Source of the DNA: Dehalococcoidia bacterium
Lineage (GTDB): Bacteria > Chloroflexota > Dehalococcoidia > UBA2979
Reading direction: 5' to 3'
Length of the DNA: 64,000 nucleotides
Assembly: GCA_965262725.1 (NCBI GenBank)
Contig: OZ253555.1
Coordinates: forward strand, 2,176,001-2,240,000
Each line of letters opens with the position of its first letter. Within the stretch, counting starts at the first letter, position 1. Positions 1 to 64,000 of this stretch are shown piece after piece. The translations under genes were made by a program, and so were the position numbers. The notes beneath the pieces were generated by a model. The model did not search any database, was not told the origin of the DNA, and was given only the letters and a program-made list of their open reading frames with translations.

Positions 1-1
1 C

Positions 2-244
2 CAGTTCCTCCGGGCGAACGGGATCGAGATGTCGCGGCTGATCCCCGTCCACGTCGCCCACGAGTACTTCCGCCCGATGGCGGTGGGGAGCGTGATCGAG
101 ACCACGTGCACCGTGGTCGAGCGCTCGGAGTCGCGGGGCCGCGACCGCGTCACCTTCGAGTTCGTGACGTGTGACGAGGAGGGCCGGATGCTCATCCGGC
201 AGCGGGACACGATCCTCCGCATGCCGGCCGGAGGTGAGGGGTAA
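2..244 (+). CDS. MaoC/hotdog-fold dehydratase-like protein (5'-truncated by window)
   Basis: Frame is open from the window start; 'HEYFRPMAVGSVIETTCTVVERSESRGRDRVTFEFVTCDEEG' is a typical hotdog C-terminal half; a second MaoC-like gene follows 2 nt later. Confidence 0.7.
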   Translation, partial: QFLRANGIEMSRLIPVHVAHEYFRPMAVGSVIETTCTVVERSESRGRDRVTFEFVTCDEEGRMLIRQRDTILRMPAGGEG

Positions 245-246
245 CG

Positions 247-681
247 ATGGCAGCCGACTCAGCAGCCGGCCCCGGGACCCAGCTTCCCGAGCTGCGCGTG
301 CGGGCACAGAACGTGCAGGCGCGCGCCGGCCGGGACGAAGAAGAGAACATCCACGACGACGCGACGGCGCAGCGTCTCGGATTCCAGCGCGGCTTCGTCG
401 CCTTCGGGCAGTCGCTGGGATGGATGTCGAGGATGCTGCTCGACTACTTCGGGCCGGCCTACGTCGAGAGCGGGCGCTTCGAGTGCCGCTTCAGGTCGCC
501 GATCTTCGACGACGACGATGTCGCCATTCGGGGCGAGATCACCGAGCGCGTCGAGGAGCCGGGGGGCGTCCGCCTCGTCTGCGACGTCTGGATCGAGAAG
601 GAGGACGGCACCCGTGCCGTCGTCGGGACCGCCAGCGCGCTCGTCTCCGCAGACGGTGGCGGCGTGGCACCCGGGGCCTGA
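247..681 (+). CDS. MaoC family dehydratase
   Basis: 'NIHDDATAQRLGF..G' hydratase motif and 'RFRSPIF'; GAGGGG SD upstream. Confidence 0.8.
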   Translation: MAADSAAGPGTQLPELRVRAQNVQARAGRDEEENIHDDATAQRLGFQRGFVAFGQSLGWMSRMLLDYFGPAYVESGRFECRFRSPIFDDDDVAIRGEITERVEEPGGVRLVCDVWIEKEDGTRAVVGTASALVSADGGGVAPGA

Positions 682-739
682 TCGGGCCTGGCCGGAGGTC
701 CCGTCGTAGCCAGGCGCCCATGCGAGGAATTCCCCGGGG

Positions 740-1729
740 CTACCCCTCGCCCGGCGCCGGTCCTCCGGGAACGTCGCCGGCGGGCTCCAGGCGCGTGTAC
801 CGAACGCCCGTGAGTTCCTCCGACATCGCCCAGAGCCGGTGCGCGTCCGCCTCGCTGCGGGAGGCTCGCGACGATGACACCACGACCGGGTGGCCGCGCT
901 CCTCGAACGGGCCGCGCGGCCCGTAGTACCGGCCGCTCGTCGCCGCGGGGTCGACGGAGGCGCGCAGCGTCGGGAGCGCCCCCATCTCGGGGCCCTGTAC
1001 GAGGGCATTGAAGAGCCGGAGCACTCCCGGCGGATGCCAGCGACGCGTCAGGTTGTGAGCGAGATTCGTCGCGGAGAGGCCCGGATGCGCCGCGAGGGAG
1101 AGCGTCCCGGCCCCGGCGCGCTCGAAGCGCCGATGCAGCTCGTACGCGAACAGCAGGTTCAGGAGCTTCGACCGGTAGTAGGCCCGCAACGGCCGGTAGC
1201 CGCCCGTCTCGTAGAGCAGGTCGTCGAGGTCAAGCCGCGCCCTCCGGTGGCCCATGCTGCTGACGGTCACGACCCGTGCTCCCGGCGTGTCGAGCAGCAC
1301 GTCGAGCAGCCTGCCCGTCAGGGCGAAGTGGCCCAGGTGGTTCGTTCCGACGTGGCGCTCGAAGCCGTCGTCGGTCACGCCGTAGTCGACCCCCATGATC
1401 CCGGCGTTGTTCGCCAGCACGTCGAGGCGCGAGTAGCGGGCCGAGAACTCCCGGGCGAATCGCTCGACGGAGGCGAGGCTGGCCAGGTCGAGCGCCAGCA
1501 GCTCCGCCCTGGCGGCGGGCACGTCCGCCCGCAGTGACTCCATCGCGCGCGCGCCGCGTTCGGGTGAGCGGCAGGCGAGGACCGTCTCGGCGCCCCTGCG
1601 CGCGAACTCTCTCGCGGCCTCAAGCCCGATACCGCTGCTGCTTCCCGTCACCACCACGACCATCCCGGTCAGGTCCGGGATGTCCGCCGCCGTCCACCGC
1701 TCACGCCTCTTCCTGATCGCCATGGGCAT
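740..1729 (-). CDS. Short-chain dehydrogenase/reductase (retinol-dehydrogenase-like)
   Basis: 'WTAADIPDL.G..VVVTGSSSGIG', NNAG, 'TNHLGHFALT', YxxSK; start ATG 1729 or 1723. Confidence 0.9.
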   Translation of the reverse strand: MPMAIRKRRERWTAADIPDLTGMVVVVTGSSSGIGLEAAREFARRGAETVLACRSPERGARAMESLRADVPAARAELLALDLASLASVERFAREFSARYSRLDVLANNAGIMGVDYGVTDDGFERHVGTNHLGHFALTGRLLDVLLDTPGARVVTVSSMGHRRARLDLDDLLYETGGYRPLRAYYRSKLLNLLFAYELHRRFERAGAGTLSLAAHPGLSATNLAHNLTRRWHPPGVLRLFNALVQGPEMGALPTLRASVDPAATSGRYYGPRGPFEERGHPVVVSSSRASRSEADAHRLWAMSEELTGVRYTRLEPAGDVPGGPAPGEG

Positions 1730-2059
1730 CGTGGCCTCGTCCTGCTGGGAGCGGCTGGATTCGGAGAAGCGGATCGTACCCGGGACATCCCGACGGGAAG
1801 GCATGCGCGCGGGCCCCGGGCTGCTCTCGCTCCCGGGCTCTCGCGATCGTAGCAACCGCGCTCCGCCCGGCACTCTCGTCCCCCGGATGCGATGACGGCG
1901 GCCGAGTTCACCACCCCGGCAACACGCCGCCCACGCTCGGCGGGGGCCGCCTCCGCTCGCCCGTCAGGCCACGACCGGCCACCCTGCAGGCGACGGGCAT
2001 CGCCATCCTCGCGGAGCCGCCGATTCTCGCCCCCGCCGGGCCGGCGCCGATCGCCCCGG

Positions 2060-4384
2060 CTACGGCGGCACCTGGACGATGCGGACGCCGGGGGCGTCGA
2101 AGACGACCGGCCAGCCGGAGAAGCGCTCCGCGACGCCCACGCCGTGCTGGCGCCGCTCCTCGGAGCCGAGGTAGACGTGCGTGACGCCGCGCCCTGTGAG
2201 CAGCAGCCGCGTCTCCTCGGTGGCGCCCTCCGCGTAGGCGCGCTCCACGAGCGCGGTGATCTCCGCGAGCGGCGGGTCGCGGCGCCACTGCAGCTGGTGT
2301 CCCGGCCAGCCGAGGAGCGTCGGGATCCCGCTCGCCGCGGAGACGCGGTTGCCGGCGCCGTAGCTCGGGCCCACCGCCTCCAGCAGCAGCGCCCTCGCCG
2401 GCTTGAGCTCGGCGCGCGCCCAGCGCACGGCCGCCGCCTCGCCGGGCGCGACCCGGTCGAGGAAGGCGAGCGCATCGACGCTCGGTACCTGCCCCTCGCG
2501 GCTCCGGGCCACCGCCGCCGCCGGCGCGTAGGCGAGCGACGCGAGGAGCAGCACCAGTCCCGCTCCCGCGAGCGCCGCCGCCCCCGCGGAGAGGGCCCGT
2601 GGCCGCCCCGGCACCGCGACCGCGCGCGGAGCAGCGCCGCGCCACCGCGCGACGGCCAGCCCCGAGGCGACGCCGCCCGCTGCAGCGAGCAGGAGCCAGG
2701 CGTGGAACCAGAGCTTGAAGACGGTGTTCATCCGCGTGCCGAAGGCGTCGGTGAGGAAGAGGAGCTCGGTGGCGAGCAGGAGCGCCCCCGCCCCCGCCGC
2801 GAGCCCGAGCGCCGCGGCCAGGGCGCTGTGCCCCTTCCGGTCGGCCGCGGCCGCGAGCGCCCCGGAACCGCCCGCGGCGAGCACGAGCGCGCACAGCGTC
2901 AGCCAGCCGCTGCCGCGGTCGAGGAGCGGGCCCGGGCCGGCCACGGCGAGGGTCGCCGCCGCCCACGCGGCGACCGGGGCAGCCGCGAGCATCACTCCCC
3001 GCCCGAGCGCGCGGCGGCTCGCCCGCGGCCGGAGCCACGCCCCTGCGAGCGCGACGGGGAGCGCCGGCGCGAGCCAGAAGAGCGCGAAGCGAAGTGGCTC
3101 CGAGCCCCCGCCCGCGACGAGCGCGAGCCCGAGATCCGGCCGCTCAAGGGGGATCACGAAGGGGAGGGCGAGCGCGATCGCACCGAGCGCCGGCAGGAGC
3201 AGGTAGCGCACGCCGCCCAGCAGGGCGAGGGGCCACGGCCAGCCGACGCGCCTGAGAGCCGCCGCCGCCGCGAGCAGCCAGACGGCGCCCCAGGTCACCA
3301 CGTCCCACGAGTTCGTCATGACGAGCGCCGCGTAGAGCGCCGCCGCGAGGCCGAGCCGGGGCGGGTCGGCGAACCAGCGCCGGGGCGAGAGCGGCGTCTG
3401 ACCCGAGAAGTCCCCCGCTGCGAGCGCGAGCGCGGCAACGCCGAGCGGGAGCGCGAGCAGGTGCGCGTGGAGGTCGCCGAGCAGCAGCGAGAAGGCGGGA
3501 AACTCGGCGATCACGCCGGGGAGGAGGCGCGTCGCGTCCCACCACCACCAGAAGCGGTCCGGTACGAGCCCGGTCGCCCCCTCCGGGCCCGGCAGGCCGT
3601 CGACGCCGAGCGCCGAGGCGAGACCACGGCCGACGCCGTTCGCCCCGGCCACCTCTACTGCCCCGGCGAGCGGTGCGAGCCAGAGCAGCGCGATCACGGA
3701 GACGGCGGCGGCGACCGCCGGAGCGAGCCACCGGGGCCCGCCGCCGGCGTTCCCCGGCCGGGAGGCGCGCCGGCGGAGCGCGAGCAGGTCGAGGGCCAGC
3801 CCCGACGTGGCGACCCCCGCCGCGGCCCCGGCCGTCACGACGCCGAGCGTGAAGGCGGGGCCGACGCCCACGGCGGCGAGGGCCGCGAGCGCGTCCACGG
3901 CGACGTGCCCGAGGTAGTAGTAGGAGATCGGCTCCCCCGCGAACCAGGGGTCGGCCGGCGGGAAGACCTGTGCCGAGTCGATGGCCGTGAGCAGCCGCAG
4001 GTCCATCGGCTTCTCGGTGCCGACGACATCGGGCGCGCGCGAGCGCACGAGCACGAGCGCCCCGTAGAGGAGAAGGAAGAGGAGCTCGCCCTGAAGCAGG
4101 AGCCGGCGCTTCGCCCAGACCGCGCGCCAGAGCTCCGGCCGCCGCCACGCGAGGTAGGCGGAGAGCGAGAGGAGCGCCGCGAGAGCCGCCCACGCCGCTC
4201 CCGCCCCGTAGCCGATGCCGACGGCGCCGGGGAGCCAGGCGAGGTAGGCGAGGAGGGCGAGCCCGAGCGCCCGCGTGTAGAGCACGCCCCGGCTGGGGAG
4301 CGACCGGAAGAGCAACGCGGCCGGGAGCAGACTCGCCCCTCCCACGAGCGCGAGCGCCGCATACCAGGAGAGCGCGTCGGCCAT
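2060..4384 (-). CDS. DUF2298 / Chlor_Arch_YYY-type polytopic membrane protein (putative GT-C-like glycosyltransferase)
   Basis: 'GTEKPMD', 'DPWFAG..ISYYYLGH', 'EFPAFS.LLGDLHAH', 'TNSWD', 'RMNTVFK' motifs and many TM segments. Confidence 0.85.
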   Translation of the reverse strand: MADALSWYAALALVGGASLLPAALLFRSLPSRGVLYTRALGLALLAYLAWLPGAVGIGYGAGAAWAALAALLSLSAYLAWRRPELWRAVWAKRRLLLQGELLFLLLYGALVLVRSRAPDVVGTEKPMDLRLLTAIDSAQVFPPADPWFAGEPISYYYLGHVAVDALAALAAVGVGPAFTLGVVTAGAAAGVATSGLALDLLALRRRASRPGNAGGGPRWLAPAVAAAVSVIALLWLAPLAGAVEVAGANGVGRGLASALGVDGLPGPEGATGLVPDRFWWWWDATRLLPGVIAEFPAFSLLLGDLHAHLLALPLGVAALALAAGDFSGQTPLSPRRWFADPPRLGLAAALYAALVMTNSWDVVTWGAVWLLAAAAALRRVGWPWPLALLGGVRYLLLPALGAIALALPFVIPLERPDLGLALVAGGGSEPLRFALFWLAPALPVALAGAWLRPRASRRALGRGVMLAAAPVAAWAAATLAVAGPGPLLDRGSGWLTLCALVLAAGGSGALAAAADRKGHSALAAALGLAAGAGALLLATELLFLTDAFGTRMNTVFKLWFHAWLLLAAAGGVASGLAVARWRGAAPRAVAVPGRPRALSAGAAALAGAGLVLLLASLAYAPAAAVARSREGQVPSVDALAFLDRVAPGEAAAVRWARAELKPARALLLEAVGPSYGAGNRVSAASGIPTLLGWPGHQLQWRRDPPLAEITALVERAYAEGATEETRLLLTGRGVTHVYLGSEERRQHGVGVAERFSGWPVVFDAPGVRIVQVPP

Positions 4385-4427
4385 CCACCCCGCCTCAGGG
4401 CTCCGCCGCCTGCCGGGGCGGCTTCCG

Positions 4428-5387
4428 CTATGCGCCGGCGGGTGCCGGCTCCGCCAGCAGGGCGGAGACGAAGCCCGCCGGGTCGAAGGGGGCGAGGTCA
4501 CCCGCCTCCTGGCCGACGCCGACGAAGCGCACCGGCAGACCGAGCTCGCTCGCGACCGCGAAGACGATCCCTCCCCTGGCGCTCCCGTCGAGCTTCGTCA
4601 AGAGCAGGGAGGTGACCTCGGCGACCTCGGTGAAGGCGCGCGCCTGTTCGAGGCCGTTCTGGCCCGTGGTGGCGTCGAGCACCAGCAGCACCTCGTCCGG
4701 CCCGCGTCCGAGCTGGCGCTCGATGACGCGGCGGATCTTCGCCAGCTCGGCCATCAGGTTCTTCTTGTTGTGGAGACGCCCCGCCGTGTCGACGAGGACG
4801 AGGTCGTGGCCGCGGGCGCGCGCCGCCTCCACCGTGTCGAAGGCGACGGCCGCCGGGTCGCCGCCCTGCCGGTGGGCTACAACGTCGACCGAGAGGCGCT
4901 CCCCCCACTCCCTGAGCTGGTCGATGGCCGCCGCGCGGAAAGTGTCGCCCGCCGCCAGGATGACGCTTTGCCCGTCCTGCTGGTAGGCGTGGGCGAGTCG
5001 CGCGATCGCCGTGGTCTTCCCGCTCCCGTTCACGCCGATGACGAGCACGACGGCCGGCGGCTCGGGTGGCTCCGCGCCGGGACCCCAGAGCCGGCCCGGC
5101 GCGCTCGCAGCCGGCCCCTCCAGCAGCGCGACGAGTTCGGAGGCGAGGAGTTCGCGCAGATGCGCCTGATCGCGGGGGCCCGCTGCGCGCACGCGCCCCA
5201 GCACCTCCATGCTCGTGCGCACGCCGGTGTCGGCGCCGATGAGCGCCTCCTCGAGCGACTCCCAGAGCTCGGGGGTGACCCCGCCCCCGAGGAGCCCCCC
5301 GAGCCGGCCGAGCCATGAGCGCCTGGTGCGTGCGAGCGCCCGCCCGGTCGCCTCATCGGAGTCGGCGCGCGGGCGGAACAGTGGCAC
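4428..5387 (-). CDS. ftsY: Signal recognition particle receptor FtsY
   Basis: GVNGSGKTT, DTFRAAA, DTAGR, TKLDGSARGG; GTG start with GGAGG SD. Confidence 0.96.
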   Translation of the reverse strand: MPLFRPRADSDEATGRALARTRRSWLGRLGGLLGGGVTPELWESLEEALIGADTGVRTSMEVLGRVRAAGPRDQAHLRELLASELVALLEGPAASAPGRLWGPGAEPPEPPAVVLVIGVNGSGKTTAIARLAHAYQQDGQSVILAAGDTFRAAAIDQLREWGERLSVDVVAHRQGGDPAAVAFDTVEAARARGHDLVLVDTAGRLHNKKNLMAELAKIRRVIERQLGRGPDEVLLVLDATTGQNGLEQARAFTEVAEVTSLLLTKLDGSARGGIVFAVASELGLPVRFVGVGQEAGDLAPFDPAGFVSALLAEPAPAGA

Positions 5388-5574
5388 GGCGACCTCCCAC
5401 GGGATCTCCCGACGGTCCCCCGGCGGGGGCGCGGCGGGGTGAGCCCTCGCCCCGGATCGTAGCGAGTCGCGGCGCACGTGCGCCACGCGGGCCCTGCTCC
5501 TCGCCCTGTGGCACACTTGGCCCGCCAGCCGCGCCGCGGCCGGGGGAACGGGGATTCCGGGCGAGGGAGGATCG

Positions 5575-6051
5575 ATGACGACGACGGCGGAGCGGCGCGA
5601 GCAGATCGCGGACGGCCTGCGCACGAGCGCGGAGCGCGTGCGGGCGCTGCGCGATGAGATGGTGGCGGGCGGCGACAGGCCGCTGCTCCGGGGCGAGTGG
5701 AGCATCCGCGACGCGCTCAGCCACATCGCCGCGAGGTCCAACCCCGTCGCGCTCGTCCACCAGCGCATCGCCGAGCAGGGGCAGGAGCGCACGCTCACGG
5801 TCGACGAGATCAACCACGGCCAGGTCGAGGAGCGAAGCGACCTCACGGTCGCGGGGCTCGTCGACGAGATCCTCACCGGCGCGGAGGCCGCGCTGTCCGA
5901 GCTCGACACGCTCACGGACGACTTCCTCGATCAGACCGTGAAGGTCAGCTTCGGCCCCGGTGAGATGGCGGCGAGCGCGATCGTCCTCTTCGGGGGCCCC
6001 CGCCACTTCCTCGAGCACCTCGGCGACATCGAGGAGGCGCTCCGGGCATAG
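5575..6051 (+). CDS. DinB/YfiT-like four-helix protein
   Basis: 'WSIRDALSHI' and C-terminal 'H..EH..DI' pattern; GGAGG SD. Confidence 0.75.
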   Translation: MTTTAERREQIADGLRTSAERVRALRDEMVAGGDRPLLRGEWSIRDALSHIAARSNPVALVHQRIAEQGQERTLTVDEINHGQVEERSDLTVAGLVDEILTGAEAALSELDTLTDDFLDQTVKVSFGPGEMAASAIVLFGGPRHFLEHLGDIEEALRA

Positions 6052-6073
6052 CCGCCCCGGCCCCCGGGGCGGC
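6051..6073. terminator. Perfect 10-bp GC hairpin between convergent dinB-like gene and smc
   Basis: GCCGCCCCGG-ccc-CCGGGGCGGC; no U-tract on either side. Confidence 0.4.
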
Positions 6074-6076
6074 CGG

Positions 6077-9000
6077 TCAGCCGGCGGCGGGGAGATCCTC
6101 CAGGCGTAGCGAGAGCACGCGCGACACGGAGTCCTCGCCCATCGAGATTCCGTAAATCGCATCGGCGTTCTCGATCGTGTGGCGGTTGTGCGAGACAACG
6201 ATGAACTGCGAGCGCGCCGTCAGCTCCCGCAGCGTCTCCACGAAGCGCTCGACGTTCGCCTCATCCAGCGCCGCGTCCACCTCGTCGAGCACGCAGACCG
6301 GCGCGGGATTCACCGAGAGCAACGCGAAGAGCAGCGCCACGGAGGTCATCGAGCGCTCTCCTCCCGAGAGCATCGCGAGGCTCGTGATGCGCTTGCCGGG
6401 AGGCTGCGCCGTGATCTCGACGCCCGGATCGGAATCGCCCGCCTCGGGCGGCTCCTCCACGCCGATGCCCGCTTCTGAGTCCTCGTCGCCCGCCGCTGCC
6501 GAGCGCTCCAGGCGCAGCTCGGCGCGGCCGCCTCCGAAGAAGCGCCGGAAGTACTCGCCGAACGCGGCGTTGACCTGCTCGAACGTCTCCGTGAAGCGGC
6601 GCCGGATCAACCGCCTGAGCTCGGCGATCGCGCCGCGCAGCTCGTGCTCCGCCGCCTCCAGGTCGCGGAGCTGCCCGGAGAGGAACTCGACGCGCTGGCG
6701 CTCCTCCTCGAGCTCGGCGAGCGCATCGACGTTGACGGGTCCGAGCGTGCGGATGCGGGCCCGCAGATCCGAGATGCGCTCGCGGAGCTCCTGAGTGTCG
6801 ATGGTCGTGCCGCCGCGGAGTGGCGGCATCGGCGGCGTGGCGGTCTCGGTTGCCGCCTCGCCCGGGGCGCTCTCGGTCGCGTCGTCATCCTCGTTCCGCT
6901 CGCCCGCGCCCGCGTCGAGCGACCCGTCGTCGAACTCCGACCTGGGCGGGTCGGCCGCGCCGTCGGGGAGCGGAGCGCGCACGTGTCCGCGCTCGTCGAC
7001 CACCATCCCCTCGTCCGCGATCTGCGAGAGAGACGTCTGAACGGCCTCCTCGTGTCGTGCGAGCTGCGCCTCCGCCTCGAGCAGGGCGCGCTCGGTGGCG
7101 AGCTGGCGCAGCTGCGCATCTGAGCGACGCGCCGTCACCTCGCGCTCCGTCTCCTCGACCTCGTCCAGCGCGCTCCGCGCCGGCCCGACGCGCGCGCTCG
7201 CCTCGGCGAGGAACTCGCGGGCACCCTCGAGCCGCTGCCCCAGGCCGGTGATCTGGAGCGCGAGATCCTCACGCTCCCGCCCGGCGGCCGCGAGCTGCTC
7301 GCGCCGCTCGGCGAGGAGCTCGCGGGCCCGGCGCTGCGCCGAGGTGCGCTCCTCGCGGCGTGCCTCGGCCGCCCGGCTCTCCCCCGCGAGGCTCGCGAGC
7401 GAGGCCTGCGCCGACGTGACCCGCTCGATCGCCAGGTCGCGCTCGGCGACAAGCGCCTGCGAGCGGTCGCGCAGCGCTTCGAGATCCCGGGCCACGGTCT
7501 CGACCTGCGTCTCCGTCTCGCGAAGGCGATCCTCGTAGCCGCCGTCGACCCGGGCGGCGGGCGCCCGGAGCGCCCCTCGGATGCCGCGGAGCTCCGCCGC
7601 GACCGGTGCGAAGCGGCGCCCGAGCGACTCCCGCTCGGCGTCCACGTCGCGGCGCTCTTGCTCTGAGCCCTCGATGGCGCGCCGGGCGGCATCGACGAGC
7701 GAGCGGGCGTCGGCCACGACGTCCTCCTGCCGCGTGAGCCGCGCGCGCGCCTCCTCGACCTCGTCGCGCGCCCGCTGCTGCTGCTCCGGAAGCTCGTCGA
7801 GCTCGCGCTTGAGCGAGAACTGCTCGCCGGCGGCGCCGCCGCGCCCGCCGAAGAGCGCTCCGCCCGGGCGCAGCAGGATGCCGTCCCGCGTCACGACGGA
7901 GCCGAGGCCCCGCGTCAGCATCCGCCGCGCCGTGGCGAGGTTCTCGACGACGATCGTGCGCCCGAGGAGCGCGTCGATGAGCGGGCGGTAGGCGCGCTCG
8001 GTGCGGACGAGGCGCGCCGCCACGCCGATGACCCCGCGCTCGTTGCGGAGGTTGAGCGGGGGCGAGCCGCCGATGCGGTCCAGGGGGTAGACCGTGGCGA
8101 ACCCGGCGCCGTGGTCGCGCAGGAACTCGAGCGCCTCGAGGGCCGCCTCGTCGTGCTCGACGACGATCGACCCGATCTGCTCGGCGAGCGCCGCCTCGAT
8201 GGCGTCCCCGAGGTCGTCCGGCACGCGGATCAGCTGGCCGACGGTTCCCACGATCGCAAGAAGCGGCTGCGGCTCCGGCGCCCCGCCCTCGCCCGTCGCG
8301 TGCCCCCCCGCCTGAAGCAGAGCCTGCGCTCCGGCGTCTGAGCCCGGGACCTGTTCCGAGAAGCGCTCGACGAGCCGCTGCCGCTCCTGGAGCTGCTCCA
8401 CCGACGCCTGGGCGTTCGCCAGCGCGGCCGTCATCCGAACGAACTGGAGCCGCTCATCCTCCAGCGCGCGCTCCACCGCGCCGCGCCGCCGTCGCGCTTC
8501 CTCGAGATCACGGGCGAGCGTCGCGGCGCGGGCCGTGAGTGCGCGCATGCGCGCCCCGTACTCGCGCGTGCGCTCGAGGAGCTCCGCGCGCCGCTCGAGT
8601 GCGTGCGTGCGATCGCGGTCCTCGCGCTCGGCGGCCTCTGCGTCTCGCGCCGCCCGCCGTCTGAGCTCGTCTCGCTCCGCCTCGTGCCGCGCGCGACGGG
8701 CCTCCGCCTCGGCGAGCTCGCGCAGGAGCGCCCGCGCCGACTCGTCGCTCGCCGCCAGCGCCTCCCGCTCGCGCTCGGCGAGCTCCCGGGCGGTCGCGTA
8801 GCGGCCCGAGAGTTCGCTCACCTCCTGCGCTTCCCGCTCGTCCCCGTCGGGGACCGCGTCCTGCTCGCTCAGGGCGCCGCCCAGCTCTCCGATGTCGCGC
8901 GAGAGCTCCGCGGCGCGCGCCGCGAGCAGCTCGTCGCGCTGCGTCACGAGCGCGTTCTCCTGCTCGAGCCCGCGCACCATCTCCCGGAGCGTCCGCTCGC

Positions 9001-9865
9001 TCGCCTCTCCCTCGGAGAGCGTGCGCATGAGCGTCCCCCGCTGCCGCTCGAGCGTCTGCGCGCGCTCCTCGATGGAGGTGAGCTCCTGGCGCGCCTGCGC
9101 GAAGGCCTCGCGGCGCTGATCGTGGTCGGCGCGGGTCGCGGCCAGCGCCTCCTGCGCCGTGCGCAGCTCCGTCTCGAGGTAGAGCGAGAGGACGTCCGAG
9201 AGTTCCCGCGCCAGCTCGCGGTAGCGCCGTGCGCGGCGTGACTGCCGCTCGAGCTGGCGGACGCGCGGCTCGATCTCGCGCAGCAGCAGCCGCACGCGGC
9301 CCAGGTTGTCGCGGGTCGCGGTGAGGCGGCGCGCCGCGAGCGCGAGCTGGTGGCGATGGCGCCCGAGATCGGCCGCCTCCTCGACGAGGCCCCGCCGCTC
9401 GCGGGGCCGGAGCGCCAGCACCTCGTCGACGAGCCCCTGCGACATCATGGCGTAGCTGTTCTGGCCGACCTGGGCGCGGCGGAAGAGGTCGAGCACGTCG
9501 CCGAGCCGGACGCGCTGCCCGTTGACGCGGTAATCGTTCTCGCCCGAGCGGTCGGCGCGGCGCGTGACGGCGACCTCGCCGTACTCGACGGGCATCCAGC
9601 CCTCGGCGTTGTCGAGGGTCAGCGTGACCTCGGCCGCGCCCAGCGGGCGCCGCTTGTCGGAGCCGCTGAAGATGACGTCCTCGGTGCGGCGCGCGCGGAT
9701 CTGGCGGGCCGACTGCTCTCCGAGCGCCCAGCGGATCGCGTCCGCGACGTTCGACTTGCCGGAGCCGTTGGGGCCGACCACGACGGTGATGCCGGGCCCG
9801 AACTCGAAGCGCTGGCGGTCGGCGAAGGCCTTGAAGCCGTGCAGCTCGAGCGAGCGCAGGTGCAT
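6077..9865 (-). CDS. smc: Chromosome segregation protein SMC
   Basis: 'MHLRSLELHGFKAF', GPNGSGKSN, coiled coils, hinge, LSGGE, 'VLDEVDAALD'. Confidence 0.97.
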   Translation of the reverse strand: MHLRSLELHGFKAFADRQRFEFGPGITVVVGPNGSGKSNVADAIRWALGEQSARQIRARRTEDVIFSGSDKRRPLGAAEVTLTLDNAEGWMPVEYGEVAVTRRADRSGENDYRVNGQRVRLGDVLDLFRRAQVGQNSYAMMSQGLVDEVLALRPRERRGLVEEAADLGRHRHQLALAARRLTATRDNLGRVRLLLREIEPRVRQLERQSRRARRYRELARELSDVLSLYLETELRTAQEALAATRADHDQRREAFAQARQELTSIEERAQTLERQRGTLMRTLSEGEASERTLREMVRGLEQENALVTQRDELLAARAAELSRDIGELGGALSEQDAVPDGDEREAQEVSELSGRYATARELAEREREALAASDESARALLRELAEAEARRARHEAERDELRRRAARDAEAAEREDRDRTHALERRAELLERTREYGARMRALTARAATLARDLEEARRRRGAVERALEDERLQFVRMTAALANAQASVEQLQERQRLVERFSEQVPGSDAGAQALLQAGGHATGEGGAPEPQPLLAIVGTVGQLIRVPDDLGDAIEAALAEQIGSIVVEHDEAALEALEFLRDHGAGFATVYPLDRIGGSPPLNLRNERGVIGVAARLVRTERAYRPLIDALLGRTIVVENLATARRMLTRGLGSVVTRDGILLRPGGALFGGRGGAAGEQFSLKRELDELPEQQQRARDEVEEARARLTRQEDVVADARSLVDAARRAIEGSEQERRDVDAERESLGRRFAPVAAELRGIRGALRAPAARVDGGYEDRLRETETQVETVARDLEALRDRSQALVAERDLAIERVTSAQASLASLAGESRAAEARREERTSAQRRARELLAERREQLAAAGREREDLALQITGLGQRLEGAREFLAEASARVGPARSALDEVEETEREVTARRSDAQLRQLATERALLEAEAQLARHEEAVQTSLSQIADEGMVVDERGHVRAPLPDGAADPPRSEFDDGSLDAGAGERNEDDDATESAPGEAATETATPPMPPLRGGTTIDTQELRERISDLRARIRTLGPVNVDALAELEEERQRVEFLSGQLRDLEAAEHELRGAIAELRRLIRRRFTETFEQVNAAFGEYFRRFFGGGRAELRLERSAAAGDEDSEAGIGVEEPPEAGDSDPGVEITAQPPGKRITSLAMLSGGERSMTSVALLFALLSVNPAPVCVLDEVDAALDEANVERFVETLRELTARSQFIVVSHNRHTIENADAIYGISMGEDSVSRVLSLRLEDLPAAG

Positions 9866-9866
9866 A

Positions 9867-10640
9867 TCAGCTCCCCGCCGCCTGCTGGGCGCGGAGGGAG
9901 AGCAGCGCCTCGCGCGCCGCCCCCTTCTCCGCCTGCTGCTTGCTCCACCCGTAGCCGGTGCCGGCCGGCTCACCGTCGAGGCGCACCTCGACCCCGTAGT
10001 AGCGCGCGTGCTCCGGCCCCTCCTCGGCGATGAGGACGTAGTCCGGGCGCACCCCCGCCCCCTGCGCGAGCTGCTGGAGAGCGCCCTTCGCGTTGAGCAG
10101 GTCGTCGTCGACGCCGAGCACCTCGAACTCGTCCGAGAGGCTCTCCCTGACGAAGGAGCACGCCGCGTCGAGCCCGCGGTCGAGCAGGACGGCGCCGACG
10201 AGCGCCTCGTAGGCGCGCTCGAGGTTGCCCTCGCGCTCGTGCCCGCCGGTCGACTTCTCACCCCGCCCCAGCCGCAGCGCCGGGCCGAGCCCGAGCGCGC
10301 GCGCGACGCGGGCGAGCGTCGGGCCGCAGACGAGCTGCGCGCGCCACTGGGTCAGGAGCCCCTCCTGCACGCCGGGGTGCCGGGCGAAGAGCTCGTCGGC
10401 GACCGCGAAGCCGAGCGCCGCGTCGCCGAGGAACTCGAGGCGCTCGTTCGACTCGCCTCCATCATCGGGGTGCTCGTTGACCCAGGAGGCGTGCGTGAGG
10501 GCCGTGGCCAGGAGGGCGCGGTCCGAGAACGAGAAGCCGACGCGGCTCTCGACCGCCGCCAGGGCGTCCCGCCCCTCCGCGGGGGCGCCGCCGCCCGGGG
10601 CCGCCGGATCGCATGCGGGGGCTCTCTCCTGGGCGAGCAC
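9867..10640 (-). CDS. rnc: Ribonuclease III
   Basis: 'NERLEFLGDA' signature plus C-terminal dsRBD ('NAKGALQ', 'SKQQAEKGAA'); start approximate. Confidence 0.95.
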   Translation of the reverse strand: MLAQERAPACDPAAPGGGAPAEGRDALAAVESRVGFSFSDRALLATALTHASWVNEHPDDGGESNERLEFLGDAALGFAVADELFARHPGVQEGLLTQWRAQLVCGPTLARVARALGLGPALRLGRGEKSTGGHEREGNLERAYEALVGAVLLDRGLDAACSFVRESLSDEFEVLGVDDDLLNAKGALQQLAQGAGVRPDYVLIAEEGPEHARYYGVEVRLDGEPAGTGYGWSKQQAEKGAAREALLSLRAQQAAGS

Positions 10641-10803
10641 CGGCAACTCCCTGCCACGCCGGCCGCGCGCGTACGATCGGCTCGCACGCCGGGTCCCCGC
10701 CCGGGTGCGGCCGGCTGCTCGCACGCCGAGGGGGAGCTGCGACGCGTGGCTACCGCGATCGTAGGGAGAGCCGATCGGGGTGTCAATAATCGCTCACCCG
10801 CCT

Positions 10804-12069
10804 ATGCGCCCTACCCCGGTGAGGCTGCGCCGGGTCCTCGCCGAGGATCTCGGGCGGCTCCTCGACGCGGCGGTCGCCGCGGCGCTCGCCCGGGGGCTCG
10901 CGCTGTGGGCGGTCGGCGGGTGCGTGCGCGACGTCGCCCTGTCCGTCCCGCCCGGCGAGGTCGATCTCGCCGTCGACGGCGATGTGGAGCCGATCGCGAG
11001 GAGCGCGGCCGCGGCGCTCGGCCTCCCCCGGAGGGCCGTCCGTTTCGAGCCCCGCTTCGGCACCGCGTCGGTCGAACTTGCGGGCGGAGCCGGCCGGCTC
11101 GATCTCTCCCGGCTCCGCACCGAGCGCTACGCCCGGCCGGGCGCCCTCCCCGAGGTGCGGTTCTCCGCGACCATCGAGCAGGATCTCCGGCGGCGCGACT
11201 TCACGGTGAACGCGGTCGCCCTTCTCCTGAGCGCGCCGGGCGAGGGGCCGCGCGCGGGCGTCGTCGTCGACCCGCTCTCCGGCATCGCCGACCTCGAGGC
11301 CGGCGTGCTGCGCGCGCTCCACCCCCGCTCCTTCGCCGATGACGCGACGCGGATCTGGCGGGGGGCGCGCTACGCGGCGCGCTTCTCGCTTCGGCCCGAC
11401 CCCCCGACGAGGCGCCTGATCGAGGAGGGGGCGCGCCACCTGGCTCCAGTCTCGGGCCACCGGCTGTGGTCGGAGCTCGAACGGCTCGCCGGTGAACGCC
11501 GCGTGGGCGCCGCGCTCGCGCTCCTGGCCGGCTGGGGCGCGCTCTCCGGCACGCATCCCGGTCTGGGGGCGGAGGGAGGGGCGCTCCGCGCGCTGCGCCG
11601 GAGGCGGGGGCCGCTCCCCGCCGATCTCCTCGTCGCGCTCCTGCTCGCGGAGTCCCCCGCCCGGGCGCGTGCGGGCGTTCTGCGCCGCCTCTCCTCGCCG
11701 CGGGGGGCGCGCCTCGCCGTGGAGGGCGCCTCGACGCTGCTTGAGGCGGGCAGGCGGGACGAGAGCCCGCCCGAACCCGCGGAGCTCGAGCAGCTCGCCG
11801 CGACCACCGAGAGCGGGCGCCGGGCCGCGCGCTGGCTCGACCCGGGCCGCCAGCGGCCGCTGCAGCGGGAGCTGCGGCGCTGGGAGCGCACGAGCCCGCC
11901 CCTCGCGGCGCGGGAGCTGATGGCACTCGGCGTGGAGCGGGGGCCGGAGATCGGGCGATTGCTAGCCCTCTTGCGCCGCGAGCGCTACCTCGGCACGCTG
12001 CGGGGCGCGGCGCAGGCGCGGGCCCGGGTCCGATCCGAGCTCGACGCCGCGCGGCGCTCGGAGGGCTGA
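10804..12069 (+). CDS. cca: tRNA nucleotidyltransferase (CCA-adding/poly(A) polymerase family)
   Basis: 'VGGCVRD', 'EVDLAV', 'DLRRRDFTVNA', 'SFADDATRIWR'; start approximate. Confidence 0.88.
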   Translation: MRPTPVRLRRVLAEDLGRLLDAAVAAALARGLALWAVGGCVRDVALSVPPGEVDLAVDGDVEPIARSAAAALGLPRRAVRFEPRFGTASVELAGGAGRLDLSRLRTERYARPGALPEVRFSATIEQDLRRRDFTVNAVALLLSAPGEGPRAGVVVDPLSGIADLEAGVLRALHPRSFADDATRIWRGARYAARFSLRPDPPTRRLIEEGARHLAPVSGHRLWSELERLAGERRVGAALALLAGWGALSGTHPGLGAEGGALRALRRRRGPLPADLLVALLLAESPARARAGVLRRLSSPRGARLAVEGASTLLEAGRRDESPPEPAELEQLAATTESGRRAARWLDPGRQRPLQRELRRWERTSPPLAARELMALGVERGPEIGRLLALLRRERYLGTLRGAAQARARVRSELDAARRSEG

Positions 12070-12464
12070 TGGACGTGAGTGGTGCCGAGGCCTGCCCGGG
12101 GGGCGGCGTGCCCCCGGCCGGGTGTGCGATCTGCGGCCTGGCGGAGGAGGACCCGCGGCTGCTCGCGCCCTGCTACGGCTGCAGCCGCCCCTTCCATTTC
12201 AACCCCTTCGCGGGTCCCGGCGTCGACTGCGGCTCTGTCTGGGCCGGGAGTTCCCCCGACGACGGCTTCACCGGCCTCGAGTTCTACTGCGCCCCCTGCT
12301 TCGGGGAGCGGCACCCTGAGGCGGTCGCACCCGAACCCGTTCGGCTCCCGGCAATCGGTGCGGCCGGGGGAGAGGCGTCGGCTCGCGGCGAGGGACCGCC
12401 CCCCAGGCCGGAGCGTTCCCGGTGGCCCAGGCGCTACCGCAGGCGCGACGGGGGTGCTCCGTGA
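12069..12464 (+). CDS. Small Cys-rich protein with C4-H-C3 (PHD/RINGv-like) zinc-finger spacing
   Basis: TGATG overlap with the cca stop; CxxC-x12-CxxC-x4-H-x10-C-x19-CxxC. Confidence 0.75.
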   Translation: MDVSGAEACPGGGVPPAGCAICGLAEEDPRLLAPCYGCSRPFHFNPFAGPGVDCGSVWAGSSPDDGFTGLEFYCAPCFGERHPEAVAPEPVRLPAIGAAGGEASARGEGPPPRPERSRWPRRYRRRDGGAP

Positions 12465-12757
12465 GCGACGCCTCCGGCCCACCGCCGCGACGCCGCCGTC
12501 CGGGGCGCGGTGCCCGCCGCGAGCGGCCGCCTCCAGCGCCCCCCGCGCCCGGCGGGCGCTGGTCCAGCCGGGCGCTCGTGCTTGCGCTCCTCGTTGGCGC
12601 CTGGGTGGGGCGTCAGGCGGCCATCCTGCCGGAGGCGGGGGAGCGGATCCTCGACCTCGCGATCGCGGTCGGGATCGCCGTGATGGTCGCGCTGAGCTAT
12701 CGGCGGCTCGCGCGCCGCTACCGGCGGCCCCGCTCCGGGCGATCGAGCCGGCGGTAG
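12461..12757 (+). CDS. Small two-TM membrane protein, hypothetical
   Basis: GTGA overlap with the upstream stop; two hydrophobic segments flanked by Arg-rich ends. Confidence 0.6.
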   Translation: MSDASGPPPRRRRPGRGARRERPPPAPPAPGGRWSSRALVLALLVGAWVGRQAAILPEAGERILDLAIAVGIAVMVALSYRRLARRYRRPRSGRSSRR

Positions 12758-13233
12758 AACCATCCGCACCCCTCGGGGGCGGCCTCCGGCGCGCCCTCCG
12801 CGCAGGGCGCGCCTCCCTCCGGGGGCTCGAGGAGGGGCCGGTATCCGGCGCGGAGCCAGAAGTAGACGCCGCGGCCGTTCCGGCGGGGGACGCTCGCGTA
12901 GACGGCCTGGGAGCCCTCACGGCCCAGGCGCCGCTCGGCGGCGAGCACCGCGCGGAGCCCAACGGCGCGTCCCCGCCGCTCGGGCGCGACCGCGACGGCG
13001 AGCACCGTCGCCGCCGACTTGCCGGGTCCCGGCGTGAGCACGAGCACGCCGGCCGTCTCACTCTCCTCCCGCACCAGCAGAAGCGTGGCCCCCGTCGGAC
13101 GCGGCGGGAGCGGTCCGTCGTAGCCGCGCGCCACCCCGTCGGCGAGCGCGCGCCGGAGGGGCGCTGAGTCCGGCAGCGCGTCGGCCTGGTGGAGCGAGAC
13201 GCCCTCCGCCTCCGACCAGGCGGCGAGGCTCAC
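12718..13233 (-). CDS. GNAT family N-acetyltransferase
   Basis: 'VAVAPERRGRAVG' acetyl-CoA loop and 'N..GVYFWLRAGY'; GTGA overlap with the dinG stop. Confidence 0.75.
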   Translation of the reverse strand: MSLAAWSEAEGVSLHQADALPDSAPLRRALADGVARGYDGPLPPRPTGATLLLVREESETAGVLVLTPGPGKSAATVLAVAVAPERRGRAVGLRAVLAAERRLGREGSQAVYASVPRRNGRGVYFWLRAGYRPLLEPPEGGAPCAEGAPEAAPEGCGWFYRRLDRPERGRR

Positions 13234-16217
13234 CGCTTGAGCCAGTCCGCCACCGCGGGAGCGATCGCTTCGGCTGAGAGCTCCCGCCGCTCGCAGTCGG
13301 GGAGTGCGCCGAGGAACGAGGCGCCGTAGCCCCGCGTGGTGAGGCGGCCGTCGAGCACCAGGAAGACGCCGCGCTCCCCCGGGCCGCGGATCAGACGCCC
13401 GAAGCCCTGGCGGAAGCGCAGCACCGCCTGCGGGAGCACGTACTCCGTGAAGGGGTCGTCGTACTGCTCCGAGCGGCCGGCGTGGACGGGATCGGTCGGG
13501 ACGGGGAACGGGAGGCGCGCCATCACCAGCAGCTGCAGCGCGTCGCCGCGCACGTCCACGCCCTCCCACAGTGCCGCCGTCCCCAGGACCAGCGTGCGCG
13601 GCTGCGTGCGGAGCTGCCGGAGCAGCTGATCGGGCGACCCGTCGACTCCCTGCGCGAGCACGGAGATGCCCGAGGCCGCGAGCACGGGGCGGAGCGCCCG
13701 CCCGGCGGCGCGCAGCGCCGCGTGCGAGGTGAAGAGGGCGAGCGTCCGCCCGCCGGCCGCCTCCGTCGCCTCGGCGAGCACGCGCCAGGCCGACTCCTCG
13801 TAGTCGGGCGACCCCGGCTCCGCGATCTCCTCTATGTGGAGCGCCAGCACGGCGCGGCGGTAGTCGAAGGGGGAGGGGATGGCGAGCGTCTCGGGACCGC
13901 TCTCCCAGGAGCCCCGGAGCCCGAGCCGGCGCGCCGAGAACGCGAAGGGATCGGTCTCGCCCTCCGGCCGCCCCTCCACGACCGGGGGATCGGCCCGGCT
14001 CCCGCGGCCGCGCGCACGGCGACTGGGAGTGCGGGGAGTCGCGAGCGTGGCGCTCGTGGCGATCACGGTGTCGCAGTCGTCGTAGAGGTCGCGCGCGAGC
14101 GCCTCCCCGACGTCGAGCGGGGCGAGCTCGAGCCGTGTCTGGAGGGGCCGCGGGCCTCCCGCCTGATCCGGCGCCGCGGCCCAGACAACGGCGCCCGCCT
14201 CCGCCGAGAGCACCGTGCGAGCGAGGGTCTCGCGGCGCTCCGCGAGGGCCGCCGCCGAGCGCTCCAGCGCGGCGCGCACCCCCTCCTGGTCGGGAATCGC
14301 CCCGGCGGGCAGCTGCTCGACGGCGAGCACCGCCTCGGTGAGCCGGCGGCCGACGCCGCCGAGCGCGATGTCCAGGTCGAGCGCCGCCCCCTCGGACTCC
14401 TCCCACGGGTGGAGTCCGCGGCGGCCGGGCGTGATGGCGGCGACGAGCTCGGCCGAGACGCCCCCCGCGGCCGGCTCGGAGAAGGTGGCGAGGAACGCCG
14501 AGAGCGCCTCCCCGAGCGGGGCGAGCTGCGTGGCGGCGGCCGTGCAGGCGCGCCTGAGATCGCGCGCGACGCCCTCGAGCGCCGCCGCCGGCGCGAGCGG
14601 CTGATCGCCCGGCGGGCGCACCGCGTGCTCGAGCGGGGCTGCGAGGCCGCGTGGCCCGCGGGGGTCGAGGAGCTCGGCGAGCTCTGCGAGCGCGAGGCGG
14701 GCCCCGTACTGCTGCGTCGCCACCTCCTCCAGGCGGTGCGCCTCGTCGATGACGAGGCGGCGGAACGGAGGGATCGCCTGCTCCCCCACGCTCGCCGCGG
14801 CGAGCAGCAGGGCGTGGTTCACGACCACGACGTGGGAGGCGTGCGCTCGCTGGCGGGCGCGCAGCAGGAAGCAGCTGCCGTCGCGGACGTAGGCGCAGCG
14901 GCGCGAGAGGCAGTCGACGCCCTCGCTGGAGAGCTGCCGCCAGCGGCGGCGGTCGCCGCGGCGGAGTGCGAGCTCGGCCACGTCCCCGCTCTCGCTGGTG
15001 GGGAGCCAGAGCGCGATCTGGGCGAGGAAGCGCGCCTCCTCCTCGTCGAGCGGCGCCTGCGCCTCCCGCGCCTCGACCCAGCGTTCGCGGCAGAGATAGT
15101 TGGCCCGTCCCTTCAGGACGGCCCAGCGGAGCGGACCGGCTCCCGGGCCGCCCGCCTCGTCGTCGAGCGCCGCCGCGCGCTCCACGAGGGCGGCCGCCCG
15201 CGGGAGCTCGCGCTCCGCGAGCTGCTCCTGGAGGTTGAGGGTGTGCGTCGAGATCACGGCGCGGTCGCCCGAGCGGCGCGCGTGGGCGAGCGCCGGGATC
15301 AGGTAGGCGAGCGACTTCCCGGTCCCGGTTCCCGACTCGACGAGGATGCGACCACCCCGGGCGAAGCCCTCGCGCACCGCCTCGGCCATCTGCTGCTGCC
15401 CCGCGCGCGGCTCGTAGCCCGGCAGCAGCCCGGGCGTCCGCTCCGCGAGGGCGAAGAGCCGCGCGAGCGTGCCGGTGCCGAGCGGTTCCCAGTCCTCGAT
15501 CGGCTCGATCGGAGGCGCCGGACGGGCCGCGGGGGCCGTGCCGGTGTGTGAGGCCGCGTCGCCAACCCCGGCCGCGTCGGTCGCCGCGGCCTCCGCGGCG
15601 AGCTCGAAGAGTCGCCGGGCCGGCCATCCCGCGCGCGCAGCGAGGTGCGCGAGGTCGAGCAGCAGCGTGCGCGGGAGCGCGTCGAGTTCGTCCAGCAGCC
15701 TCAGGAAGACGTCACGCGTCGCCTCGGCATCCGCCAGGGCGCGGTGCGGCCGGGCGTTCGAGACGCCGAAGTGAGCGGCGAGAGCCGCGAGGGAGAGGCG
15801 GGGATTCCTCGGCAGCAGCACCGCCGCGAGGTCGTGCGTGTCGTGGACCTCCCCCGGAAGCTCGAGCCCGGCCGCGCGCAGGAAGCCCAGGTCGAAGCCG
15901 ACGCTCTGCCCGACGATCGGGAGCCCCCCGCAGAAGGCGCGCAGCTCCTCCATCACCGTCCGCGCCGCGGGCTCGCCGGCGACATCGGAGTCGCCGATGC
16001 CCGTCAGCTCGCGGATCTCTTCGGGGATGGGACGGCCGGGATCGACGAGGCTCTCGAACGCCTCGGCGCGGCCCGAGCGGTCAAAGCGGGTCGCGCCGAC
16101 ATCGATGATGCGGTCGGTGGCGGCGTCGAATCCGGTCGTCTCGAGGTCGATGGCGACGAAGACGGGCCCCGCCCCTGCGCTGCGGGACGTCCGGGCTGCC
16201 GGCGCCGGGGGCCGCAC
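13230..16217 (-). CDS. dinG: DEDDh exonuclease-DinG helicase fusion (Fe-S type)
   Basis: N-terminal 'IDLETTG..HRALADA'; GTGTGKS; four Cys (NYLC..DC..RC..SC); DEAH; 'QGFGRLIR'. Confidence 0.92.
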   Translation of the reverse strand: MRPPAPAARTSRSAGAGPVFVAIDLETTGFDAATDRIIDVGATRFDRSGRAEAFESLVDPGRPIPEEIRELTGIGDSDVAGEPAARTVMEELRAFCGGLPIVGQSVGFDLGFLRAAGLELPGEVHDTHDLAAVLLPRNPRLSLAALAAHFGVSNARPHRALADAEATRDVFLRLLDELDALPRTLLLDLAHLAARAGWPARRLFELAAEAAATDAAGVGDAASHTGTAPAARPAPPIEPIEDWEPLGTGTLARLFALAERTPGLLPGYEPRAGQQQMAEAVREGFARGGRILVESGTGTGKSLAYLIPALAHARRSGDRAVISTHTLNLQEQLAERELPRAAALVERAAALDDEAGGPGAGPLRWAVLKGRANYLCRERWVEAREAQAPLDEEEARFLAQIALWLPTSESGDVAELALRRGDRRRWRQLSSEGVDCLSRRCAYVRDGSCFLLRARQRAHASHVVVVNHALLLAAASVGEQAIPPFRRLVIDEAHRLEEVATQQYGARLALAELAELLDPRGPRGLAAPLEHAVRPPGDQPLAPAAALEGVARDLRRACTAAATQLAPLGEALSAFLATFSEPAAGGVSAELVAAITPGRRGLHPWEESEGAALDLDIALGGVGRRLTEAVLAVEQLPAGAIPDQEGVRAALERSAAALAERRETLARTVLSAEAGAVVWAAAPDQAGGPRPLQTRLELAPLDVGEALARDLYDDCDTVIATSATLATPRTPSRRARGRGSRADPPVVEGRPEGETDPFAFSARRLGLRGSWESGPETLAIPSPFDYRRAVLALHIEEIAEPGSPDYEESAWRVLAEATEAAGGRTLALFTSHAALRAAGRALRPVLAASGISVLAQGVDGSPDQLLRQLRTQPRTLVLGTAALWEGVDVRGDALQLLVMARLPFPVPTDPVHAGRSEQYDDPFTEYVLPQAVLRFRQGFGRLIRGPGERGVFLVLDGRLTTRGYGASFLGALPDCERRELSAEAIAPAVADWLKR

Positions 16218-16218
16218 G

Positions 16219-16995
16219 CTACGTGCCCGGGGCTTCCGCGCCCTCTGCGGCCTCGATGCTCCCGGGCTCGAAGCGCACGAGCCGGCCGTGAGCGGTGCGG
16301 TGCACCGCGTGGAAGCGGTAGGCACGGAGCTCCTCGAGCAACCCCGCGGGGTCCGCGACGGGGCGTTCGAAGCCGGTCGCGAAGTAGCCGATGCCGCTGT
16401 CGGAGTGCGCGTCGCTCCCGCCGGTGCCCGGCACGCCGCGCACGCGCGCCACCTCCGCCGCGAAGTAGTTCTCGCGCGGCGTGTTGCAGGCGTTGGCGAT
16501 CTCGATGGCGTCGACGAGCTTGAAGACGGGAAGCTCGGCGGCCTGCTCGGGCGTGAGGGTGAAGGGCGCCCCGCCCGTGCGCATCGCCGTCACCGGATCG
16601 AAGACGTGCCGGAAGGGGTGGGCGACGATGAGGAAGCCGCCGACGCGGTCGGCGGCTGCGCGCAGCCGCTCCGCGCGGTGGATACCGCTCTCGTACTCCG
16701 GGAGCCCGATGGCGAGGATGTGGCCGAGGTCGGTGGAGACCTCCATCCCGAAGTGGGCGAAGAAGCCGGGGTGCGCCTCACGGTACTCCGCCTGGCGGTG
16801 GCGATCCCAGACCTGATCGTGCTCGCTGATGTTGATGCCGCTGAGCCCGCTGGTCCGGGCGAGCTCGGGCAGCTCGTCCGGATCGAGCATCGAGTCGGAG
16901 GAGGCGCCGCGACTGTGGAGGTGCATGTCGATCACGGATGCATCGAAGCCGTCCTGGAGGGAGAACGGTCGGGAGGCCGGATCGGTGGAAGCCAC
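16219..16995 (-). CDS. PHP-domain phosphoesterase
   Basis: 'DMHLHS', 'SEHD', 'GMEVST', 'AHPFR', 'GGSDAH'. Confidence 0.9.
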   Translation of the reverse strand: MASTDPASRPFSLQDGFDASVIDMHLHSRGASSDSMLDPDELPELARTSGLSGINISEHDQVWDRHRQAEYREAHPGFFAHFGMEVSTDLGHILAIGLPEYESGIHRAERLRAAADRVGGFLIVAHPFRHVFDPVTAMRTGGAPFTLTPEQAAELPVFKLVDAIEIANACNTPRENYFAAEVARVRGVPGTGGSDAHSDSGIGYFATGFERPVADPAGLLEELRAYRFHAVHRTAHGRLVRFEPGSIEAAEGAEAPGT

Positions 16996-17314
16996 ACGGC
17001 GAGGATACGGAACGCCGGGGACGCGGGCCAGCAGCGGCGGCGGCGCGGCGCCGAGCGGAGTAGCTGGCGACGTCCGTGCGAGCGGGGGGCCGTCGGGCCT
17101 GGCTCATCTCGCGTGTGCCGGCCTCGCCGTCTCCCCTGAAGAGCCCGATGGCGAGCAGCACGAACCAGAGGTCGATGGTGACGATGACGAGGATCCGCGC
17201 GGCGTCGACATCGAGATCGTGGACCTGCCCGCGGATGATGGCGGCGGCGGCCCCCGCGAGGCCCGCCGCGGCCGCGAGGCGCACCGTCAGGCGGAGCCCG
17301 CGCCCGGGCAGCAC
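16778..17314 (-). CDS. Possible small two-TM membrane protein (C-terminal part overlapping the PHP gene is doubtful)
   Basis: Two hydrophobic stretches in the first ~60 aa; fills the gap between the HAD and PHP genes; no recognisable family. Confidence 0.3.
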   Translation of the reverse strand: MLPGRGLRLTVRLAAAAGLAGAAAAIIRGQVHDLDVDAARILVIVTIDLWFVLLAIGLFRGDGEAGTREMSQARRPPARTDVASYSARRRAAAAAGPRPRRSVSSPCGFHRSGLPTVLPPGRLRCIRDRHAPPQSRRLLRLDARSGRAARARPDQRAQRHQHQRARSGLGSPPPGGVP

Positions 17315-17407
17315 GAGTCGGGCGATGAGGCTCGGTGAGCGCTCTGCCCGAACCAGGGGCGGATCACGGGCCCTGCGCCGGAGGTTGCGGTGTGACCCCT
17401 GGAGCGA

Positions 17408-18127
17408 TCAGTCCAGCGTCTCGAGCCACGCGGGCAGGGCGGCGAGCGAGGGAATGGATGGAGTGCCGGGAGGCGCTTCCCCGGAGCCGACGAGGACGGT
17501 GCGGGCTCCCACGTTCTGGGCCGCGGCGACGAACTCGGGCGTGTCATCGAGCACGAGGGCATCGGCCGGGTTGACCGCGGCGATCATGAAGGCCCTCGCG
17601 TAGTACGCCGCGGCGGGCTTCATGGCGTTGACCAGGTCGGCGCCGAAGAGGATACCGAAGCGGTCGACGATGCCCATCACCGACAGGTAGCCCTGCATCT
17701 CCCAGGACGTCTGGTTCGAGGCGGTGTGGAGCGTGTAGCCGGCCTCGGTCAGTGCGGCGACCGTCTCGCCGACCCGGGGGTACGCGCCCTGCACCCTGCT
17801 GGTGATGTAGGTCATCGCCTCGCGGGCGAGGTCGGCGCACTCCCTGCCTTCGGGTGGAGTGATGCCCATGTACTCGCACATGGCGGTGATCCACGCCCTC
17901 TCGTACGCGCGCTCGCCCTCCAGGTAACGGTCGGGGATCGCCATGACCTGCCTGTAAGCCTCGAAGATCGGCGGGAACATCACGCGGTTCGCCTCGGCCC
18001 AGGCCCGGGACTCGCCGCCGAGGCGCGACGGGAAGAACTCGCCGACCAGTCGGCGCCACTCCGGACCCCGCCGCGTGTTGTCGCTCAGGACGCCGCCGTC
18101 GTCGAGGAAGATCGTGAGGTCGGGCAC
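17408..18127 (-). CDS. HAD-family hydrolase
   Basis: 'FLDDGGVL' motif I, 'TASN', 'KP', 'LDD' motif IV. Confidence 0.85.
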   Translation of the reverse strand: MPDLTIFLDDGGVLSDNTRRGPEWRRLVGEFFPSRLGGESRAWAEANRVMFPPIFEAYRQVMAIPDRYLEGERAYERAWITAMCEYMGITPPEGRECADLAREAMTYITSRVQGAYPRVGETVAALTEAGYTLHTASNQTSWEMQGYLSVMGIVDRFGILFGADLVNAMKPAAAYYARAFMIAAVNPADALVLDDTPEFVAAAQNVGARTVLVGSGEAPPGTPSIPSLAALPAWLETLD

Positions 18128-18198
18128 GCCGCGATCGTGGAGTCCGGCGCGGGCACGGGCAAGTATCGATATGCTGCTCCGCGCACGGGAGGCGCGCG

Positions 18199-18573
18199 AT
18201 GACAGTTCACATCCTCAGATCGGACGACGGGGAGACGGTAGAGCGGACGGACGCCCCCATTTTCGAGGGCGGCCGCGTGTGGGGGCGGTCGCTGACGGGT
18301 TCCCACTCGACGCACGTGAGCGTGCAGGTCGTGCAGTTCGGGGCGGGCGCGCGGGCCGGGTGGCACCGGCACACCAGCGACCAGGTGCTCTACGTCGTCT
18401 CAGGGATCGGCAAGGTGGGGGATCGCGAGGGCGAGCACGTGATCAGCGCGGGCGACTGCGCGGTGGTCCCGGCGGGGGAGGATCACTGGCACGGCGCGCA
18501 CGACACGGGCTCGCCGATGTCGCATCTCTCGATCATGCGGGAAGGGTCGGAGACAACGGTCCTGGACTCGTAG
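18199..18573 (+). CDS. Cupin domain protein
   Basis: 'WHRHTSDQ.LYV..G.G' and 'GD..VVPAGEDHWHG'; GGAGG SD. Confidence 0.88.
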   Translation: MTVHILRSDDGETVERTDAPIFEGGRVWGRSLTGSHSTHVSVQVVQFGAGARAGWHRHTSDQVLYVVSGIGKVGDREGEHVISAGDCAVVPAGEDHWHGAHDTGSPMSHLSIMREGSETTVLDS

Positions 18574-18654
18574 ACGCGGGCGTCGGCCCGGAGCAGGTTC
18601 GCCGGCGCCCCGCCTCGCCCTGGGCGCCAGCGCCCCGACGGGGGTCCCCGTGGC

Positions 18655-19128
18655 TCAGCACGCGGTCAGGTAGTCATCCCCGTCAAAGAGTTCGTTGGCG
18701 CGCTGGACCTCCCGCACGTAGCAGGTGATCCTCCGCACGTCGTCCTCCGAGAGGCCGGTGACGGGGGGCATGTCCCCGAACGACCAGTGGTGCTGCGGCA
18801 CTCCGTTACGCACCGCGTTCACGATACTGAAGTCCGCGTGGTGCCCCGGGTGGTAGATCCTGCTGATGAACGTCGGTCCCTGGCTGGTGCCGGTCGCGCC
18901 CGTCCCGTGACAGGCCGCGCAGCTCGCATTGAAGAGTTCCTCGCCCGCACGGGCCGTCTCGGACTGCTCATACACCCTGACCGGGGGGGCCTCTTCGCGC
19001 CCGCGCGATTCCGTGGTGCCGCCCTGGGACGCGCTCTCCTCCCCGCATCCGATCATCGTGAGCAGAACGAAGGCCGCGACCGCGACCAGGGCAGGGAGTC
19101 GGTTGCGCCCGCGCCCGCGTCTCGTCAT
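18655..19128 (-). CDS. Monoheme cytochrome c, probable lipoprotein
   Basis: Basic N-terminus, hydrophobic stretch ending in 'IGC'; CAACH heme motif; distal 'MPP'. Confidence 0.88.
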   Translation of the reverse strand: MTRRGRGRNRLPALVAVAAFVLLTMIGCGEESASQGGTTESRGREEAPPVRVYEQSETARAGEELFNASCAACHGTGATGTSQGPTFISRIYHPGHHADFSIVNAVRNGVPQHHWSFGDMPPVTGLSEDDVRRITCYVREVQRANELFDGDDYLTAC

Positions 19129-19150
19129 GGGCGGGGATTCCTTCGCGGCC

Positions 19151-20518
19151 TCAGTCGAGGAGCGCGCGACCGAGGCGCGCCGCGTCCCCGCGCAACGTGT
19201 CGCTGACGACGACATCATACGGTCGGTCGGCCGCAGGGAGCCCGCGCACGCGGTCTGGCAGACGCGCGATCTCCGATGCCGCCCGCTCGCGTGCGCGCTG
19301 AAGCGACTCCCCACCCGCCGCCAGCCGCCTCCCGCCCCGCATCACCGGCACGAGCAGCGGGTCTCCCTCGTGGTGCTCATCCGCCCGGGCGAGGATGTCC
19401 CGCGCAGGGGTGCCGGATGCGCCCCGCTGCCGGAACACCTGCTTGCGCCCGGGGAGCGTCTCCTTGCCGGTGGAGCGCTTGATCCGCCCCTCGCCGTCGT
19501 AGGCCGCCAGCTTGTAGACCGCGTCGAAGGTCGGCGCGTCGGCGGAGGTCACCGCGTGTGTCCCGACGCCGAAGGCGTCGATCGGCGCGCCCGAGTCGAC
19601 GAGCTCCGCGATCCCCTGCTCGTCGAGGCCGCCGCTCGCGATGATGCGCACCGAGACGAGCCCCGCGGCGTCGAGCAGGCGCCGCGCCCCGACCGCGAGC
19701 TCCGCGAGCGGCTCCGAGTCGAGCCGGATGGCGCGCACGCGGAACGCGTCACCGAGCTCCCGCGCGAGCTCGATCACCGCCCGCACGCCTGCGAGCGTGT
19801 CGTACGTGTCGACGAGCAGCGTGGTCTCGGGGTGCGTCGCCACGAAGTCGCGGAACGCCGTGAGGTCGTCGCCGTGCACCTGGATGTAGCTGTGCGCCAT
19901 CGTGCCGGTCACCGGGATGCCGTACCGGGCCCCGGCAGCCACGCTCGAGGTCGAGGCCATGCCGGCGATGTAGAGGGCGCGCGCCGCGAGCAGCCCCGCC
20001 TCGGTCCCGTGGGCGCGGCGCCCGCCGAAGTCGGCGACCGGCCGCCCGGCCGCCGCCGTCACGATGCGCGCGCCCTTCGAGGCGACCAGCGTCTGGAAGT
20101 GCAGCTGGTTGATGAGGTAGGTCTCGACCACCTGCGCCTCCGCCATCGGCGCCTCCACCACGAGCAGGGGCTCGCCCGCGAAGGCCGGCGTCCCCTCGGG
20201 CATCGCGTGTACGTCGCCGGTGAATCGGAGCTCCCCGAGCCAGTCGAGGAAGGGGGCGGGGAAGCCGAGTCCCTCCAGCGCGGCGAGGGCGTCGGGCCCG
20301 AACCGAAGCCGCTCGAGGTAGGCGAGGGCCGAGTCGAGCCCGCACGCGAGGAGGTAGTTGCGCCCCCCGGGCAGGGTCCGCGCGTAGAGCTCGAACGTCG
20401 CGGGCGCCCGCAGGCCTCGCTCCCGGTAGGACTGGAGCATCGTCAGCTCGTAGAGGTCGGTGTAGAGCGCGGGGTCGCTGCCTCCCGCGTCCGCCCGAGC
20501 ACCGCCGTTGGGACTCAC
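19151..20518 (-). CDS. pncB: Nicotinate phosphoribosyltransferase
   Basis: 'TDLYELTM', 'DFGGRRAH', 'GTMAHS', 'LVDTYD', 'IRLDS', 'ASGGLDE'. Confidence 0.95.
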   Translation of the reverse strand: MSPNGGARADAGGSDPALYTDLYELTMLQSYRERGLRAPATFELYARTLPGGRNYLLACGLDSALAYLERLRFGPDALAALEGLGFPAPFLDWLGELRFTGDVHAMPEGTPAFAGEPLLVVEAPMAEAQVVETYLINQLHFQTLVASKGARIVTAAAGRPVADFGGRRAHGTEAGLLAARALYIAGMASTSSVAAGARYGIPVTGTMAHSYIQVHGDDLTAFRDFVATHPETTLLVDTYDTLAGVRAVIELARELGDAFRVRAIRLDSEPLAELAVGARRLLDAAGLVSVRIIASGGLDEQGIAELVDSGAPIDAFGVGTHAVTSADAPTFDAVYKLAAYDGEGRIKRSTGKETLPGRKQVFRQRGASGTPARDILARADEHHEGDPLLVPVMRGGRRLAAGGESLQRARERAASEIARLPDRVRGLPAADRPYDVVVSDTLRGDAARLGRALLD

Positions 20519-21102
20519 TCGAGGTGCGCGCCCGCCTCGCGCATCGCCGCGAGCGCCCGCTCCCCGTCACCGGGAGTCAGGTCGACGGCGCGGATCGCCT
20601 CGCGCAGCACCGTCGTCTCGAAGCCGAGCCGCACGGAGTCGAGGGCCGTCTCCCGCACGCAGTAGTCGGTGGCGAGCCCCGCCACGACCACTCTCTCGAC
20701 GCCGCGCTCGCGCAGCAGCCCCTCGAGCTCCGTCGGCACCTCCTCGCCCCGCTCGACGTCGCGCACGGTGAAGCCCGAGTAGCCGTCCTCGCCGCCGACG
20801 CCCTTGCGGATGCGGGGGGCGTCGGCCGGCGCTACCAGTTCGTCGTGGAGCCGCGCCCCCCAGGAGCCACCGACGCAGTGCACCGGCCAGATCCCGCCGT
20901 CCTGGGCGAAGTGCGGCGTGTGCTCCGGGTGCCAGTCCTGCGTGTAGGCGACGAGCGCGCCCGCCTCCTGTGCCCGCTCTATCTCGCGGTTGGCCGCCGC
21001 GATCGCCCCTGCGGCCCCCGCCACGTAGAGCGATCCGGCCGGGTCCGCGAAATCGTTCTGCACGTCGACAACGAGGAGGACCGTGCGCGTGCCGTACTCC
21101 AC
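20515..21102 (-). CDS. pncA: Nicotinamidase/pyrazinamidase
   Basis: 'VDVQNDF', 'DWHP', 'WPVHCV', 'GLATDYCV'; overlaps the pncB start. Confidence 0.93.
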   Translation of the reverse strand: MEYGTRTVLLVVDVQNDFADPAGSLYVAGAAGAIAAANREIERAQEAGALVAYTQDWHPEHTPHFAQDGGIWPVHCVGGSWGARLHDELVAPADAPRIRKGVGGEDGYSGFTVRDVERGEEVPTELEGLLRERGVERVVVAGLATDYCVRETALDSVRLGFETTVLREAIRAVDLTPGDGERALAAMREAGAHLE

Positions 21103-21188
21103 CGCGGGCCCCTCCCCGGTCGCTGCAGCCGCAGGGTATACGGACCGGCCCACCCTCGACACCGCGGCCGAGGCGGGCGGGACCGGGG

Positions 21189-21614
21189 CTACCCGGCGGC
21201 CGCCAGGTGCGGCAGAACCCAGCCGAACGCGAGCGCGGCGATAGCCCCCGTCTGCACCATCGGCGGCGTCACGCGACCGCGGACGATCCCGGCGAGCCCG
21301 AGCAGCGAGCCGACCGCGACGAGGACGCCGAGCGTGAAGAGGCCGTTCGGGCTGCCGAGCCCGTCGGCCGGCCGCTCCGACTCGGCGCGCAGGTAGGCCG
21401 CGCCCAGCACGAGCCCGGTCGCCGTCCACGCCAGGAGCAGCCCGTTCGCGGCGGCGGCTCCCAGGAGCGGCAGGGGCAGCCGCCGCCCGCCCGCCCGCCT
21501 CCGCCACTCCTCCGACCGCACGAGCGCTCGAAGCGCGACGACGGTGCTCGCAAGCGCCGCGCCGGCTCCGGCGATGAAGCCCCCGAGCAGCGCCGCGCCG
21601 GTCGTTCCGTCCAC
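21189..21614 (-). CDS. Hypothetical four-TM membrane protein
   Basis: Four hydrophobic segments; starts 3 nt after the ispE stop. Confidence 0.65.
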   Translation of the reverse strand: MDGTTGAALLGGFIAGAGAALASTVVALRALVRSEEWRRRAGGRRLPLPLLGAAAANGLLLAWTATGLVLGAAYLRAESERPADGLGSPNGLFTLGVLVAVGSLLGLAGIVRGRVTPPMVQTGAIAALAFGWVLPHLAAAG

Positions 21615-21617
21615 CGC

Positions 21618-22580
21618 TCAGGACCCGCGCGCGGTGGCAGTGCCGCTCTCCGCCGAGAGCGGCGGGAGCTCGCGCAGCTCGAGCGCGCCTGAGCGCCCCA
21701 GCGTGCGCGCGGGGAGGACGAGCGCGCCCCGCGCGCGGAACGACTCCGCCAGTTCCGAGCGCTTCGCCCGCTCGTGCACCAGCAGGTAGACGGCCGGTCC
21801 CGCGCCGCAGAGGTGAAGCGTGGGTGCGCCCGCTGCGCGGTAGGCGGCGTAGTGCGCGACGAGCTCGGCATCCGAGCGCTCGACGGAGGCCTCGAAGGCG
21901 TTGACGAGGTCCGCCGCTGGCGGCGGCGCGTGGCGGCGGAGCCGGTGAGCGAGGCGGCGGGAGCGCCCCCCGTCCGTGAAGTCGCGCTCGGTCAGCGCCG
22001 CGTAGCGCCGGGCTGTCTTTCCCGCAAGCGCCGGCACCGGCGGGAGCAGCACGAGCAGCGAGAGCGGCCGGAGGTCGGGAAGCGGCTCGACGCTCTCCCC
22101 CCGCCCGGTGGCGTGCGCGGCGCCGCCTGTGAGGAAGAAGGGCACGTCCGAGCCGAGTGCGGCCCCGAGCTGTGAGAGGCGCTCCCCGGGCCAGCCGAGC
22201 TCCCACAGCGCGTTCAGGCCGCGCAGCACGGAAGCGGCGTCCGAGGAGGCGCCCCCGAGACCGGCCGGCTGCGGGATGCGCTTCTCCACCTCGACGGCGA
22301 GGTCGGGAGAGCGGCCCGCGGCCGCCGCCATCGCGCGCGCCGCGGCTCCCGCGAGCTCGGTGGCCGGATCGATGCCGGAGGCGTGGGGGCCGACGAGGCG
22401 CACCGCGAGACCCGCGCCCCGGGGCTGCGGGTGGAGCCTGACGCGGTCGGCGAGGTCGATGGTGGTGAGCACCGTGTCGATCTCGTGGTAGCCGTCGTTC
22501 CGGGGGCCCAGGACCTCGAGCGCGAGGTTCACCTTCGCGGGCGCGACGAGCTCGACGCCCGCCCCGGCCCCAGCCGGCAT
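21618..22580 (-). CDS. ispE: 4-diphosphocytidyl-2-C-methyl-D-erythritol kinase
   Basis: 'APAKVNL', 'DGYHEI', 'KRIP..AGLGGASSDAA', 'LGSDVPFF'. Confidence 0.94.
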   Translation of the reverse strand: MPAGAGAGVELVAPAKVNLALEVLGPRNDGYHEIDTVLTTIDLADRVRLHPQPRGAGLAVRLVGPHASGIDPATELAGAAARAMAAAAGRSPDLAVEVEKRIPQPAGLGGASSDAASVLRGLNALWELGWPGERLSQLGAALGSDVPFFLTGGAAHATGRGESVEPLPDLRPLSLLVLLPPVPALAGKTARRYAALTERDFTDGGRSRRLAHRLRRHAPPPAADLVNAFEASVERSDAELVAHYAAYRAAGAPTLHLCGAGPAVYLLVHERAKRSELAESFRARGALVLPARTLGRSGALELRELPPLSAESGTATARGS

Positions 22581-22581
22581 C

Positions 22582-23535
22582 TCAGCCGGCTCCCAGCGCC
22601 CGGGGGTGGCGCGCCATCAGCACCCGCAGCAGGCGCTCCCAGTCCGTGAGCGCCAGGTGCTGCGCCCGGAGCGAGGGCTCGAGCGCCGCCTCCTTGAGCG
22701 CCGCCTGCAGGAGGTCGGCCGGGAGTCCGAGCGCGGTGGGCAGGACGTTGTGGAGCTGCTTGCGCGGTGCGGAGAAGCCGGCCCGCAAGAGCGCGAGCAG
22801 CGCCTCGCGCTCCCCCGGCGCGAGCAGAAGCGGCGGCGTGGCCGAGCGCTCGACCCGCACCAGCGCCGAGTGCACCTTCGGCTGAGGCCAGAAGGCGGAG
22901 GGCGGCAGCTCGAGGACGACCTCGGCCTCGCCGTAGAGCCGCGTCGCGAGCGAGAGCAGCGACTCGCGCCCGACCCCGCCGACGATGCGGTGCGCGAGCT
23001 CGCGCTGCACGAGCACGACGACGCGATCGGGGGGCTCCTCTGCCTCCAGGAGCCGCCTGAGCACGGGTTGCGTGATGTAGTAGGGGAGATTCCCGACCGC
23101 CAGGTACGGCGGAGCAGCTCCCGCCTCGGCGAGGAGCTCCGGCGCCTCGAAGTCGAGCACGTTCGCGGCCAGCACCTCGAGCCGCTCGGAGGGGACGCGG
23201 CGCCGCGCCAGGTCGGCGAGCTCCTCGTCCAGCTCCACGGCGACGACGCGGCCCGTCAGCCCGACCCGCGCCACAAGCTCCGCGCTGAGGCCGCCGGGGC
23301 CGGCGCCCACCTCGAGCACGGTGTCGCCCGGCCGCACGCGGGCCGCCTCGGCGATCGCAGCGAGCGCCAGCTCGTCGACGAGGAAGTTCTGGCCGAGCGC
23401 CGCCCGCGGCCTGAGGCCGGCGCGGCGCAGCGCGGCCGGGATCTCACCGGGGACCTCGCCCCGGGTGGCTCGGCGCCGACGGCCGGCCGGCTCCTGCGGG
23501 CGCCGCGCACCCCCCGCGGGACGTGCGCCGCTCAT
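22582..23535 (-). CDS. rsmA: 16S rRNA m6,2A dimethyltransferase KsgA
   Basis: 'LGQNFL', 'EVGAGPG', 'GNLPYYIT', 'FWPQPKVHS'; start approximate. Confidence 0.93.
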   Translation of the reverse strand: MSGARPAGGARRPQEPAGRRRRATRGEVPGEIPAALRRAGLRPRAALGQNFLVDELALAAIAEAARVRPGDTVLEVGAGPGGLSAELVARVGLTGRVVAVELDEELADLARRRVPSERLEVLAANVLDFEAPELLAEAGAAPPYLAVGNLPYYITQPVLRRLLEAEEPPDRVVVLVQRELAHRIVGGVGRESLLSLATRLYGEAEVVLELPPSAFWPQPKVHSALVRVERSATPPLLLAPGEREALLALLRAGFSAPRKQLHNVLPTALGLPADLLQAALKEAALEPSLRAQHLALTDWERLLRVLMARHPRALGAG

Positions 23536-23576
23536 CGCGGGTGCGCGCCGCCCCTCCCCGGCCGAGGGGCGGTCCA

Positions 23577-23845
23577 CGGTCGTGCCCCGCCGTCGAATCG
23601 CACCACGAGCATCTCCCCGTCCGGCAGCTCAAGCCCGGCACCCCTGCGGCACCCGATAGGACCGACGTACCGCTGCTTCCTTCCGGACCTGACGGGGTTG
23701 GCCGGGTATCGCCGCGCAGGACCAGACTCTCAACGCCGCCTCGCGGGGCGAGCGGCTCCTGATGTCGACCCTCGGGCGGGCATTCAGTCCCGCTGAAGCG
23801 GATTGCGGGTACAGGGCACCGCTAGCTCCCCACCTAGCACGACCG
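23577..23845 (-). ncRNA. ffs: Large (Alu-domain-containing) SRP RNA
   Basis: Minus strand contains the domain IV signature GTCAGGTCCGGAAGGAAGCAGC; the 5' part 'CGTGCTAGGTGGGGAGCTAGCGGTGCCCTGTACCCGCAATCCGC' resembles the Bacillus scRNA Alu domain; the ends pair (CGGTCGTGC/GCACGACCG). Confidence 0.95.
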
Positions 23846-23851
23846 CGGCCG

Positions 23852-23857
23852 ATCGTA
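23852..23857 (-). promoter_or_regulatory. -10 element (TACGAT) of the SRP RNA
   Basis: 6 nt upstream of the predicted RNA 5' end. Confidence 0.65.
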
Positions 23858-23985
23858 GGCGCGCGCCCGCCCCCCGGTCAAAGCGCCGGGCCGGGCGCTC
23901 GGGCGCCGGTCGCGACGGCGCTCACCGCAGGCAGCGGATACGATGTCTCGCGGGTTGGCGCGGCAGGGCGCCCGGGAGGCTGACG

Positions 23986-25371
23986 ATGCGCGTGCTCTCG
24001 ATCGGTCATCCGCTGCCCAACTCGGCCGTAGACAACCGCTCGATCTTCGATGCGCCGACGCTCTTCGACTACGAGGCGATCGTCATCGATCTGGCGGCGG
24101 TACAGGAGTCGGTACGCGAGGCCGCCCTGGCGACGGCGCCGCATCAGACCTCCGCCGGCGTCCCGGTCGTGAACGGCGAGAGCATCGGCGGTGCCTCGGG
24201 CCTCGCCGAGCTCCTGAACCGCCGCCGCGACGAGATGACGCGCGCGCTCGAGCGCGGAGCCGTCGTCGCGGCCTACCTCTATCCGACCTCGCTCGTTACG
24301 GAGGTGGCCGGGATGAGCGGTCTCGACCGCTACTTCCTGCTCCCCGCCCCCGCCGGGATGGGGTGGGACGCGCAGACGATCCGGGGTGGCGAGGGCCGCA
24401 CCGGAGCGATCGTCGATCACGCCCATCCCTTCGCCTCCGTCGTGGAGGCGACCCGCAGGCGACTCCACTACCGCGCCTACCTGAACGATCGCGCCCGGGG
24501 TGTGGCCGAGCATGCGCGTGTTTTCGTGCGCTCGGTGGGCGGGGCGCCGATCGGGGCGCAGATGCCGCTGCTCGCCGGCCAGCTCATCCTGCTTCCGGCG
24601 ATCACCTCGGCCAGCTCCACGCAGGCGATGCCCGAGGCGCAGGCCGTGGTCGCGGCGATGCAGGAGGCTCTGGGCCGGGTCGACGACGACCGGAGGCCGG
24701 GCTGGCTCGACGATCAGCCCGTGCCGGGGCTCGCGGAGCGCGAGGAGAAGGTCGACGAGACGCGCGCAGCCCTCGAGCGAGCGCAGGGCGCCTTCGACGA
24801 TGCCCGGGCCGCCGCCGGTGAGCTGAGCCCGCTGCGCGAAGTGCTCTGGCGCGCCGGCGAGCAGGCGCTCATGCCGGCCGTCGTGCGCTGCCTGGAGCTG
24901 CTCGGCTTCAGCGCGCGCGAGGACGGGTCGGGATGGCTGCTGACATCGCCCGAGGGAGAGCTGCTGCTCGAGGCGGAAGCCTCGGAGCGCGAGGTCAGGA
25001 TGGATCCGCACTATCGCCTGCGTGCGCGCGCCGACCGGCTGCTCGAGGAGCGGGCGCGCCCCGCGCGCGGCCTGATCGTGATCTCCGGGCACCGGATGAC
25101 GGAGCCGGTCAGGCGTGAGGCGCAGCCCGGCGACGCGCTCAGGGTCGCAGCCGAGTCTGTCGGCTACGCGCTCCTGACGGTGGACGAGCTCTTCTCGGCC
25201 GCCAGCTCGGCCCTCGCTCACGCCGACGGGACGGAGGGGGGCGCCGACGAGGCGACCCTCGCCGGCTGGCGCGCATGCCTCGTCGCAGGGGAGGGCCTCG
25301 TCACGCTCGCAGGGAGCGATTCCGGGGAGGCCGACGGCGGGGGAGAGGGCGAGCGCGAGGGGGAGGACTAG
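23986..25371 (+). CDS. Hypothetical protein: alpha/beta N-domain, coiled coil, degenerate PD-(D/E)XK-like C-domain
   Basis: GGAGG SD; 461 aa; C-terminal 'LELLGF..LLLEAEAS..RGLIVISG..YALLTVDELF' follows a restriction-endonuclease-like layout. Confidence 0.7.
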   Translation: MRVLSIGHPLPNSAVDNRSIFDAPTLFDYEAIVIDLAAVQESVREAALATAPHQTSAGVPVVNGESIGGASGLAELLNRRRDEMTRALERGAVVAAYLYPTSLVTEVAGMSGLDRYFLLPAPAGMGWDAQTIRGGEGRTGAIVDHAHPFASVVEATRRRLHYRAYLNDRARGVAEHARVFVRSVGGAPIGAQMPLLAGQLILLPAITSASSTQAMPEAQAVVAAMQEALGRVDDDRRPGWLDDQPVPGLAEREEKVDETRAALERAQGAFDDARAAAGELSPLREVLWRAGEQALMPAVVRCLELLGFSAREDGSGWLLTSPEGELLLEAEASEREVRMDPHYRLRARADRLLEERARPARGLIVISGHRMTEPVRREAQPGDALRVAAESVGYALLTVDELFSAASSALAHADGTEGGADEATLAGWRACLVAGEGLVTLAGSDSGEADGGGEGEREGED

Positions 25372-26573
25372 GAGCCCGGGGCAGCGACCAGCGGGCGGTC
25401 TACCTCCGTCGGCTCGGCGTAGTCGACGCCCTCCACGCCGAAGCCGAAGAGCTGCTCGAAGTCGCTGCGGTATCCCTGGTAGTCGCTCAACTCACGCAGA
25501 TTCTCCGTGCTCACCTGCTCCCAGATCTCGGCCACGCGCGCCTGGACGGCTGGCTCCATCTCGAGGTCGTCGAGGCGGATCCGCCCCTCCGCGTCGACCC
25601 CGCTCTCGCGGGCGGCCGGCAGGAGCTCGGTGAAGAGGCGGGCTATCTGCTCGGTCGCGTTCTCGTGCGTGCCGCGCTCCTTCATGACGCGGAAGAGGAT
25701 CGCGGCGTAGAGCGCGAAGGCCGGGATCGCCGCCGACGCCTGCGTGACGACCGCCTTGTTGAGCGAGACCCAGGCTCCGCCGCCGTCCCCGGCGAGCTGC
25801 TCCGAGATCGCGTGGGCCGTCGCCTCCAGGTGCTCCTTGGCGCGGCCGATGGTGCCGTGCCGGTAGATCGCCCGCGTCAGGTCGCCCCCGACGTAGCTGT
25901 AGGCGAGGGTGCGCGCCCCCGGCGCCAGCAGCCCGGCTCCCCGGAGATCCTCGATCCAGGAAGCCCAGTCGTCGCCCCCCATCACGCGCACGGTGCCCTC
26001 GATCTCGTCGGCACTGGCCGCCTCGAACGACGCCTCGCGCACCTCGCCCGAGCGCAGGTCGATGGACTTCCCCCGGAACGGGGCGCCGACGGGCTTGAGC
26101 GTCGTCCTCCAGGTCGTGCCGCTCGCCTCGTCGTCGCGCCGCGGCGCGGCGAGCGAGTAGATGACGAGGTCGAGCGGCCCGAAGCGCTCCGCGAGCGCCT
26201 CTCTCACCTGGAGCTTCACGCCGGGCGAGAAGGCGTTGCCGTTCACCGTCTCGAGGTGGCGCCCCTCGCTCGCGGCGATGCGGTGCGCCTCGGCGAGGTT
26301 GTACCAGCCGGCGCTCCCGCCGCGATCGCCCTCTGGCGCCCGCTCCAGGCAGACGCCGAGCGTGGCGGCGCCCGCCCCGAAGACCGAACAGAGCAGGCTC
26401 GCGAGCCCGTAGCCTGTTGAGGAGCCGATCACGAGGACGTTCGCGAGGGGCGGAATCGGGCCGGCGCCACGCACGATCTCGACCTCGCGCCGGACGCGCT
26501 CCGCGCAGCCCTCGGGGTGCGCGGTGAGCGAGATGAAGCCCCGGATGCGCGGCTCGATGATCTGGCGTGGCAT
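25368..26573 (-). CDS. fabV: Enoyl-ACP / trans-2-enoyl-CoA reductase FabV
   Basis: 'IIEPRIRGFI...HP.GC', 'GSSTGYGLAS', 'YSLAAP', Y-x8-K, 'FGFGVEGVDY'. Confidence 0.93.
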   Translation of the reverse strand: MPRQIIEPRIRGFISLTAHPEGCAERVRREVEIVRGAGPIPPLANVLVIGSSTGYGLASLLCSVFGAGAATLGVCLERAPEGDRGGSAGWYNLAEAHRIAASEGRHLETVNGNAFSPGVKLQVREALAERFGPLDLVIYSLAAPRRDDEASGTTWRTTLKPVGAPFRGKSIDLRSGEVREASFEAASADEIEGTVRVMGGDDWASWIEDLRGAGLLAPGARTLAYSYVGGDLTRAIYRHGTIGRAKEHLEATAHAISEQLAGDGGGAWVSLNKAVVTQASAAIPAFALYAAILFRVMKERGTHENATEQIARLFTELLPAARESGVDAEGRIRLDDLEMEPAVQARVAEIWEQVSTENLRELSDYQGYRSDFEQLFGFGVEGVDYAEPTEVDRPLVAAPGS

Positions 26574-26658
26574 CGCAACCCTCCCCACCGGAACTCTACC
26601 CGCGCCCTGGCCCTCGTGCGATCGTTGGGCGTCCGTCCGATCGGGTACGATCGCGGCG

Positions 26659-27336
26659 ATGACGACACGGCTTCGGGCGGCTGTCGGGATCCGGGCCCGA
26701 CGTGCAGTCCTCGGCGCCCTGCTGCTCCTCGCCGGGGCGCTCGCGGCTGCCTCCTGCGGCGGCGGTGAGGGCGAGCCTCCCCCGACCGGCGCGGCCTCGG
26801 GCGTCCGCCCCGCCGCCACCTCCGGCGGCCCCGCCGCCACCTCCGGCGGCCCCGCCGCCACCTCCGGCGGCCTCGCCGCCGCCTCCGCGCAGGAGATTGA
26901 CGTCTGGGCCCAGGCGATGTGCTCGCTCCAGAGCGAGTTCGAGGCCAGGGCGGCCGCGCTCGCCGACGGCATTGACCCGACCACGCTCGATCTCGAGCAG
27001 CGCAAAGCCCGCTACCGGCGCATCGGGCCCCGGCAGGTCGGGCTCTACGCGGACGTGGCGCGCGCCCTCTCGCAGCTCGATCCGCCGGCCGGCGCCAGCT
27101 TCTTGCACCAGGCGGTCCTGCTTCAGGTGCGGGGCCTATCCGCCGCGCTCGAGCGCCAGGCCGGGCTCGTCGACGCCGCCTCGACGACCGCGGAGATCGA
27201 CGCCACCAACCAGGACGTGGAGCAGGTCCGCCGCCAGACGGGCGCCGAGGTCAGGTTCGCGGAGCAGGCGCTGCCCGGCCCCATCCGCACGGCGCTCGCC
27301 GCCTGCGGCGGCACGGGCGGGCTGGGCGTTCCGTAG
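26659..27336 (+). CDS. Hypothetical lipoprotein with Pro/Ala/Thr/Ser linker
   Basis: Signal peptide ending 'LAAASC'; helical C-domain bounded by two Cys. Confidence 0.7.
   Translation: MTTRLRAAVGIRARRAVLGALLLLAGALAAASCGGGEGEPPPTGAASGVRPAATSGGPAATSGGPAATSGGLAAASAQEIDVWAQAMCSLQSEFEARAAALADGIDPTTLDLEQRKARYRRIGPRQVGLYADVARALSQLDPPAGASFLHQAVLLQVRGLSAALERQAGLVDAASTTAEIDATNQDVEQVRRQTGAEVRFAEQALPGPIRTALAACGGTGGLGVP
26808..26887 (+). repeat. 21-bp tandem repeat, three perfect copies plus a degenerate fourth (encodes PAATSGG)
   Basis: CCCCGCCGCCACCTCCGGCGG at 26808, 26829 and 26850. Confidence 0.9.
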
Positions 27337-27370
27337 GGTCGCGGTGACGGACCGGGTCGGCGCAGCGCGA

Positions 27371-28237
27371 TCAGGGGGAGGTCGCCGCTGCCGGAGCGAC
27401 CGGCTCATCGTTCGTGTCGCGCGCTCTCCACCGCCTGTTCACTACGGCGGCCGCGCCGAAGAATGCCGTGGCGACCAGCGCCATCGCGGGCCCCGAGGGC
27501 AGGTCGGCGTGGAACGAGAGGTAGAGGCCTCCCACCGCCGACGCCGCTCCGATCAGGGCCCCGACGATCATGACTCCGACGAAGCGCCGGGCGAGGAGAT
27601 AGCCGCTCGCCGCGGGCGTGATGAGCATCGCCATCACCAGGACGATCCCAGCGGCCTGGATGCCGATCACGATGACGAGAGCCAGCAGCGCGAGCAGCAC
27701 GTACTCCACGAACCCCGTCCGGATGCCGGCGACCGTCGCCCCCACGGGGTCGAACGTCGTGTACACGAGCTGGCGATGGAAGGCGTAGAGCCCGGAGAGC
27801 ACGACCGCGGTGAGCACAAGCGAGACGAGAACGTCGGTTCGCGAGACGCCGAGCAGCTGCCCGAGCAGGAGGTCCTCGATGTTGACGGTGACGTTGGTGG
27901 CCTTCGAGAGCATCACCAGCCCGAGCGCGAACAGCCCGGCGAAGAGGATCCCGATGGATGTGTCCTCGCTGATGCCGGTGCGCCGGCTGATCGATCCCAT
28001 CAGGAGCGCGATCGCGACCCCGGCCGGGACGGCCGCCAGGAACGGGCTGATGCCGAGGAGGAAGGCGACGACCATCGCGGGGAGCACCGAGTGCGCGAGG
28101 GCGTCCCCCATGAACGCGCGGCCGCGCGTGATGACGTAGGCCCCGAGGACGGGGCACATCACGCCGACCAGCACGGAGACGACCAGCGCCCGCACCATGA
28201 ACGAGTACTGGAACGGCCCGATCACGTAGTCGATCAC
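27371..28237 (-). CDS. Zn/Mn ABC transporter permease
   Basis: 'FMGDALAHSVLP', 'EDTSIGI', 'MLITPAA', 'PSGP'. Confidence 0.93.
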   Translation of the reverse strand: MIDYVIGPFQYSFMVRALVVSVLVGVMCPVLGAYVITRGRAFMGDALAHSVLPAMVVAFLLGISPFLAAVPAGVAIALLMGSISRRTGISEDTSIGILFAGLFALGLVMLSKATNVTVNIEDLLLGQLLGVSRTDVLVSLVLTAVVLSGLYAFHRQLVYTTFDPVGATVAGIRTGFVEYVLLALLALVIVIGIQAAGIVLVMAMLITPAASGYLLARRFVGVMIVGALIGAASAVGGLYLSFHADLPSGPAMALVATAFFGAAAVVNRRWRARDTNDEPVAPAAATSP

Positions 28238-28992
28238 GGGCGGCGCTCCCCCGTGGCGCCGTCAGGGTGGGAGAACTCGACACCATGGGAGCCGTAGAGC
28301 TCCTCGAGCACCTCGGGCGTGAAGGCCTCCGCGGGCGGACCGTAGGCGCAGACGTGGCGGTTGATGCAGAGCACCCGATCGAAGCGCTCGGCGAGGTTGG
28401 TGAGATCGTGGGTGGCGAGGAGCACGATCCGCCCCTCGTCGCGCAGCGACTGCAGCACCCGCACGATCCCCTCCTGGGCCGCGACGTCGACGCCGCTGAA
28501 CGCCTCGTCGAGCAGGATGATGCGTGCGTCCTGGGCAAGGGCCCGCGCGATGAAGACGCGCTGGCGCTGGCCGCCCGAGAGCTCCGTCATCAGCGCCTGC
28601 CGCCGATCCCACAGGCGGACGCGCTCGAGGCAGGCGCGGGCCACCTCGCGGTCCTGCGTGCTCAGGCGCCGGTACCACGCGATGTGACTGGACCGCCCCA
28701 TCATCACCACGTCGAGGGCCGTCGCGGGGAAGTTCCAGTTGATGGAGTCGCGCTGCGGGACGTACGCGAGCGCCCCGCGGCGATCCTCCGTTCCGCGCAA
28801 CGTGACCGTGCCCCGCGTGATGGGATGCACGCCCGCGATCGCGTCGAAGAGCGTGCTCTTGCCGGCGCCGTTCGGACCGAGCACGCCCATCAGCGTGCCG
28901 CGATCGACCTCGAAGGTGACGTCCTCAAGCGCCTGGTACCCGTCGTGCTCTACGACGACGCCCGCGACCGCGATCCCGGGCTCAGAGTGCAT
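28234..28992 (-). CDS. Zn/Mn ABC transporter ATP-binding protein
   Basis: GPNGAGKS, 'YVPQ', LSGGQRQR, LLDE, 'THDL'. Confidence 0.94.
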   Translation of the reverse strand: MHSEPGIAVAGVVVEHDGYQALEDVTFEVDRGTLMGVLGPNGAGKSTLFDAIAGVHPITRGTVTLRGTEDRRGALAYVPQRDSINWNFPATALDVVMMGRSSHIAWYRRLSTQDREVARACLERVRLWDRRQALMTELSGGQRQRVFIARALAQDARIILLDEAFSGVDVAAQEGIVRVLQSLRDEGRIVLLATHDLTNLAERFDRVLCINRHVCAYGPPAEAFTPEVLEELYGSHGVEFSHPDGATGERRP

Positions 28993-29070
28993 GCTGCGCC
29001 ACCTCCGCGGCAGCCGCGGCTATCCGCTACCGCGCGCGATTCCTGCCGCGACCCCTGCGCGACAACGCGC

Positions 29071-30276
29071 TCACCTCAGCGCCTCGACGATGCGCGCGAC
29101 GTTCGTGCGCACCATCTCGAGGTAGGTCTCTGCGCCGCTACCCCGGACGCCGAGCGACCCGGAGTAGAGCCGGACCAGCTCCGCACCCGACTCCTCAGCC
29201 ACCGCCGCGGCAAGCCGCTCGCTCACCGTCGTCTCGCCGAAGACGGCCGGCACGCCGAACTCCTCTATCTCGTGGACCAGCTCCGCGAGGTCGGTCGCCG
29301 ACGGCGTTGCCTCGGTGGTGGTGGAGAGGATAACGCCGACCACGTCGAAGCCGTAGAGCGCGGCGAAGTAGCCCAGGCTGTCGTGGGAGGTCAGGAGCAG
29401 TCGCCGGTGCTCCGGCACGGCCACGACCTGCTCCGCCGTCCAGCCGTGCAGCAGGTCGAGCTCCGCCCTGTAGGCCGACGCGCCGGCCCGGTACGCGTCG
29501 CCCCGCTCGGGGTCGAGCTCCGTGAGGCGCGCGGCGATCGCGTCGACGGCGAGCTTCACACGGAGCGGATCGAACCAGAAGTGGGGGTCGTAGAGGCCGT
29601 GGCCGTGGTCGTCGTGCTCGCCCTCCTCCTCGCCGACGAGCCCCTCGATGGCCTCGATCGCGGCGGAGGGCCCCCTGCGCCCGGCCTCGGCCTCCTGGAT
29701 GACCGCGAGGACCATCTCGACTACGTCCTCGTCCGCTTCGCGGTGCTCGTCGTCCTCCCCGTCGCCAGCGAGCATCGCCGCGATCTGCCGCAGGGCCTCC
29801 TCGGCGTCGACCTCGCCCTCCTCGACCTCGTGGACGATCTCCTCCAGCTCCTCGAGGAACACGATCTCATCCGCGTGGGACGCGCCGAACTCGAGGGGAT
29901 CGATGAGCTCGCCGAGCTCCACGATCGCCGACGGATCCTGAGAGGCGTTCTCGAGGAGCTCCACGAGCCACGACCCCTCAAGGCCGAGGCCGACCGCCAG
30001 CACCAGGTGGGCGTCGGCGATTCTCGCCACGTCGCGCGCTCCGGGCTGGAACGAGTGAGGGTCGGCTCCGACCGGCACCAGGCTGAAGACGTCGACGTGC
30101 TCACCGCCGACGTTCTCGACCCAGTCGGCGACGACGTTCGTGGTCGTGACCACGCGGACGCGAGGGTCCGCGCCGGCGCCACCGCCGCCGGAGCTGCCGC
30201 CCCCGCACGCGGCGAGAAGCGCCAGTCCGGCGACCAGGGCGAGCGGCGCGAGCGCTGCCATCGTCGCGTGGCGCAT
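29071..30276 (-). CDS. Zn/Mn ABC transporter substrate-binding lipoprotein
   Basis: LAAC lipobox; 'DPHSF', 'DPHFW', 'HDSLGYF'. Confidence 0.93.
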   Translation of the reverse strand: MRHATMAALAPLALVAGLALLAACGGGSSGGGGAGADPRVRVVTTTNVVADWVENVGGEHVDVFSLVPVGADPHSFQPGARDVARIADAHLVLAVGLGLEGSWLVELLENASQDPSAIVELGELIDPLEFGASHADEIVFLEELEEIVHEVEEGEVDAEEALRQIAAMLAGDGEDDEHREADEDVVEMVLAVIQEAEAGRRGPSAAIEAIEGLVGEEEGEHDDHGHGLYDPHFWFDPLRVKLAVDAIAARLTELDPERGDAYRAGASAYRAELDLLHGWTAEQVVAVPEHRRLLLTSHDSLGYFAALYGFDVVGVILSTTTEATPSATDLAELVHEIEEFGVPAVFGETTVSERLAAAVAEESGAELVRLYSGSLGVRGSGAETYLEMVRTNVARIVEALR

Positions 30277-30324
30277 CGGGGCGTCCTCGCCGTGCCGCCG
30301 GCCGCGCCGGCGGGCGCGTCCGAG

Positions 30325-30357
30325 TGATACCCTGTATCAGGGAGACACAGTATCAGG
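30325..30357. promoter_or_regulatory. Candidate operator upstream of the metal ABC operon
   Basis: AT-richer island with the palindrome TGATAC-cct-GTATCA and a second GTATCAGG half-site. Confidence 0.5.
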
Positions 30358-30459
30358 CCGAGACGCGCGGGACAACGCCGGGGGTCGCCCGCTTGTCGGC
30401 CCTTGCGTGGCGGGCTCGGGTCGCCTCGGCGCGGGGCGGGGTCGGTGCCTCGCTCCCCG

Positions 30460-32283
30460 TCAGTCCCGCAGGCGCAGCACGGCCATGAAGGCCTCCTGAG
30501 GGATCTCGACGGAGCCGAGCATCTTCATCCGCTTCTTGCCCGCCTTTTGCGCCTCGAGCAGCTTGCGCTTGCGGCTGACGTCGCCGCCGTAGCACTTGGA
30601 GAGCACGTTCTTCCGGAGCGCGCGCACCGTTTCGCGGGCGACGATCCGCCCGCCGACGGCGGCCTGGATCGGCACGTCGAAGAGCTGCCTCGGTATCAGC
30701 TCCTTCAGGTGCCCGACCATGCGCCGCCCACTCGCCGCCGCATCCCCGGAGGGGACGATCGCGGAGAGGGCGTCGACCGGCTCGCCGTTCACGAGCACGT
30801 CGAGCCGCACCACGCGCGCCGGCCGGTAGGAGGCGAACTGGTAGTCGAGGGAGGCGTAGCCGGAGGTGCGCGATTTCAGCTGGTCGTAGAAGTCGACGAG
30901 GATCTCCGAGAGCGGCACCAGATACGCCGCGAGGACGCGGGCGTCGCCCTGCTCGACGTTGCTTCCGGCGTCGAGGTAGTCGAGCTTCTCGAACTCGCCC
31001 CGGTGCTCCTCCATCAGCCCCATCACCGCGCCGACGAAGCGGACCGGCAGCGTGATCGCGACGCGCACCCAGGGCTCGCGGATCTCGGCGGTGTGGTTCG
31101 GCGGGGGAAGCCTCGCCGGGGAATCGACCACCGACTCCGCCCCGTCGGTGAGCGTGACCCGGTACTCGACGCTCGGCGCTGTCGCGACGAGATCGAGGTC
31201 GAACTCGCGCTCGAGGCGCTCCTGCACGATCTCCATGTGGAGGAGTCCCAGGAAGCCGCAGCGGAAGCCGAAGCCGAGCGCCGCCGAGCTCTCCGGCTGC
31301 CAGGCGAGCGAGGCGTCGTTCAGCGAGAGCTTCTCCAGCGCCTCGCGAAGCTGCGGGTACTGGTTGGCATCGGAGGGATAGAGGCCGGCGAAGACCATCG
31401 ACTTTGCCGGCGCGTACCCGGGGAGCGGCGCCTCGGCGCCGCGCACGGCCGTCGTCACGGTGTCGCCGACGCGCGCCTCACCGACACCCTTGAGGCCGGT
31501 CGCGATATAGCCGACCTGGCCGGTCTCCAGGGCCCCGGCGGGCGTCAGCTGCGGACGGAAGCAACCGACCTCAAGTGGCTCGAAGCGGCGCCCCTGCTGG
31601 ATCAGACGCAGACCCGCGCGCCCGTCGAGGCGGCCGTCGACGACGCGCACGTAGAGCACCACCCCCTTGAACGAATCGTATGCGGCGTCCAGCACGAGCG
31701 CCCTCAGCGGCGCGCTGGCGTCGCCCGAGGGCGGGGGCACGTCGCGGACCACCGCCTCCAGCACCGCCTCCACGCCCTCGCCGGTCCGCGCCGAGGCGAA
31801 GCGGATCTGGTCGCGCTCGAAGCCGATGACGTCGACGAGCTCCTGCGCCACGCGCTGCGGGTCGGCGAGCGGCGCGTCCACCTTGTTGACGACGGGCACG
31901 AGCGTGAGATCGAGCTCGATGGCCTGGTAGACGGTGGCGAGCGTCTGCGCCTGGATGCCCTGCGTCGCGTCCACCACCACCACGGCGCCCTCGCAGGCCG
32001 CGAGCGCGCGCGACACCTCGTACGTGAAGTCGACGTGACCCGGCGTGTCGATGAGGTTGAGCTCGTAGCTGTTCCCGTCCGCGGCACGGAAGTCGAGGCG
32101 CACGGCCTGCGCCTTGATGGTGATCCCCTTCTCGCGCTCGAGCTCCATCTGGTCGAGCAGCTGCTCGCGCATCTCACGGGCGGCGACCGCGCCCGTCCGC
32201 TCCAGCATGCGGTCGGCGAGTGTCGACTTGCCGTGATCGATGTGCGCGACGATCGAAAAGTTGCGGATGCGCCTCTGCTCCAC
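30460..32283 (-). CDS. lepA: Elongation factor 4 (LepA)
   Basis: 'IRNFSIVAHIDHGKST', 'DTPGHVDF', 'GFRCGFLGLLH', 'KCYGGD'. Confidence 0.98.
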   Translation of the reverse strand: MEQRRIRNFSIVAHIDHGKSTLADRMLERTGAVAAREMREQLLDQMELEREKGITIKAQAVRLDFRAADGNSYELNLIDTPGHVDFTYEVSRALAACEGAVVVVDATQGIQAQTLATVYQAIELDLTLVPVVNKVDAPLADPQRVAQELVDVIGFERDQIRFASARTGEGVEAVLEAVVRDVPPPSGDASAPLRALVLDAAYDSFKGVVLYVRVVDGRLDGRAGLRLIQQGRRFEPLEVGCFRPQLTPAGALETGQVGYIATGLKGVGEARVGDTVTTAVRGAEAPLPGYAPAKSMVFAGLYPSDANQYPQLREALEKLSLNDASLAWQPESSAALGFGFRCGFLGLLHMEIVQERLEREFDLDLVATAPSVEYRVTLTDGAESVVDSPARLPPPNHTAEIREPWVRVAITLPVRFVGAVMGLMEEHRGEFEKLDYLDAGSNVEQGDARVLAAYLVPLSEILVDFYDQLKSRTSGYASLDYQFASYRPARVVRLDVLVNGEPVDALSAIVPSGDAAASGRRMVGHLKELIPRQLFDVPIQAAVGGRIVARETVRALRKNVLSKCYGGDVSRKRKLLEAQKAGKKRMKMLGSVEIPQEAFMAVLRLRD

Positions 32284-32397
32284 GGGCCCATCGTAACCGG
32301 CGGGGGAGCTGCGCGGTTTCGGGGCGTGCGCGACGAGGGGGCCGTGAGGCCCCCTCGCTCTGCCGTCAGCCGGTCGCGGAGATGCCCGCGATCGCGA

Positions 32398-33423
32398 CTA
32401 GACCCGGTGGCACGCCACCCAGTGCTCGGTCGCCACCTCTCGCCACTCCGGGATCTGCTCGTAGCAGGGGTCGATCGCGATGGGGCAGCGCGTGTTGAAG
32501 ACGCAGCCCGGCGGGGGCCTCATCGGCGACGGCACGTCACCGGTGAGGATAATCCGCTCGCGCGCGCGCTCGATGACCGGGTCGGTGATCGGCACCGCCG
32601 ACATCAGCGCCTTGGTGTAGGGGTGCAGCGGGTTCTTGTAGAGCTCGACGGAGCTCGCGAGCTCCATCATCTTCCCCAGGTACATGACTGCGACGCGGTC
32701 GGAGATGTGCCGCACCACGGCCAGGTCGTGCGCGATGAAGAGATAGGTGAGGTTGAACTCCGACTGCAGATCCTCGAGCAGGTTGATCACTTGCGCCTGG
32801 ATCGAGACGTCGAGCGCCGAGACCGGCTCGTCGCAGACGATGAAGTCGGGCTCCACCGCGAGCGCGCGCGCGATGCCGATGCGCTGCCGCTGGCCCCCCG
32901 AGAACTCGTGCGGGAAGCGGCGCGCGAAGTACGGGTTGAGCCCCACCGCGTTGAGCAGGTACGAGACGCGGTCACGCCGCTCAGCCCCCTTGTAGAGACC
33001 GTGGATCGTCATCGGCTCGGAGACGATGTCCTGCACGCTCATGCGCGGGTTCAGCGAGGAATACGGATCCTGGAAGACCATCTGCATGCGCCGGCGGAAG
33101 CGGCGCAGCGCCGAGCCCTTGAGCTCGGTGAGCTCGTTGCCGTCGAGCTTGACCGATCCCTCGGTCGGCCGGACCAGCTGGAGGATGCTGCGCCCGGTCG
33201 TCGACTTCCCGCATCCCGACTCGCCCACGAGTCCCAGCGTCTCGCCGCGCTTCACGAAGAAGTCGATACCGTCGACGGCGCGGATGTCCGCCACCTTGCG
33301 CTGGAAGAGGCCGGCCGTGACGGGGAAGTAAACGCGCAGCCCCTCGACGCTCAGCAGGTGGTCGGGTGCTTCGGCGCCGCCGGAGCGCTCGGCGACGGCG
33401 GTGTCTGTGTTCTCGCTGGTCAT
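32398..33423 (-). CDS. oppF: Oligopeptide/dipeptide ABC transporter ATP-binding protein (OppF-like)
   Basis: GESGCGKS, '[11 protein letters not shown]', 'HPYT', C-terminal Cys motif. Confidence 0.92.
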
Positions 33424-33432
33424 GGCCACTCC

Positions 33433-34470
33433 CTACGCCGTCGCGACCACGCGGGCGGACTCGGCCGCAGCCGCGGAGAGGTCCCGGGTCTTTTCGTCCG
33501 TCCGCGGATCTCGCCAGCAGGCGGCGAAGTGCCCGCCCGCCTTCTCCTCGAGCGGGGGCGCCTCATCCTCGCACTTGTCGATAACCCAGTCGCAGCGCGG
33601 CGCGAAGGGGCACCCGGGGATGGCTGCGATGAGCAGCGGGGGCTGCCCCTCCAGCGTGGCGAGCCGCTCGTGCTCGATCGCGTCGAGGCGCGGCACCGAG
33701 CGGAGCAGGCCCACTGTGTAGGGATGCCGCGGTTCGTGAAAGATGTCGACGACCGTGCCGGTCTCGATGATCTTGCCGGCGTACATGACGTTGACGTTGT
33801 CGACGTAGCGCGCGACGACGCCGAGGTTGTGCGTGATCAGCACCACGGCGGTCCCGAGCTCGCGCGCAAGGCGCGCGATGATGTCGAGGATCTGCGCCTG
33901 GATGGTGACGTCGAGCGCGGTCGTCGGCTCATCTGCGAGCAGGAGCTTCGGGTTGCAGGCGAGCGCCATCGCGATCATGGCGCGCTGACGCATGCCGCCC
34001 GAGAACTGGTGCGGGTAGTCGTCGATACGCTCCACGGCGTCGGGGATGCCGACCATCTCGAGAAGCTCGACGGCGCGCGCCCGGGACTCCGCCTCCTCCA
34101 GCCCCATGTGGAGCCGGATAACCTCGATGATCTGGTTGCCGATGGTGAGAACCGGGTTCAGGGAGGTCATCGGCTCCTGGAAGACCATCGCGATGCGGTT
34201 GCCGCGGATGTGCCTCATCTCCGCGTTGGAGATCTTCAGCAGGTCCTGTCCCTCGAAGAGGATCTCGCCGTCGACGATGCGCCCCGGCGGGTTGGGGATC
34301 AGGCGCAGGATCGAGAGCGCCGTCACGGACTTGCCGCAACCCGACTCGCCCACCAGCCCGAGCGTCTGCCCCTCCTCGAGGTCCCAGGTCACGCCGTCGA
34401 CGGCACGAACGGTCCCGTCCTCCGTGAAGAAGTAGGTGCGCAGGTCGTTGATCTCGAGCAGCTTGGCCAT
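33433..34470 (-). CDS. oppD: Oligopeptide/dipeptide ABC transporter ATP-binding protein (OppD-like)
   Basis: GESGCGKS, 'FQEPMTSLNP', 'PHQFSGGMRQR', 'HPYT'. Confidence 0.92.
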   Translation of the reverse strand: MAKLLEINDLRTYFFTEDGTVRAVDGVTWDLEEGQTLGLVGESGCGKSVTALSILRLIPNPPGRIVDGEILFEGQDLLKISNAEMRHIRGNRIAMVFQEPMTSLNPVLTIGNQIIEVIRLHMGLEEAESRARAVELLEMVGIPDAVERIDDYPHQFSGGMRQRAMIAMALACNPKLLLADEPTTALDVTIQAQILDIIARLARELGTAVVLITHNLGVVARYVDNVNVMYAGKIIETGTVVDIFHEPRHPYTVGLLRSVPRLDAIEHERLATLEGQPPLLIAAIPGCPFAPRCDWVIDKCEDEAPPLEEKAGGHFAACWRDPRTDEKTRDLSAAAAESARVVATA

Positions 34471-34567
34471 CAGTCCCCCTCTTGGGCGATCTCCCGCGTC
34501 CCCTGCACCCCGCACTCGGCCGCCAGTGCCGACCGCTCGCTCATGCTCTCCCGCGAACTCTGCGAGG

Positions 34568-34652
34568 TGGTGGGGAAGAGGAGATTCGAACTCCCACGCC
34601 TCGCGGCACATGATCCTAAATCATGCTCGTCTACCGGTTCCGACACTTCCCC
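34568..34652 (-). tRNA. tRNA-Leu (anticodon TAG)
   Basis: 85-nt cloverleaf with long variable arm, CATGA-TTTAGGA-TCATG anticodon arm, GTTCGAATC, encoded CCA. Confidence 0.96.
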
Positions 34653-34707
34653 TCGACACCGTTCCCACGGCTACGGGAGCCCGCGCTCGGCCGCGGCCCG
34701 GTGCGTT

Positions 34708-34783
<76 letters not shown>

Positions 34784-34789
34784 GCCTCG

Positions 34790-34819
34790 ACTCTACTCCG
34801 CCGCACCGCTCGGCGTCAC
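34790..34819 (-). promoter_or_regulatory. Sigma70-type promoter for the tRNA-Lys/Leu pair
   Basis: GTGACG-N18-TAGAGT, ending 6 nt before tRNA-Lys. Confidence 0.6.
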
Positions 34820-35117
34820 GGCCTGCGTGGCCGCGACCCGTGCCGACGCGACATCGGCGTTCTTCCGGCCGCTCGGCGGCGGGACCGTATCAGGCGAATT
34901 CGCGGGGTGTCAACGATTCGCGGGGTTGCCAGTGTTCCCCTCCGGACGCTGGGGAAGGTCATTCCCCACCCTCCGGGAGTGAGGGCCGGGGCCTCCCAGG
35001 GCGTGCAGCCGGGACGGGGCGCCGGCAGCGCTCTGCGAGATGGCTCCGCCGGGCACGGAACCCTGCGGGGACGGCGGCGGCTCCCTCAGGGGATCCCCCG
35101 CGCAACCGCCTTCGGAT

Positions 35118-35771
35118 TCAGTAGAGGTGTGGCTGGACGTAGGAGGCGATCGAGAGCTCCAGGTCGAGGATGACCTGGGACATCGCCTGGCTGATGAGGT
35201 CGAGCTTCCGCACCTGCTCGATGCGCGCGGAGACGTTCTCCAACTCCTGCCGGGAGAGTAGCCGGTCGAAGATCCCGCACGCATGGGCCAGGGCAATGAT
35301 CACGACGTCCCGTGGATCCGGGATCGCGTCGCTGAACAGCACCTCCATGATGCGCAGCTTGACCTCGCGCTCGGCCTCGCCCTGGAGCAACGGATAGCGC
35401 CTCGACCGGAAGACCCAGAGGAAGCGCTCCTCGCGCTCCTCCAGGATCCCGTGGTCCACCAGCCGGACGAGCGCCTCCTGGCGGACCTCGTCGGCGCGGT
35501 TCGCCGTGCGCTGCACCCAGAAGCGGGCGTCGCCGCCCTCGTGCGATCCGATGTCGGCGAGCGTGGGGTCGAGCAGGCTGTCGCCCAGGGGCGTCGCGTC
35601 CAGAACGATCAGCCGGTCGAGGTCGGTGTCGATCCGGTTCTCGAGCGCTAGATCCATCAGCACGCCGCCGGCGAGCGCGTAGTCCAGGGAGGCGCGGGGG
35701 ACGCGCGCGAAGGTCCCGTCCGTGTCGTCGAGCAACAGCAGGATGATCTCCTCGGCGAATCTGAGTTTGAT
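35118..35771 (-). CDS. GPP34/GOLPH3-family (Golgi phosphoprotein 3-like) protein
   Basis: 'LRFAEEIILLLLDD..G', 'LAGGVLMDLALENRI', 'LVDHGIL......LWVF...RYP'; start inferred at ATC. Confidence 0.8.
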   Translation of the reverse strand: MKLRFAEEIILLLLDDTDGTFARVPRASLDYALAGGVLMDLALENRIDTDLDRLIVLDATPLGDSLLDPTLADIGSHEGGDARFWVQRTANRADEVRQEALVRLVDHGILEEREERFLWVFRSRRYPLLQGEAEREVKLRIMEVLFSDAIPDPRDVVIIALAHACGIFDRLLSRQELENVSARIEQVRKLDLISQAMSQVILDLELSIASYVQPHLY

Positions 35772-35823
35772 CGTCCCCTGCCTTCCACGCTCTCGCCGTT
35801 CGTGCCAACCGTTATGTCGACCG

Positions 35824-35900
35824 TGGTGGGCGATAGTGGATTCGAACCACTGACCTCTGCGATGTCAACGCAGCGCTCTAACCAACTGAGCTAACCGCCC
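35824..35900 (-). tRNA. tRNA-Val (anticodon GAC)
   Basis: 77 nt; CTGCG-TTGACAT-CGCAG; GTTCGAATC; encoded CCA. Confidence 0.97.
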
Positions 35901-36163
35901 ACGCCGACGGCGCGAGCGTAGCACGGGCTTGCTGCGAGCGGTGCAGCCCCGAGCCCGGTCCGGAGCCCCGGCAGCGGCTGCTGCGGGCGGTCCCCGTCAC
36001 CGGAAATGGCGGTACCATGGCGGGCCGCGGGACCGCGTCCGGCGGAGCCCTGCGCGGCAGGCGTGGTGGTCCCTCCCGCCAGCGCGCGGGAGTTGTTCTG
36101 CCTCCGCCGGCACGGCGGGCGGCGGGGCGCTCGTCGGCGGCCCGGGGTGAGGGGAGCGGTGCG

Positions 36164-37963
36164 ATGGCCGGAGTTGCCGCGCGGGCGCGGAGCGGGGAGG
36201 ACGAGGATCGCCCCGCTCCGCAGGCGGCGGAGCGGCTCTCGCGGATGCGCCACTCCGCCGCCCACGTACTGGCCGAGGCGGTGCTCGAGCGCTTCCCGGA
36301 GGGGAAGTACGCGATAGGGCCGCCCATCGAGCACGGCTTCTACTACGACTTCGAGCTGCCGCGCCCGCTCACGCCCGAGGACCTTCAGGTCCTCGAGAGG
36401 CGGATGCGCAGGACCGTGAAGGCCAACGTCCCCATCGAAGGGCGCCAGATCTCGAAGGACGAGGCGCGCGCCCTCTTCGCCGGCCAGCCCTACAAGCTCG
36501 AGCTCATCGACGAGATCGAGGGCGAGACGGTCGGCCACTTCCGCCACGCGGAGTTCGACGATCTCTGTCGCGGCGGACACACCGAGCGCACCGGGCAGCT
36601 GGGGGCGTTCCGGCTCGACCGCGTCGCCGGTGCGTACTGGCGGGGCGACGAGCGCAACACGATGCTGCAGCGCATCTACGGCCTGCTCTTCGAGACGCCG
36701 GAGGAGCTCGACGCCCACCTCGAGGCCAGGGAGGAGGCGGAGCGCCGCGATCACCGGCGCCTCGGCCGGGAACTCGACCTCTTTCACCTCGACCCCGTCT
36801 CCCCGGGCTCGCCGTTCTATCACCCGCGCGGGACCGTGCTCTACAACGGCCTCGTCGACTACATGCGGGACCTCTACGTCGAGTACGGTTACCAGGAGGT
36901 CATCACGCCGCAGCTCTTCGTGGCGGACCTCTGGAAGACCTCCGGGCACTACCAGAACTTCGCCGAGGACATGTTCCTCTTCGGCGAGGGGGGCTCGGAG
37001 CTCGGCATCAAGCCGATGAACTGCCCCGGTCACTGCCACTACTACCGAACGCGCCTCTACTCCTACCGCGAGCTGCCGCTTCGCCTCGCCGAGTTCTCCC
37101 GGCTCCACCGCAACGAGCGCTCGGGCGTTCTCTCCGGGCTGACGAGGGTCCGCTCCTTCGCGCAGGACGACGCGCACATCTACTGCACGCCGGAGCAGTT
37201 CGAGGGCGAGGTGCGCTCCGTCTTCGAGATGAGCGAGCGCGTCTACTCTGATCTCGGGCTCGGGGACGCGCACATACGGCTCGCGACGATGCCCGAGGAG
37301 AAATACATCGGCGAGCCCGCCGACTGGGAGCGCGCCGAGAGGCTGCTGGAGGCGGCAATTCGGGGCGCGGGCAAGGAGTTCGAGCTGGCACCCGGCGAGG
37401 GCGCCTTCTACGGCCCCAAGATCGAGTTCCATTTCCGGGACGCCCTCGGACGCTCGTGGCAGCTCGGCACGCTTCAGGTGGATCTCGGCATGCCCGCGCG
37501 CTTCGGCCTCACCTACATCGCGGCCGACGGCGCCGAGCATGAGCCGGTGATGCTGCACCGCGCGATCCTCGGCTCGCTCGAGCGCTTCCTTGCCATCTAT
37601 GTCGAGCACACGGCCGGAGAGTTCCCGCTCTGGCTCGCGCCGGTGCAGGCAGTCGTGATTCCCATCGCCGATCGGCACGCCGCGTACGCCGAGGAGGTGC
37701 GAACCGCGCTCGCTCGCCGGCGGCTGCGCACCGAGGTCGACAGCTCGAACAGCCGCATGAACGCAAAGATCCGCGGGGCGCAGCTCCAGAAGATCCCCTA
37801 CATGCTCGTGGTCGGCGACCGTGAGGCGGAGGCGCGCGCCGTCGCCGTCCGCGTCCGGGGCGGTGGGAACCTGGGCGCGCTCCCCCTCGAGGAGGTCGTG
37901 GGGCGCCTCGCCGGGGAGCGCGACACCCGCGCTCTCAAGGGGCTCGGAGCAGCCGCGCCGTAG
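36164..37963 (+). CDS. thrS: Threonine--tRNA ligase (no N-terminal TGS domain)
   Basis: 'RHSAAH', 'DLCRGGH', 'RDHRRLG', 'KPMNCPGH', 'GAFYGPK', 'HRAILGSLERF'. Confidence 0.97.
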   Translation: MAGVAARARSGEDEDRPAPQAAERLSRMRHSAAHVLAEAVLERFPEGKYAIGPPIEHGFYYDFELPRPLTPEDLQVLERRMRRTVKANVPIEGRQISKDEARALFAGQPYKLELIDEIEGETVGHFRHAEFDDLCRGGHTERTGQLGAFRLDRVAGAYWRGDERNTMLQRIYGLLFETPEELDAHLEAREEAERRDHRRLGRELDLFHLDPVSPGSPFYHPRGTVLYNGLVDYMRDLYVEYGYQEVITPQLFVADLWKTSGHYQNFAEDMFLFGEGGSELGIKPMNCPGHCHYYRTRLYSYRELPLRLAEFSRLHRNERSGVLSGLTRVRSFAQDDAHIYCTPEQFEGEVRSVFEMSERVYSDLGLGDAHIRLATMPEEKYIGEPADWERAERLLEAAIRGAGKEFELAPGEGAFYGPKIEFHFRDALGRSWQLGTLQVDLGMPARFGLTYIAADGAEHEPVMLHRAILGSLERFLAIYVEHTAGEFPLWLAPVQAVVIPIADRHAAYAEEVRTALARRRLRTEVDSSNSRMNAKIRGAQLQKIPYMLVVGDREAEARAVAVRVRGGGNLGALPLEEVVGRLAGERDTRALKGLGAAAP

Positions 37964-38040
37964 GGGCGCCCGACCGCGCTCCGCGGTTGCCCGCGCAGGG
38001 GTGCCGTGGCAGTCTGGCGCGTCGCTTCAGGGGGGTCCGC

Positions 38041-39615
38041 GTGTATTTCCGGCGGCTGCTCATAGCCAACCGCGGTGAGATCGCGCTTCGCGTCCAGCGC
38101 ACGTGCCGCGAGCTCGGGATCGAGACGGTCGCCATCTACTCCGAGGCAGACCGCAACTCCCTGCACGTGCGCAACGCCGACGTCGCCGTCTGCGTGGGCC
38201 CGGGACCGGCTGCCGAGTCCTACCTCGTGATCGAGAAGGTGATCGCGGCGGCGAAGGAGACAGGAGCCGACGCGATCCACCCCGGCTACGGCTTCCTCTC
38301 CGAGAACGCCGACTTCGCCGACGCCTGCGAGAAGGCCGGCCTCGCCTTCGTCGGCCCGCCCGGCTCCGCCATGCGGCAGCTGGGCGGCAAGGTCTCCGCC
38401 CGTCGGCTGATGGAGGAGGCGGGCGTCCCGATCGTCCCCGGGGCGAACGACATCGACCCCTCCGACCTGGCGCTCGCTCGCGCCGAGGCGGAGCGCGTCG
38501 GGTTCCCGCTCCTGGTGAAGGCCTCCGCCGGCGGCGGCGGGCGCGGCATCCGCCAGGTCGACGAGCCCGGGCAGTTGGCCGCAGCGATGGATCTCTCCGC
38601 GTCGGAGGCGCGCTCCTCCTTCGGCGACGCGACGATCTTCCTCGAGCGCTACGTGCAGCGGGCGCGCCACATCGAGGTGCAGGTGATGGCCGACTCGCAC
38701 GGAACGGTCCACGCCTACGGCGAGCGCGAGTGCTCCGTGCAGCGCCGCCACCAGAAGCTCGTGGAGGAGGCGCCGTCGCCCGTCGTGACGGCCGAGCTGC
38801 GCGCCCGGCTCTGCGACGCGGCGATCGCCGCCGTCAGGAGCTGCGGCTACCAGAACGCCGGCACGGTCGAGTTCCTGCTCGACGAGGACACCGGGGAGTT
38901 CTTCTTCCTCGAGGTGAACGCGCGCCTGCAGGTGGAGCATCCCGTCACGGAGCTCGTCTACGGGCTCGACCTGGTCGCGCAGCAGCTCGCGGTGGCGGCG
39001 GGCGAGGCGCTGCCTCCCGCCCTCTCGGACGGACCGCCGGAGCCGCGTGGCTGGGCCATCGAGTGCCGCATCAACGGCGAGGATCCCTACGAGAACTTCG
39101 TTCCGTCGCTCGGTCTGGTCCATCACGTCGAGGCGCCGCTCGGCCCGGGCGTGCGCTTCGACTCGATGCTCTTCGATGGACTCGACGTCCCCGTCTACTA
39201 TGACTCGCTGCTCGGCAAGCTGATCGTGTGGGCAGAGGATCGCCCGCTCGCCCTGGCCCGCATGCGGCGCGCACTCGACGACCTGCTCGTGACGGGCATT
39301 GTGACCAACGCGCCGTTCCATCGCGCGCTGATGGAGCACCCCGACTTCATCACGGGCGCCGTGCACACGAAGTGGCTCGAGAGCTCCTTCGTGATGCCGC
39401 CGCTGCCCGCGGAGGATCCCCGCGAGCGGATCGCGCTCATCGCCGGCGCCATCGCCTCCGAGCTTGCGGCGGCGCGCCGCCAGGGTGGTGGGCCCGGCGC
39501 GGCGGGTCCCACCACCAGTCGCTGGCTGCGCGCGGCGCGCTCCCGCGCGAGCGGGCTCCCGATCCGCACGGCGGCCTCGGGCTGGCGCCGCGCCGGCCGT
39601 CGGCGGGCGGGCTAG
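38041..39615 (+). CDS. accC: Biotin carboxylase subunit of an acyl-CoA carboxylase
   Basis: 'LIANRGEIA', 'HPGYGFLSEN', 'RECSVQRRHQK', 'RLQVEHPVTE'. Confidence 0.93.
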   Translation: MYFRRLLIANRGEIALRVQRTCRELGIETVAIYSEADRNSLHVRNADVAVCVGPGPAAESYLVIEKVIAAAKETGADAIHPGYGFLSENADFADACEKAGLAFVGPPGSAMRQLGGKVSARRLMEEAGVPIVPGANDIDPSDLALARAEAERVGFPLLVKASAGGGGRGIRQVDEPGQLAAAMDLSASEARSSFGDATIFLERYVQRARHIEVQVMADSHGTVHAYGERECSVQRRHQKLVEEAPSPVVTAELRARLCDAAIAAVRSCGYQNAGTVEFLLDEDTGEFFFLEVNARLQVEHPVTELVYGLDLVAQQLAVAAGEALPPALSDGPPEPRGWAIECRINGEDPYENFVPSLGLVHHVEAPLGPGVRFDSMLFDGLDVPVYYDSLLGKLIVWAEDRPLALARMRRALDDLLVTGIVTNAPFHRALMEHPDFITGAVHTKWLESSFVMPPLPAEDPRERIALIAGAIASELAAARRQGGGPGAAGPTTSRWLRAARSRASGLPIRTAASGWRRAGRRRAG

Positions 39616-39619
39616 CGCG

Positions 39620-40135
<516 letters not shown>

Positions 40136-40266
40136 CCGTCGGCTGCGCAGCGCCGGGGCACCTCCTCGACCCGATCCGGTCCCAGCGATGCTAGAATGCC
40201 GGTTCGCGGCTCAGGTGGCCGCCGGGGTGCTGCGCCTGCAGGGGAGGCGCGAGACGGGAGTCGTCG

Positions 40267-40827
40267 ATCGCCAAAGATCTCCGCATCAATGAGCAAATCC
40301 AGGTACCGCAAGTCCGCTTGATCCGCGGCGACGACCAGATCGGGATCCTGCCCATCAGGGAGGCACTCCAGATCGCAGTCGAGGCGGATCTCGACCTGGT
40401 CGAGGTGGCGCCGACCGCCGACCCGCCCGTCTGCCGGATCATGGACTACGGCCGTTTCAAGTACGAGCAGAGAAAGCGCGAGCGCGAATCCAGGCGCGCC
40501 TCCAAGCACGTCGAGTTGCGCGAAGTACGTATGAAAGTGAAGATCGGGCAGCACGATGTCGACTTCAAGGCGCGCACCGCGTTGAAACTGCTCAACGCCG
40601 GCGACAAGGTGAAGGTCTCGGTGATGTTCCGGGCGCGGGAAATCACGCACCCGGAGATCGGTGAGCAACTCCTCCGGCGCTTCTTCGAGCAGGTGAGCGA
40701 GTACGCGAGCATCGAGCGCCAGCCCACGATGGAGGGGCGCATCATGTCGATGACGCTCGAGGGCGCGCGCAGGCGTCCCGACGAGGCGTCCGCCAAGGAG
40801 TCTGTCGAGGTCGGGGCGGCGACCTAG
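40267..40827 (+). CDS. infC: Translation initiation factor IF-3 (ATC start)
   Basis: 'RINEQI...VRLI', 'DLVEVAP..PPVCRIMDYG', 'KVKVSVMFR.RE'; GGGAG SD 6 nt before ATC. Confidence 0.96.
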   Translation: MAKDLRINEQIQVPQVRLIRGDDQIGILPIREALQIAVEADLDLVEVAPTADPPVCRIMDYGRFKYEQRKRERESRRASKHVELREVRMKVKIGQHDVDFKARTALKLLNAGDKVKVSVMFRAREITHPEIGEQLLRRFFEQVSEYASIERQPTMEGRIMSMTLEGARRRPDEASAKESVEVGAAT

Positions 40828-40863
40828 GTCGCCGCGGGAGCAGCAGGGGTCGGGGGCGGCGAC

Positions 40864-41070
40864 GTGCCGAAAATGAAGACGCACCGGGGGCTCGCGAAGC
40901 GCGTCAAGGTGACCGGCACGGGACGCGTCCTGGTGATGGGGCATCACCGCAACAACAAGCGCATGAAGAAGCGCGCGGAGAAGCTCTACGCGCTGCGCGG
41001 GATGCATCCCGTCAACGCCACGCACCAGAAGCGGATGAAGCGTCTGCTCCCGTACCACCGCATCGGGTAG
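40864..41070 (+). CDS. rpmI: 50S ribosomal protein L35
   Basis: 'MPKMKTHRGLAKRVKVTGTG'. Confidence 0.96.
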   Translation: MPKMKTHRGLAKRVKVTGTGRVLVMGHHRNNKRMKKRAEKLYALRGMHPVNATHQKRMKRLLPYHRIG

Positions 41071-41113
41071 CGCGGCCTCCCGGAGGCCGGACCCAGATGG
41101 ATAGGGGCCCGAG

Positions 41114-41470
41114 ATGACCCGAGCACGGAACGTCCCGGCACGCCACGCGCGCCGCCGCCGCGTCCTTGAGAAGACCTCCGGCCAGGCCGGGCGCCGCCAC
41201 CGGACATACCGCGTCGCGAACGAAGCGATGCTCCACTCACTTCGCTACGCCTGGGCGCACCGCCGCCTCCGCAAGCGCGACTTCCGCAGGCTCTGGATCG
41301 TCCGCATCAACGCCGCCGCCCGCCTGCATGACCTGACGTATGCCCGGCTGATGCACGGGCTGCACCGCGCCGGCATCGAAGTCGACCGGAAGATGCTGGC
41401 CGACCTCGCGGTGCGCGAGCCGGACGCCTTCGGGCGCCTCGCCGATCGCGCCCGAGCCGCGCTCCCCTAG
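41114..41470 (+). CDS. rplT: 50S ribosomal protein L20
   Basis: 'RKRDFRRLWIVRINAAAR', 'DRKMLADLA'. Confidence 0.97.
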   Translation: MTRARNVPARHARRRRVLEKTSGQAGRRHRTYRVANEAMLHSLRYAWAHRRLRKRDFRRLWIVRINAAARLHDLTYARLMHGLHRAGIEVDRKMLADLAVREPDAFGRLADRARAALP

Positions 41471-41545
41471 GCTCGCGCCGCCCGGGCTCCGCCCCGACCC
41501 CGCTCCCCCCGACCGGGGATGCTCACCCTCGTCCGGGTGCGCCGC

Positions 41546-43981
41546 CTACCTCTGGCGAGCGCCGAATTCCCCGGTGAGGAGACTCACGATGTGCTCCTGC
41601 TCGACCCGGGCGTCCTCGCCGGTGAGCGTCCGGTCCGGGGCCTGGTAGCGGATGGAGAACGCGAGCGAGCGCGTCCCCTCCGGCACCTGCTCCCCCGTGT
41701 AGACGTCGAAGATGCGCGCCTCTGCAACGAGCGGCGAGCGCGCGATCGCGGCGCGCAGCGCCTCCGCCGGGACGGAGAGCGGAGCGATCACGGCCAGATC
41801 CTGCTCCACTGCGGGGAAGCGCGAGATGGGGCGTGCGAGGCGGCGGCTCGCCACGTGCGGTAGCAGGCGGGGGAGATCGATCTCGAACATCATCACCGGC
41901 TGCTCGATGTCGAAGGCGGAGAGCACCCGGGGGTGGACCTCGCCCAGCACGCCAACCTCGGCGCCCCCGACGACGAGGCGCGCCGTCCGCCCGGCGAGCA
42001 TGGCGGGGTCCTCGGCCGGCTCGTAGGAGCACTCGACGCCCAGCTCGCCCAGCGCCGCCTCCAGCACGCCCTTCGCGTCGAAGAAGTCGAGCGGCTGCCC
42101 CGTGGGCATCCCCCAGCGATCGGCGGATGCTCCGGCAATCGCCCCGACCACCTGCTCGCGCTCGTCGGGCAGGGGGCCGTCCGAGATCCGCTCGCGAGCC
42201 ACGTAGACGCGTGCCGCCTCGAAGATCGCGACCTCGAGGAGGCCGGCGCGCAGGTTGCGGGCCACCGTCTCGAGCAGCGCGTGGCGGAGCGTCGGACGCA
42301 TCAGTTCGCGTTCCGCCGAGAGCGTGTTGGCGAGGCGGAGCGGCGCCCTCCGTCGGATCTCCTCCTCCGGGAGCACGCGCGCCAGCACCTCCTCCGTCGT
42401 CAGGGAGTAGTTGATTACCTCGCGCAGCCCCGCCGCCGCGAGCGCGTCGCGCAGCCGCTCCCGCAGCTCCACCAGGGGCTGCGGCTCGTGCGGGGGAACG
42501 CGTCCGCGGATGGTCGTGGCGGGCAGCCGGTCGTAGCCGGCGAGGCGCACCACCTCCTCCGCGACGTCGTCGGCTATGGCAATGTCGGTGCGCCACCACG
42601 GGGGGCGGACCACGAAGCTCCCGGGCGTGTGGTGGACCTCGAAGCCGAGTGCCTTGAGCCACGCCTCCACCTCTCCGTCCTCGAGCGTCAGCCCCGTCAC
42701 GGTGTCGAGGCGCCGGTGGCTCACCTCGATCGGCGGCCGCTCGGGCGGGCTCGGATAGACGTCGACGGCGCCGGGCCGGGGTTGCCCCCCGGCGACCTCC
42801 TGGAGGAGGCGGACCGCCCGCCGTGCTCCCGGGCCGGCGAGCTCGGGCGAGAGCCCGCGCTCGAACCGCGTCGACGACTCGGAACGCAGGGCGAGCCGCA
42901 TCGAGGTGGTGCGGATGCTGGAGGGCTGGAAGCGCGCCGCCTCGAGCAGGATCCGCGTGGTCGACTCGGTGACCTCGGTGTCGGAACCCCCCATCACGCC
43001 GGCGAGCGCGACGGGACCTGCTGAGTCGGCGATCACGAGCATCCCGGCCGAGAGCTCGCGCTCCTCGCCGTCGAGCGTCAGCAACCGCTCGCCGGGGCGT
43101 GCCGCGCGCACTTCGATGCGGGGCACGCCGCCACCGGCCCGCTTCTCGAGGCGGTCGAGGTCGAAGGCGTGGAGCGGCTGCCCGAGCTCCATCAATACGT
43201 AGTTGGTGACGTCGACGACGTTGGAGATCGGCCGCATTCCGGCCGCGCTCAGCCGTTCCTGCATCCAGCGCGGCGAGGGGGCGACCTCGACGTCTTCGAT
43301 CACCGCGCCGATGTAGCGCGAGCAGAGATCAGGGTCGGCGATGGCGATCGAGACGGCCTCCGAGGCCGGCTCTCCGGCCTCCGGGTGTTCCTCGGGCGGG
43401 AGTCTCAGCGCCCCGCCCTCGATGGCCGCAACCTCGCGCGCGATCCCGACCATGCTCATCAGGTCGCCGCGGTTCGGCCAGACGTGGATGTCGAGCACTA
43501 CGTCGCCCAGGTAGTCGGCGAGCGGTCGTCCGACCGGCGCGTTCTCCGGCAGCTCCACGATGCCCTCGTGCTCGTCGGAGAGGCCGAGCTCGCGCTCCGA
43601 GAGCACCATGCCGGCTGACTCGACGCCCCGGATCGTGGCACGGGAGAGCACGGCCGGCTCGCCGGTGCGGCCGTCCCGGATGCGCGCCCCCTCCCGGGCG
43701 AAGGCGACGCGCTGTCCCTCGCGCAGGTTGGGGGCACCGCAGATCACCCGCAGGGGCTCCGCCGCGCCGTCGTCGACCGTGGCGAGCCTGAGGCGGTCGG
43801 CGCGCGGGTGCGCCTCGACGGAGAGGATGCGGCCGACCCGCACGAGCTCCCGATCCCAGTCGCCCCCGACGCGCGACAGGCCCTCGACCTCGGCGGAGGC
43901 CATGGTGAGGCGCCGCGAGAACGCCTCGACGTCGTCGGGCACGTCCACGTACTCCTGGAGCCACTTCAGTGAGACCAGCAT
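41546..43981 (-). CDS. pheT: Phenylalanine--tRNA ligase beta subunit
   Basis: 'SLKWLQEYV', 'CGAPN', 'PNRGD..S..G.ARE', 'GQPLHAFD', FDX-ACB C-terminus. Confidence 0.97.
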   Translation of the reverse strand: MLVSLKWLQEYVDVPDDVEAFSRRLTMASAEVEGLSRVGGDWDRELVRVGRILSVEAHPRADRLRLATVDDGAAEPLRVICGAPNLREGQRVAFAREGARIRDGRTGEPAVLSRATIRGVESAGMVLSERELGLSDEHEGIVELPENAPVGRPLADYLGDVVLDIHVWPNRGDLMSMVGIAREVAAIEGGALRLPPEEHPEAGEPASEAVSIAIADPDLCSRYIGAVIEDVEVAPSPRWMQERLSAAGMRPISNVVDVTNYVLMELGQPLHAFDLDRLEKRAGGGVPRIEVRAARPGERLLTLDGEERELSAGMLVIADSAGPVALAGVMGGSDTEVTESTTRILLEAARFQPSSIRTTSMRLALRSESSTRFERGLSPELAGPGARRAVRLLQEVAGGQPRPGAVDVYPSPPERPPIEVSHRRLDTVTGLTLEDGEVEAWLKALGFEVHHTPGSFVVRPPWWRTDIAIADDVAEEVVRLAGYDRLPATTIRGRVPPHEPQPLVELRERLRDALAAAGLREVINYSLTTEEVLARVLPEEEIRRRAPLRLANTLSAERELMRPTLRHALLETVARNLRAGLLEVAIFEAARVYVARERISDGPLPDEREQVVGAIAGASADRWGMPTGQPLDFFDAKGVLEAALGELGVECSYEPAEDPAMLAGRTARLVVGGAEVGVLGEVHPRVLSAFDIEQPVMMFEIDLPRLLPHVASRRLARPISRFPAVEQDLAVIAPLSVPAEALRAAIARSPLVAEARIFDVYTGEQVPEGTRSLAFSIRYQAPDRTLTGEDARVEQEHIVSLLTGEFGARQR

Positions 43982-44039
43982 CGTCGCTCCTCGGCGTGCG
44001 CACCGGCGGCGCCCCGCGGCGCAGCCGGCGTGTAGGGCC

Positions 44040-45086
44040 TCAGAACTGGCTGAGGAACCGCAGGTCGTTCTGGTAGAAGTGGCGGATGTCCTCCACGCCG
44101 TGGCGCAGCATGGCGATCCGCTCGACGCCCATGCCGGCGGCGAAGCCGGTGTAGCGCTCGGTGTCGTAGCCCGCGGCCTCGAGGATCTCTGGGTGCACCA
44201 TCCCGGCGCCCATGATCTCGAGCCAGCGGCCGCCGCGGCAGACGGTGCAGGCGGAGTCGGTGCCGTCGCAGGCGAAGCAGTCGACGGCGAGCTCGACGCC
44301 GGGCTCGACGAAGGGGAAGTAGCTGTTGCGCAGGAGCACCTGGCGCTCGGAGCCGAAGATCTGGCGCGCGAACTCCCAGAGCGTGCCCTTGAGATCGGCC
44401 ATCGAGATGCCCTCGTCGACGGCGAGCACCTCCACCTGCTGCATCATCCACTCGTGCGTGGCGTCGGTCGCCTCGTAGCGGTAGCAGCGCCCGGGAACGA
44501 CGATCCGGATCGGCGGCTCGTGGCGCTCCATGAAGCGGATCTGCATCGGGCTGGTGTGGGTGCGGAGCAGGAGCCGCCCGGCCCCGCTCGCCTCCTCGTC
44601 GAACCAGAAGGTGTCCCACATGTCGCGCGCGGGGTGGTCCTCGGGGATGCGCAGCCGGTCGAAGTTGTAGCGATCGAGCTCGACCTCCGGACCCTCGACC
44701 GAGGCGAAGCCCATCCGCGCGAAGACGGAGAGGATCTCGCGCAGGGTCTGCGTGATCGGGTGGAGTCCCCCTTTCGGGCGCGCCCGTCCCGGGAGGGAGA
44801 CGTCGAGCGAGCCCTCGGCGAGGGCGGCGAGCGAGCGCTCGGAGAGCTCCAGGCGGCGCCCCTCGAGCGCCTCCTCGAGCGCCACCTTGGCGTGGTTGGC
44901 CGCCTGCCCGAGCTCGCGCCTGAGCTCCGGCGGCTGGTCGCGGAGCGAGCGGAGGATCGCGGTCAGCCGACCGGATCGCCCGAGAACCCGCGTGCGCCAC
45001 TCCTCGAGCGCCCGCTCGTCCGCGGCGCCCGCGAGCGCCGCGCGCTCCTCGGCGAGGGCGGACTCCACCTCCTCGACGCTGCTCAT
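44040..45086 (-). CDS. pheS: Phenylalanine--tRNA ligase alpha subunit
   Basis: 'HPARDMWDTF', 'LLRTHTSP', 'FPFVEP', 'GMGVERIAML'. Confidence 0.97.
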   Translation of the reverse strand: MSSVEEVESALAEERAALAGAADERALEEWRTRVLGRSGRLTAILRSLRDQPPELRRELGQAANHAKVALEEALEGRRLELSERSLAALAEGSLDVSLPGRARPKGGLHPITQTLREILSVFARMGFASVEGPEVELDRYNFDRLRIPEDHPARDMWDTFWFDEEASGAGRLLLRTHTSPMQIRFMERHEPPIRIVVPGRCYRYEATDATHEWMMQQVEVLAVDEGISMADLKGTLWEFARQIFGSERQVLLRNSYFPFVEPGVELAVDCFACDGTDSACTVCRGGRWLEIMGAGMVHPEILEAAGYDTERYTGFAAGMGVERIAMLRHGVEDIRHFYQNDLRFLSQF

Positions 45087-45149
45087 GGGGTCGAGTCTAT
45101 GGGCGGGTGCTGCTCATGGGCTACTCTCGGCGGGTGCGGGAGGGCCTGG

Positions 45150-45700
45150 GTGTCGGCGAAGTGGCACGGTGAGGTCGAGCTTCCCTGGGAGCAGTCGGAG
45201 GCGCTCCGCGAGGAGATCCACGCCTTCATCGCCGGCGAGCGCGGCGAGCGCGCCTGCTTCCTCACAACACTTCGCCGCGACGGCCGGCCCCTGACCCGAC
45301 CGGTCAACGCCCTGGTCACCGACTGGAGCGTCGAGACCGTGACCCAGGACATCCAGTACAAGACGGGCCACGTGCGCGCCAACCCGGTCGTCTCGTACCT
45401 CTGGGTGAGCGCGGAGAGTCGGCCCGGATTCCGCGTGCACGCGCCGCGCTCCGTCTTCCTGGAGGGCCGCGCGCGGCTCCTCGAGCACCCGGCCTCCGTC
45501 GAGGAATTCTTTCGGCGTCGCGTCGCGTCGCGCGGGGCGGGCGCCCCGAGGGGGCGGCGCACCAAGGCGATCCCGACTACCGCCGCTTCCTGATCCGGAC
45601 GCGCCCCGTCTACGTGCGCGCCGAGAGATTCGCCGAGCTCTCGCGCCCCGCGGTCCTGCGCGACTTCCCCGCAGCGGCGCTCGACGCGGGAGGCGAGTAG
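45150..45700 (+). pseudogene. Pyridoxamine-5'-phosphate-oxidase-like (FMN/F420 split-barrel) gene with one apparent frameshift
   Basis: 'FLTTLRRDGRP..RPV', 'K..HVRANP.VS', 'SV.LEGRA'; the family-like C-terminus 'YRRFLIRTRPVYVRAERF' continues in another frame after GGGG at 45534-45537. Confidence 0.7.
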
Positions 45701-45784
45701 CGGCCGTTTGACAGGCACGGCGTCGCGCGTCGAGCATCGGCGCGCCGCCCGGCACATGGGGGCGGCCCGCGGGGAGGGGGTGTG

Positions 45785-46033
45785 ATGGCGATCCGCGGCT
45801 ACGTTCTGGTCGAGACCGAGGTGGGGCGCACGCAGGCGGTGGGGATGGAGCTCCGGCGCCTCACGTCCCAGGCGGCGAAGGTGCTCGCCGTCGACACCGT
45901 GACCGGGCCCTTCGACGTGATCATGCAGCTTGAGGCGGAGGACCTCGACCGCCTCGGCAAGTGCATCACCGACGAGGTCCAGCAGATCGACGGCATCCAG
46001 CGCACCACCACCTGCCTCGCCGTCAACCTCTGA
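45785..46033 (+). CDS. Stand-alone Lrp/AsnC ligand-binding-domain protein
   Basis: 'GYVLVETEVG', 'VTGPFDVI', 'IDGIQRTTT'; strong SD; TTGACA at 45708. Confidence 0.88.
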   Translation: MAIRGYVLVETEVGRTQAVGMELRRLTSQAAKVLAVDTVTGPFDVIMQLEAEDLDRLGKCITDEVQQIDGIQRTTTCLAVNL

Positions 46034-46086
46034 TCGCGAGTCCTGAGCGGTCCCGGCGCCCGCGCCGGGGCGGGAGGATCGGGGCG

Positions 46087-46239
46087 ATGAGCATCAGCGA
46101 CACGCGCGGATTCCTCTACTGGCTCGCGAGGTTGCTCGGCGACGTCAACGCCGTGAAGCGCGGGCGCGTCGGGCGGCGCATCGCGCGGCGCGCCGCCGGG
46201 AAGGCGACCGGCCGGGGTCTCGGCAAGCTCTTCAAGTAG
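46087..46239 (+). CDS. Small basic protein (50 aa), unknown function
   Basis: GGAGG upstream; amphipathic, Lys/Arg-rich; GC3-rich codons. Confidence 0.7.
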   Translation: MSISDTRGFLYWLARLLGDVNAVKRGRVGRRIARRAAGKATGRGLGKLFK

Positions 46240-46275
46240 CCCCCGCTCCCGCCCCCGCGCGGGGCACGGGAGGGC

Positions 46276-47781
46276 TCACGGCAAGCGCCGGCTCAGGAAC
46301 TCCGCCTGCGGAAAGCCGTCGGGCGTCCAGCCGAAGCCGTCGAGATCGGCGCGCAGCGCGGCGAGGAAGCCCGGCTGCGCCAGCTGGGCGTTCGGCGCAT
46401 CCGCCACGATCCGTCGCTCGGCCTCGTGGACGAGGCTCTCGCGCGCTTCGGGATCCGGCTCCCCCTCTATCGCGTCGACGAACCTCGTGACCTCCTCGTT
46501 CTCGTACTGACCGCAGTTGATGAGCCCCATCGGCCCCGGGTAGTAGTCGTGGACGAGCGCGTAGTAGGGGTCCGGTACCTGGTGCATGCTCTCGTAGAGC
46601 AGCATCGGGTAGGCGCGGTGATAGCGCGCTCCCGCCCAGAAGGTGGCGCCGTCCATCGGCTCGAGCGCCGCGTTGACCCCGACCTCGCGTAGCGCCTCGG
46701 CGACCAGGCGCGCCGCCCGCCGGTGCGTCTCCGACGACGCGCCGAAGAAGAGCGCCGTCTCAAGGCCCGCCCCGTGCCCGGCCGCCCCGAGCAGCTCGCG
46801 CGCGCGCGGGGGGTCATAGTGGTACGGCCACCCCGCCTCGGAGGCCATCGGCGTGGTGCCGGCGAGGGGCCCCCGCCACGGCCACGCGGTCCCGAAATAG
46901 ACCTCGTCCAGGATGCGCTCGTAGGGAATGGCGTAGGCGACTGCCTGGCGCACCACTCGGCTGTCGAACGGCGCCCGGCGGCAGTTCATCATCAGCATGA
47001 GATGCGCGCCCGAGGGGGCGTGGCTGACGCGGACGCCGCCCGAGCCGTCGAGGAGTTCCCGCTCCCAGGGGTCGATGCGCGGGAGCAGGTCGACCTCGCC
47101 CGCCAGCAGCAGCTCCCGCCGCCTCTGTGCTCCAGGCACGAAGAGCACGCGCACGGTCGCGAACGCCGGCTCGGACTCGCCGTTGGCGACCAGCACCGCC
47201 TCCTTCCAGGGGGAGAGCGACTCCAGGCGGTAGGCGCCGTAGCCGGCGGCGTTGCGGACGAGCCAGCCGCTCGCCCAGGGGTCGTCGGCGCTGGCGTGGC
47301 GCCGTGCCTCGACCGAGTCGATGATCGCGGGCGTCGCGCGCGTGAACTGCTGCAGCAGCGACGGATTCGCGGCGCGCGGGCGGAACTCGACCTCGTGGCT
47401 CCCGATCGCCTCCACTGCCTCCGGGTCCCAGATCGAGCCGATGCGCGCAACCCATTTCCCGACATCGCGGAGCGCGATCGCTCGCTGCCAGCTCCACACC
47501 ACGTCCTCGGAGGTGAGCTCGTGGCCCGCGGCCGAGCGGACGCCGCGCCTCAGCGTTACCAGGTAGCGTCGCCCTCCGTCGAGCGCCTGCCAGCCTTCCG
47601 CCAGCTCGGGAACGAGCCGCGGCGGATCGGGGATGAGCTCGCCGGTGGGGCCCTCCACCAGCGGGTAGCGCGCGAGGCGGCGATAGCAGAGGCGGTTCAG
47701 CAAGCCGTCGAGGCCCCGTGCCTCCGCGTCGAGGCCGGTCGGCCCGGGTGGGACGGCGATCCGCAGCTCGCTACCACTCAT
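46276..47781 (-). CDS. Family-5 (peptide/nickel-type) ABC substrate-binding protein, no visible signal peptide
   Basis: 'PELAEGW', 'LR.GV....G.ELTSEDV.WS', 'PFD...VRQA.AYAI', 'YDP..ARELL'. Confidence 0.85.
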   Translation of the reverse strand: MSGSELRIAVPPGPTGLDAEARGLDGLLNRLCYRRLARYPLVEGPTGELIPDPPRLVPELAEGWQALDGGRRYLVTLRRGVRSAAGHELTSEDVVWSWQRAIALRDVGKWVARIGSIWDPEAVEAIGSHEVEFRPRAANPSLLQQFTRATPAIIDSVEARRHASADDPWASGWLVRNAAGYGAYRLESLSPWKEAVLVANGESEPAFATVRVLFVPGAQRRRELLLAGEVDLLPRIDPWERELLDGSGGVRVSHAPSGAHLMLMMNCRRAPFDSRVVRQAVAYAIPYERILDEVYFGTAWPWRGPLAGTTPMASEAGWPYHYDPPRARELLGAAGHGAGLETALFFGASSETHRRAARLVAEALREVGVNAALEPMDGATFWAGARYHRAYPMLLYESMHQVPDPYYALVHDYYPGPMGLINCGQYENEEVTRFVDAIEGEPDPEARESLVHEAERRIVADAPNAQLAQPGFLAALRADLDGFGWTPDGFPQAEFLSRRLP

Positions 47782-47903
47782 GGTCTGCCCCCTCCGCCGC
47801 CGTGCCTGGGGGAGATGCTACCCGCCGGGGCGCTCCCCGCGGGCCGGCCGCCGTGCCCGGCGCCGACGGCCCCCGCTCGCGGGCTACGCTCTAGACTGAG
47901 GGC

Positions 47904-49226
47904 ATGGTCGCCGGCCCGGAACGCGCCGCCACGCCCGCGATGATCTCCGTGGAGGAGGCTCGCGCGCGCATCCTCCACGGGATCGCACCCCTCGAGGCGG
48001 TCGAGGTCCCGCTGCTGGAGGCGCTCGGACAGACGCTGGCCGGAGAGGTGCGCTCCTCCCTGGACATCCCGCCCCTGCCCAACACCGGCATGGACGGCTA
48101 CGCGGTGCGCGCCGTCGACACCGAGGGCGCCACGCCGGCCTCGCCTCGCAAGCTCCGCATCACCGGCTACCTCGCTGCGGGCGGCGTCTATGAGGGGAGC
48201 GTCGGACCCGGCGAGGCGGTGCGGATCATGACCGGCGCGCCCATCCCCGCCGGCGCCGATGCCGTCGTCCCCTTCGAGGAGACCGACGAGCAGGAGCAGA
48301 CCGCGCCCTGGCGGGAGGGCCCGCGCCGCGGCGTCCGCATCGACGTGGAGGCGCGGCCGGGCGCGAACGTGCGGCCGGCCGCGGAGGATGTGCGCGCCGG
48401 CGAGGTCGTGCTGACGTCCGGCACGGTGATCGGGGAGTCGCAGGTGGGCGTGCTCGCCTCGCTCGGGTTGGCGGAGGTGCGTGTCGTGCGCCGGCCGCGC
48501 GTCGCCATCCTCTCCACCGGCGACGAGCTCGTGCGGCCCGGCGAGCCGCTCCGGCCGGGCGCCATCTACGATGCCAACGCGTTCTCGCTCGCCGCGCAGG
48601 TGCTCGCCGCGGGGGGGACGCCCCGGATCCTGGACGTGGCGCGCGACACGACGGAGGCGTTGACCGCGCGCATCCACGAGGGTCTCCGCGACGCCGATCT
48701 CCTCGTCACGTCGGCGGGCGTCTCGCGCGGCGACTTCGACATCGTCAAGGAGGTGCTCGCGCGCGAGGGAGAGATCGGGTTCTGGACGGTCCGGATGCGG
48801 CCCGGGAAGCCCCTCGCCTTCGGGTCGTTCACGGTGAGGGGAGCCGGCGCCGAGCGCCGCGTGCCGCACCTGGGGCTTCCCGGGAACCCCGTCTCCGCGA
48901 TGATGACCTTCGAGCTCTTCGGGCGGGCGGTGCTCTACACGATGCTCGGGCGGGATGACTGGGAGCGCCCGCGTGTGCGCGCGACGGCAGCCGAGCGTAT
49001 TGACAATCCCGACGGCAGGCGCGTCTACGCCCGCGCCGTGATCGCGCGCGACGGGGGAAAGGGGCGCTACGTGGCGCGGCTCACGGGGCCGCAGGGCTCG
49101 GGCGTCCTGACGTCGATGGCGCTCGCCAACGGCTACGCCGTCTGCCCCGAGGACCGCCCCGCGGTCGAGCCCGGGGAGGAGTGCGAGGTGCTGCTGGTCG
49201 GCCCGGTCGAGGGGCCCGCCGACTGA
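47904..49226 (+). CDS. moeA: Molybdopterin molybdotransferase MoeA
   Basis: 'MDGYAV', 'IMTGAPIP.GADAVV', 'STGDEL', 'RPGKP', 'LPGNPVS'. Confidence 0.95.
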   Translation: MVAGPERAATPAMISVEEARARILHGIAPLEAVEVPLLEALGQTLAGEVRSSLDIPPLPNTGMDGYAVRAVDTEGATPASPRKLRITGYLAAGGVYEGSVGPGEAVRIMTGAPIPAGADAVVPFEETDEQEQTAPWREGPRRGVRIDVEARPGANVRPAAEDVRAGEVVLTSGTVIGESQVGVLASLGLAEVRVVRRPRVAILSTGDELVRPGEPLRPGAIYDANAFSLAAQVLAAGGTPRILDVARDTTEALTARIHEGLRDADLLVTSAGVSRGDFDIVKEVLAREGEIGFWTVRMRPGKPLAFGSFTVRGAGAERRVPHLGLPGNPVSAMMTFELFGRAVLYTMLGRDDWERPRVRATAAERIDNPDGRRVYARAVIARDGGKGRYVARLTGPQGSGVLTSMALANGYAVCPEDRPAVEPGEECEVLLVGPVEGPAD

Positions 49227-49789
49227 GCGCCGCCGCGCGCGCGCCCTCCGGCCCGGCGCTCGTGCTCATCGCCGGCGTCTCCGGCCCCGAGAAGACGCTG
49301 CTCGTCGTCTCCTTGACCGAGGAGCTGCGCCGCCTCGGCCACCGAGTCGGCCGCGCCGAGGCGCGCGGGGACGTGCTCGTGGTGGCGCTCGCGTCGGGCG
49401 GGCGCGTCACCGCCGCGCCGCCGGCCGACCCGCGCGCATGGCCCGACGCGCTCGGCCGCCTCGCGCGGAGCCTCGATCCGCAGCTCGAGCTCCTGCTCGT
49501 CGAGGGCCCGGAGAGGCGCGACACCGACGAACTCCCGGTCGTCGAAGTCGTGGTGCCGCGCGGGGCTTCGACGACGGCCCCCGGGACGCTGCTGGCAGCA
49601 GCATCGGGCGCCGACTCGGCCCGGGATCTCGCGGTGCTCGTCGAGCGGCGCGTGCTCGGAGGCGCGGCCGGGCGCTCGCTCGACGCGGCGGTCGGGCGGC
49701 GACGCGCCCGCCGACCCCTCGGCCGGGCATTGGGCGGGGCGCTACATCGCGCACTCGCGGTGCTCGGCCGCGTGGGGCGGCGTGGCTAG
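49223..49789 (+). CDS. MobB-like protein with degenerate P-loop
   Basis: 'LIAGVSGPEKTLLV..L..ELRRLGHRVG' and 'LLLVEG'; position directly after moeA; start inferred at CTG. Confidence 0.55.
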   Translation: MSAAARAPSGPALVLIAGVSGPEKTLLVVSLTEELRRLGHRVGRAEARGDVLVVALASGGRVTAAPPADPRAWPDALGRLARSLDPQLELLLVEGPERRDTDELPVVEVVVPRGASTTAPGTLLAAASGADSARDLAVLVERRVLGGAAGRSLDAAVGRRRARRPLGRALGGALHRALAVLGRVGRRG

Positions 49790-50034
49790 AGCGACGCACT
49801 CAGCAGGAGAGCCCGTCCGCTCGCCTCATCCGGCTCAACCGCTCCATGGACGGCCGGGCTCGTGTGCGGACCAATCTGCCTTCCGAGAGCCATGTGGGCC
49901 GGGCGGCTTCTCCGTCGTGCTGGGCGGCATCCGTGAGCGCCGCGGCAGCGCCGACCGTGTACTCGGGGATCCCTCCACCACGCCGCGCCGTGGCCGGTGT
50001 CGCCGTCCCGACGGTGGGCCGCCCAGGTTCGAAG

Positions 50035-50328
50035 CTAGTACAGCACCTCGAAGCCCACCAGGCCGTTCTCCGGCTCCTCCCACCGGTACTCGACATCGTC
50101 GACGACGGCGAGAGGTGGTCCCTCGCGGAGGCGCTCGACGAAGCGGCGCAGCGTGGGCTCGTCGCCCTCGGCGACCACCTCGACGGAGCGCCCGTCCGCG
50201 AGATTGCGGGCGTAGCCCGAGATCTGCAGCCGGGTCGCCTCCTCGACGCAAAAGGCGCGATAGCCGACGCGCTGCACGCGTCCGAGCGCGCGTCCGACGA
50301 GGCGCCTGCGGGGGCCGCCCGGGCTCAC
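50035..50328 (-). CDS. acyP: Acylphosphatase
   Basis: 'GRVQ.VGYR', 'GYARNLADG.SVEV', 'GPP.A.V'. Confidence 0.93.
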   Translation of the reverse strand: MSPGGPRRRLVGRALGRVQRVGYRAFCVEEATRLQISGYARNLADGRSVEVVAEGDEPTLRRFVERLREGPPLAVVDDVEYRWEEPENGLVGFEVLY

Positions 50329-52010
50329 GTGGCCGTGCCGCTCGCAAGCCCGCGCACCACGTCCTCGACCAGCCGGGCGGGGACATCGTCGCGCACGACC
50401 GTCCGGCCCGGCTGCTCCAGGAGGACGAAGCGCTGCTGTCCGGAGACGATCTTCTTGTCGTAGCGCATCGCCTCGAGCACCGCCTCCGGGTCGATGCGGG
50501 GGCAGGCGACCGGGAGGCCGAAGGCGCGCAGGATCTCGTCGTGGCGGCGCGACTCGCTGGAATCCAGGAGTCCCATCCGCTCGGCGATGCGGGCCGCGCC
50601 GACCATGCCGACGGCCACGGCCTCGCCGTGCAGGAACTCCTCGTAGCCCCCGGCCGCCTCCACGCCGTGCCCGATCGTGTGGCCGTAGTTGAGGATGGCC
50701 CGCACGCCCGACTCGTGCGGGTCGCTCGAGACGACGAGCGCCTTCGCCCTCACCGAGCGACCGATGATCGACGCGAGGAACGACGGATCGGCGGTGCCGC
50801 CCGCGAGTTCGGCGGCGTGCTGCTCGAGCTCGTCGAGAAGCGCCGTGTCGAGGATCAGGGCGTGCTTGATCACCTCGGCGAAGCCCTCGACGAGCGCCCG
50901 GTGCGGGAGCGTCGCGAGGGTCTCGGTGTCGGCTATGACGCCCCTCGGCTGGTGGAAGGTGCCGATGAGGTTCTTCCCCTGCGGGAGGTCGACGGCGACC
51001 TTGCCGCCCACCGAGGCGTCGGTCATCGCGAGCACCGAGGTCGGCAGGTGGACCAGCGGCATGCCGCGCAGGTAGGTCGAGGCGACGTAGCCGGCGAGAT
51101 CGCCGACCATCCCGCCGCCGAGCGCGAGCACCGTGTCGCCGCGCTCGGCCCGCTGCTCGGCGAGCCAGCCGTAGATCTCGGCCGCGACCGAGAGCTGCTT
51201 GGAGCGCTCCCCCGCCGGCACGATATAGGAGGCGCCGGCGATGCCGGCGTCGTCGAGAATCTGCGTCACCCGCCGCCCGTGAAGTCCGATCACGTCGGCG
51301 TCGGAGATGATGAGCACGCGCCCGGAGAGGCCGAGCATCCGAAGGCGGTCCGGGAGGCGCTCAAGCTCGCCCGGTCCGACCCACACCGGGTAGCGCTCGC
51401 GGACGGTATCGACGACCGCGGTCGGGGCCCGCGCCGGCGCCTCCGCCCCGAGGCGAGCGCGCCGGCGCTCATCACCGAGCGCCGCCTGGGAGCGCTCCGC
51501 CCACAGCACGAGGATCCGCGAGGCGACCTCCTCGGGCGAGAGCACCTGCGCCGGGATCCAGGCGTCGGCGTGGGCGTAGAAGGGCCGTCGCTCCTCGTCG
51601 AGATCGAGGAGGCGCCGCTCCACGTTGCCGCCGAGCAGCGGGCGCTCGCTCGCGTCGGGCGATTGCCGGAGACGCTCCGCGATCGCGTGCGGCGTCGCGT
51701 CCAGGTGGCAGAGGAAGCCGTGCTCTCCGAGCGCGCGCCGGGCGCGCGCGGAGAGGAAGGTACCGCCGCCGGTCGCGATCACCGCCGGCACCTGCCGCGC
51801 CGCCTCCACGACGACGCGCTCCTCGATGCGGCGGAACGCCGCCTCGCGCCCCGAGACGATGAGCTGTGCGGGCGTCCGACCCTCGCGCTCCGTGATGAGA
51901 TCGTCGGTGTCGAGGAGCGGCCAACCGAGGCGCTCCGCGAGCGCCGCCCCGACTGAGGACTTCCCGACTCCCGAGAGGCCAACGAGGACGATCTGCCGCG
52001 AGGCGCTCAT
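50325..52010 (-). CDS. aroKB: Bifunctional shikimate kinase / 3-dehydroquinate synthase
   Basis: N-terminal 'GLSGVGKS..DTD..FR..E..ATGGG..RPLL'; C-terminal 'GGG.VGD', 'DASVGGK', 'KNLIG.FHQP', 'LNYGHTIGH'. Confidence 0.94.
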   Translation of the reverse strand: MSASRQIVLVGLSGVGKSSVGAALAERLGWPLLDTDDLITEREGRTPAQLIVSGREAAFRRIEERVVVEAARQVPAVIATGGGTFLSARARRALGEHGFLCHLDATPHAIAERLRQSPDASERPLLGGNVERRLLDLDEERRPFYAHADAWIPAQVLSPEEVASRILVLWAERSQAALGDERRRARLGAEAPARAPTAVVDTVRERYPVWVGPGELERLPDRLRMLGLSGRVLIISDADVIGLHGRRVTQILDDAGIAGASYIVPAGERSKQLSVAAEIYGWLAEQRAERGDTVLALGGGMVGDLAGYVASTYLRGMPLVHLPTSVLAMTDASVGGKVAVDLPQGKNLIGTFHQPRGVIADTETLATLPHRALVEGFAEVIKHALILDTALLDELEQHAAELAGGTADPSFLASIIGRSVRAKALVVSSDPHESGVRAILNYGHTIGHGVEAAGGYEEFLHGEAVAVGMVGAARIAERMGLLDSSESRRHDEILRAFGLPVACPRIDPEAVLEAMRYDKKIVSGQQRFVLLEQPGRTVVRDDVPARLVEDVVRGLASGTAT

Positions 52011-53245
52011 TCGGCGGGATCCTCCGCTGCGCCGGCGCCGGCCGCCTCAGCGGACGGCCCTCCGGACGCGCTCGCGCGGCGCGGCCCCACGCTCTTCCGG
52101 AAGGCGGCGTGGTTGCGCCGGAGTTCATCCATGTGGTCGCCCCCGAACTTCTCGATCACCGCCCCGGCGAGCACGATCGCGAGCATCGCCTCCCCGATCA
52201 CCGCGGCCGCCGGCACCACGCAGGCGTCGGAGCGCTCGTAGAACGAGGTCGCCTCCTCCCCCGTGTGGAGGTCCGCCGTCGGCATTCGGCGCGGCACGGT
52301 CGATATCGGCTTGATGGCGGCGCGCACGAGCAGATCCTCCCCGTTCGTCATCCCGCCCTCGAGGCCGCCCGCGTGGTTGCTCGCCCGCCGCCACGGGCGA
52401 TCCGACCAGCTGTGGCTCGGCAGGATCACGTCCTGCGCCTCGGATCCGGGCAACGACGCCACCGTCCATGCATCGCCGATCTCGACCCCCTTAACAGCGT
52501 TGATGGAGAGGAACGCCTGCCCGATACGGCCGTCGAGGCGCCGGTCCCACTGCACGTGGCTGCCGAGGCCGAGCGGGAGGCCCTGCGCCCGCACCTCGAA
52601 GACGCCGCCCAGGGTGTCGTGCTCCGCCTTCGCCTGATCGATGGCCGCGATCATCGCCGCCTCGACGGCACCGTCGGCGACCCGCACCGGGGATCGCTCG
52701 ACAGCCTCCCAGTCGACCTCCTGCGGCGCCTCCCACAGGACACTGCCTATCGAGCGCACGTGGGAGCGCACCGCCACGCCGAGCTCCTGAAGCAGCGCGC
52801 GCGCCACCGCTCCGACGGCGACGCGCGCCGCGGTCTCGCGCGCGCTCGCCCGCTCGAGGATGGGGCGCACGTCGTCGAAGCCGTACTTCTGCGTGCCGGC
52901 GAGGTCTGCATGCCCGGGTCGGAGCAGCGTGACCGGGTCCACTCGCTCATCGACCTCGTCGACCGCCATCCGCACGCGCCAGTTGGCGTTGGCGTGGTCG
53001 GCGTTGCCGATCCAGAGCGCGATCGGCGATCCGATGCTCTTCCCGTGGCGGACGCCGGAGGTGATCTCCGCGCGGTCGCGCTCGATCTGCTGCCGCTTGC
53101 CGCGGCCGTAGCCCTGCTGCCTGCGGGCGAGGTCGCGCGCGATCCCCTCCTCCGAGAGCTGCAGCCCGGCCGGGATGCCCTCGATGACCGCGGTGAGCCC
53201 CCGGCCGTGGGACTCGCCGGCGGTCAGGAAGCGGAGCGCGCTCAT
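52007..53245 (-). CDS. aroC: Chorismate synthase
   Basis: 'TAGESHG', 'RPGHAD', 'RASARETA', 'GG.EGG.TNG', 'RSDAC'. Confidence 0.97.
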   Translation of the reverse strand: MSALRFLTAGESHGRGLTAVIEGIPAGLQLSEEGIARDLARRQQGYGRGKRQQIERDRAEITSGVRHGKSIGSPIALWIGNADHANANWRVRMAVDEVDERVDPVTLLRPGHADLAGTQKYGFDDVRPILERASARETAARVAVGAVARALLQELGVAVRSHVRSIGSVLWEAPQEVDWEAVERSPVRVADGAVEAAMIAAIDQAKAEHDTLGGVFEVRAQGLPLGLGSHVQWDRRLDGRIGQAFLSINAVKGVEIGDAWTVASLPGSEAQDVILPSHSWSDRPWRRASNHAGGLEGGMTNGEDLLVRAAIKPISTVPRRMPTADLHTGEEATSFYERSDACVVPAAAVIGEAMLAIVLAGAVIEKFGGDHMDELRRNHAAFRKSVGPRRASASGGPSAEAAGAGAAEDPAE

Positions 53246-54060
53246 CGCCGCGCCTCCCCGCCCCGGGCGGCCGTGCCGCCCGGCCGTCCCGCCGCGTCGG
53301 GAGGCGCGGCCGCCACGGGCGGAGTCGCGGGCTCTTCGCTCCCGGAAGCACCGAGCGTGATGCCATCGCCCGGGGCGATCAGCGCGCCCAGTTCGGGATC
53401 GAGGTCGCGGCCCGGCGCCGCCTCGCGCGTGCGCCACGTGGCGAGCACCCCGGCGGGATCCTGATCGGGCGCGGCGGCGGGGGACGCCCCATCGCTCGCC
53501 TCGTCCTCCGCGGTCGCTTCCGGGGCCGAGGCGTGCGGATCGAGCTCCCACCGCGCCGACCAGTCGACGGTCGCCGCCTGTTCTCGCGTCGTGCGCGTGG
53601 TGAGGAGCGCGCGCGTCCGGGTCGCCCCCGAGGCGTCGCGGTAGCGCTCCCAGACGTCGATTTGCACCTCTGAGAAGCGGACGTGCGGGATCTCGTAGAG
53701 CAGCCGCTCCACCATGCGCAACGCGACGCGCCTGCCGACCACGAGCGGGCCGCCGAGCTCGCGGCGCTCGCCCGAGACGACGCGCACGTCGCCGTCGGCG
53801 AGAAGCGAGGCGCGCACGCGGTCACGATCCGCCGCGACGAGCTCGGCGGAGGCGAGCGCTGCCCAGTCCGAGGACGGCATCCCCTTCGGAGGGCGCATCT
53901 CCCGCCACGACTCGAAGGCGGCCTCGAGCGCCTCCCGGAGCACGTCGAGGTCGCCCGAGGCGATGCGCTCGCGCCAGGCGCGCGCGGTGAAGGTCCCCTG
54001 CAGCACGAGGCAGCCGAGGAAGACGCCGGTTGCCACCACGATCAGGACGCCAATCTCCAC
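53242..54060 (-). CDS. Hypothetical protein with a single N-terminal TM anchor
   Basis: Hydrophobic first ~22 aa; stop overlaps the aroC start (ATGA). Confidence 0.7.
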   Translation of the reverse strand: MEIGVLIVVATGVFLGCLVLQGTFTARAWRERIASGDLDVLREALEAAFESWREMRPPKGMPSSDWAALASAELVAADRDRVRASLLADGDVRVVSGERRELGGPLVVGRRVALRMVERLLYEIPHVRFSEVQIDVWERYRDASGATRTRALLTTRTTREQAATVDWSARWELDPHASAPEATAEDEASDGASPAAAPDQDPAGVLATWRTREAAPGRDLDPELGALIAPGDGITLGASGSEEPATPPVAAAPPDAAGRPGGTAARGGEARR

Positions 54061-54079
54061 CTCGCGCCCTTCCGGTTTG

Positions 54080-54931
54080 CTACCGGCCTCTGACCGCGGC
54101 GCGGGCCGCGTCGAACATCACCCCGAGGGGTGGCTCGAAGCCGGTCCACAGCCGGAACGAGACCGCGCCCTGATGCACGAGCATCGAGAGCCCGCCGACG
54201 GCGCGCGCCCCGCCGCGCGACGCCTCCTCGAGGAAGGGCGTCCACTCCGGGGTGTAGACGGAATCGAACGCCACCTGCCCGGGACGGAACGCCGAGCGTG
54301 GGAGCGGGCTCCTGGTCTCGTCGGGGCCGTGCCGCATGCCGAGCGGCGTGCAGTGTATCACCAGGGAGGCCTCGTACAGGGCGGCGCGGAGCTCGCCCGA
54401 GGCCTCGTCGAGGGGGCAGGTCGAGAGCGTGAGCACCTCCCCGGCGAGCGAGCGCAGTTCCTCGCCGCGCTCCGGAGTGCGGTTCGCCACCATCACGTCC
54501 GCGGCGCCGAGAGCCGAGAGCGCGATCACGGCTGCGCGCGCCGCGCCGCCGGCCCCGAGCAGGACGACGTGCTCTCCCTCGACCCGGATGCCGGCCTCCT
54601 GCCAGGCGCCACGGAGCCCCGCCACGTCGGTGTTGGAGGCCTCGAGGAGACCCCCGGCGTTGACCACGGTGTTGACCGCGCCCACGCGCTCGGCCGCCCC
54701 ATCCGGGCGGTCGAGGAGCGGGAGTATCGTGACCTTGTGCGGCACGGTGACGTTGGCGCCCAGCAGATCGCCGCCGCGCAGGCGCTCCACGGCCAGAAGC
54801 AGCTCGGAGGGGGGCACGTCCCACGCCTCGTAGCGGATGTCGAGGCCCGAGGCCTCGAAGGCCGCCTGTTGGAACGCCGGCGAGATCGAGTGCGCTACCG
54901 GATGGCCGAGGAGAGCGACGCGCCTCGTCAC
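54080..54931 (-). CDS. aroE: Shikimate dehydrogenase
   Basis: 'HSISP', 'GANVTVPHK', 'GAVNT', 'NTD', 'GAGGAARA', 'MLVHQG'. Confidence 0.96.
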   Translation of the reverse strand: MTRRVALLGHPVAHSISPAFQQAAFEASGLDIRYEAWDVPPSELLLAVERLRGGDLLGANVTVPHKVTILPLLDRPDGAAERVGAVNTVVNAGGLLEASNTDVAGLRGAWQEAGIRVEGEHVVLLGAGGAARAAVIALSALGAADVMVANRTPERGEELRSLAGEVLTLSTCPLDEASGELRAALYEASLVIHCTPLGMRHGPDETRSPLPRSAFRPGQVAFDSVYTPEWTPFLEEASRGGARAVGGLSMLVHQGAVSFRLWTGFEPPLGVMFDAARAAVRGR

Positions 54932-54936
54932 GGGGG

Positions 54937-56070
54937 CTACTCGCAGGCCGCGCGGTAGCGCACGACGTTCGCGATGTGCTCGTCGAGCGTCTCCGCGAAG
55001 AGGTGGCTGACACCGTCGCAGGAGGGGTTCGCCACGAAGTAGAGGAGCTCCGTCTCGGGTGCATCGACCATCGCGCGGATCGCGGCGGCCCCCGGCTGGG
55101 CTATGGGCCCGGGTGGAAGGCCCGAGACGCGGTAGGTGTTGTAGGGCGAGTCGACGTCGAGGTCATCGATGGTGAGCTCCTCCTTCCACCAGCCGTAGAG
55201 CTCGACGCTCTCTTGAGTCGCGATCGAGTACTGCACGGTGGGATCGGCCTGGAGCGGGATCCCCCCCTGGAGGCGGTTCAGGAAGACCGAGGCGATGAGC
55301 GGGTACTCGTCCTCCAGGGCCCCCTCGCGCTCGACTATCGAGGCGAGCGTCAGGAGCTCGTGGAGGGAGAGGCCGCTGGCGTCCGCCTCCCGGATCAGCC
55401 CGGGCGTGACGACATCCGCGAGCGCGTCGAGCATCGCCTGGACCAGCGACTCCGCGCTCTGGGCGTCGGCGAGCGCGTAGCTCTGGGCTGCCAGGTAGCC
55501 CTCGAGCGTCGCGCCCTCGGGGCGCGCGACGAGGAGGGGATGGCTGCGGGGACCCTGGCGTACGGCGTCCCACTGGGCCGCGGTCACGACGCCCTCGGCG
55601 ACGCAGCCGGGCGGCGCCTCGTCGTCGCCGTCGACCAGGAGCTCGCCGAGCTGCTCCAGGCGCAGCCCCGCGGGCACGCAGACCACGACCTCGCTCGGAA
55701 CGCCGGCGCGGAGGCGCCGGATCAGCTCCCCGGCCGGCGTGGGGCGCGGCAGCGTATAGCGGCCCGCCTGGAGCTCCGGGGCGGCGCGCTGGTAGTCGAG
55801 CAGGAGCAGGAAGGCCCGTGCGTCGGTGAGCACGCCCGCGTCGACGGCGAGCTGGGCGATGCCGCCGGCTCCGGCTCCCTGCGGCACCACGAGCTCGCTC
55901 TCGCCCACGGCGGGGCGCACGGCGACCGCGGCCGTTCCGGTCCGTTCGTGGAGCGCGGCGGCGGCCGCTTCCGGCGTTCCGTCGAGCAGCATGCGGGCGC
56001 CGACGCCGACCAGGCCCGCGTAGAGCAGGAGCGCCGCGAGCACGAGCGTGAGCGGATCACGCGCTCGCAT
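54937..56070 (-). CDS. mltG: Endolytic transglycosylase MltG (YceG)
   Basis: N-terminal TM; 'LEGYL', 'LASIVERE', 'VFLNRL', 'LQADPTVQY', 'SPYNTY...GLPPGPI'. Confidence 0.93.
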   Translation of the reverse strand: MRARDPLTLVLAALLLYAGLVGVGARMLLDGTPEAAAAALHERTGTAAVAVRPAVGESELVVPQGAGAGGIAQLAVDAGVLTDARAFLLLLDYQRAAPELQAGRYTLPRPTPAGELIRRLRAGVPSEVVVCVPAGLRLEQLGELLVDGDDEAPPGCVAEGVVTAAQWDAVRQGPRSHPLLVARPEGATLEGYLAAQSYALADAQSAESLVQAMLDALADVVTPGLIREADASGLSLHELLTLASIVEREGALEDEYPLIASVFLNRLQGGIPLQADPTVQYSIATQESVELYGWWKEELTIDDLDVDSPYNTYRVSGLPPGPIAQPGAAAIRAMVDAPETELLYFVANPSCDGVSHLFAETLDEHIANVVRYRAACE

Positions 56071-56500
56071 CGTCGGCTCTCGCGTCGCCCCCTGCAGAAG
56101 GGTCGCGGCGTGCGTCCAGGAAGCGCTGCAGGATCATCGCCGCCGCGATGTCGTCCGAAGGCCGCTTCCGCCGGGAGGCTGGCCTCCCGGTCGTGCGCAG
56201 TGCCTCCTCCGCCGCCCAGGTCGTGAGCCGCTCGTCTGCGTACTCGACCGGGAGGCCGAGAGCGGCGAGCCGCGTGCCGAGGCGGCGCGCCGCCCGGGCC
56301 GCCTCGCCCTCCGAGCCGCCGAGCGTGAGCGGCAGACCCACCACGATGCCGCCGGCCTGCTCGCGGGCGGCGGTGGCGCGGACGGCGGGGAAAGCGGCGG
56401 AAGCAGGCACCACCTCGAGCGGGACGGCGAGCCGCTCGTCGTCGTCGCAAATCGCGAGCCCCACTCGCTCGCTGCCGGGGTCGACCCCGATCCAGCGCAT
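56057..56500 (-). CDS. ruvX: YqgF/RuvX pre-16S rRNA nuclease
   Basis: 'GVDPG..RVGLA', 'VVGLP', 'DERLTT', 'D..AA..ILQ'. Confidence 0.94.
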   Translation of the reverse strand: MRWIGVDPGSERVGLAICDDDERLAVPLEVVPASAAFPAVRATAAREQAGGIVVGLPLTLGGSEGEAARAARRLGTRLAALGLPVEYADERLTTWAAEEALRTTGRPASRRKRPSDDIAAAMILQRFLDARRDPSAGGDARADDASA

Positions 56501-58383
56501 CAGCGAAGCCGCGCCCGGCCCCGCGTGTCGGACCCCGCACGCGCGAGCAGCGGCGTGGGCTCGCCGCCATTCGGGCTCCGGCTCTCCTCGCCGTCCCCGT
56601 CCGGAGAGGCCTCCTCCGGCTCCGCCTCGCCCTCCTCCTGCGGCTCCTCGAGCATCCCGGCGAAGTCGATCGCGATGCGCTCGGCGCGGCGCGGCATCCA
56701 GCGCCAGGGCACCCACTCCGGCTCGAGCGTTACCCGGGGCGCCTCCTCAAGGCCGAGACGCTCGACCAGCCTCGCGGCGGCCACGCTCGGCTCGACGCCC
56801 GTGAGCTCGGCGCGCAGGGGATCGAGGTCGGGGACGGCGTGGACGCGTCCTTCCACCATGATGACGACGCCGCCGCCCGCTCCCTCCGGGGCGGCGGCGA
56901 GCGTAGCGGAGACCGTGTCGTGGAGGAGCGCGACGCCGTCGGGGAGGGCCTCCTCGATCAGAAGCCGGCCGTAGGCCTCGGCAGTGGCGACGGTGACGGC
57001 GAGCCCCGAGGCGAGCGCGGTGTAGTCCATGAGGAAGACATCGGTCGCCTCGCCGAGCAGCGACTCCGGCCGCTCTGTCAGGATCACGACGCCCACCGTC
57101 TCCTCGAGCAGGGTCGCCTCCTCGGAGGCGTCGCGCAGCGCCCGCGTCGCGGCCCGGGCGAGCACCGCCCGGGCGAGCTCGCGGAGGCGGTCCACGTCCT
57201 CCTGCGCGACCGCCGGGACCAGTATGTTGGTGCCGCCGTCGGCGGCGACCGGGTTGATCACGGTGAGCGAGGCTGGCAGCTCCGTGCCGAGCACGCCGAT
57301 CTCCCCGGGGGCGACGTTGCCGTCGACGCCGGAGAACTCCGCTGCTGCGCCCACGTCGACCGATTCGCCGGGGGGCACCACGACCGGCTCGTCGGTGAGG
57401 AAGGCCGTCCCGGAGTCCGTCCGGGCCACCGTGTCCGCTGGCAGATCGATGTGGGCGTCGCTCGCGTTCGCGAAGCGCAGGATCGTGGTGGCGCGGTCGT
57501 CGCCGATCTCGGTCTCGCCGGTCGGCACGGTGGCGAGCGTCGCCGAGATCTCGCGCTCGACGCTCTCCGCGGGGACGATGGCGAGCGAGATGTCAGGCGC
57601 CTCGATCAGGGGCTGTGGCCGGACCTGCGCCGAGCGGCTGATGGGCTCGCTCGCCGGCACGATCACTATGCGCGCCGAGGGCAGCTGGTAGCACGCTGCG
57701 ACACCGGCGAGCGCGACCGCGGCGAGGAGGAACAAGCCGCGGAGCGACGAGCCGAGTCGCGGCTTGGGGATGGTGAAGACGCGCGCGCCGAGGCGCAGGC
57801 GCCACGGCCCGCGGCGTAGTCCACGCGGCGAGCGCGCTGCTCGCAGCCCGTTGGCGCGCGCGTGCGCGCGCACGTCGCCGCGCGAGGAGACAACGCCGAG
57901 CGCGGTTCCCCTCCTCCGGACGTGGGCGGCGACGTGCGCCCACGCCGCCGCCGACCGGAGCGCGCGCGCGCCCCGCGGCACCAGCAACATGATGTCGGGC
58001 TCGGTCGCAGTGTCGATTCGGCCGGTCACCGCCAGCCAGTCGTCGTCGCGGCGGGCAACGATCGTGGCGACCGGGATGGCCTCCCGCCGGCCGCGGTCGC
58101 GCCGGGGACGGGCCGTCCGGGCGGGCCGCTCCCGCCGCTCCCGGGAGGGGCGCCTGGTGACGAGCGCCCGCGCCGCGGTGCCGAGGCGCCGCAGGCCTGC
58201 TGCGGCTGTCCCGGCGAGTCGCCGTGCGCCGGCGCCTGCCGCCCGTCCCAGCCGACCGCAGGCCCGGCTGGCGCCCCCAGCGAGCGCGCCGCCCCTCGCG
58301 GCGATTCGCTCGCCGATGAGGCGCAGCCGTCCCGAGGCCGCTCCGGACGGCGGGCGGGAATTTCCGGGCCGATCCGGCGACAT
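56500..58383 (-). CDS. Membrane-anchored baseplate J/gp47-like protein
   Basis: Single central TM, then 'A.T.LRF.N......LPA.T.....SG..F.T...V..P......V...A...G..GNV..G.I' and 'V.N.....GG', resembling baseplate-J beta domains. Confidence 0.7.
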   Translation of the reverse strand: MSPDRPGNSRPPSGAASGRLRLIGERIAARGGALAGGASRACGRLGRAAGAGARRLAGTAAAGLRRLGTAARALVTRRPSRERRERPARTARPRRDRGRREAIPVATIVARRDDDWLAVTGRIDTATEPDIMLLVPRGARALRSAAAWAHVAAHVRRRGTALGVVSSRGDVRAHARANGLRAARSPRGLRRGPWRLRLGARVFTIPKPRLGSSLRGLFLLAAVALAGVAACYQLPSARIVIVPASEPISRSAQVRPQPLIEAPDISLAIVPAESVEREISATLATVPTGETEIGDDRATTILRFANASDAHIDLPADTVARTDSGTAFLTDEPVVVPPGESVDVGAAAEFSGVDGNVAPGEIGVLGTELPASLTVINPVAADGGTNILVPAVAQEDVDRLRELARAVLARAATRALRDASEEATLLEETVGVVILTERPESLLGEATDVFLMDYTALASGLAVTVATAEAYGRLLIEEALPDGVALLHDTVSATLAAAPEGAGGGVVIMVEGRVHAVPDLDPLRAELTGVEPSVAAARLVERLGLEEAPRVTLEPEWVPWRWMPRRAERIAIDFAGMLEEPQEEGEAEPEEASPDGDGEESRSPNGGEPTPLLARAGSDTRGRARLR

Positions 58384-58389
58384 GGCGCC

Positions 58390-61122
58390 CTAGTCCTCGC
58401 CCAGCAGGCGAGCCCGCGCTGCCTCCGCGGCGGCCTCGAGCGCCGGCTCGATGGCGGCGGCGTCCCGGCCGCCGGCCTGCGCCATCCGGGGGCGTCCACC
58501 TCCGCCTCCGCCGGCGCGCGCCGCGGCGACCCGCACCAGCTCATCGGCGCGGAGTCCTCGCGAGACGGCGGCCTCCGTTGCTGCGGCGACGAAGATGGGG
58601 CGTCCACCCGCTTCGGCGGCGAGTGCGACGAAACCGACCTCCCCGAGGCGACCGCATACGGCCTCGGCCAGGGCGCGCAGCGCCTCCTGCGACTCCGACT
58701 CCACCCGCGCGACGACGAGGTGCGCGCCGTCTCGCTCCTCCGCCTCGGCGGCGAGCCGCGAGGCGATCTCGGCGCTCTCGCTGCGCGCCCGCTGCCTGGC
58801 CCGCCTCCGCTCCTCGGCGAGCTGCTCCTCGAGCGCCGCGACCCGCGCCCGGAGCTCCTCCGGTCGCGAGCGAAAGTGCTGGACGAGTTCCGCGACGATG
58901 TCGACGCGCTCCTCGAGATAGCGCTCGGCCTCGGGGCCGGTCAGCGCCTCGATGCGCCGCAGCCCGGAGCCGATGCTCGCGTCGCTCACGATCGCGAAGC
59001 TGCCGATGCGGCCCGTCGAGGGGAGGTGCGTCCCGCCGCAGAGCTCGCTGCTCCAGCAGCCGTGCTCGTGTCGTGCGTTGTGCACGTGCGGGTCGCAGTA
59101 CTCCACGACCCGCACGTCGGTTGCGTAGCGGTCCTCGAAGAAGGCGATGGCTCCGCGCTCGATCGCCTGCTCGTAGGGGAGCTCGAGGATCTGGCTCGGG
59201 ATGTCGTTGCGCACCCGCTCGTTGACCATCCGCTGCACCGCGCGCAGCGACTCGGGCTCGGGCGCCTCCGGCAGCGTGTAGTCGAAGCGCAGCCGATCGG
59301 GCGCCACGAGCGACCCGCTCTGCCGCACCTGCGTACCGAGCACCGAGCGGAGCGCCGAGTGCAAGAGGTGCGTCGCCGTGTGGTTGCGCTGGCAGCCCGC
59401 GCGCCATCCAGAGGCGACGATCGTTCTCGCCTGGTCCCCCACGGCGATCTCGCCCTCGAGCACCTCGCCGCGGTGCACGATCGCCTCGGCGAGGCGCTGG
59501 GTGTCGTCGACCCGGAAACGGGCCGTCCCCTCCGTCGCGTCCGCGACCGCGATCTCGCCGCGGTCGCCGACCTGGCCGCCGCCCTCGGGGTAGAAGCTCG
59601 TCGCGTCGAGCACGAGCTCGCCCCGCTCGCCGGAGCGGAGCCGATCGCGGGCGGCGCCACGGGCGCCGTCCTCCCCCCCGGCCTGAAGCCCGATCACGGC
59701 GCCGCGCCCCTCGGTCGTCTCGTAGCCGATGAAGCGCGACTGCAGGCCGAGCGCGGCGTAGCGCTGCTCGGAGTCGCAGATGGCGACGGCGCCCTCGCCG
59801 GCGGCGCGCGATCGCTCGCGCTGCGCCGCCATCTCCTCTTCGAAGCCCGCCTCGTCGATCCGAAGTCCCCGCGACGACGCCACCTCGCGGGTGAGCTCCG
59901 GGGGGAGCCCGTGCGTGTCGTAGAGGACGAACATCTCCCGGCCCGGCAGGAGCCGAGCGCCCGCGCCCTCCGGGGCGCGCTCGATCAGCTGCTCGAGGCG
60001 CTCGAGCCCGCGCGTGAGGGTCGAGCGGAAGCGCGCCTCCTCCGCCTCGACGATGCGCCGGATGAAGGCCGCCTGCTCGCCGAGCTCCGGGTAGGCGGCG
60101 CCGGCCGTCTCGATCGCGCGGGCGACGAGCGGCTCGAAGAGCTCCGCACCCGGCGCGATCGTGTGGCCGAAGTAGATCGCACGCCGGATCATGCGGCGCA
60201 GCACGTAGCCGCGCCCGTCGTTCCCCGGCAGCACGCCGTCGGAGACGAGGAAGGCTGCGGCGCGAGCGTGCTCGGTGATTGCGCGAAGCGCCCGCGCCCC
60301 CGCCGGATCGCCCTCCGCGTCGTAGGGGCGGCGGGTGAGGCGCTCCGCCTCCGCGAGGAGCCCCCTGAGCTCGTCGGTCTCGTAGACGGTCCTCACGCCG
60401 GCCAGCACCGCCGCCACGCGCTCGAGGCCGGCGCCGGTGTCGATGTTCTGCGCGGGGAGCGGCGTCCTCTCGCCGCTCTCGTCCTGGAAATAGGTCATGA
60501 AGACGAGGTTCCAGACCTCGAGGAAGCGCCCGCAGCCGACATCGGGGTGGCACTCTCCCGTGTCGCACGATGCGCAGCCCTCGGTCTCGCCCCAGTCGTA
60601 GTGGAGCTCCGAGCAGGGTCCGCACGGCCCCACGTCGCCCGAGTACCAGTAGTTCCCCTGCTCCGCGGTGTAGCGGAGGATCCGCTTCTCGGGGATCCCG
60701 CGCTCCCGCCACAGCGCGAACGCCTCGTCGTCGTCGGTGTAGACGGTCGCCCACAGCCGCGCGGCCGGGATCCCGAGCGCTGTGGTCATGAACTCCCAGG
60801 CCCACGCCACCGCGTCCTGCTTGAAGTAGTCGCCGACCGAGAAGTTGCCCAGCATCTCGAAGAAGGTGAGGTGGGACTCGTCGCCCACGTCCTCGACGTC
60901 GGTCGTGCGGAAGCACTTCTGGATCGAGGTCAGCCGGGGCGCCGGCGGTTCCTCCAGCCCCATGAAGTAGGGCCGCAGCTGCACCATCCCGGCGGTCGTG
61001 AAGAGCAGGGTCGGGTCGCCGTGCGGGATGAGCGAGGAGGAGGGGATGCGGCGGTGGCCGCGCGCCTCGAAGTAGCGGAGGAAGGCCCCCCTGAGGCCCT
61101 CAACGGTCGTCGGCGCCGGCAT
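58390..61122 (-). CDS. alaS: Alanine--tRNA ligase
   Basis: 'DPTLLFT.AGM', 'H.TFFEMLGNFS', 'GPCGPCSE', 'IDTGAGLER', 'HTATHLLH', 'ELCGGTH', 'GGGGG'. Confidence 0.98.
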   Translation of the reverse strand: MPAPTTVEGLRGAFLRYFEARGHRRIPSSSLIPHGDPTLLFTTAGMVQLRPYFMGLEEPPAPRLTSIQKCFRTTDVEDVGDESHLTFFEMLGNFSVGDYFKQDAVAWAWEFMTTALGIPAARLWATVYTDDDEAFALWRERGIPEKRILRYTAEQGNYWYSGDVGPCGPCSELHYDWGETEGCASCDTGECHPDVGCGRFLEVWNLVFMTYFQDESGERTPLPAQNIDTGAGLERVAAVLAGVRTVYETDELRGLLAEAERLTRRPYDAEGDPAGARALRAITEHARAAAFLVSDGVLPGNDGRGYVLRRMIRRAIYFGHTIAPGAELFEPLVARAIETAGAAYPELGEQAAFIRRIVEAEEARFRSTLTRGLERLEQLIERAPEGAGARLLPGREMFVLYDTHGLPPELTREVASSRGLRIDEAGFEEEMAAQRERSRAAGEGAVAICDSEQRYAALGLQSRFIGYETTEGRGAVIGLQAGGEDGARGAARDRLRSGERGELVLDATSFYPEGGGQVGDRGEIAVADATEGTARFRVDDTQRLAEAIVHRGEVLEGEIAVGDQARTIVASGWRAGCQRNHTATHLLHSALRSVLGTQVRQSGSLVAPDRLRFDYTLPEAPEPESLRAVQRMVNERVRNDIPSQILELPYEQAIERGAIAFFEDRYATDVRVVEYCDPHVHNARHEHGCWSSELCGGTHLPSTGRIGSFAIVSDASIGSGLRRIEALTGPEAERYLEERVDIVAELVQHFRSRPEELRARVAALEEQLAEERRRARQRARSESAEIASRLAAEAEERDGAHLVVARVESESQEALRALAEAVCGRLGEVGFVALAAEAGGRPIFVAAATEAAVSRGLRADELVRVAAARAGGGGGGRPRMAQAGGRDAAAIEPALEAAAEAARARLLGED

Positions 61123-61313
61123 CGAGCCACCCCCCGCAACACCGGCCCATTGTGGGGGAGAGCCACCGAAGCTGCACACGCGCCGACGCGCCTCCCGGCG
61201 CTCCGGAGTCGCCGGGAGGTGCGCACGATGTAGTATGAGCGGCCGCTCGCGGCGCAGGGAGAACCGCCGCGAGCGAGGCCTCGCGCGAGGCCTCGCGCCG
61301 AGAGGAGACCCCC

Positions 61314-62777
61314 CTGAGCGCCGACGCCGGGGGCGCACCGGGGCCTCCCCGCCCCGGGGGATCCGTCGACGAGTGGAGTGCCGTCGTGCTGGCGGCCGGG
61401 CGCGGGACGCGCATGCGCTCCGCCCGGCCCAAGGTGCTCCACCCGGTGGCCGGCCGCCCGATGGTGCAGCTCGTCTGCGACGCCGCGCAGGACGCCGGGC
61501 TTCAGCGCATCGTCGTCGTGGCATCGCCCGACGCGCGCGATCAGGTGGCCGAAGCGCTGTCCGAAGGCGGCGTAGCCGGCCCGGGCGCAGCCCGGCCGAC
61601 GATCGCCGAGCAGTCCGAGCAGCTCGGGACCGGCCACGCGGCGCTCTGCGCCAGGGAGGTGGCCGCGGGCGCCCGACACGTCCTCATCACCTACGGCGAC
61701 CTCCCCCTGCTGACCGCCCCGACGCTCGCGGAGCTGATGGAGCGCCACCTCTCGACCGGGGCTACCCTGACCTTCCTCACCGCGCGCCTCGACGACCCGA
61801 CCGGCTACGGCCGCGTCATGCGGGCCGGCGGCCGCGTGCGGGGAATCGTCGAGGAGAGCGAGACAGACGAGGCCACGCGCGGGGAGCACGAGGTCAACGC
61901 GGGCCTCTACGCGGCGCGCGCGGACTGGCTGTGGCCGACGCTCGCGGCGCTCACACCGGGGCCGCGCGGCGAGATCTACCTCACCGATCTCGTCGCCCGC
62001 GCGGTGTCGGAGGGGGTGGGCGTCGAAACGTCGGCCCTCGAGGATCCCTCCGAGGCGCAGCAGGTGAACACGCGTGTCGAGCTCGCCTCGGCCGAGCAGG
62101 CGCTCCGCGACCGCGTGAGGCGCCACCTCATGGAGTCGGGCGTCACGCTGGTGGATCCCGCATCGACCTTTGTCGATGTCGGCGTGGAGGTCGAGGCGGA
62201 CTGCACGATCCAGCCCGGCGTGCACCTCTCCGGCGCAACCCGCATCGGCGCGGGCACCGAGATCGGACCCCACGCCGTGCTGCGAGACATGCGAGTCGGT
62301 GAGCGCTGCCGCGTGGAGGGCGCGACGCTGCGCTCCTCGACGCTCGGTGACGAGGTCGAGGTGGGGCCCTACTGCGTCGTACGGCCGGGCTGCGTTCTCG
62401 CTGAGCGCGTGCACCTCGGCAGCTACGCCGAGCTCAAGAATGCGCAGGTCGGCGCTCGCTCGCAGATCGGTCACTTCTCGTACATCGGCGACAGCGTGGT
62501 CGGCTCCGGCGTGAACATCGGAGCCGGCGTCGTCACGGCGAACTACGATGGATCCCGCAAGCAGGTGACGCGGATCGGCGACGGTGCCTTCATCGGTAGC
62601 GACACGACGCTCGTCGCGCCTGTTACCGTCGGGGCCGGCGCGTACACCGGCGCCGGCGCGGTGGTTGTCCGCGACGTAGCGCCGGGTGAACGCGTGGCCG
62701 GCGTTCCGGCGCGCGTGCTGGGACGCCGCAGAAGCGGCGGGCGCGGGAAGCGCCCCGCCGAGGAGGAGGAGGTCTGA
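61314..62777 (+). CDS. glmU: Bifunctional UDP-GlcNAc pyrophosphorylase/acetyltransferase GlmU
   Basis: 'LAAG.GTRM.S..PKVLH', 'Q..QLGTGHA', 'YGD.PL', 'YLTD', hexapeptide repeats, 'NYDG..K'; start inferred at CTG. Confidence 0.96.
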   Translation: MSADAGGAPGPPRPGGSVDEWSAVVLAAGRGTRMRSARPKVLHPVAGRPMVQLVCDAAQDAGLQRIVVVASPDARDQVAEALSEGGVAGPGAARPTIAEQSEQLGTGHAALCAREVAAGARHVLITYGDLPLLTAPTLAELMERHLSTGATLTFLTARLDDPTGYGRVMRAGGRVRGIVEESETDEATRGEHEVNAGLYAARADWLWPTLAALTPGPRGEIYLTDLVARAVSEGVGVETSALEDPSEAQQVNTRVELASAEQALRDRVRRHLMESGVTLVDPASTFVDVGVEVEADCTIQPGVHLSGATRIGAGTEIGPHAVLRDMRVGERCRVEGATLRSSTLGDEVEVGPYCVVRPGCVLAERVHLGSYAELKNAQVGARSQIGHFSYIGDSVVGSGVNIGAGVVTANYDGSRKQVTRIGDGAFIGSDTTLVAPVTVGAGAYTGAGAVVVRDVAPGERVAGVPARVLGRRRSGGRGKRPAEEEEV

Positions 62778-62816
62778 GGCCGACCGGCGGCTCATCCCGC
62801 CGGGCGGTAACCGGTT

Positions 62817-64000
62817 TTGGATACGAGATCGCTGCTGGCTATCCTCCTCCTCGTCCTCGCCGGCGTGGTGCTGGCCGTGGTGGCAGCGTCCGAGGCCTCC
62901 GTCTCGGCGCTCGGGCGTCTTCGCTCGCGCCCATCCGACGACAACGACCTGCACGCCCGCCTGCGCGGCTACGTGCGCCAGCGCCACCGCATCCTGCGAT
63001 CGCTCTCCGCGGCAAGCAGCGTGGGGATCGTGATCGTCACCACCGCCATCACCGTGCTCGTGCTCGGCGGCTCCCGGCTCGACGGTGCCGAGATGCTGGG
63101 AGTGGTCGTGCTCGCCGCAGCCAGCGCCGTCGTCCTCCGGCAGAGCGCGCGGATGTTCGCGCTCCAGGGACCGGAGGCGGCGGCTCTCCGCCTCGCCGGC
63201 CTCATCCGGCTCATCGACCTCGTCTTCGGCGCCGTGGCGTGGGGCGGCTCGCTTCCCGCGCGGCTCGTGCTCAGGCTCATCGGCCGCGATCCCGAGCGCG
63301 GCGATCCCACGCCGGCGCAGGAGCTCCTGGACCTGCTCGAGCTGGAGGAAGAGTCGGACGCGCTCGCCGAGGAGCGCCGCATGATGCGAGGCATCCTCGA
63401 GATGGGCGAGCAAAGCGTGCGCGAGATTATGTCAGCTCGCACCGACCTCACGGCGGTCTCGACGGATGCATCCATCGGGGACGCGATGCGGTTGGTCTCG
63501 GACACGGGATTCAGCCGCATCCCGCTCTATGAGGAGGACATCGACCACATCGTTGGCGTGGTCTACGCGAAAGATCTGATTGCCTACCTCCAGCGGGGCG
63601 ACGTGGCGCCGGCCCTGCGCGACGTGGCGCGCCCACCGTACTTCGTGCCCGAGACGAAGCGCGCGAACGAGCTCCTCGCCGACCTCAGGCGCGAGCAGGT
63701 GCACATGGCGATAGCGGTCGACGAATACGGCGGAACGGCGGGCGTGGTCACGGTCGAGGACCTGGTGGAGGAGATCGTCGGCGAGATCTCGGACGAGCAC
63801 GACACCGACGAAATCGAGGTCGAGCGCACCTCGGACCACGAGGCCCTGGTCGACGCGCGGCTCTCGATCGACGATCTCAACGAGCTCTTCGGGACCGAGA
63901 TCGAGCTCGAGGACGTCGACTCGGTGGGCGGCCTCGTAGTCTCGCGACTGGGCCGGCTCGCGGTTCCGGGAGATCAGGTCGCGACCGACGACGCCGCCCT
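62817..64000 (+). CDS. HlyC/CorC (CNNM-CBS-CorC) family membrane protein, 3'-truncated by window
   Basis: TTG start '[18 protein letters not shown]'; then 'VREIMSAR', 'GFSRIPLY', 'FVPETK', '[27 protein letters not shown]'. Absent from the ORF track because it has no stop in the window. Confidence 0.92.

Follow-up and report, generated by a model that had tools for sequence, protein, structure and literature searches.

The locus

The window analysed here is a 64,000-nucleotide stretch of a Dehalococcoidia genome, and on its forward strand three genes lie end to end. The first (10780..12069, plus strand) encodes a class II nucleotidyltransferase (NTase) of the CCA-adding/poly(A) polymerase family, 429 amino acids long. 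The second (12069..12464, plus strand) encodes a protein of 131 amino acids, in which a zinc finger is joined by a Pro/Ala/Gly-rich linker to a basic motif at the C-terminus. The third (12461..12757, plus strand) encodes a predicted membrane hairpin of 98 amino acids, with an Arg/Pro-rich N-terminus (PRRRR), two hydrophobic segments (residues ~35-50 and 61-81) and a Y-R-R-x-A-R tail.

The junctions between these genes are tight. The TGA stop of the NTase gene (12067-12069) shares one base with the ATG of the finger gene (TGATG), and the stop of the finger gene is overlapped by the GTG start of the hairpin gene (GTGA). A search for related loci, using a 12-sequence alignment as its query, gave 12 pattern matches, of which two were confirmed as loci (L001 and L002). 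The order NTase, finger, hairpin, with stop/start overlaps of one or four bases at both junctions, is seen in all three loci, a sample of genomic context that is limited to these three and includes two fairly close relatives (68% identity). Read from these overlaps, the finger gene is the middle member of what appears to be a translationally coupled three-gene unit. The coupling to the gene for a tRNA CCA-type enzyme, which the original prediction had proposed, is thus borne out by an overlap conserved in each of the three.

The assignment of the first gene rests on several comparisons. Its product carries the Pfam PolyA_pol head domain (E 1.7e-20), and its closest solved relative is the Thermotoga maritima protein 3h37 (E 2.4e-32), followed by 4wby and 1vfg (~1e-27), both deposited under "Poly A polymerase". 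We take 3h37 to be a CCA-adding enzyme, and 4wby and 1vfg to be the Aquifex A-adding enzyme. The protein falls below every NCBIfam equivalog cutoff (for example, 93.8 bits vs 438.8). The motifs RRRDFT and DDATR are visible, and motif A reads E-x-D in the window and D-x-D in L002. The enzyme is of normal, full length and lines up with enzymes that stand alone. The window also holds three tRNA genes in which CCA is already encoded; the NTase would therefore act in repair or quality control.

The third gene has codon-position GC contents of 0.82/0.70/0.88, and its product aligns with the downstream open reading frames of L001 and L002. An in-frame GTG further upstream, at 12422, is a less likely start. 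Next to the hairpin gene lies a convergent gene (12718..13230, minus strand, its start not fixed) for a GNAT-family acetyltransferase (Pfam Acetyltransf_1, E 2.7e-06). It shares 40 bases with the 3' end of the hairpin gene, and a GNAT gene occupies the equivalent place in L002 and L001. Indeed, the whole neighbourhood is syntenic, running rnc, NTase, finger, hairpin, GNAT, dinG. This, in turn, means that adjacency alone is weak evidence of a shared function.

Other annotation of the region is sparse. The hairpin protein matches no family in Pfam or NCBIfam, and none of the finger, NTase, hairpin and GNAT proteins matches a PADLOC defence model. Rfam gives nothing at 10000-13500, even at E 0.1, and a scan for promoters and terminators turned up nothing but one promoter-like site, which lies upstream of rnc on the minus strand.

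A family of small proteins in Chloroflexota

The open reading frame at 12069-12464 is a genuine, conserved small bacterial gene. In a genome of 74% GC, where many long frames stand open, one might of course suspect a spurious frame, and the last 46 codons, with an atypical GC3 of 0.745, could be cited in favour of that suspicion. Against it stand the GC contents by codon position of finger residues 1-85 (0.69/0.62/0.91), which are in line with those of neighbouring real genes. Further, differences between the window and both L001 and L002 include synonymous ones alongside conserved residues, and the C-terminal motif is conserved as protein while its Arg codons differ in part between the window and L002. 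Clustered at 50% identity, the homologues give 49 representatives; at 90% they form 99 clusters. Conservation on this scale already refutes the spurious-frame reading, to which we attach practically no probability.

Where the clusters carry a name, it is always "hypothetical protein"; where they carry a taxon label, it is always Chloroflexota. As far as labels go, then, these are unannotated small proteins restricted to that phylum. No Pfam or NCBIfam model describes the family, and precomputed Pfam assignments are lacking for 98 of the 99 clusters; the one exception, P0044, has AAA-type domains only. A protein-atlas search with the finger returned unnamed Chloroflexota clusters at 0.92, together with weak named leads. 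The window itself holds a single copy, according to an HMM scan of 735 stop-to-stop frames.

Longer, fused forms of the finger, including an NTase-finger fusion, were absent from 8000 candidates, which is weak evidence. Three proteins that might have passed for such forms were rejected: P0011 and P0014, in which finger and hairpin seem to be fused, and P0026, which is 321 residues long. In P0014, the DNA that codes for RRYRR is read in the frame of the hairpin gene (AQALP..RR), and P0026 has exactly the same domain as P0065, a normal protein of 140 amino acids. As all three look like frameshifts, they were discarded as Rosetta-stone evidence.

Eight putative zinc ligands and a family-specific insert

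The finger domain (12123..12314, plus strand) runs from C19 to about H82, some 60 residues in all. The ligand pattern originally proposed, C19-x2-C22-x12-C35-x2-C38-x4-H43-x10-C54-x19-C74-x2-C77, can be read in the translation with every named residue in place. So can the stretch LLAPCYGCSRPFH at residues 31-43, the phenylalanine F72 two residues before C74, and W58 in C54-x3-W.

In an alignment of 51 sequences, six of the ligands (C19, C22, C35, C38, H43 and C54) never vary, and the last two, C74 and C77, are conserved in at least 90%; the complete pattern of eight is present in 49 of these sequences and in 127 of 138 family proteins. The 11 that depart from it comprise three with His in place of C54, five that start past the first CxxC, and three fragments or chimeras. 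The exchange of Cys for His in three members is what is expected of a metal ligand. The other nearby candidates, C9 and H82, show no conservation in the family. To judge from these alignments, ligand conservation is far beyond chance.

Between H43 (ligand 5) and C54 (ligand 6) lies an insert (12198..12227, plus strand) that is peculiar to the family. The window protein has a spacer of 10 residues there, and each of the 127 proteins with the full pattern has one of 10 or 11, so the long spacing that had been singled out as a deviation (10 residues rather than 2) is shared by all of these. The insert has a signature of its own, H-L-N-P-x(5-6)-G-x-D-C-G-D-A-W, in which (n = 51) L44 is kept in 46 sequences, N45 and P46 in 48 each, G51 in 46, D53 in 49, G55 in 51 and D56 in 37.

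The finger domain is acidic. Its net charge is negative in each of 49 proteins, with a median of -6 and a range from -2 to -8.

The linker and the basic tail

The finger is joined to its C-terminal motif by a linker (12315..12428, plus strand) of low complexity and variable length that ends in a conserved PPP patch. In the family, its median length is 58 amino acids (range 22-140), with 21% proline and 19% alanine, and in 96 of 105 cases PP falls within the final 27 residues of the linker. The linker is probably disordered; its residues 91-110 are modelled with a pLDDT of 47-50.

The basic motif that follows (12429..12449, plus strand) reads R121-R-Y-R-R-R-D127. The family consensus is R-R-[YF]-R-R-[IV]-D, placed 1-7 residues before the C-terminus. 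The motif lies inside the last 13 residues in 34 of the 51 aligned sequences and in 110 of 138 family proteins. Over their last 20 residues, the finger proteins carry a median charge of +6. The motif is distributed across the family tree, with 106 of 131 rows having it and 25 of 131 being without. The finger homologue at L001 also lacks the basic tail. Given that homologue and those 25 rows, the tail is not indispensable. The acidity of the finger, this C-terminal motif and the third coupled gene, for the membrane hairpin, had all been overlooked in the first reading of the sequence.

Relation to known cross-braced fingers

The original prediction saw here an uncharacterised prokaryotic cross-brace finger of the C4HC3 kind. 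Its C4HC3 order stands, and PHD is, by sequence comparison, the nearest known family. Of the 51 members, 39 have PHD (PF00628) as their top Pfam family at E<=0.1, and the profile is covered over its entire length (positions 1-47) in five alignments. When the family profile is searched against the PDB, all 25 matches at E<=10 are PHD-finger proteins (best E 0.0046), with 1wev and MTF2 aligned up to and including the last CxxC. A search of the PDB with the single finger sequence gave nothing significant.

Membership of the PHD family, however, fails on the sequence evidence, since both the His-x2-Cys spacing and the Pfam cutoff are missed. Against a cutoff of 24 bits, the window protein attains 14.8 (E 0.03), its match being confined to profile positions 1-25 of 47, and just one of 139 family proteins, P0027, reaches that gathering score, at 24.0. 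In the PHD consensus, His-x2-Cys separates ligands 5 and 6, and an aromatic residue stands two positions before ligand 7. With PHD fingers (WSTF 1f62, 1wev, MTF2 PHD1), the family shares the C4HC3 order, the spacing C-x2-C-x(11-12)-C-x2-C-x4-H of the first five ligands, the hydrophobic stretch LL-x-x-C-x-x-C-x-x-x-[FY]-H, and that aromatic residue (F in 31 of 50 and Y in 11 of 50). It differs from them in the spacer of 10-11 residues, with its own conserved motif, where PHD fingers have two; the HMMER alignment to PHD fingers places a gap in the H43-C54 region. It differs further in having a bacterial host, no chromatin context, and a strongly acidic domain that stands alone.

The AlphaFold model of the domain (pLDDT 88.9, pTM 0.75) has strands at residues 32-34, 41-43, 55-61 and 68-74 and a helix at 75-81. 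In the secondary structure of both models, two beta-hairpins are followed by a C-terminal helix, as in the FYVE fold. The FYVE-type fingers compared (EEA1 1joc, Vps27 1vfy, RUFY 2yw8, rabphilin-3A 1zbd, RIM 2a20/2cjs) share this arrangement, and they superpose with a TMq of 0.54-0.61, a TMt of up to 0.67-0.69 and an rmsd of 2.9-3.9 A over ~65 columns. All of the best superpositions are with cross-braced fingers: rabphilin-3A (TMq 0.61, rmsd 3.0), the EEA1 FYVE domain (0.56 at 3.2) and Rim2 (0.55). In Foldseek, RUFY 2yw8 has a TMt of 0.68, and PHD structures reach a TM of just 0.36-0.43 at an rmsd of ~6 A.

In the Foldseek comparison, a check that the original prediction had suggested, the model thus finds its best fits among the cross-braced FYVE, rabphilin and RIM fingers (TM 0.55-0.61), but none has a significant E-value. 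In the PDB and BFVD no match was found at E<=0.001, and all PDB E-values are at least 0.17. Among viral models, the Foldseek matches were all to small zinc proteins that are uncharacterised (best E 0.039).

FYVE domains carry basic phosphoinositide-binding motifs, namely WxxD, R[R/K]HHCR and RVC. The finger has none of these; its domain is acidic and its ligand 5 is a histidine. In the list of 25 Pfam families matched by the members, FYVE does not appear.

The cross-brace rule, by which ligands 1,2,5,6 and 3,4,7,8 pair, is described in PMC7614390 for the WSTF PHD finger 1f62, and the eight ligands of FYVE-type fingers are likewise placed there in a cross-brace. Going by the model, the Chloroflexota finger would most probably hold its two zinc ions in the manner of this FYVE/PHD class, a topology judged from which structures superpose and not from measured Cys-Cys distances. 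The proposed sites would be Zn1, held by C19, C22, H43 and C54, and Zn2, held by C35, C38, C74 and C77, for a presumed stoichiometry of two zinc ions per finger.

A second group of possible relatives is bacterial: the prokaryotic binuclear treble-clef fingers reportedly treated by Burroughs, Iyer and Aravind in 2011. Such fingers do not necessarily imply a role in ubiquitin chemistry. Like the Prok-RING_1 (PF14446) fingers, the present ones would be small bacterial two-zinc treble-clef domains, and weak profile matches occur in five of 51 members (best E 0.012; the L002 protein scores 13.1 bits vs a cutoff of 29.1). Unlike them, they have a ligand pattern, an insert and a tail motif peculiar to the Chloroflexota family.

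What the finger might do

The explanation that we favour is that the protein is a distant PHD-like cross-braced finger, coupled to the NTase and the hairpin protein, and acting as an adaptor; taken as a whole, we would give it about an even chance. Its role, on this explanation, would most likely be that of a zinc-stabilised adaptor that binds a protein or peptide, rather than that of a chromatin reader or an E3 ligase. Here, the acidic surface of the finger would dock an Arg-rich segment, either its own tail or the PRRRR or YRR-x-ARR end of the hairpin protein, whose Arg-rich ends are predicted to lie in the cytoplasm. The basic tail might touch the partner as well, or else an anionic membrane or RNA, and so make a second contact. 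The outcome would be that the products of the operon are assembled or localised. Every binding partner named here is, of course, putative.

The acidic surface of the finger and the Arg-rich segments encoded in the same operon look compatible with the binding of basic peptides. The earlier suggestion that the finger may read modified lysine finds no support: the conserved basic segments of its candidate partners are Arg-rich, not Lys-rich.

Other accounts of the same locus deserve consideration. The finger could be an accessory subunit of the NTase that binds tRNA or other RNA, its Arg-rich tail contacting the tRNA in the way of an arginine-rich motif while the finger docks on the enzyme, whose addition or repair of CCA it would modulate. 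The translational coupling to the NTase gene, seen in three of three loci, would fit this, as would the conservation of the basic tail motif in 110 of 138 proteins, and an enzyme of repair or quality control, in a genome region whose tRNA genes encode CCA, might plausibly have specificity factors. Such a subunit is nevertheless unlikely, given that the finger itself is strongly acidic, that L001 has kept the operon with a tail-less protein, and that the NTase is full length and aligned with stand-alone enzymes. Alternatively, the finger might be tied to the hairpin protein only, the two forming a membrane-associated regulatory pair next to an NTase gene that is adjacent by synteny, with no shared function. 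The GTGA or TGATG overlap with the hairpin gene in three of three loci, the complementary charges of finger and hairpin termini, the one acidic and the others Arg-rich, and the weakness of adjacency as evidence in a syntenic neighbourhood can all be claimed for this pair. It is somewhat harder to credit, as the NTase-finger junction overlaps just as tightly and the finger-hairpin "fusions" in the databases appear to be frameshifted.

Two further accounts concern the chemistry of the domain. The four CxxC-type pairs could in principle make Fe(Cys)4 sites, in a domain that is rubredoxin-like, holds an Fe-S cluster, or is made of two sequential zinc ribbons, and the double zinc ribbon families of Pfam do match weakly (DZR in 3/51 members, Zn_ribbon_6 in 3/51; P0056 at E 0.00032). 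But the invariant His ligand is a usual feature of zinc sites, as is the change from Cys to His that three members show at ligand 6. Further, the model fits cross-braced domains at an rmsd of ~3 A and fits LIM, with its sequential topology, poorly (Foldseek probability 0.11, rmsd 8.9), so that an iron-binding, redox-active or two-knuckle domain is very improbable. The finger might also be thought to serve as an E3-like protein of the RING/RINGv type in a bacterial ubiquitin-like conjugation system, its C4HC3 order being common to RINGv, and the Prok-RING_1 matches and a Prok-RING_1 lead in the protein-atlas search (0.83-0.85) pointing the same way. RINGv domains have a conserved Trp after ligand 6, and it was on C54-x3-W that the finger had been called RINGv-like. 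That likeness finds no support in the family, where W58 is kept in only 30 of 51 members, zf-RING_2 matches just two of 51 at E<=0.1, and RINGv is absent from the 25 Pfam families listed for the 51 members; the profile matches in the PDB are to PHD alone. No gene for an E1, an E2, a ubiquitin-like or a JAB protein was found near the finger in the window, in L001 or in L002, nor among 33 further genes of the window. An E3 role is accordingly extremely unlikely.

Significance

Chromatin reading by PHD fingers is held to be essentially a eukaryotic affair. In prokaryotes, the two-zinc treble-clef fingers known to have radiated belong to the RING, B-box, AN1, LIM and ZF-UBP kinds, as reportedly described by Burroughs and colleagues in 2011. 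Our full-text and motif searches of the literature brought up no paper that deals with a PHD-like finger of the present sort in bacteria, or in Chloroflexota. The family would define a new protein family model and would serve as a bacterial reference point for the origin of the PHD/FYVE fold. It also points to an unstudied accessory module of the CCA-type tRNA nucleotidyltransferase.

A bolder version of the adaptor explanation may be put forward as a long shot. Here, a bacterial branch of the PHD/FYVE lineage would already act as a reader of tails: the acidic cross-braced finger would recognise a short Arg-rich peptide and so switch, or localise at the membrane, an enzyme that repairs tRNA 3' ends. 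The peptide read might be the protein's own C-terminal RRYRRID motif, which would keep it autoinhibited, or it might be the PRRRR terminus of the hairpin protein that is translated along with it. If true, histone-tail reading would have an antecedent in prokaryotes, one tied to RNA metabolism and not to chromatin.

A conserved protein family

The open frame at 12069..12464 (+) runs from ATG to TGA over 131 codons. Because the window is GC-rich (73.7%) and crowded with spurious open frames, which are abundant here, its coding signals were checked. Over residues 1-85, GC at the three codon positions is 0.69/0.62/0.91, a pattern shared with the adjacent SMC, RNase III, nucleotidyltransferase (NTase), and DinG genes and absent from the alternative frames overlapping the finger gene. 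The final 46 codons fit it less well (0.81/0.79/0.75). Compared with its homologs in two related loci, L001 and L002, the gene shows synonymous differences at 5-6 of 29 codons, the residue being unchanged. The finger gene, present as a single copy within the window, is real and defines an unannotated protein family, one that merits a structure and a partner screen.

A word-indexed search with the finger protein found 3 relatives among 35 candidates (92%, 92%, and 59% identity). HMMER, run exhaustively over 1.84 billion representatives, delivered 49 proteins at E ≤ 0.001, 7 of them at ≤ 1e-10. Of the 8000 candidates scored in a profile search, 99 clusters (90% identity) had E ≤ 1e-5. The stored protein P0049 was excluded from the alignment because its match is confined to a low-complexity tail. 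The family is uncharacterized, as supposed: every name given to its clusters is "hypothetical protein," and their precomputed Pfam column is empty save for one chimera, P0044. The few taxonomic labels point to Chloroflexota: one NCBI record (P0126), a pair of MAG loci, one labeled Dehalococcoidia and one Chloroflexia, and the closest clusters in the protein atlas. A search of full-text literature found no account of a bacterial family of this kind. The main review of binuclear treble clefs in prokaryotes, by Burroughs et al. in 2011, reportedly treats RING, B-box, AN1, LIM, and ZF-UBP radiations, not PHD.

The original prediction read from the translation a C4HC3 pattern, C19-x2-C22-x12-C35-x2-C38-x4-H43-x10-C54-x19-C74-x2-C77. 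All of these residues are indeed seen there, as are the PHD-echoing stretch 'LLAPCYGCSRPFH' at residues 31-43, F72 two residues ahead of C74, and W58 three residues past C54. In the 51-sequence alignment, C19, C22, C35, C38, H43, C54, and G55 are invariant, L44, N45, P46, G51, D53, C74, and C77 are conserved at 90% or above, and C9 and H82 are not conserved. The eight ligands are conserved as a complete pattern in 127 of the 138 stored family proteins. In these, the spacings between ligands 2 and 3, 4 and His, and His and 6 are 12/4/11 (73 proteins), 11/4/11 (32), or 12/4/10 (22).

The 11 exceptions fall into three kinds. In a small clade (P0090, P0092, and P0103), His replaces C54, giving DHGDAW in place of DCGDAW; this natural ligand-for-ligand swap argues that position 54 binds metal. 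Others (P0106, P0113, and P0139-P0141; 79-113 amino acids) start after the first CxxC pair. Their starts may be miscalled, or else they may represent a genuine one-zinc variant; as annotated, half of the ligands proposed for the first zinc would be missing. The last three (P0032, P0044, and P0138) are a fragment, a chimera, or divergent past ligand 6.

Predicted fold and relation to known fingers

AlphaFold2, run with the 51-sequence alignment, gave pLDDT values of 87-94 for residues 21-60 and of 93 for residues 71-80. Residues 91-110 are disordered (47-50), and the values climb back to 70 over residues 111-120. A domain-only model (residues 16-85; pLDDT 88.9, pTM 0.75) folds into two beta-hairpins followed by a C-terminal helix beginning at the last CxxC.

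Foldseek found no match to the finger model at E ≤ 0.001 in PDB or BFVD. Absence of significant E-values is usual for 60-residue domains, and the ranking is nonetheless consistent. The top superpositions in PDB, none with a significant E-value, are onto FYVE-type fingers, cross-braced and with two zincs: rabphilin-3A (TMq 0.61, rmsd 3.0), EEA1 (TMq 0.56, rmsd 3.2), Rim2 (TMq 0.55, TMt 0.63), RIM (TMq 0.54, TMt 0.67) and, in the first search, RUFY (TMt 0.68, rmsd 2.9). The PHD fingers of UHRF1 and BAZ2A/B rank high yet fit more poorly (TMq 0.36-0.43, rmsd ~6 Å). A LIM domain, whose topology is sequential, has a Foldseek probability of 0.11 and an rmsd of 8.9. The best fits are compatible with the cross-brace first proposed and place the FYVE kind ahead of PHD, with E-values that are not significant.

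In the cross-braced class, as described for WSTF (1f62), RING, and FYVE (PMC7614390), one zinc is bound by ligands 1, 2, 5, and 6 and the second by ligands 3, 4, 7, and 8. Applied to the finger, this rule would assign C19, C22, H43, and C54 to Zn1 and C35, C38, C74, and C77 to Zn2. The conserved finger, nearest to PHD/FYVE, almost certainly binds metal.

By sequence, PHD is the nearest known family, though only marginally so. Against Pfam PHD, the finger protein scores 14.8 bits (E 0.03), below the cutoff of 24, and aligns with positions 1-25 of the 47 in the profile. The same profile is matched by 39 of 51 members at E ≤ 0.1; next come PHDvar_NSD (12 of 51), zf_Tbcl_Rhp7 (9), Prok-RING_1 (5), zf-PHD-like (3), and zf-RING_2 (2). 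At E ≤ 5e-4, Pfam PHD matches 8 of 139 proteins, five of them spanning the whole profile, and P0027 alone among the 139 touches the cutoff, at 24.0 bits. As a single sequence, the finger protein has no significant match in PDB. Searched with the family profile at E ≤ 10, PDB yields 25 distinct sequences, all of which we take to be PHD-finger proteins: 1wev (E 0.0046), WSTF 1f62 (0.0085), MTF2 (0.042) and, further down, PHF21A, KDM5A/B/D, AIRE, DPF3, KMT2D, Pygopus, UHRF1, ORC1B, and BPTF. The alignments to 1wev and MTF2 reach from the first CxxC through the last and are gapped at the family's extra residues between the His and the sixth ligand. These gaps, together with the conserved spacings, make the His-to-Cys spacer of 10-11 residues a fixed family character, with the signature H-L-N-P-x(5-6)-G-x-D-C-G-D-A-W.

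The models suggest that the finger works as a cross-braced finger of the FYVE/PHD class. It falls outside Pfam PHD, failing on both the His-to-Cys spacing and the cutoff. Nor is it a FYVE domain, because it lacks the basic lipid-binding motifs and is acidic. It is likewise no RING or RINGv finger: the sequence gives no support for one, W58 is not conserved, and no ubiquitin-like context surrounds the gene. The RINGv likeness first noted, and with it an E3-ligase role, falls away. For the reading of modified lysine, no supporting evidence was found.

A coupled three-gene unit

The product of the NTase gene (10780-12069, +) carries a head domain of the PolyA_pol type (E 1.7e-20). Among solved structures, its best relative is T. 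maritima 3h37 (E 2.4e-32), followed by 4wby and 1vfg, deposited as "Poly A polymerase"; we take 3h37 to be a CCA-adding enzyme, and 4wby and 1vfg the Aquifex A-adding enzyme. The motifs RRRDFT and DDATR are present, and the protein scores far below every NCBIfam equivalog cutoff (CCA-adding, A-adding, PcnB). It is therefore named a putative CCA-type class II tRNA nucleotidyltransferase. The acidic residues of motif A read E-x-D, versus D-x-D in T. maritima and L002; this, with the low equivalog scores, marks the NTase as a divergent lineage of its family. All three tRNA genes in the window, on the minus strand (Leu-TAG, 34568-34652; Lys-CTT, 34708-34783; Val-GAC, 35824-35900), encode CCA past the discriminator base, so that for these, at least, the NTase would serve 3'-end repair, not synthesis.

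Downstream lies the hairpin gene (12461-12757, +), a 98-codon frame opened by GTG with a coding-type GC pattern. Its product has an Arg/Pro-rich N-terminus (PRRRR), hydrophobic segments at residues ~35-50 and ~61-81, and a tail Y-R-R-x-A-R, and matches none of the family models searched. Its 3' end overlaps that of a convergent GNAT acetyltransferase gene (-) by 40 bases (12718-12757); the GNAT gene holds this position in 3/3 loci.

The finger had been described as coupled to the tRNA CCA enzyme, and the junctions agree. The TGA of the NTase overlaps the finger ATG (TGATG), and the finger TGA overlaps the hairpin GTG (GTGA). From 185,579 species genomes, only L001 and L002 were recovered (2 confirmed of 12 pattern matches). 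Both keep the order of the window: RNase III (-); NTase, finger, hairpin (+); GNAT, DinG-exonuclease (-). Both junctions overlap in 3/3 loci (GTGA/GTGA in L001, TTGA/TGATG in L002), and no promoter-like sites lie between the three genes. They form a translationally coupled unit. Elsewhere, the window holds core housekeeping genes (FtsY, SMC, KsgA, SRP RNA, LepA, aminoacyl-tRNA synthetases, IF3, shikimate genes) and is not a mobile or defense island.

Some stored proteins, P0011 and P0014, seem to fuse finger and hairpin, and P0026 (321 amino acids) is a long form. Upstream, the hairpin frame extends as far as a GTG at 12422, within the finger gene, and over 12422-12464 reads 'AQALPQARR', the alternative frame of 'PRRYRRRD'. 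The apparent fusions and long forms follow this second reading. P0014 crosses the RRYRR-coding stretch in this hairpin frame ('AQALP..RR' for 'PRRYRR'), and the domain of P0026 is identical to that of the ordinary 140-residue P0065. The simplest account, judging from these sequences, is that they are probably frameshifted reads or assemblies rather than natural fusions, and they give no guidance on mechanism.

Acidic finger and basic tail

The finger domain is acidic in 49/49 sequences (net charge -2 to -8, median -6), a feature missed originally. It is followed by a Pro/Ala-rich linker (median 58 residues, range 22-140; P 21%, A 19%), usually closed by a PP(P) patch (96/105). A basic motif, R-R-[YF]-R-R-[IV]-D, then stands 1-7 residues from the C-terminus in 34/51 aligned and 110/138 stored proteins; in the window it is RRYRRRD (residues 121-127). 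Linker and tail were likewise overlooked. Across the whole family tree the motif is found in 106/131 rows; among the rows without it are at least 12 scattered cases and a single clade of six short proteins that have no tail. L001, a Dehalococcoidia MAG locus, retains the operon together with its two GTGA overlaps, yet its finger protein, the closest genome-derived homolog (L001 3929-4249), is without RRYRR and ends PPDRPAGGGAP.

The finger would bind proteins or peptides, like other treble-clef fingers of its class. The obvious candidate ligands are Arg-rich segments from the same operon: the tail of the finger protein itself and both cytoplasmic ends of the hairpin protein. This would make the finger protein an adaptor within the NTase-finger-hairpin module. 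Acidic finger and basic tail do coexist in one protein, and the modest rise in pLDDT over the tail is compatible with docking on the finger, although this is no more than a hint. Alternatively, the tail might bind tRNA on behalf of the NTase, whose gene is coupled to that of the finger in all three loci, L001 with its motif-less homolog included. The finger-hairpin pair might instead act only at the membrane, independent of the NTase.

Other genes in the window

Two large frames have a coding-type GC pattern and scant annotation (23803-25371, +, and 56500-58383, -). One encodes a 522-residue protein with no Pfam match at E ≤ 1e-5, the other a 626-residue protein whose one match, a weak one to Baseplate_J (E 9.1e-6), has no stretch that passes alone. 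A ZnuA/ZnuC/ZnuB-type metal uptake operon (27371-30276, -; ZnuA E 2.4e-76, ABC_tran, ABC-3) lies ~15 kb from the finger gene. Between the tRNA genes, 35118-35735 (-) encodes a bacterial GPP34/GOLPH3 homolog (Pfam PF05719, E 2.5e-40).
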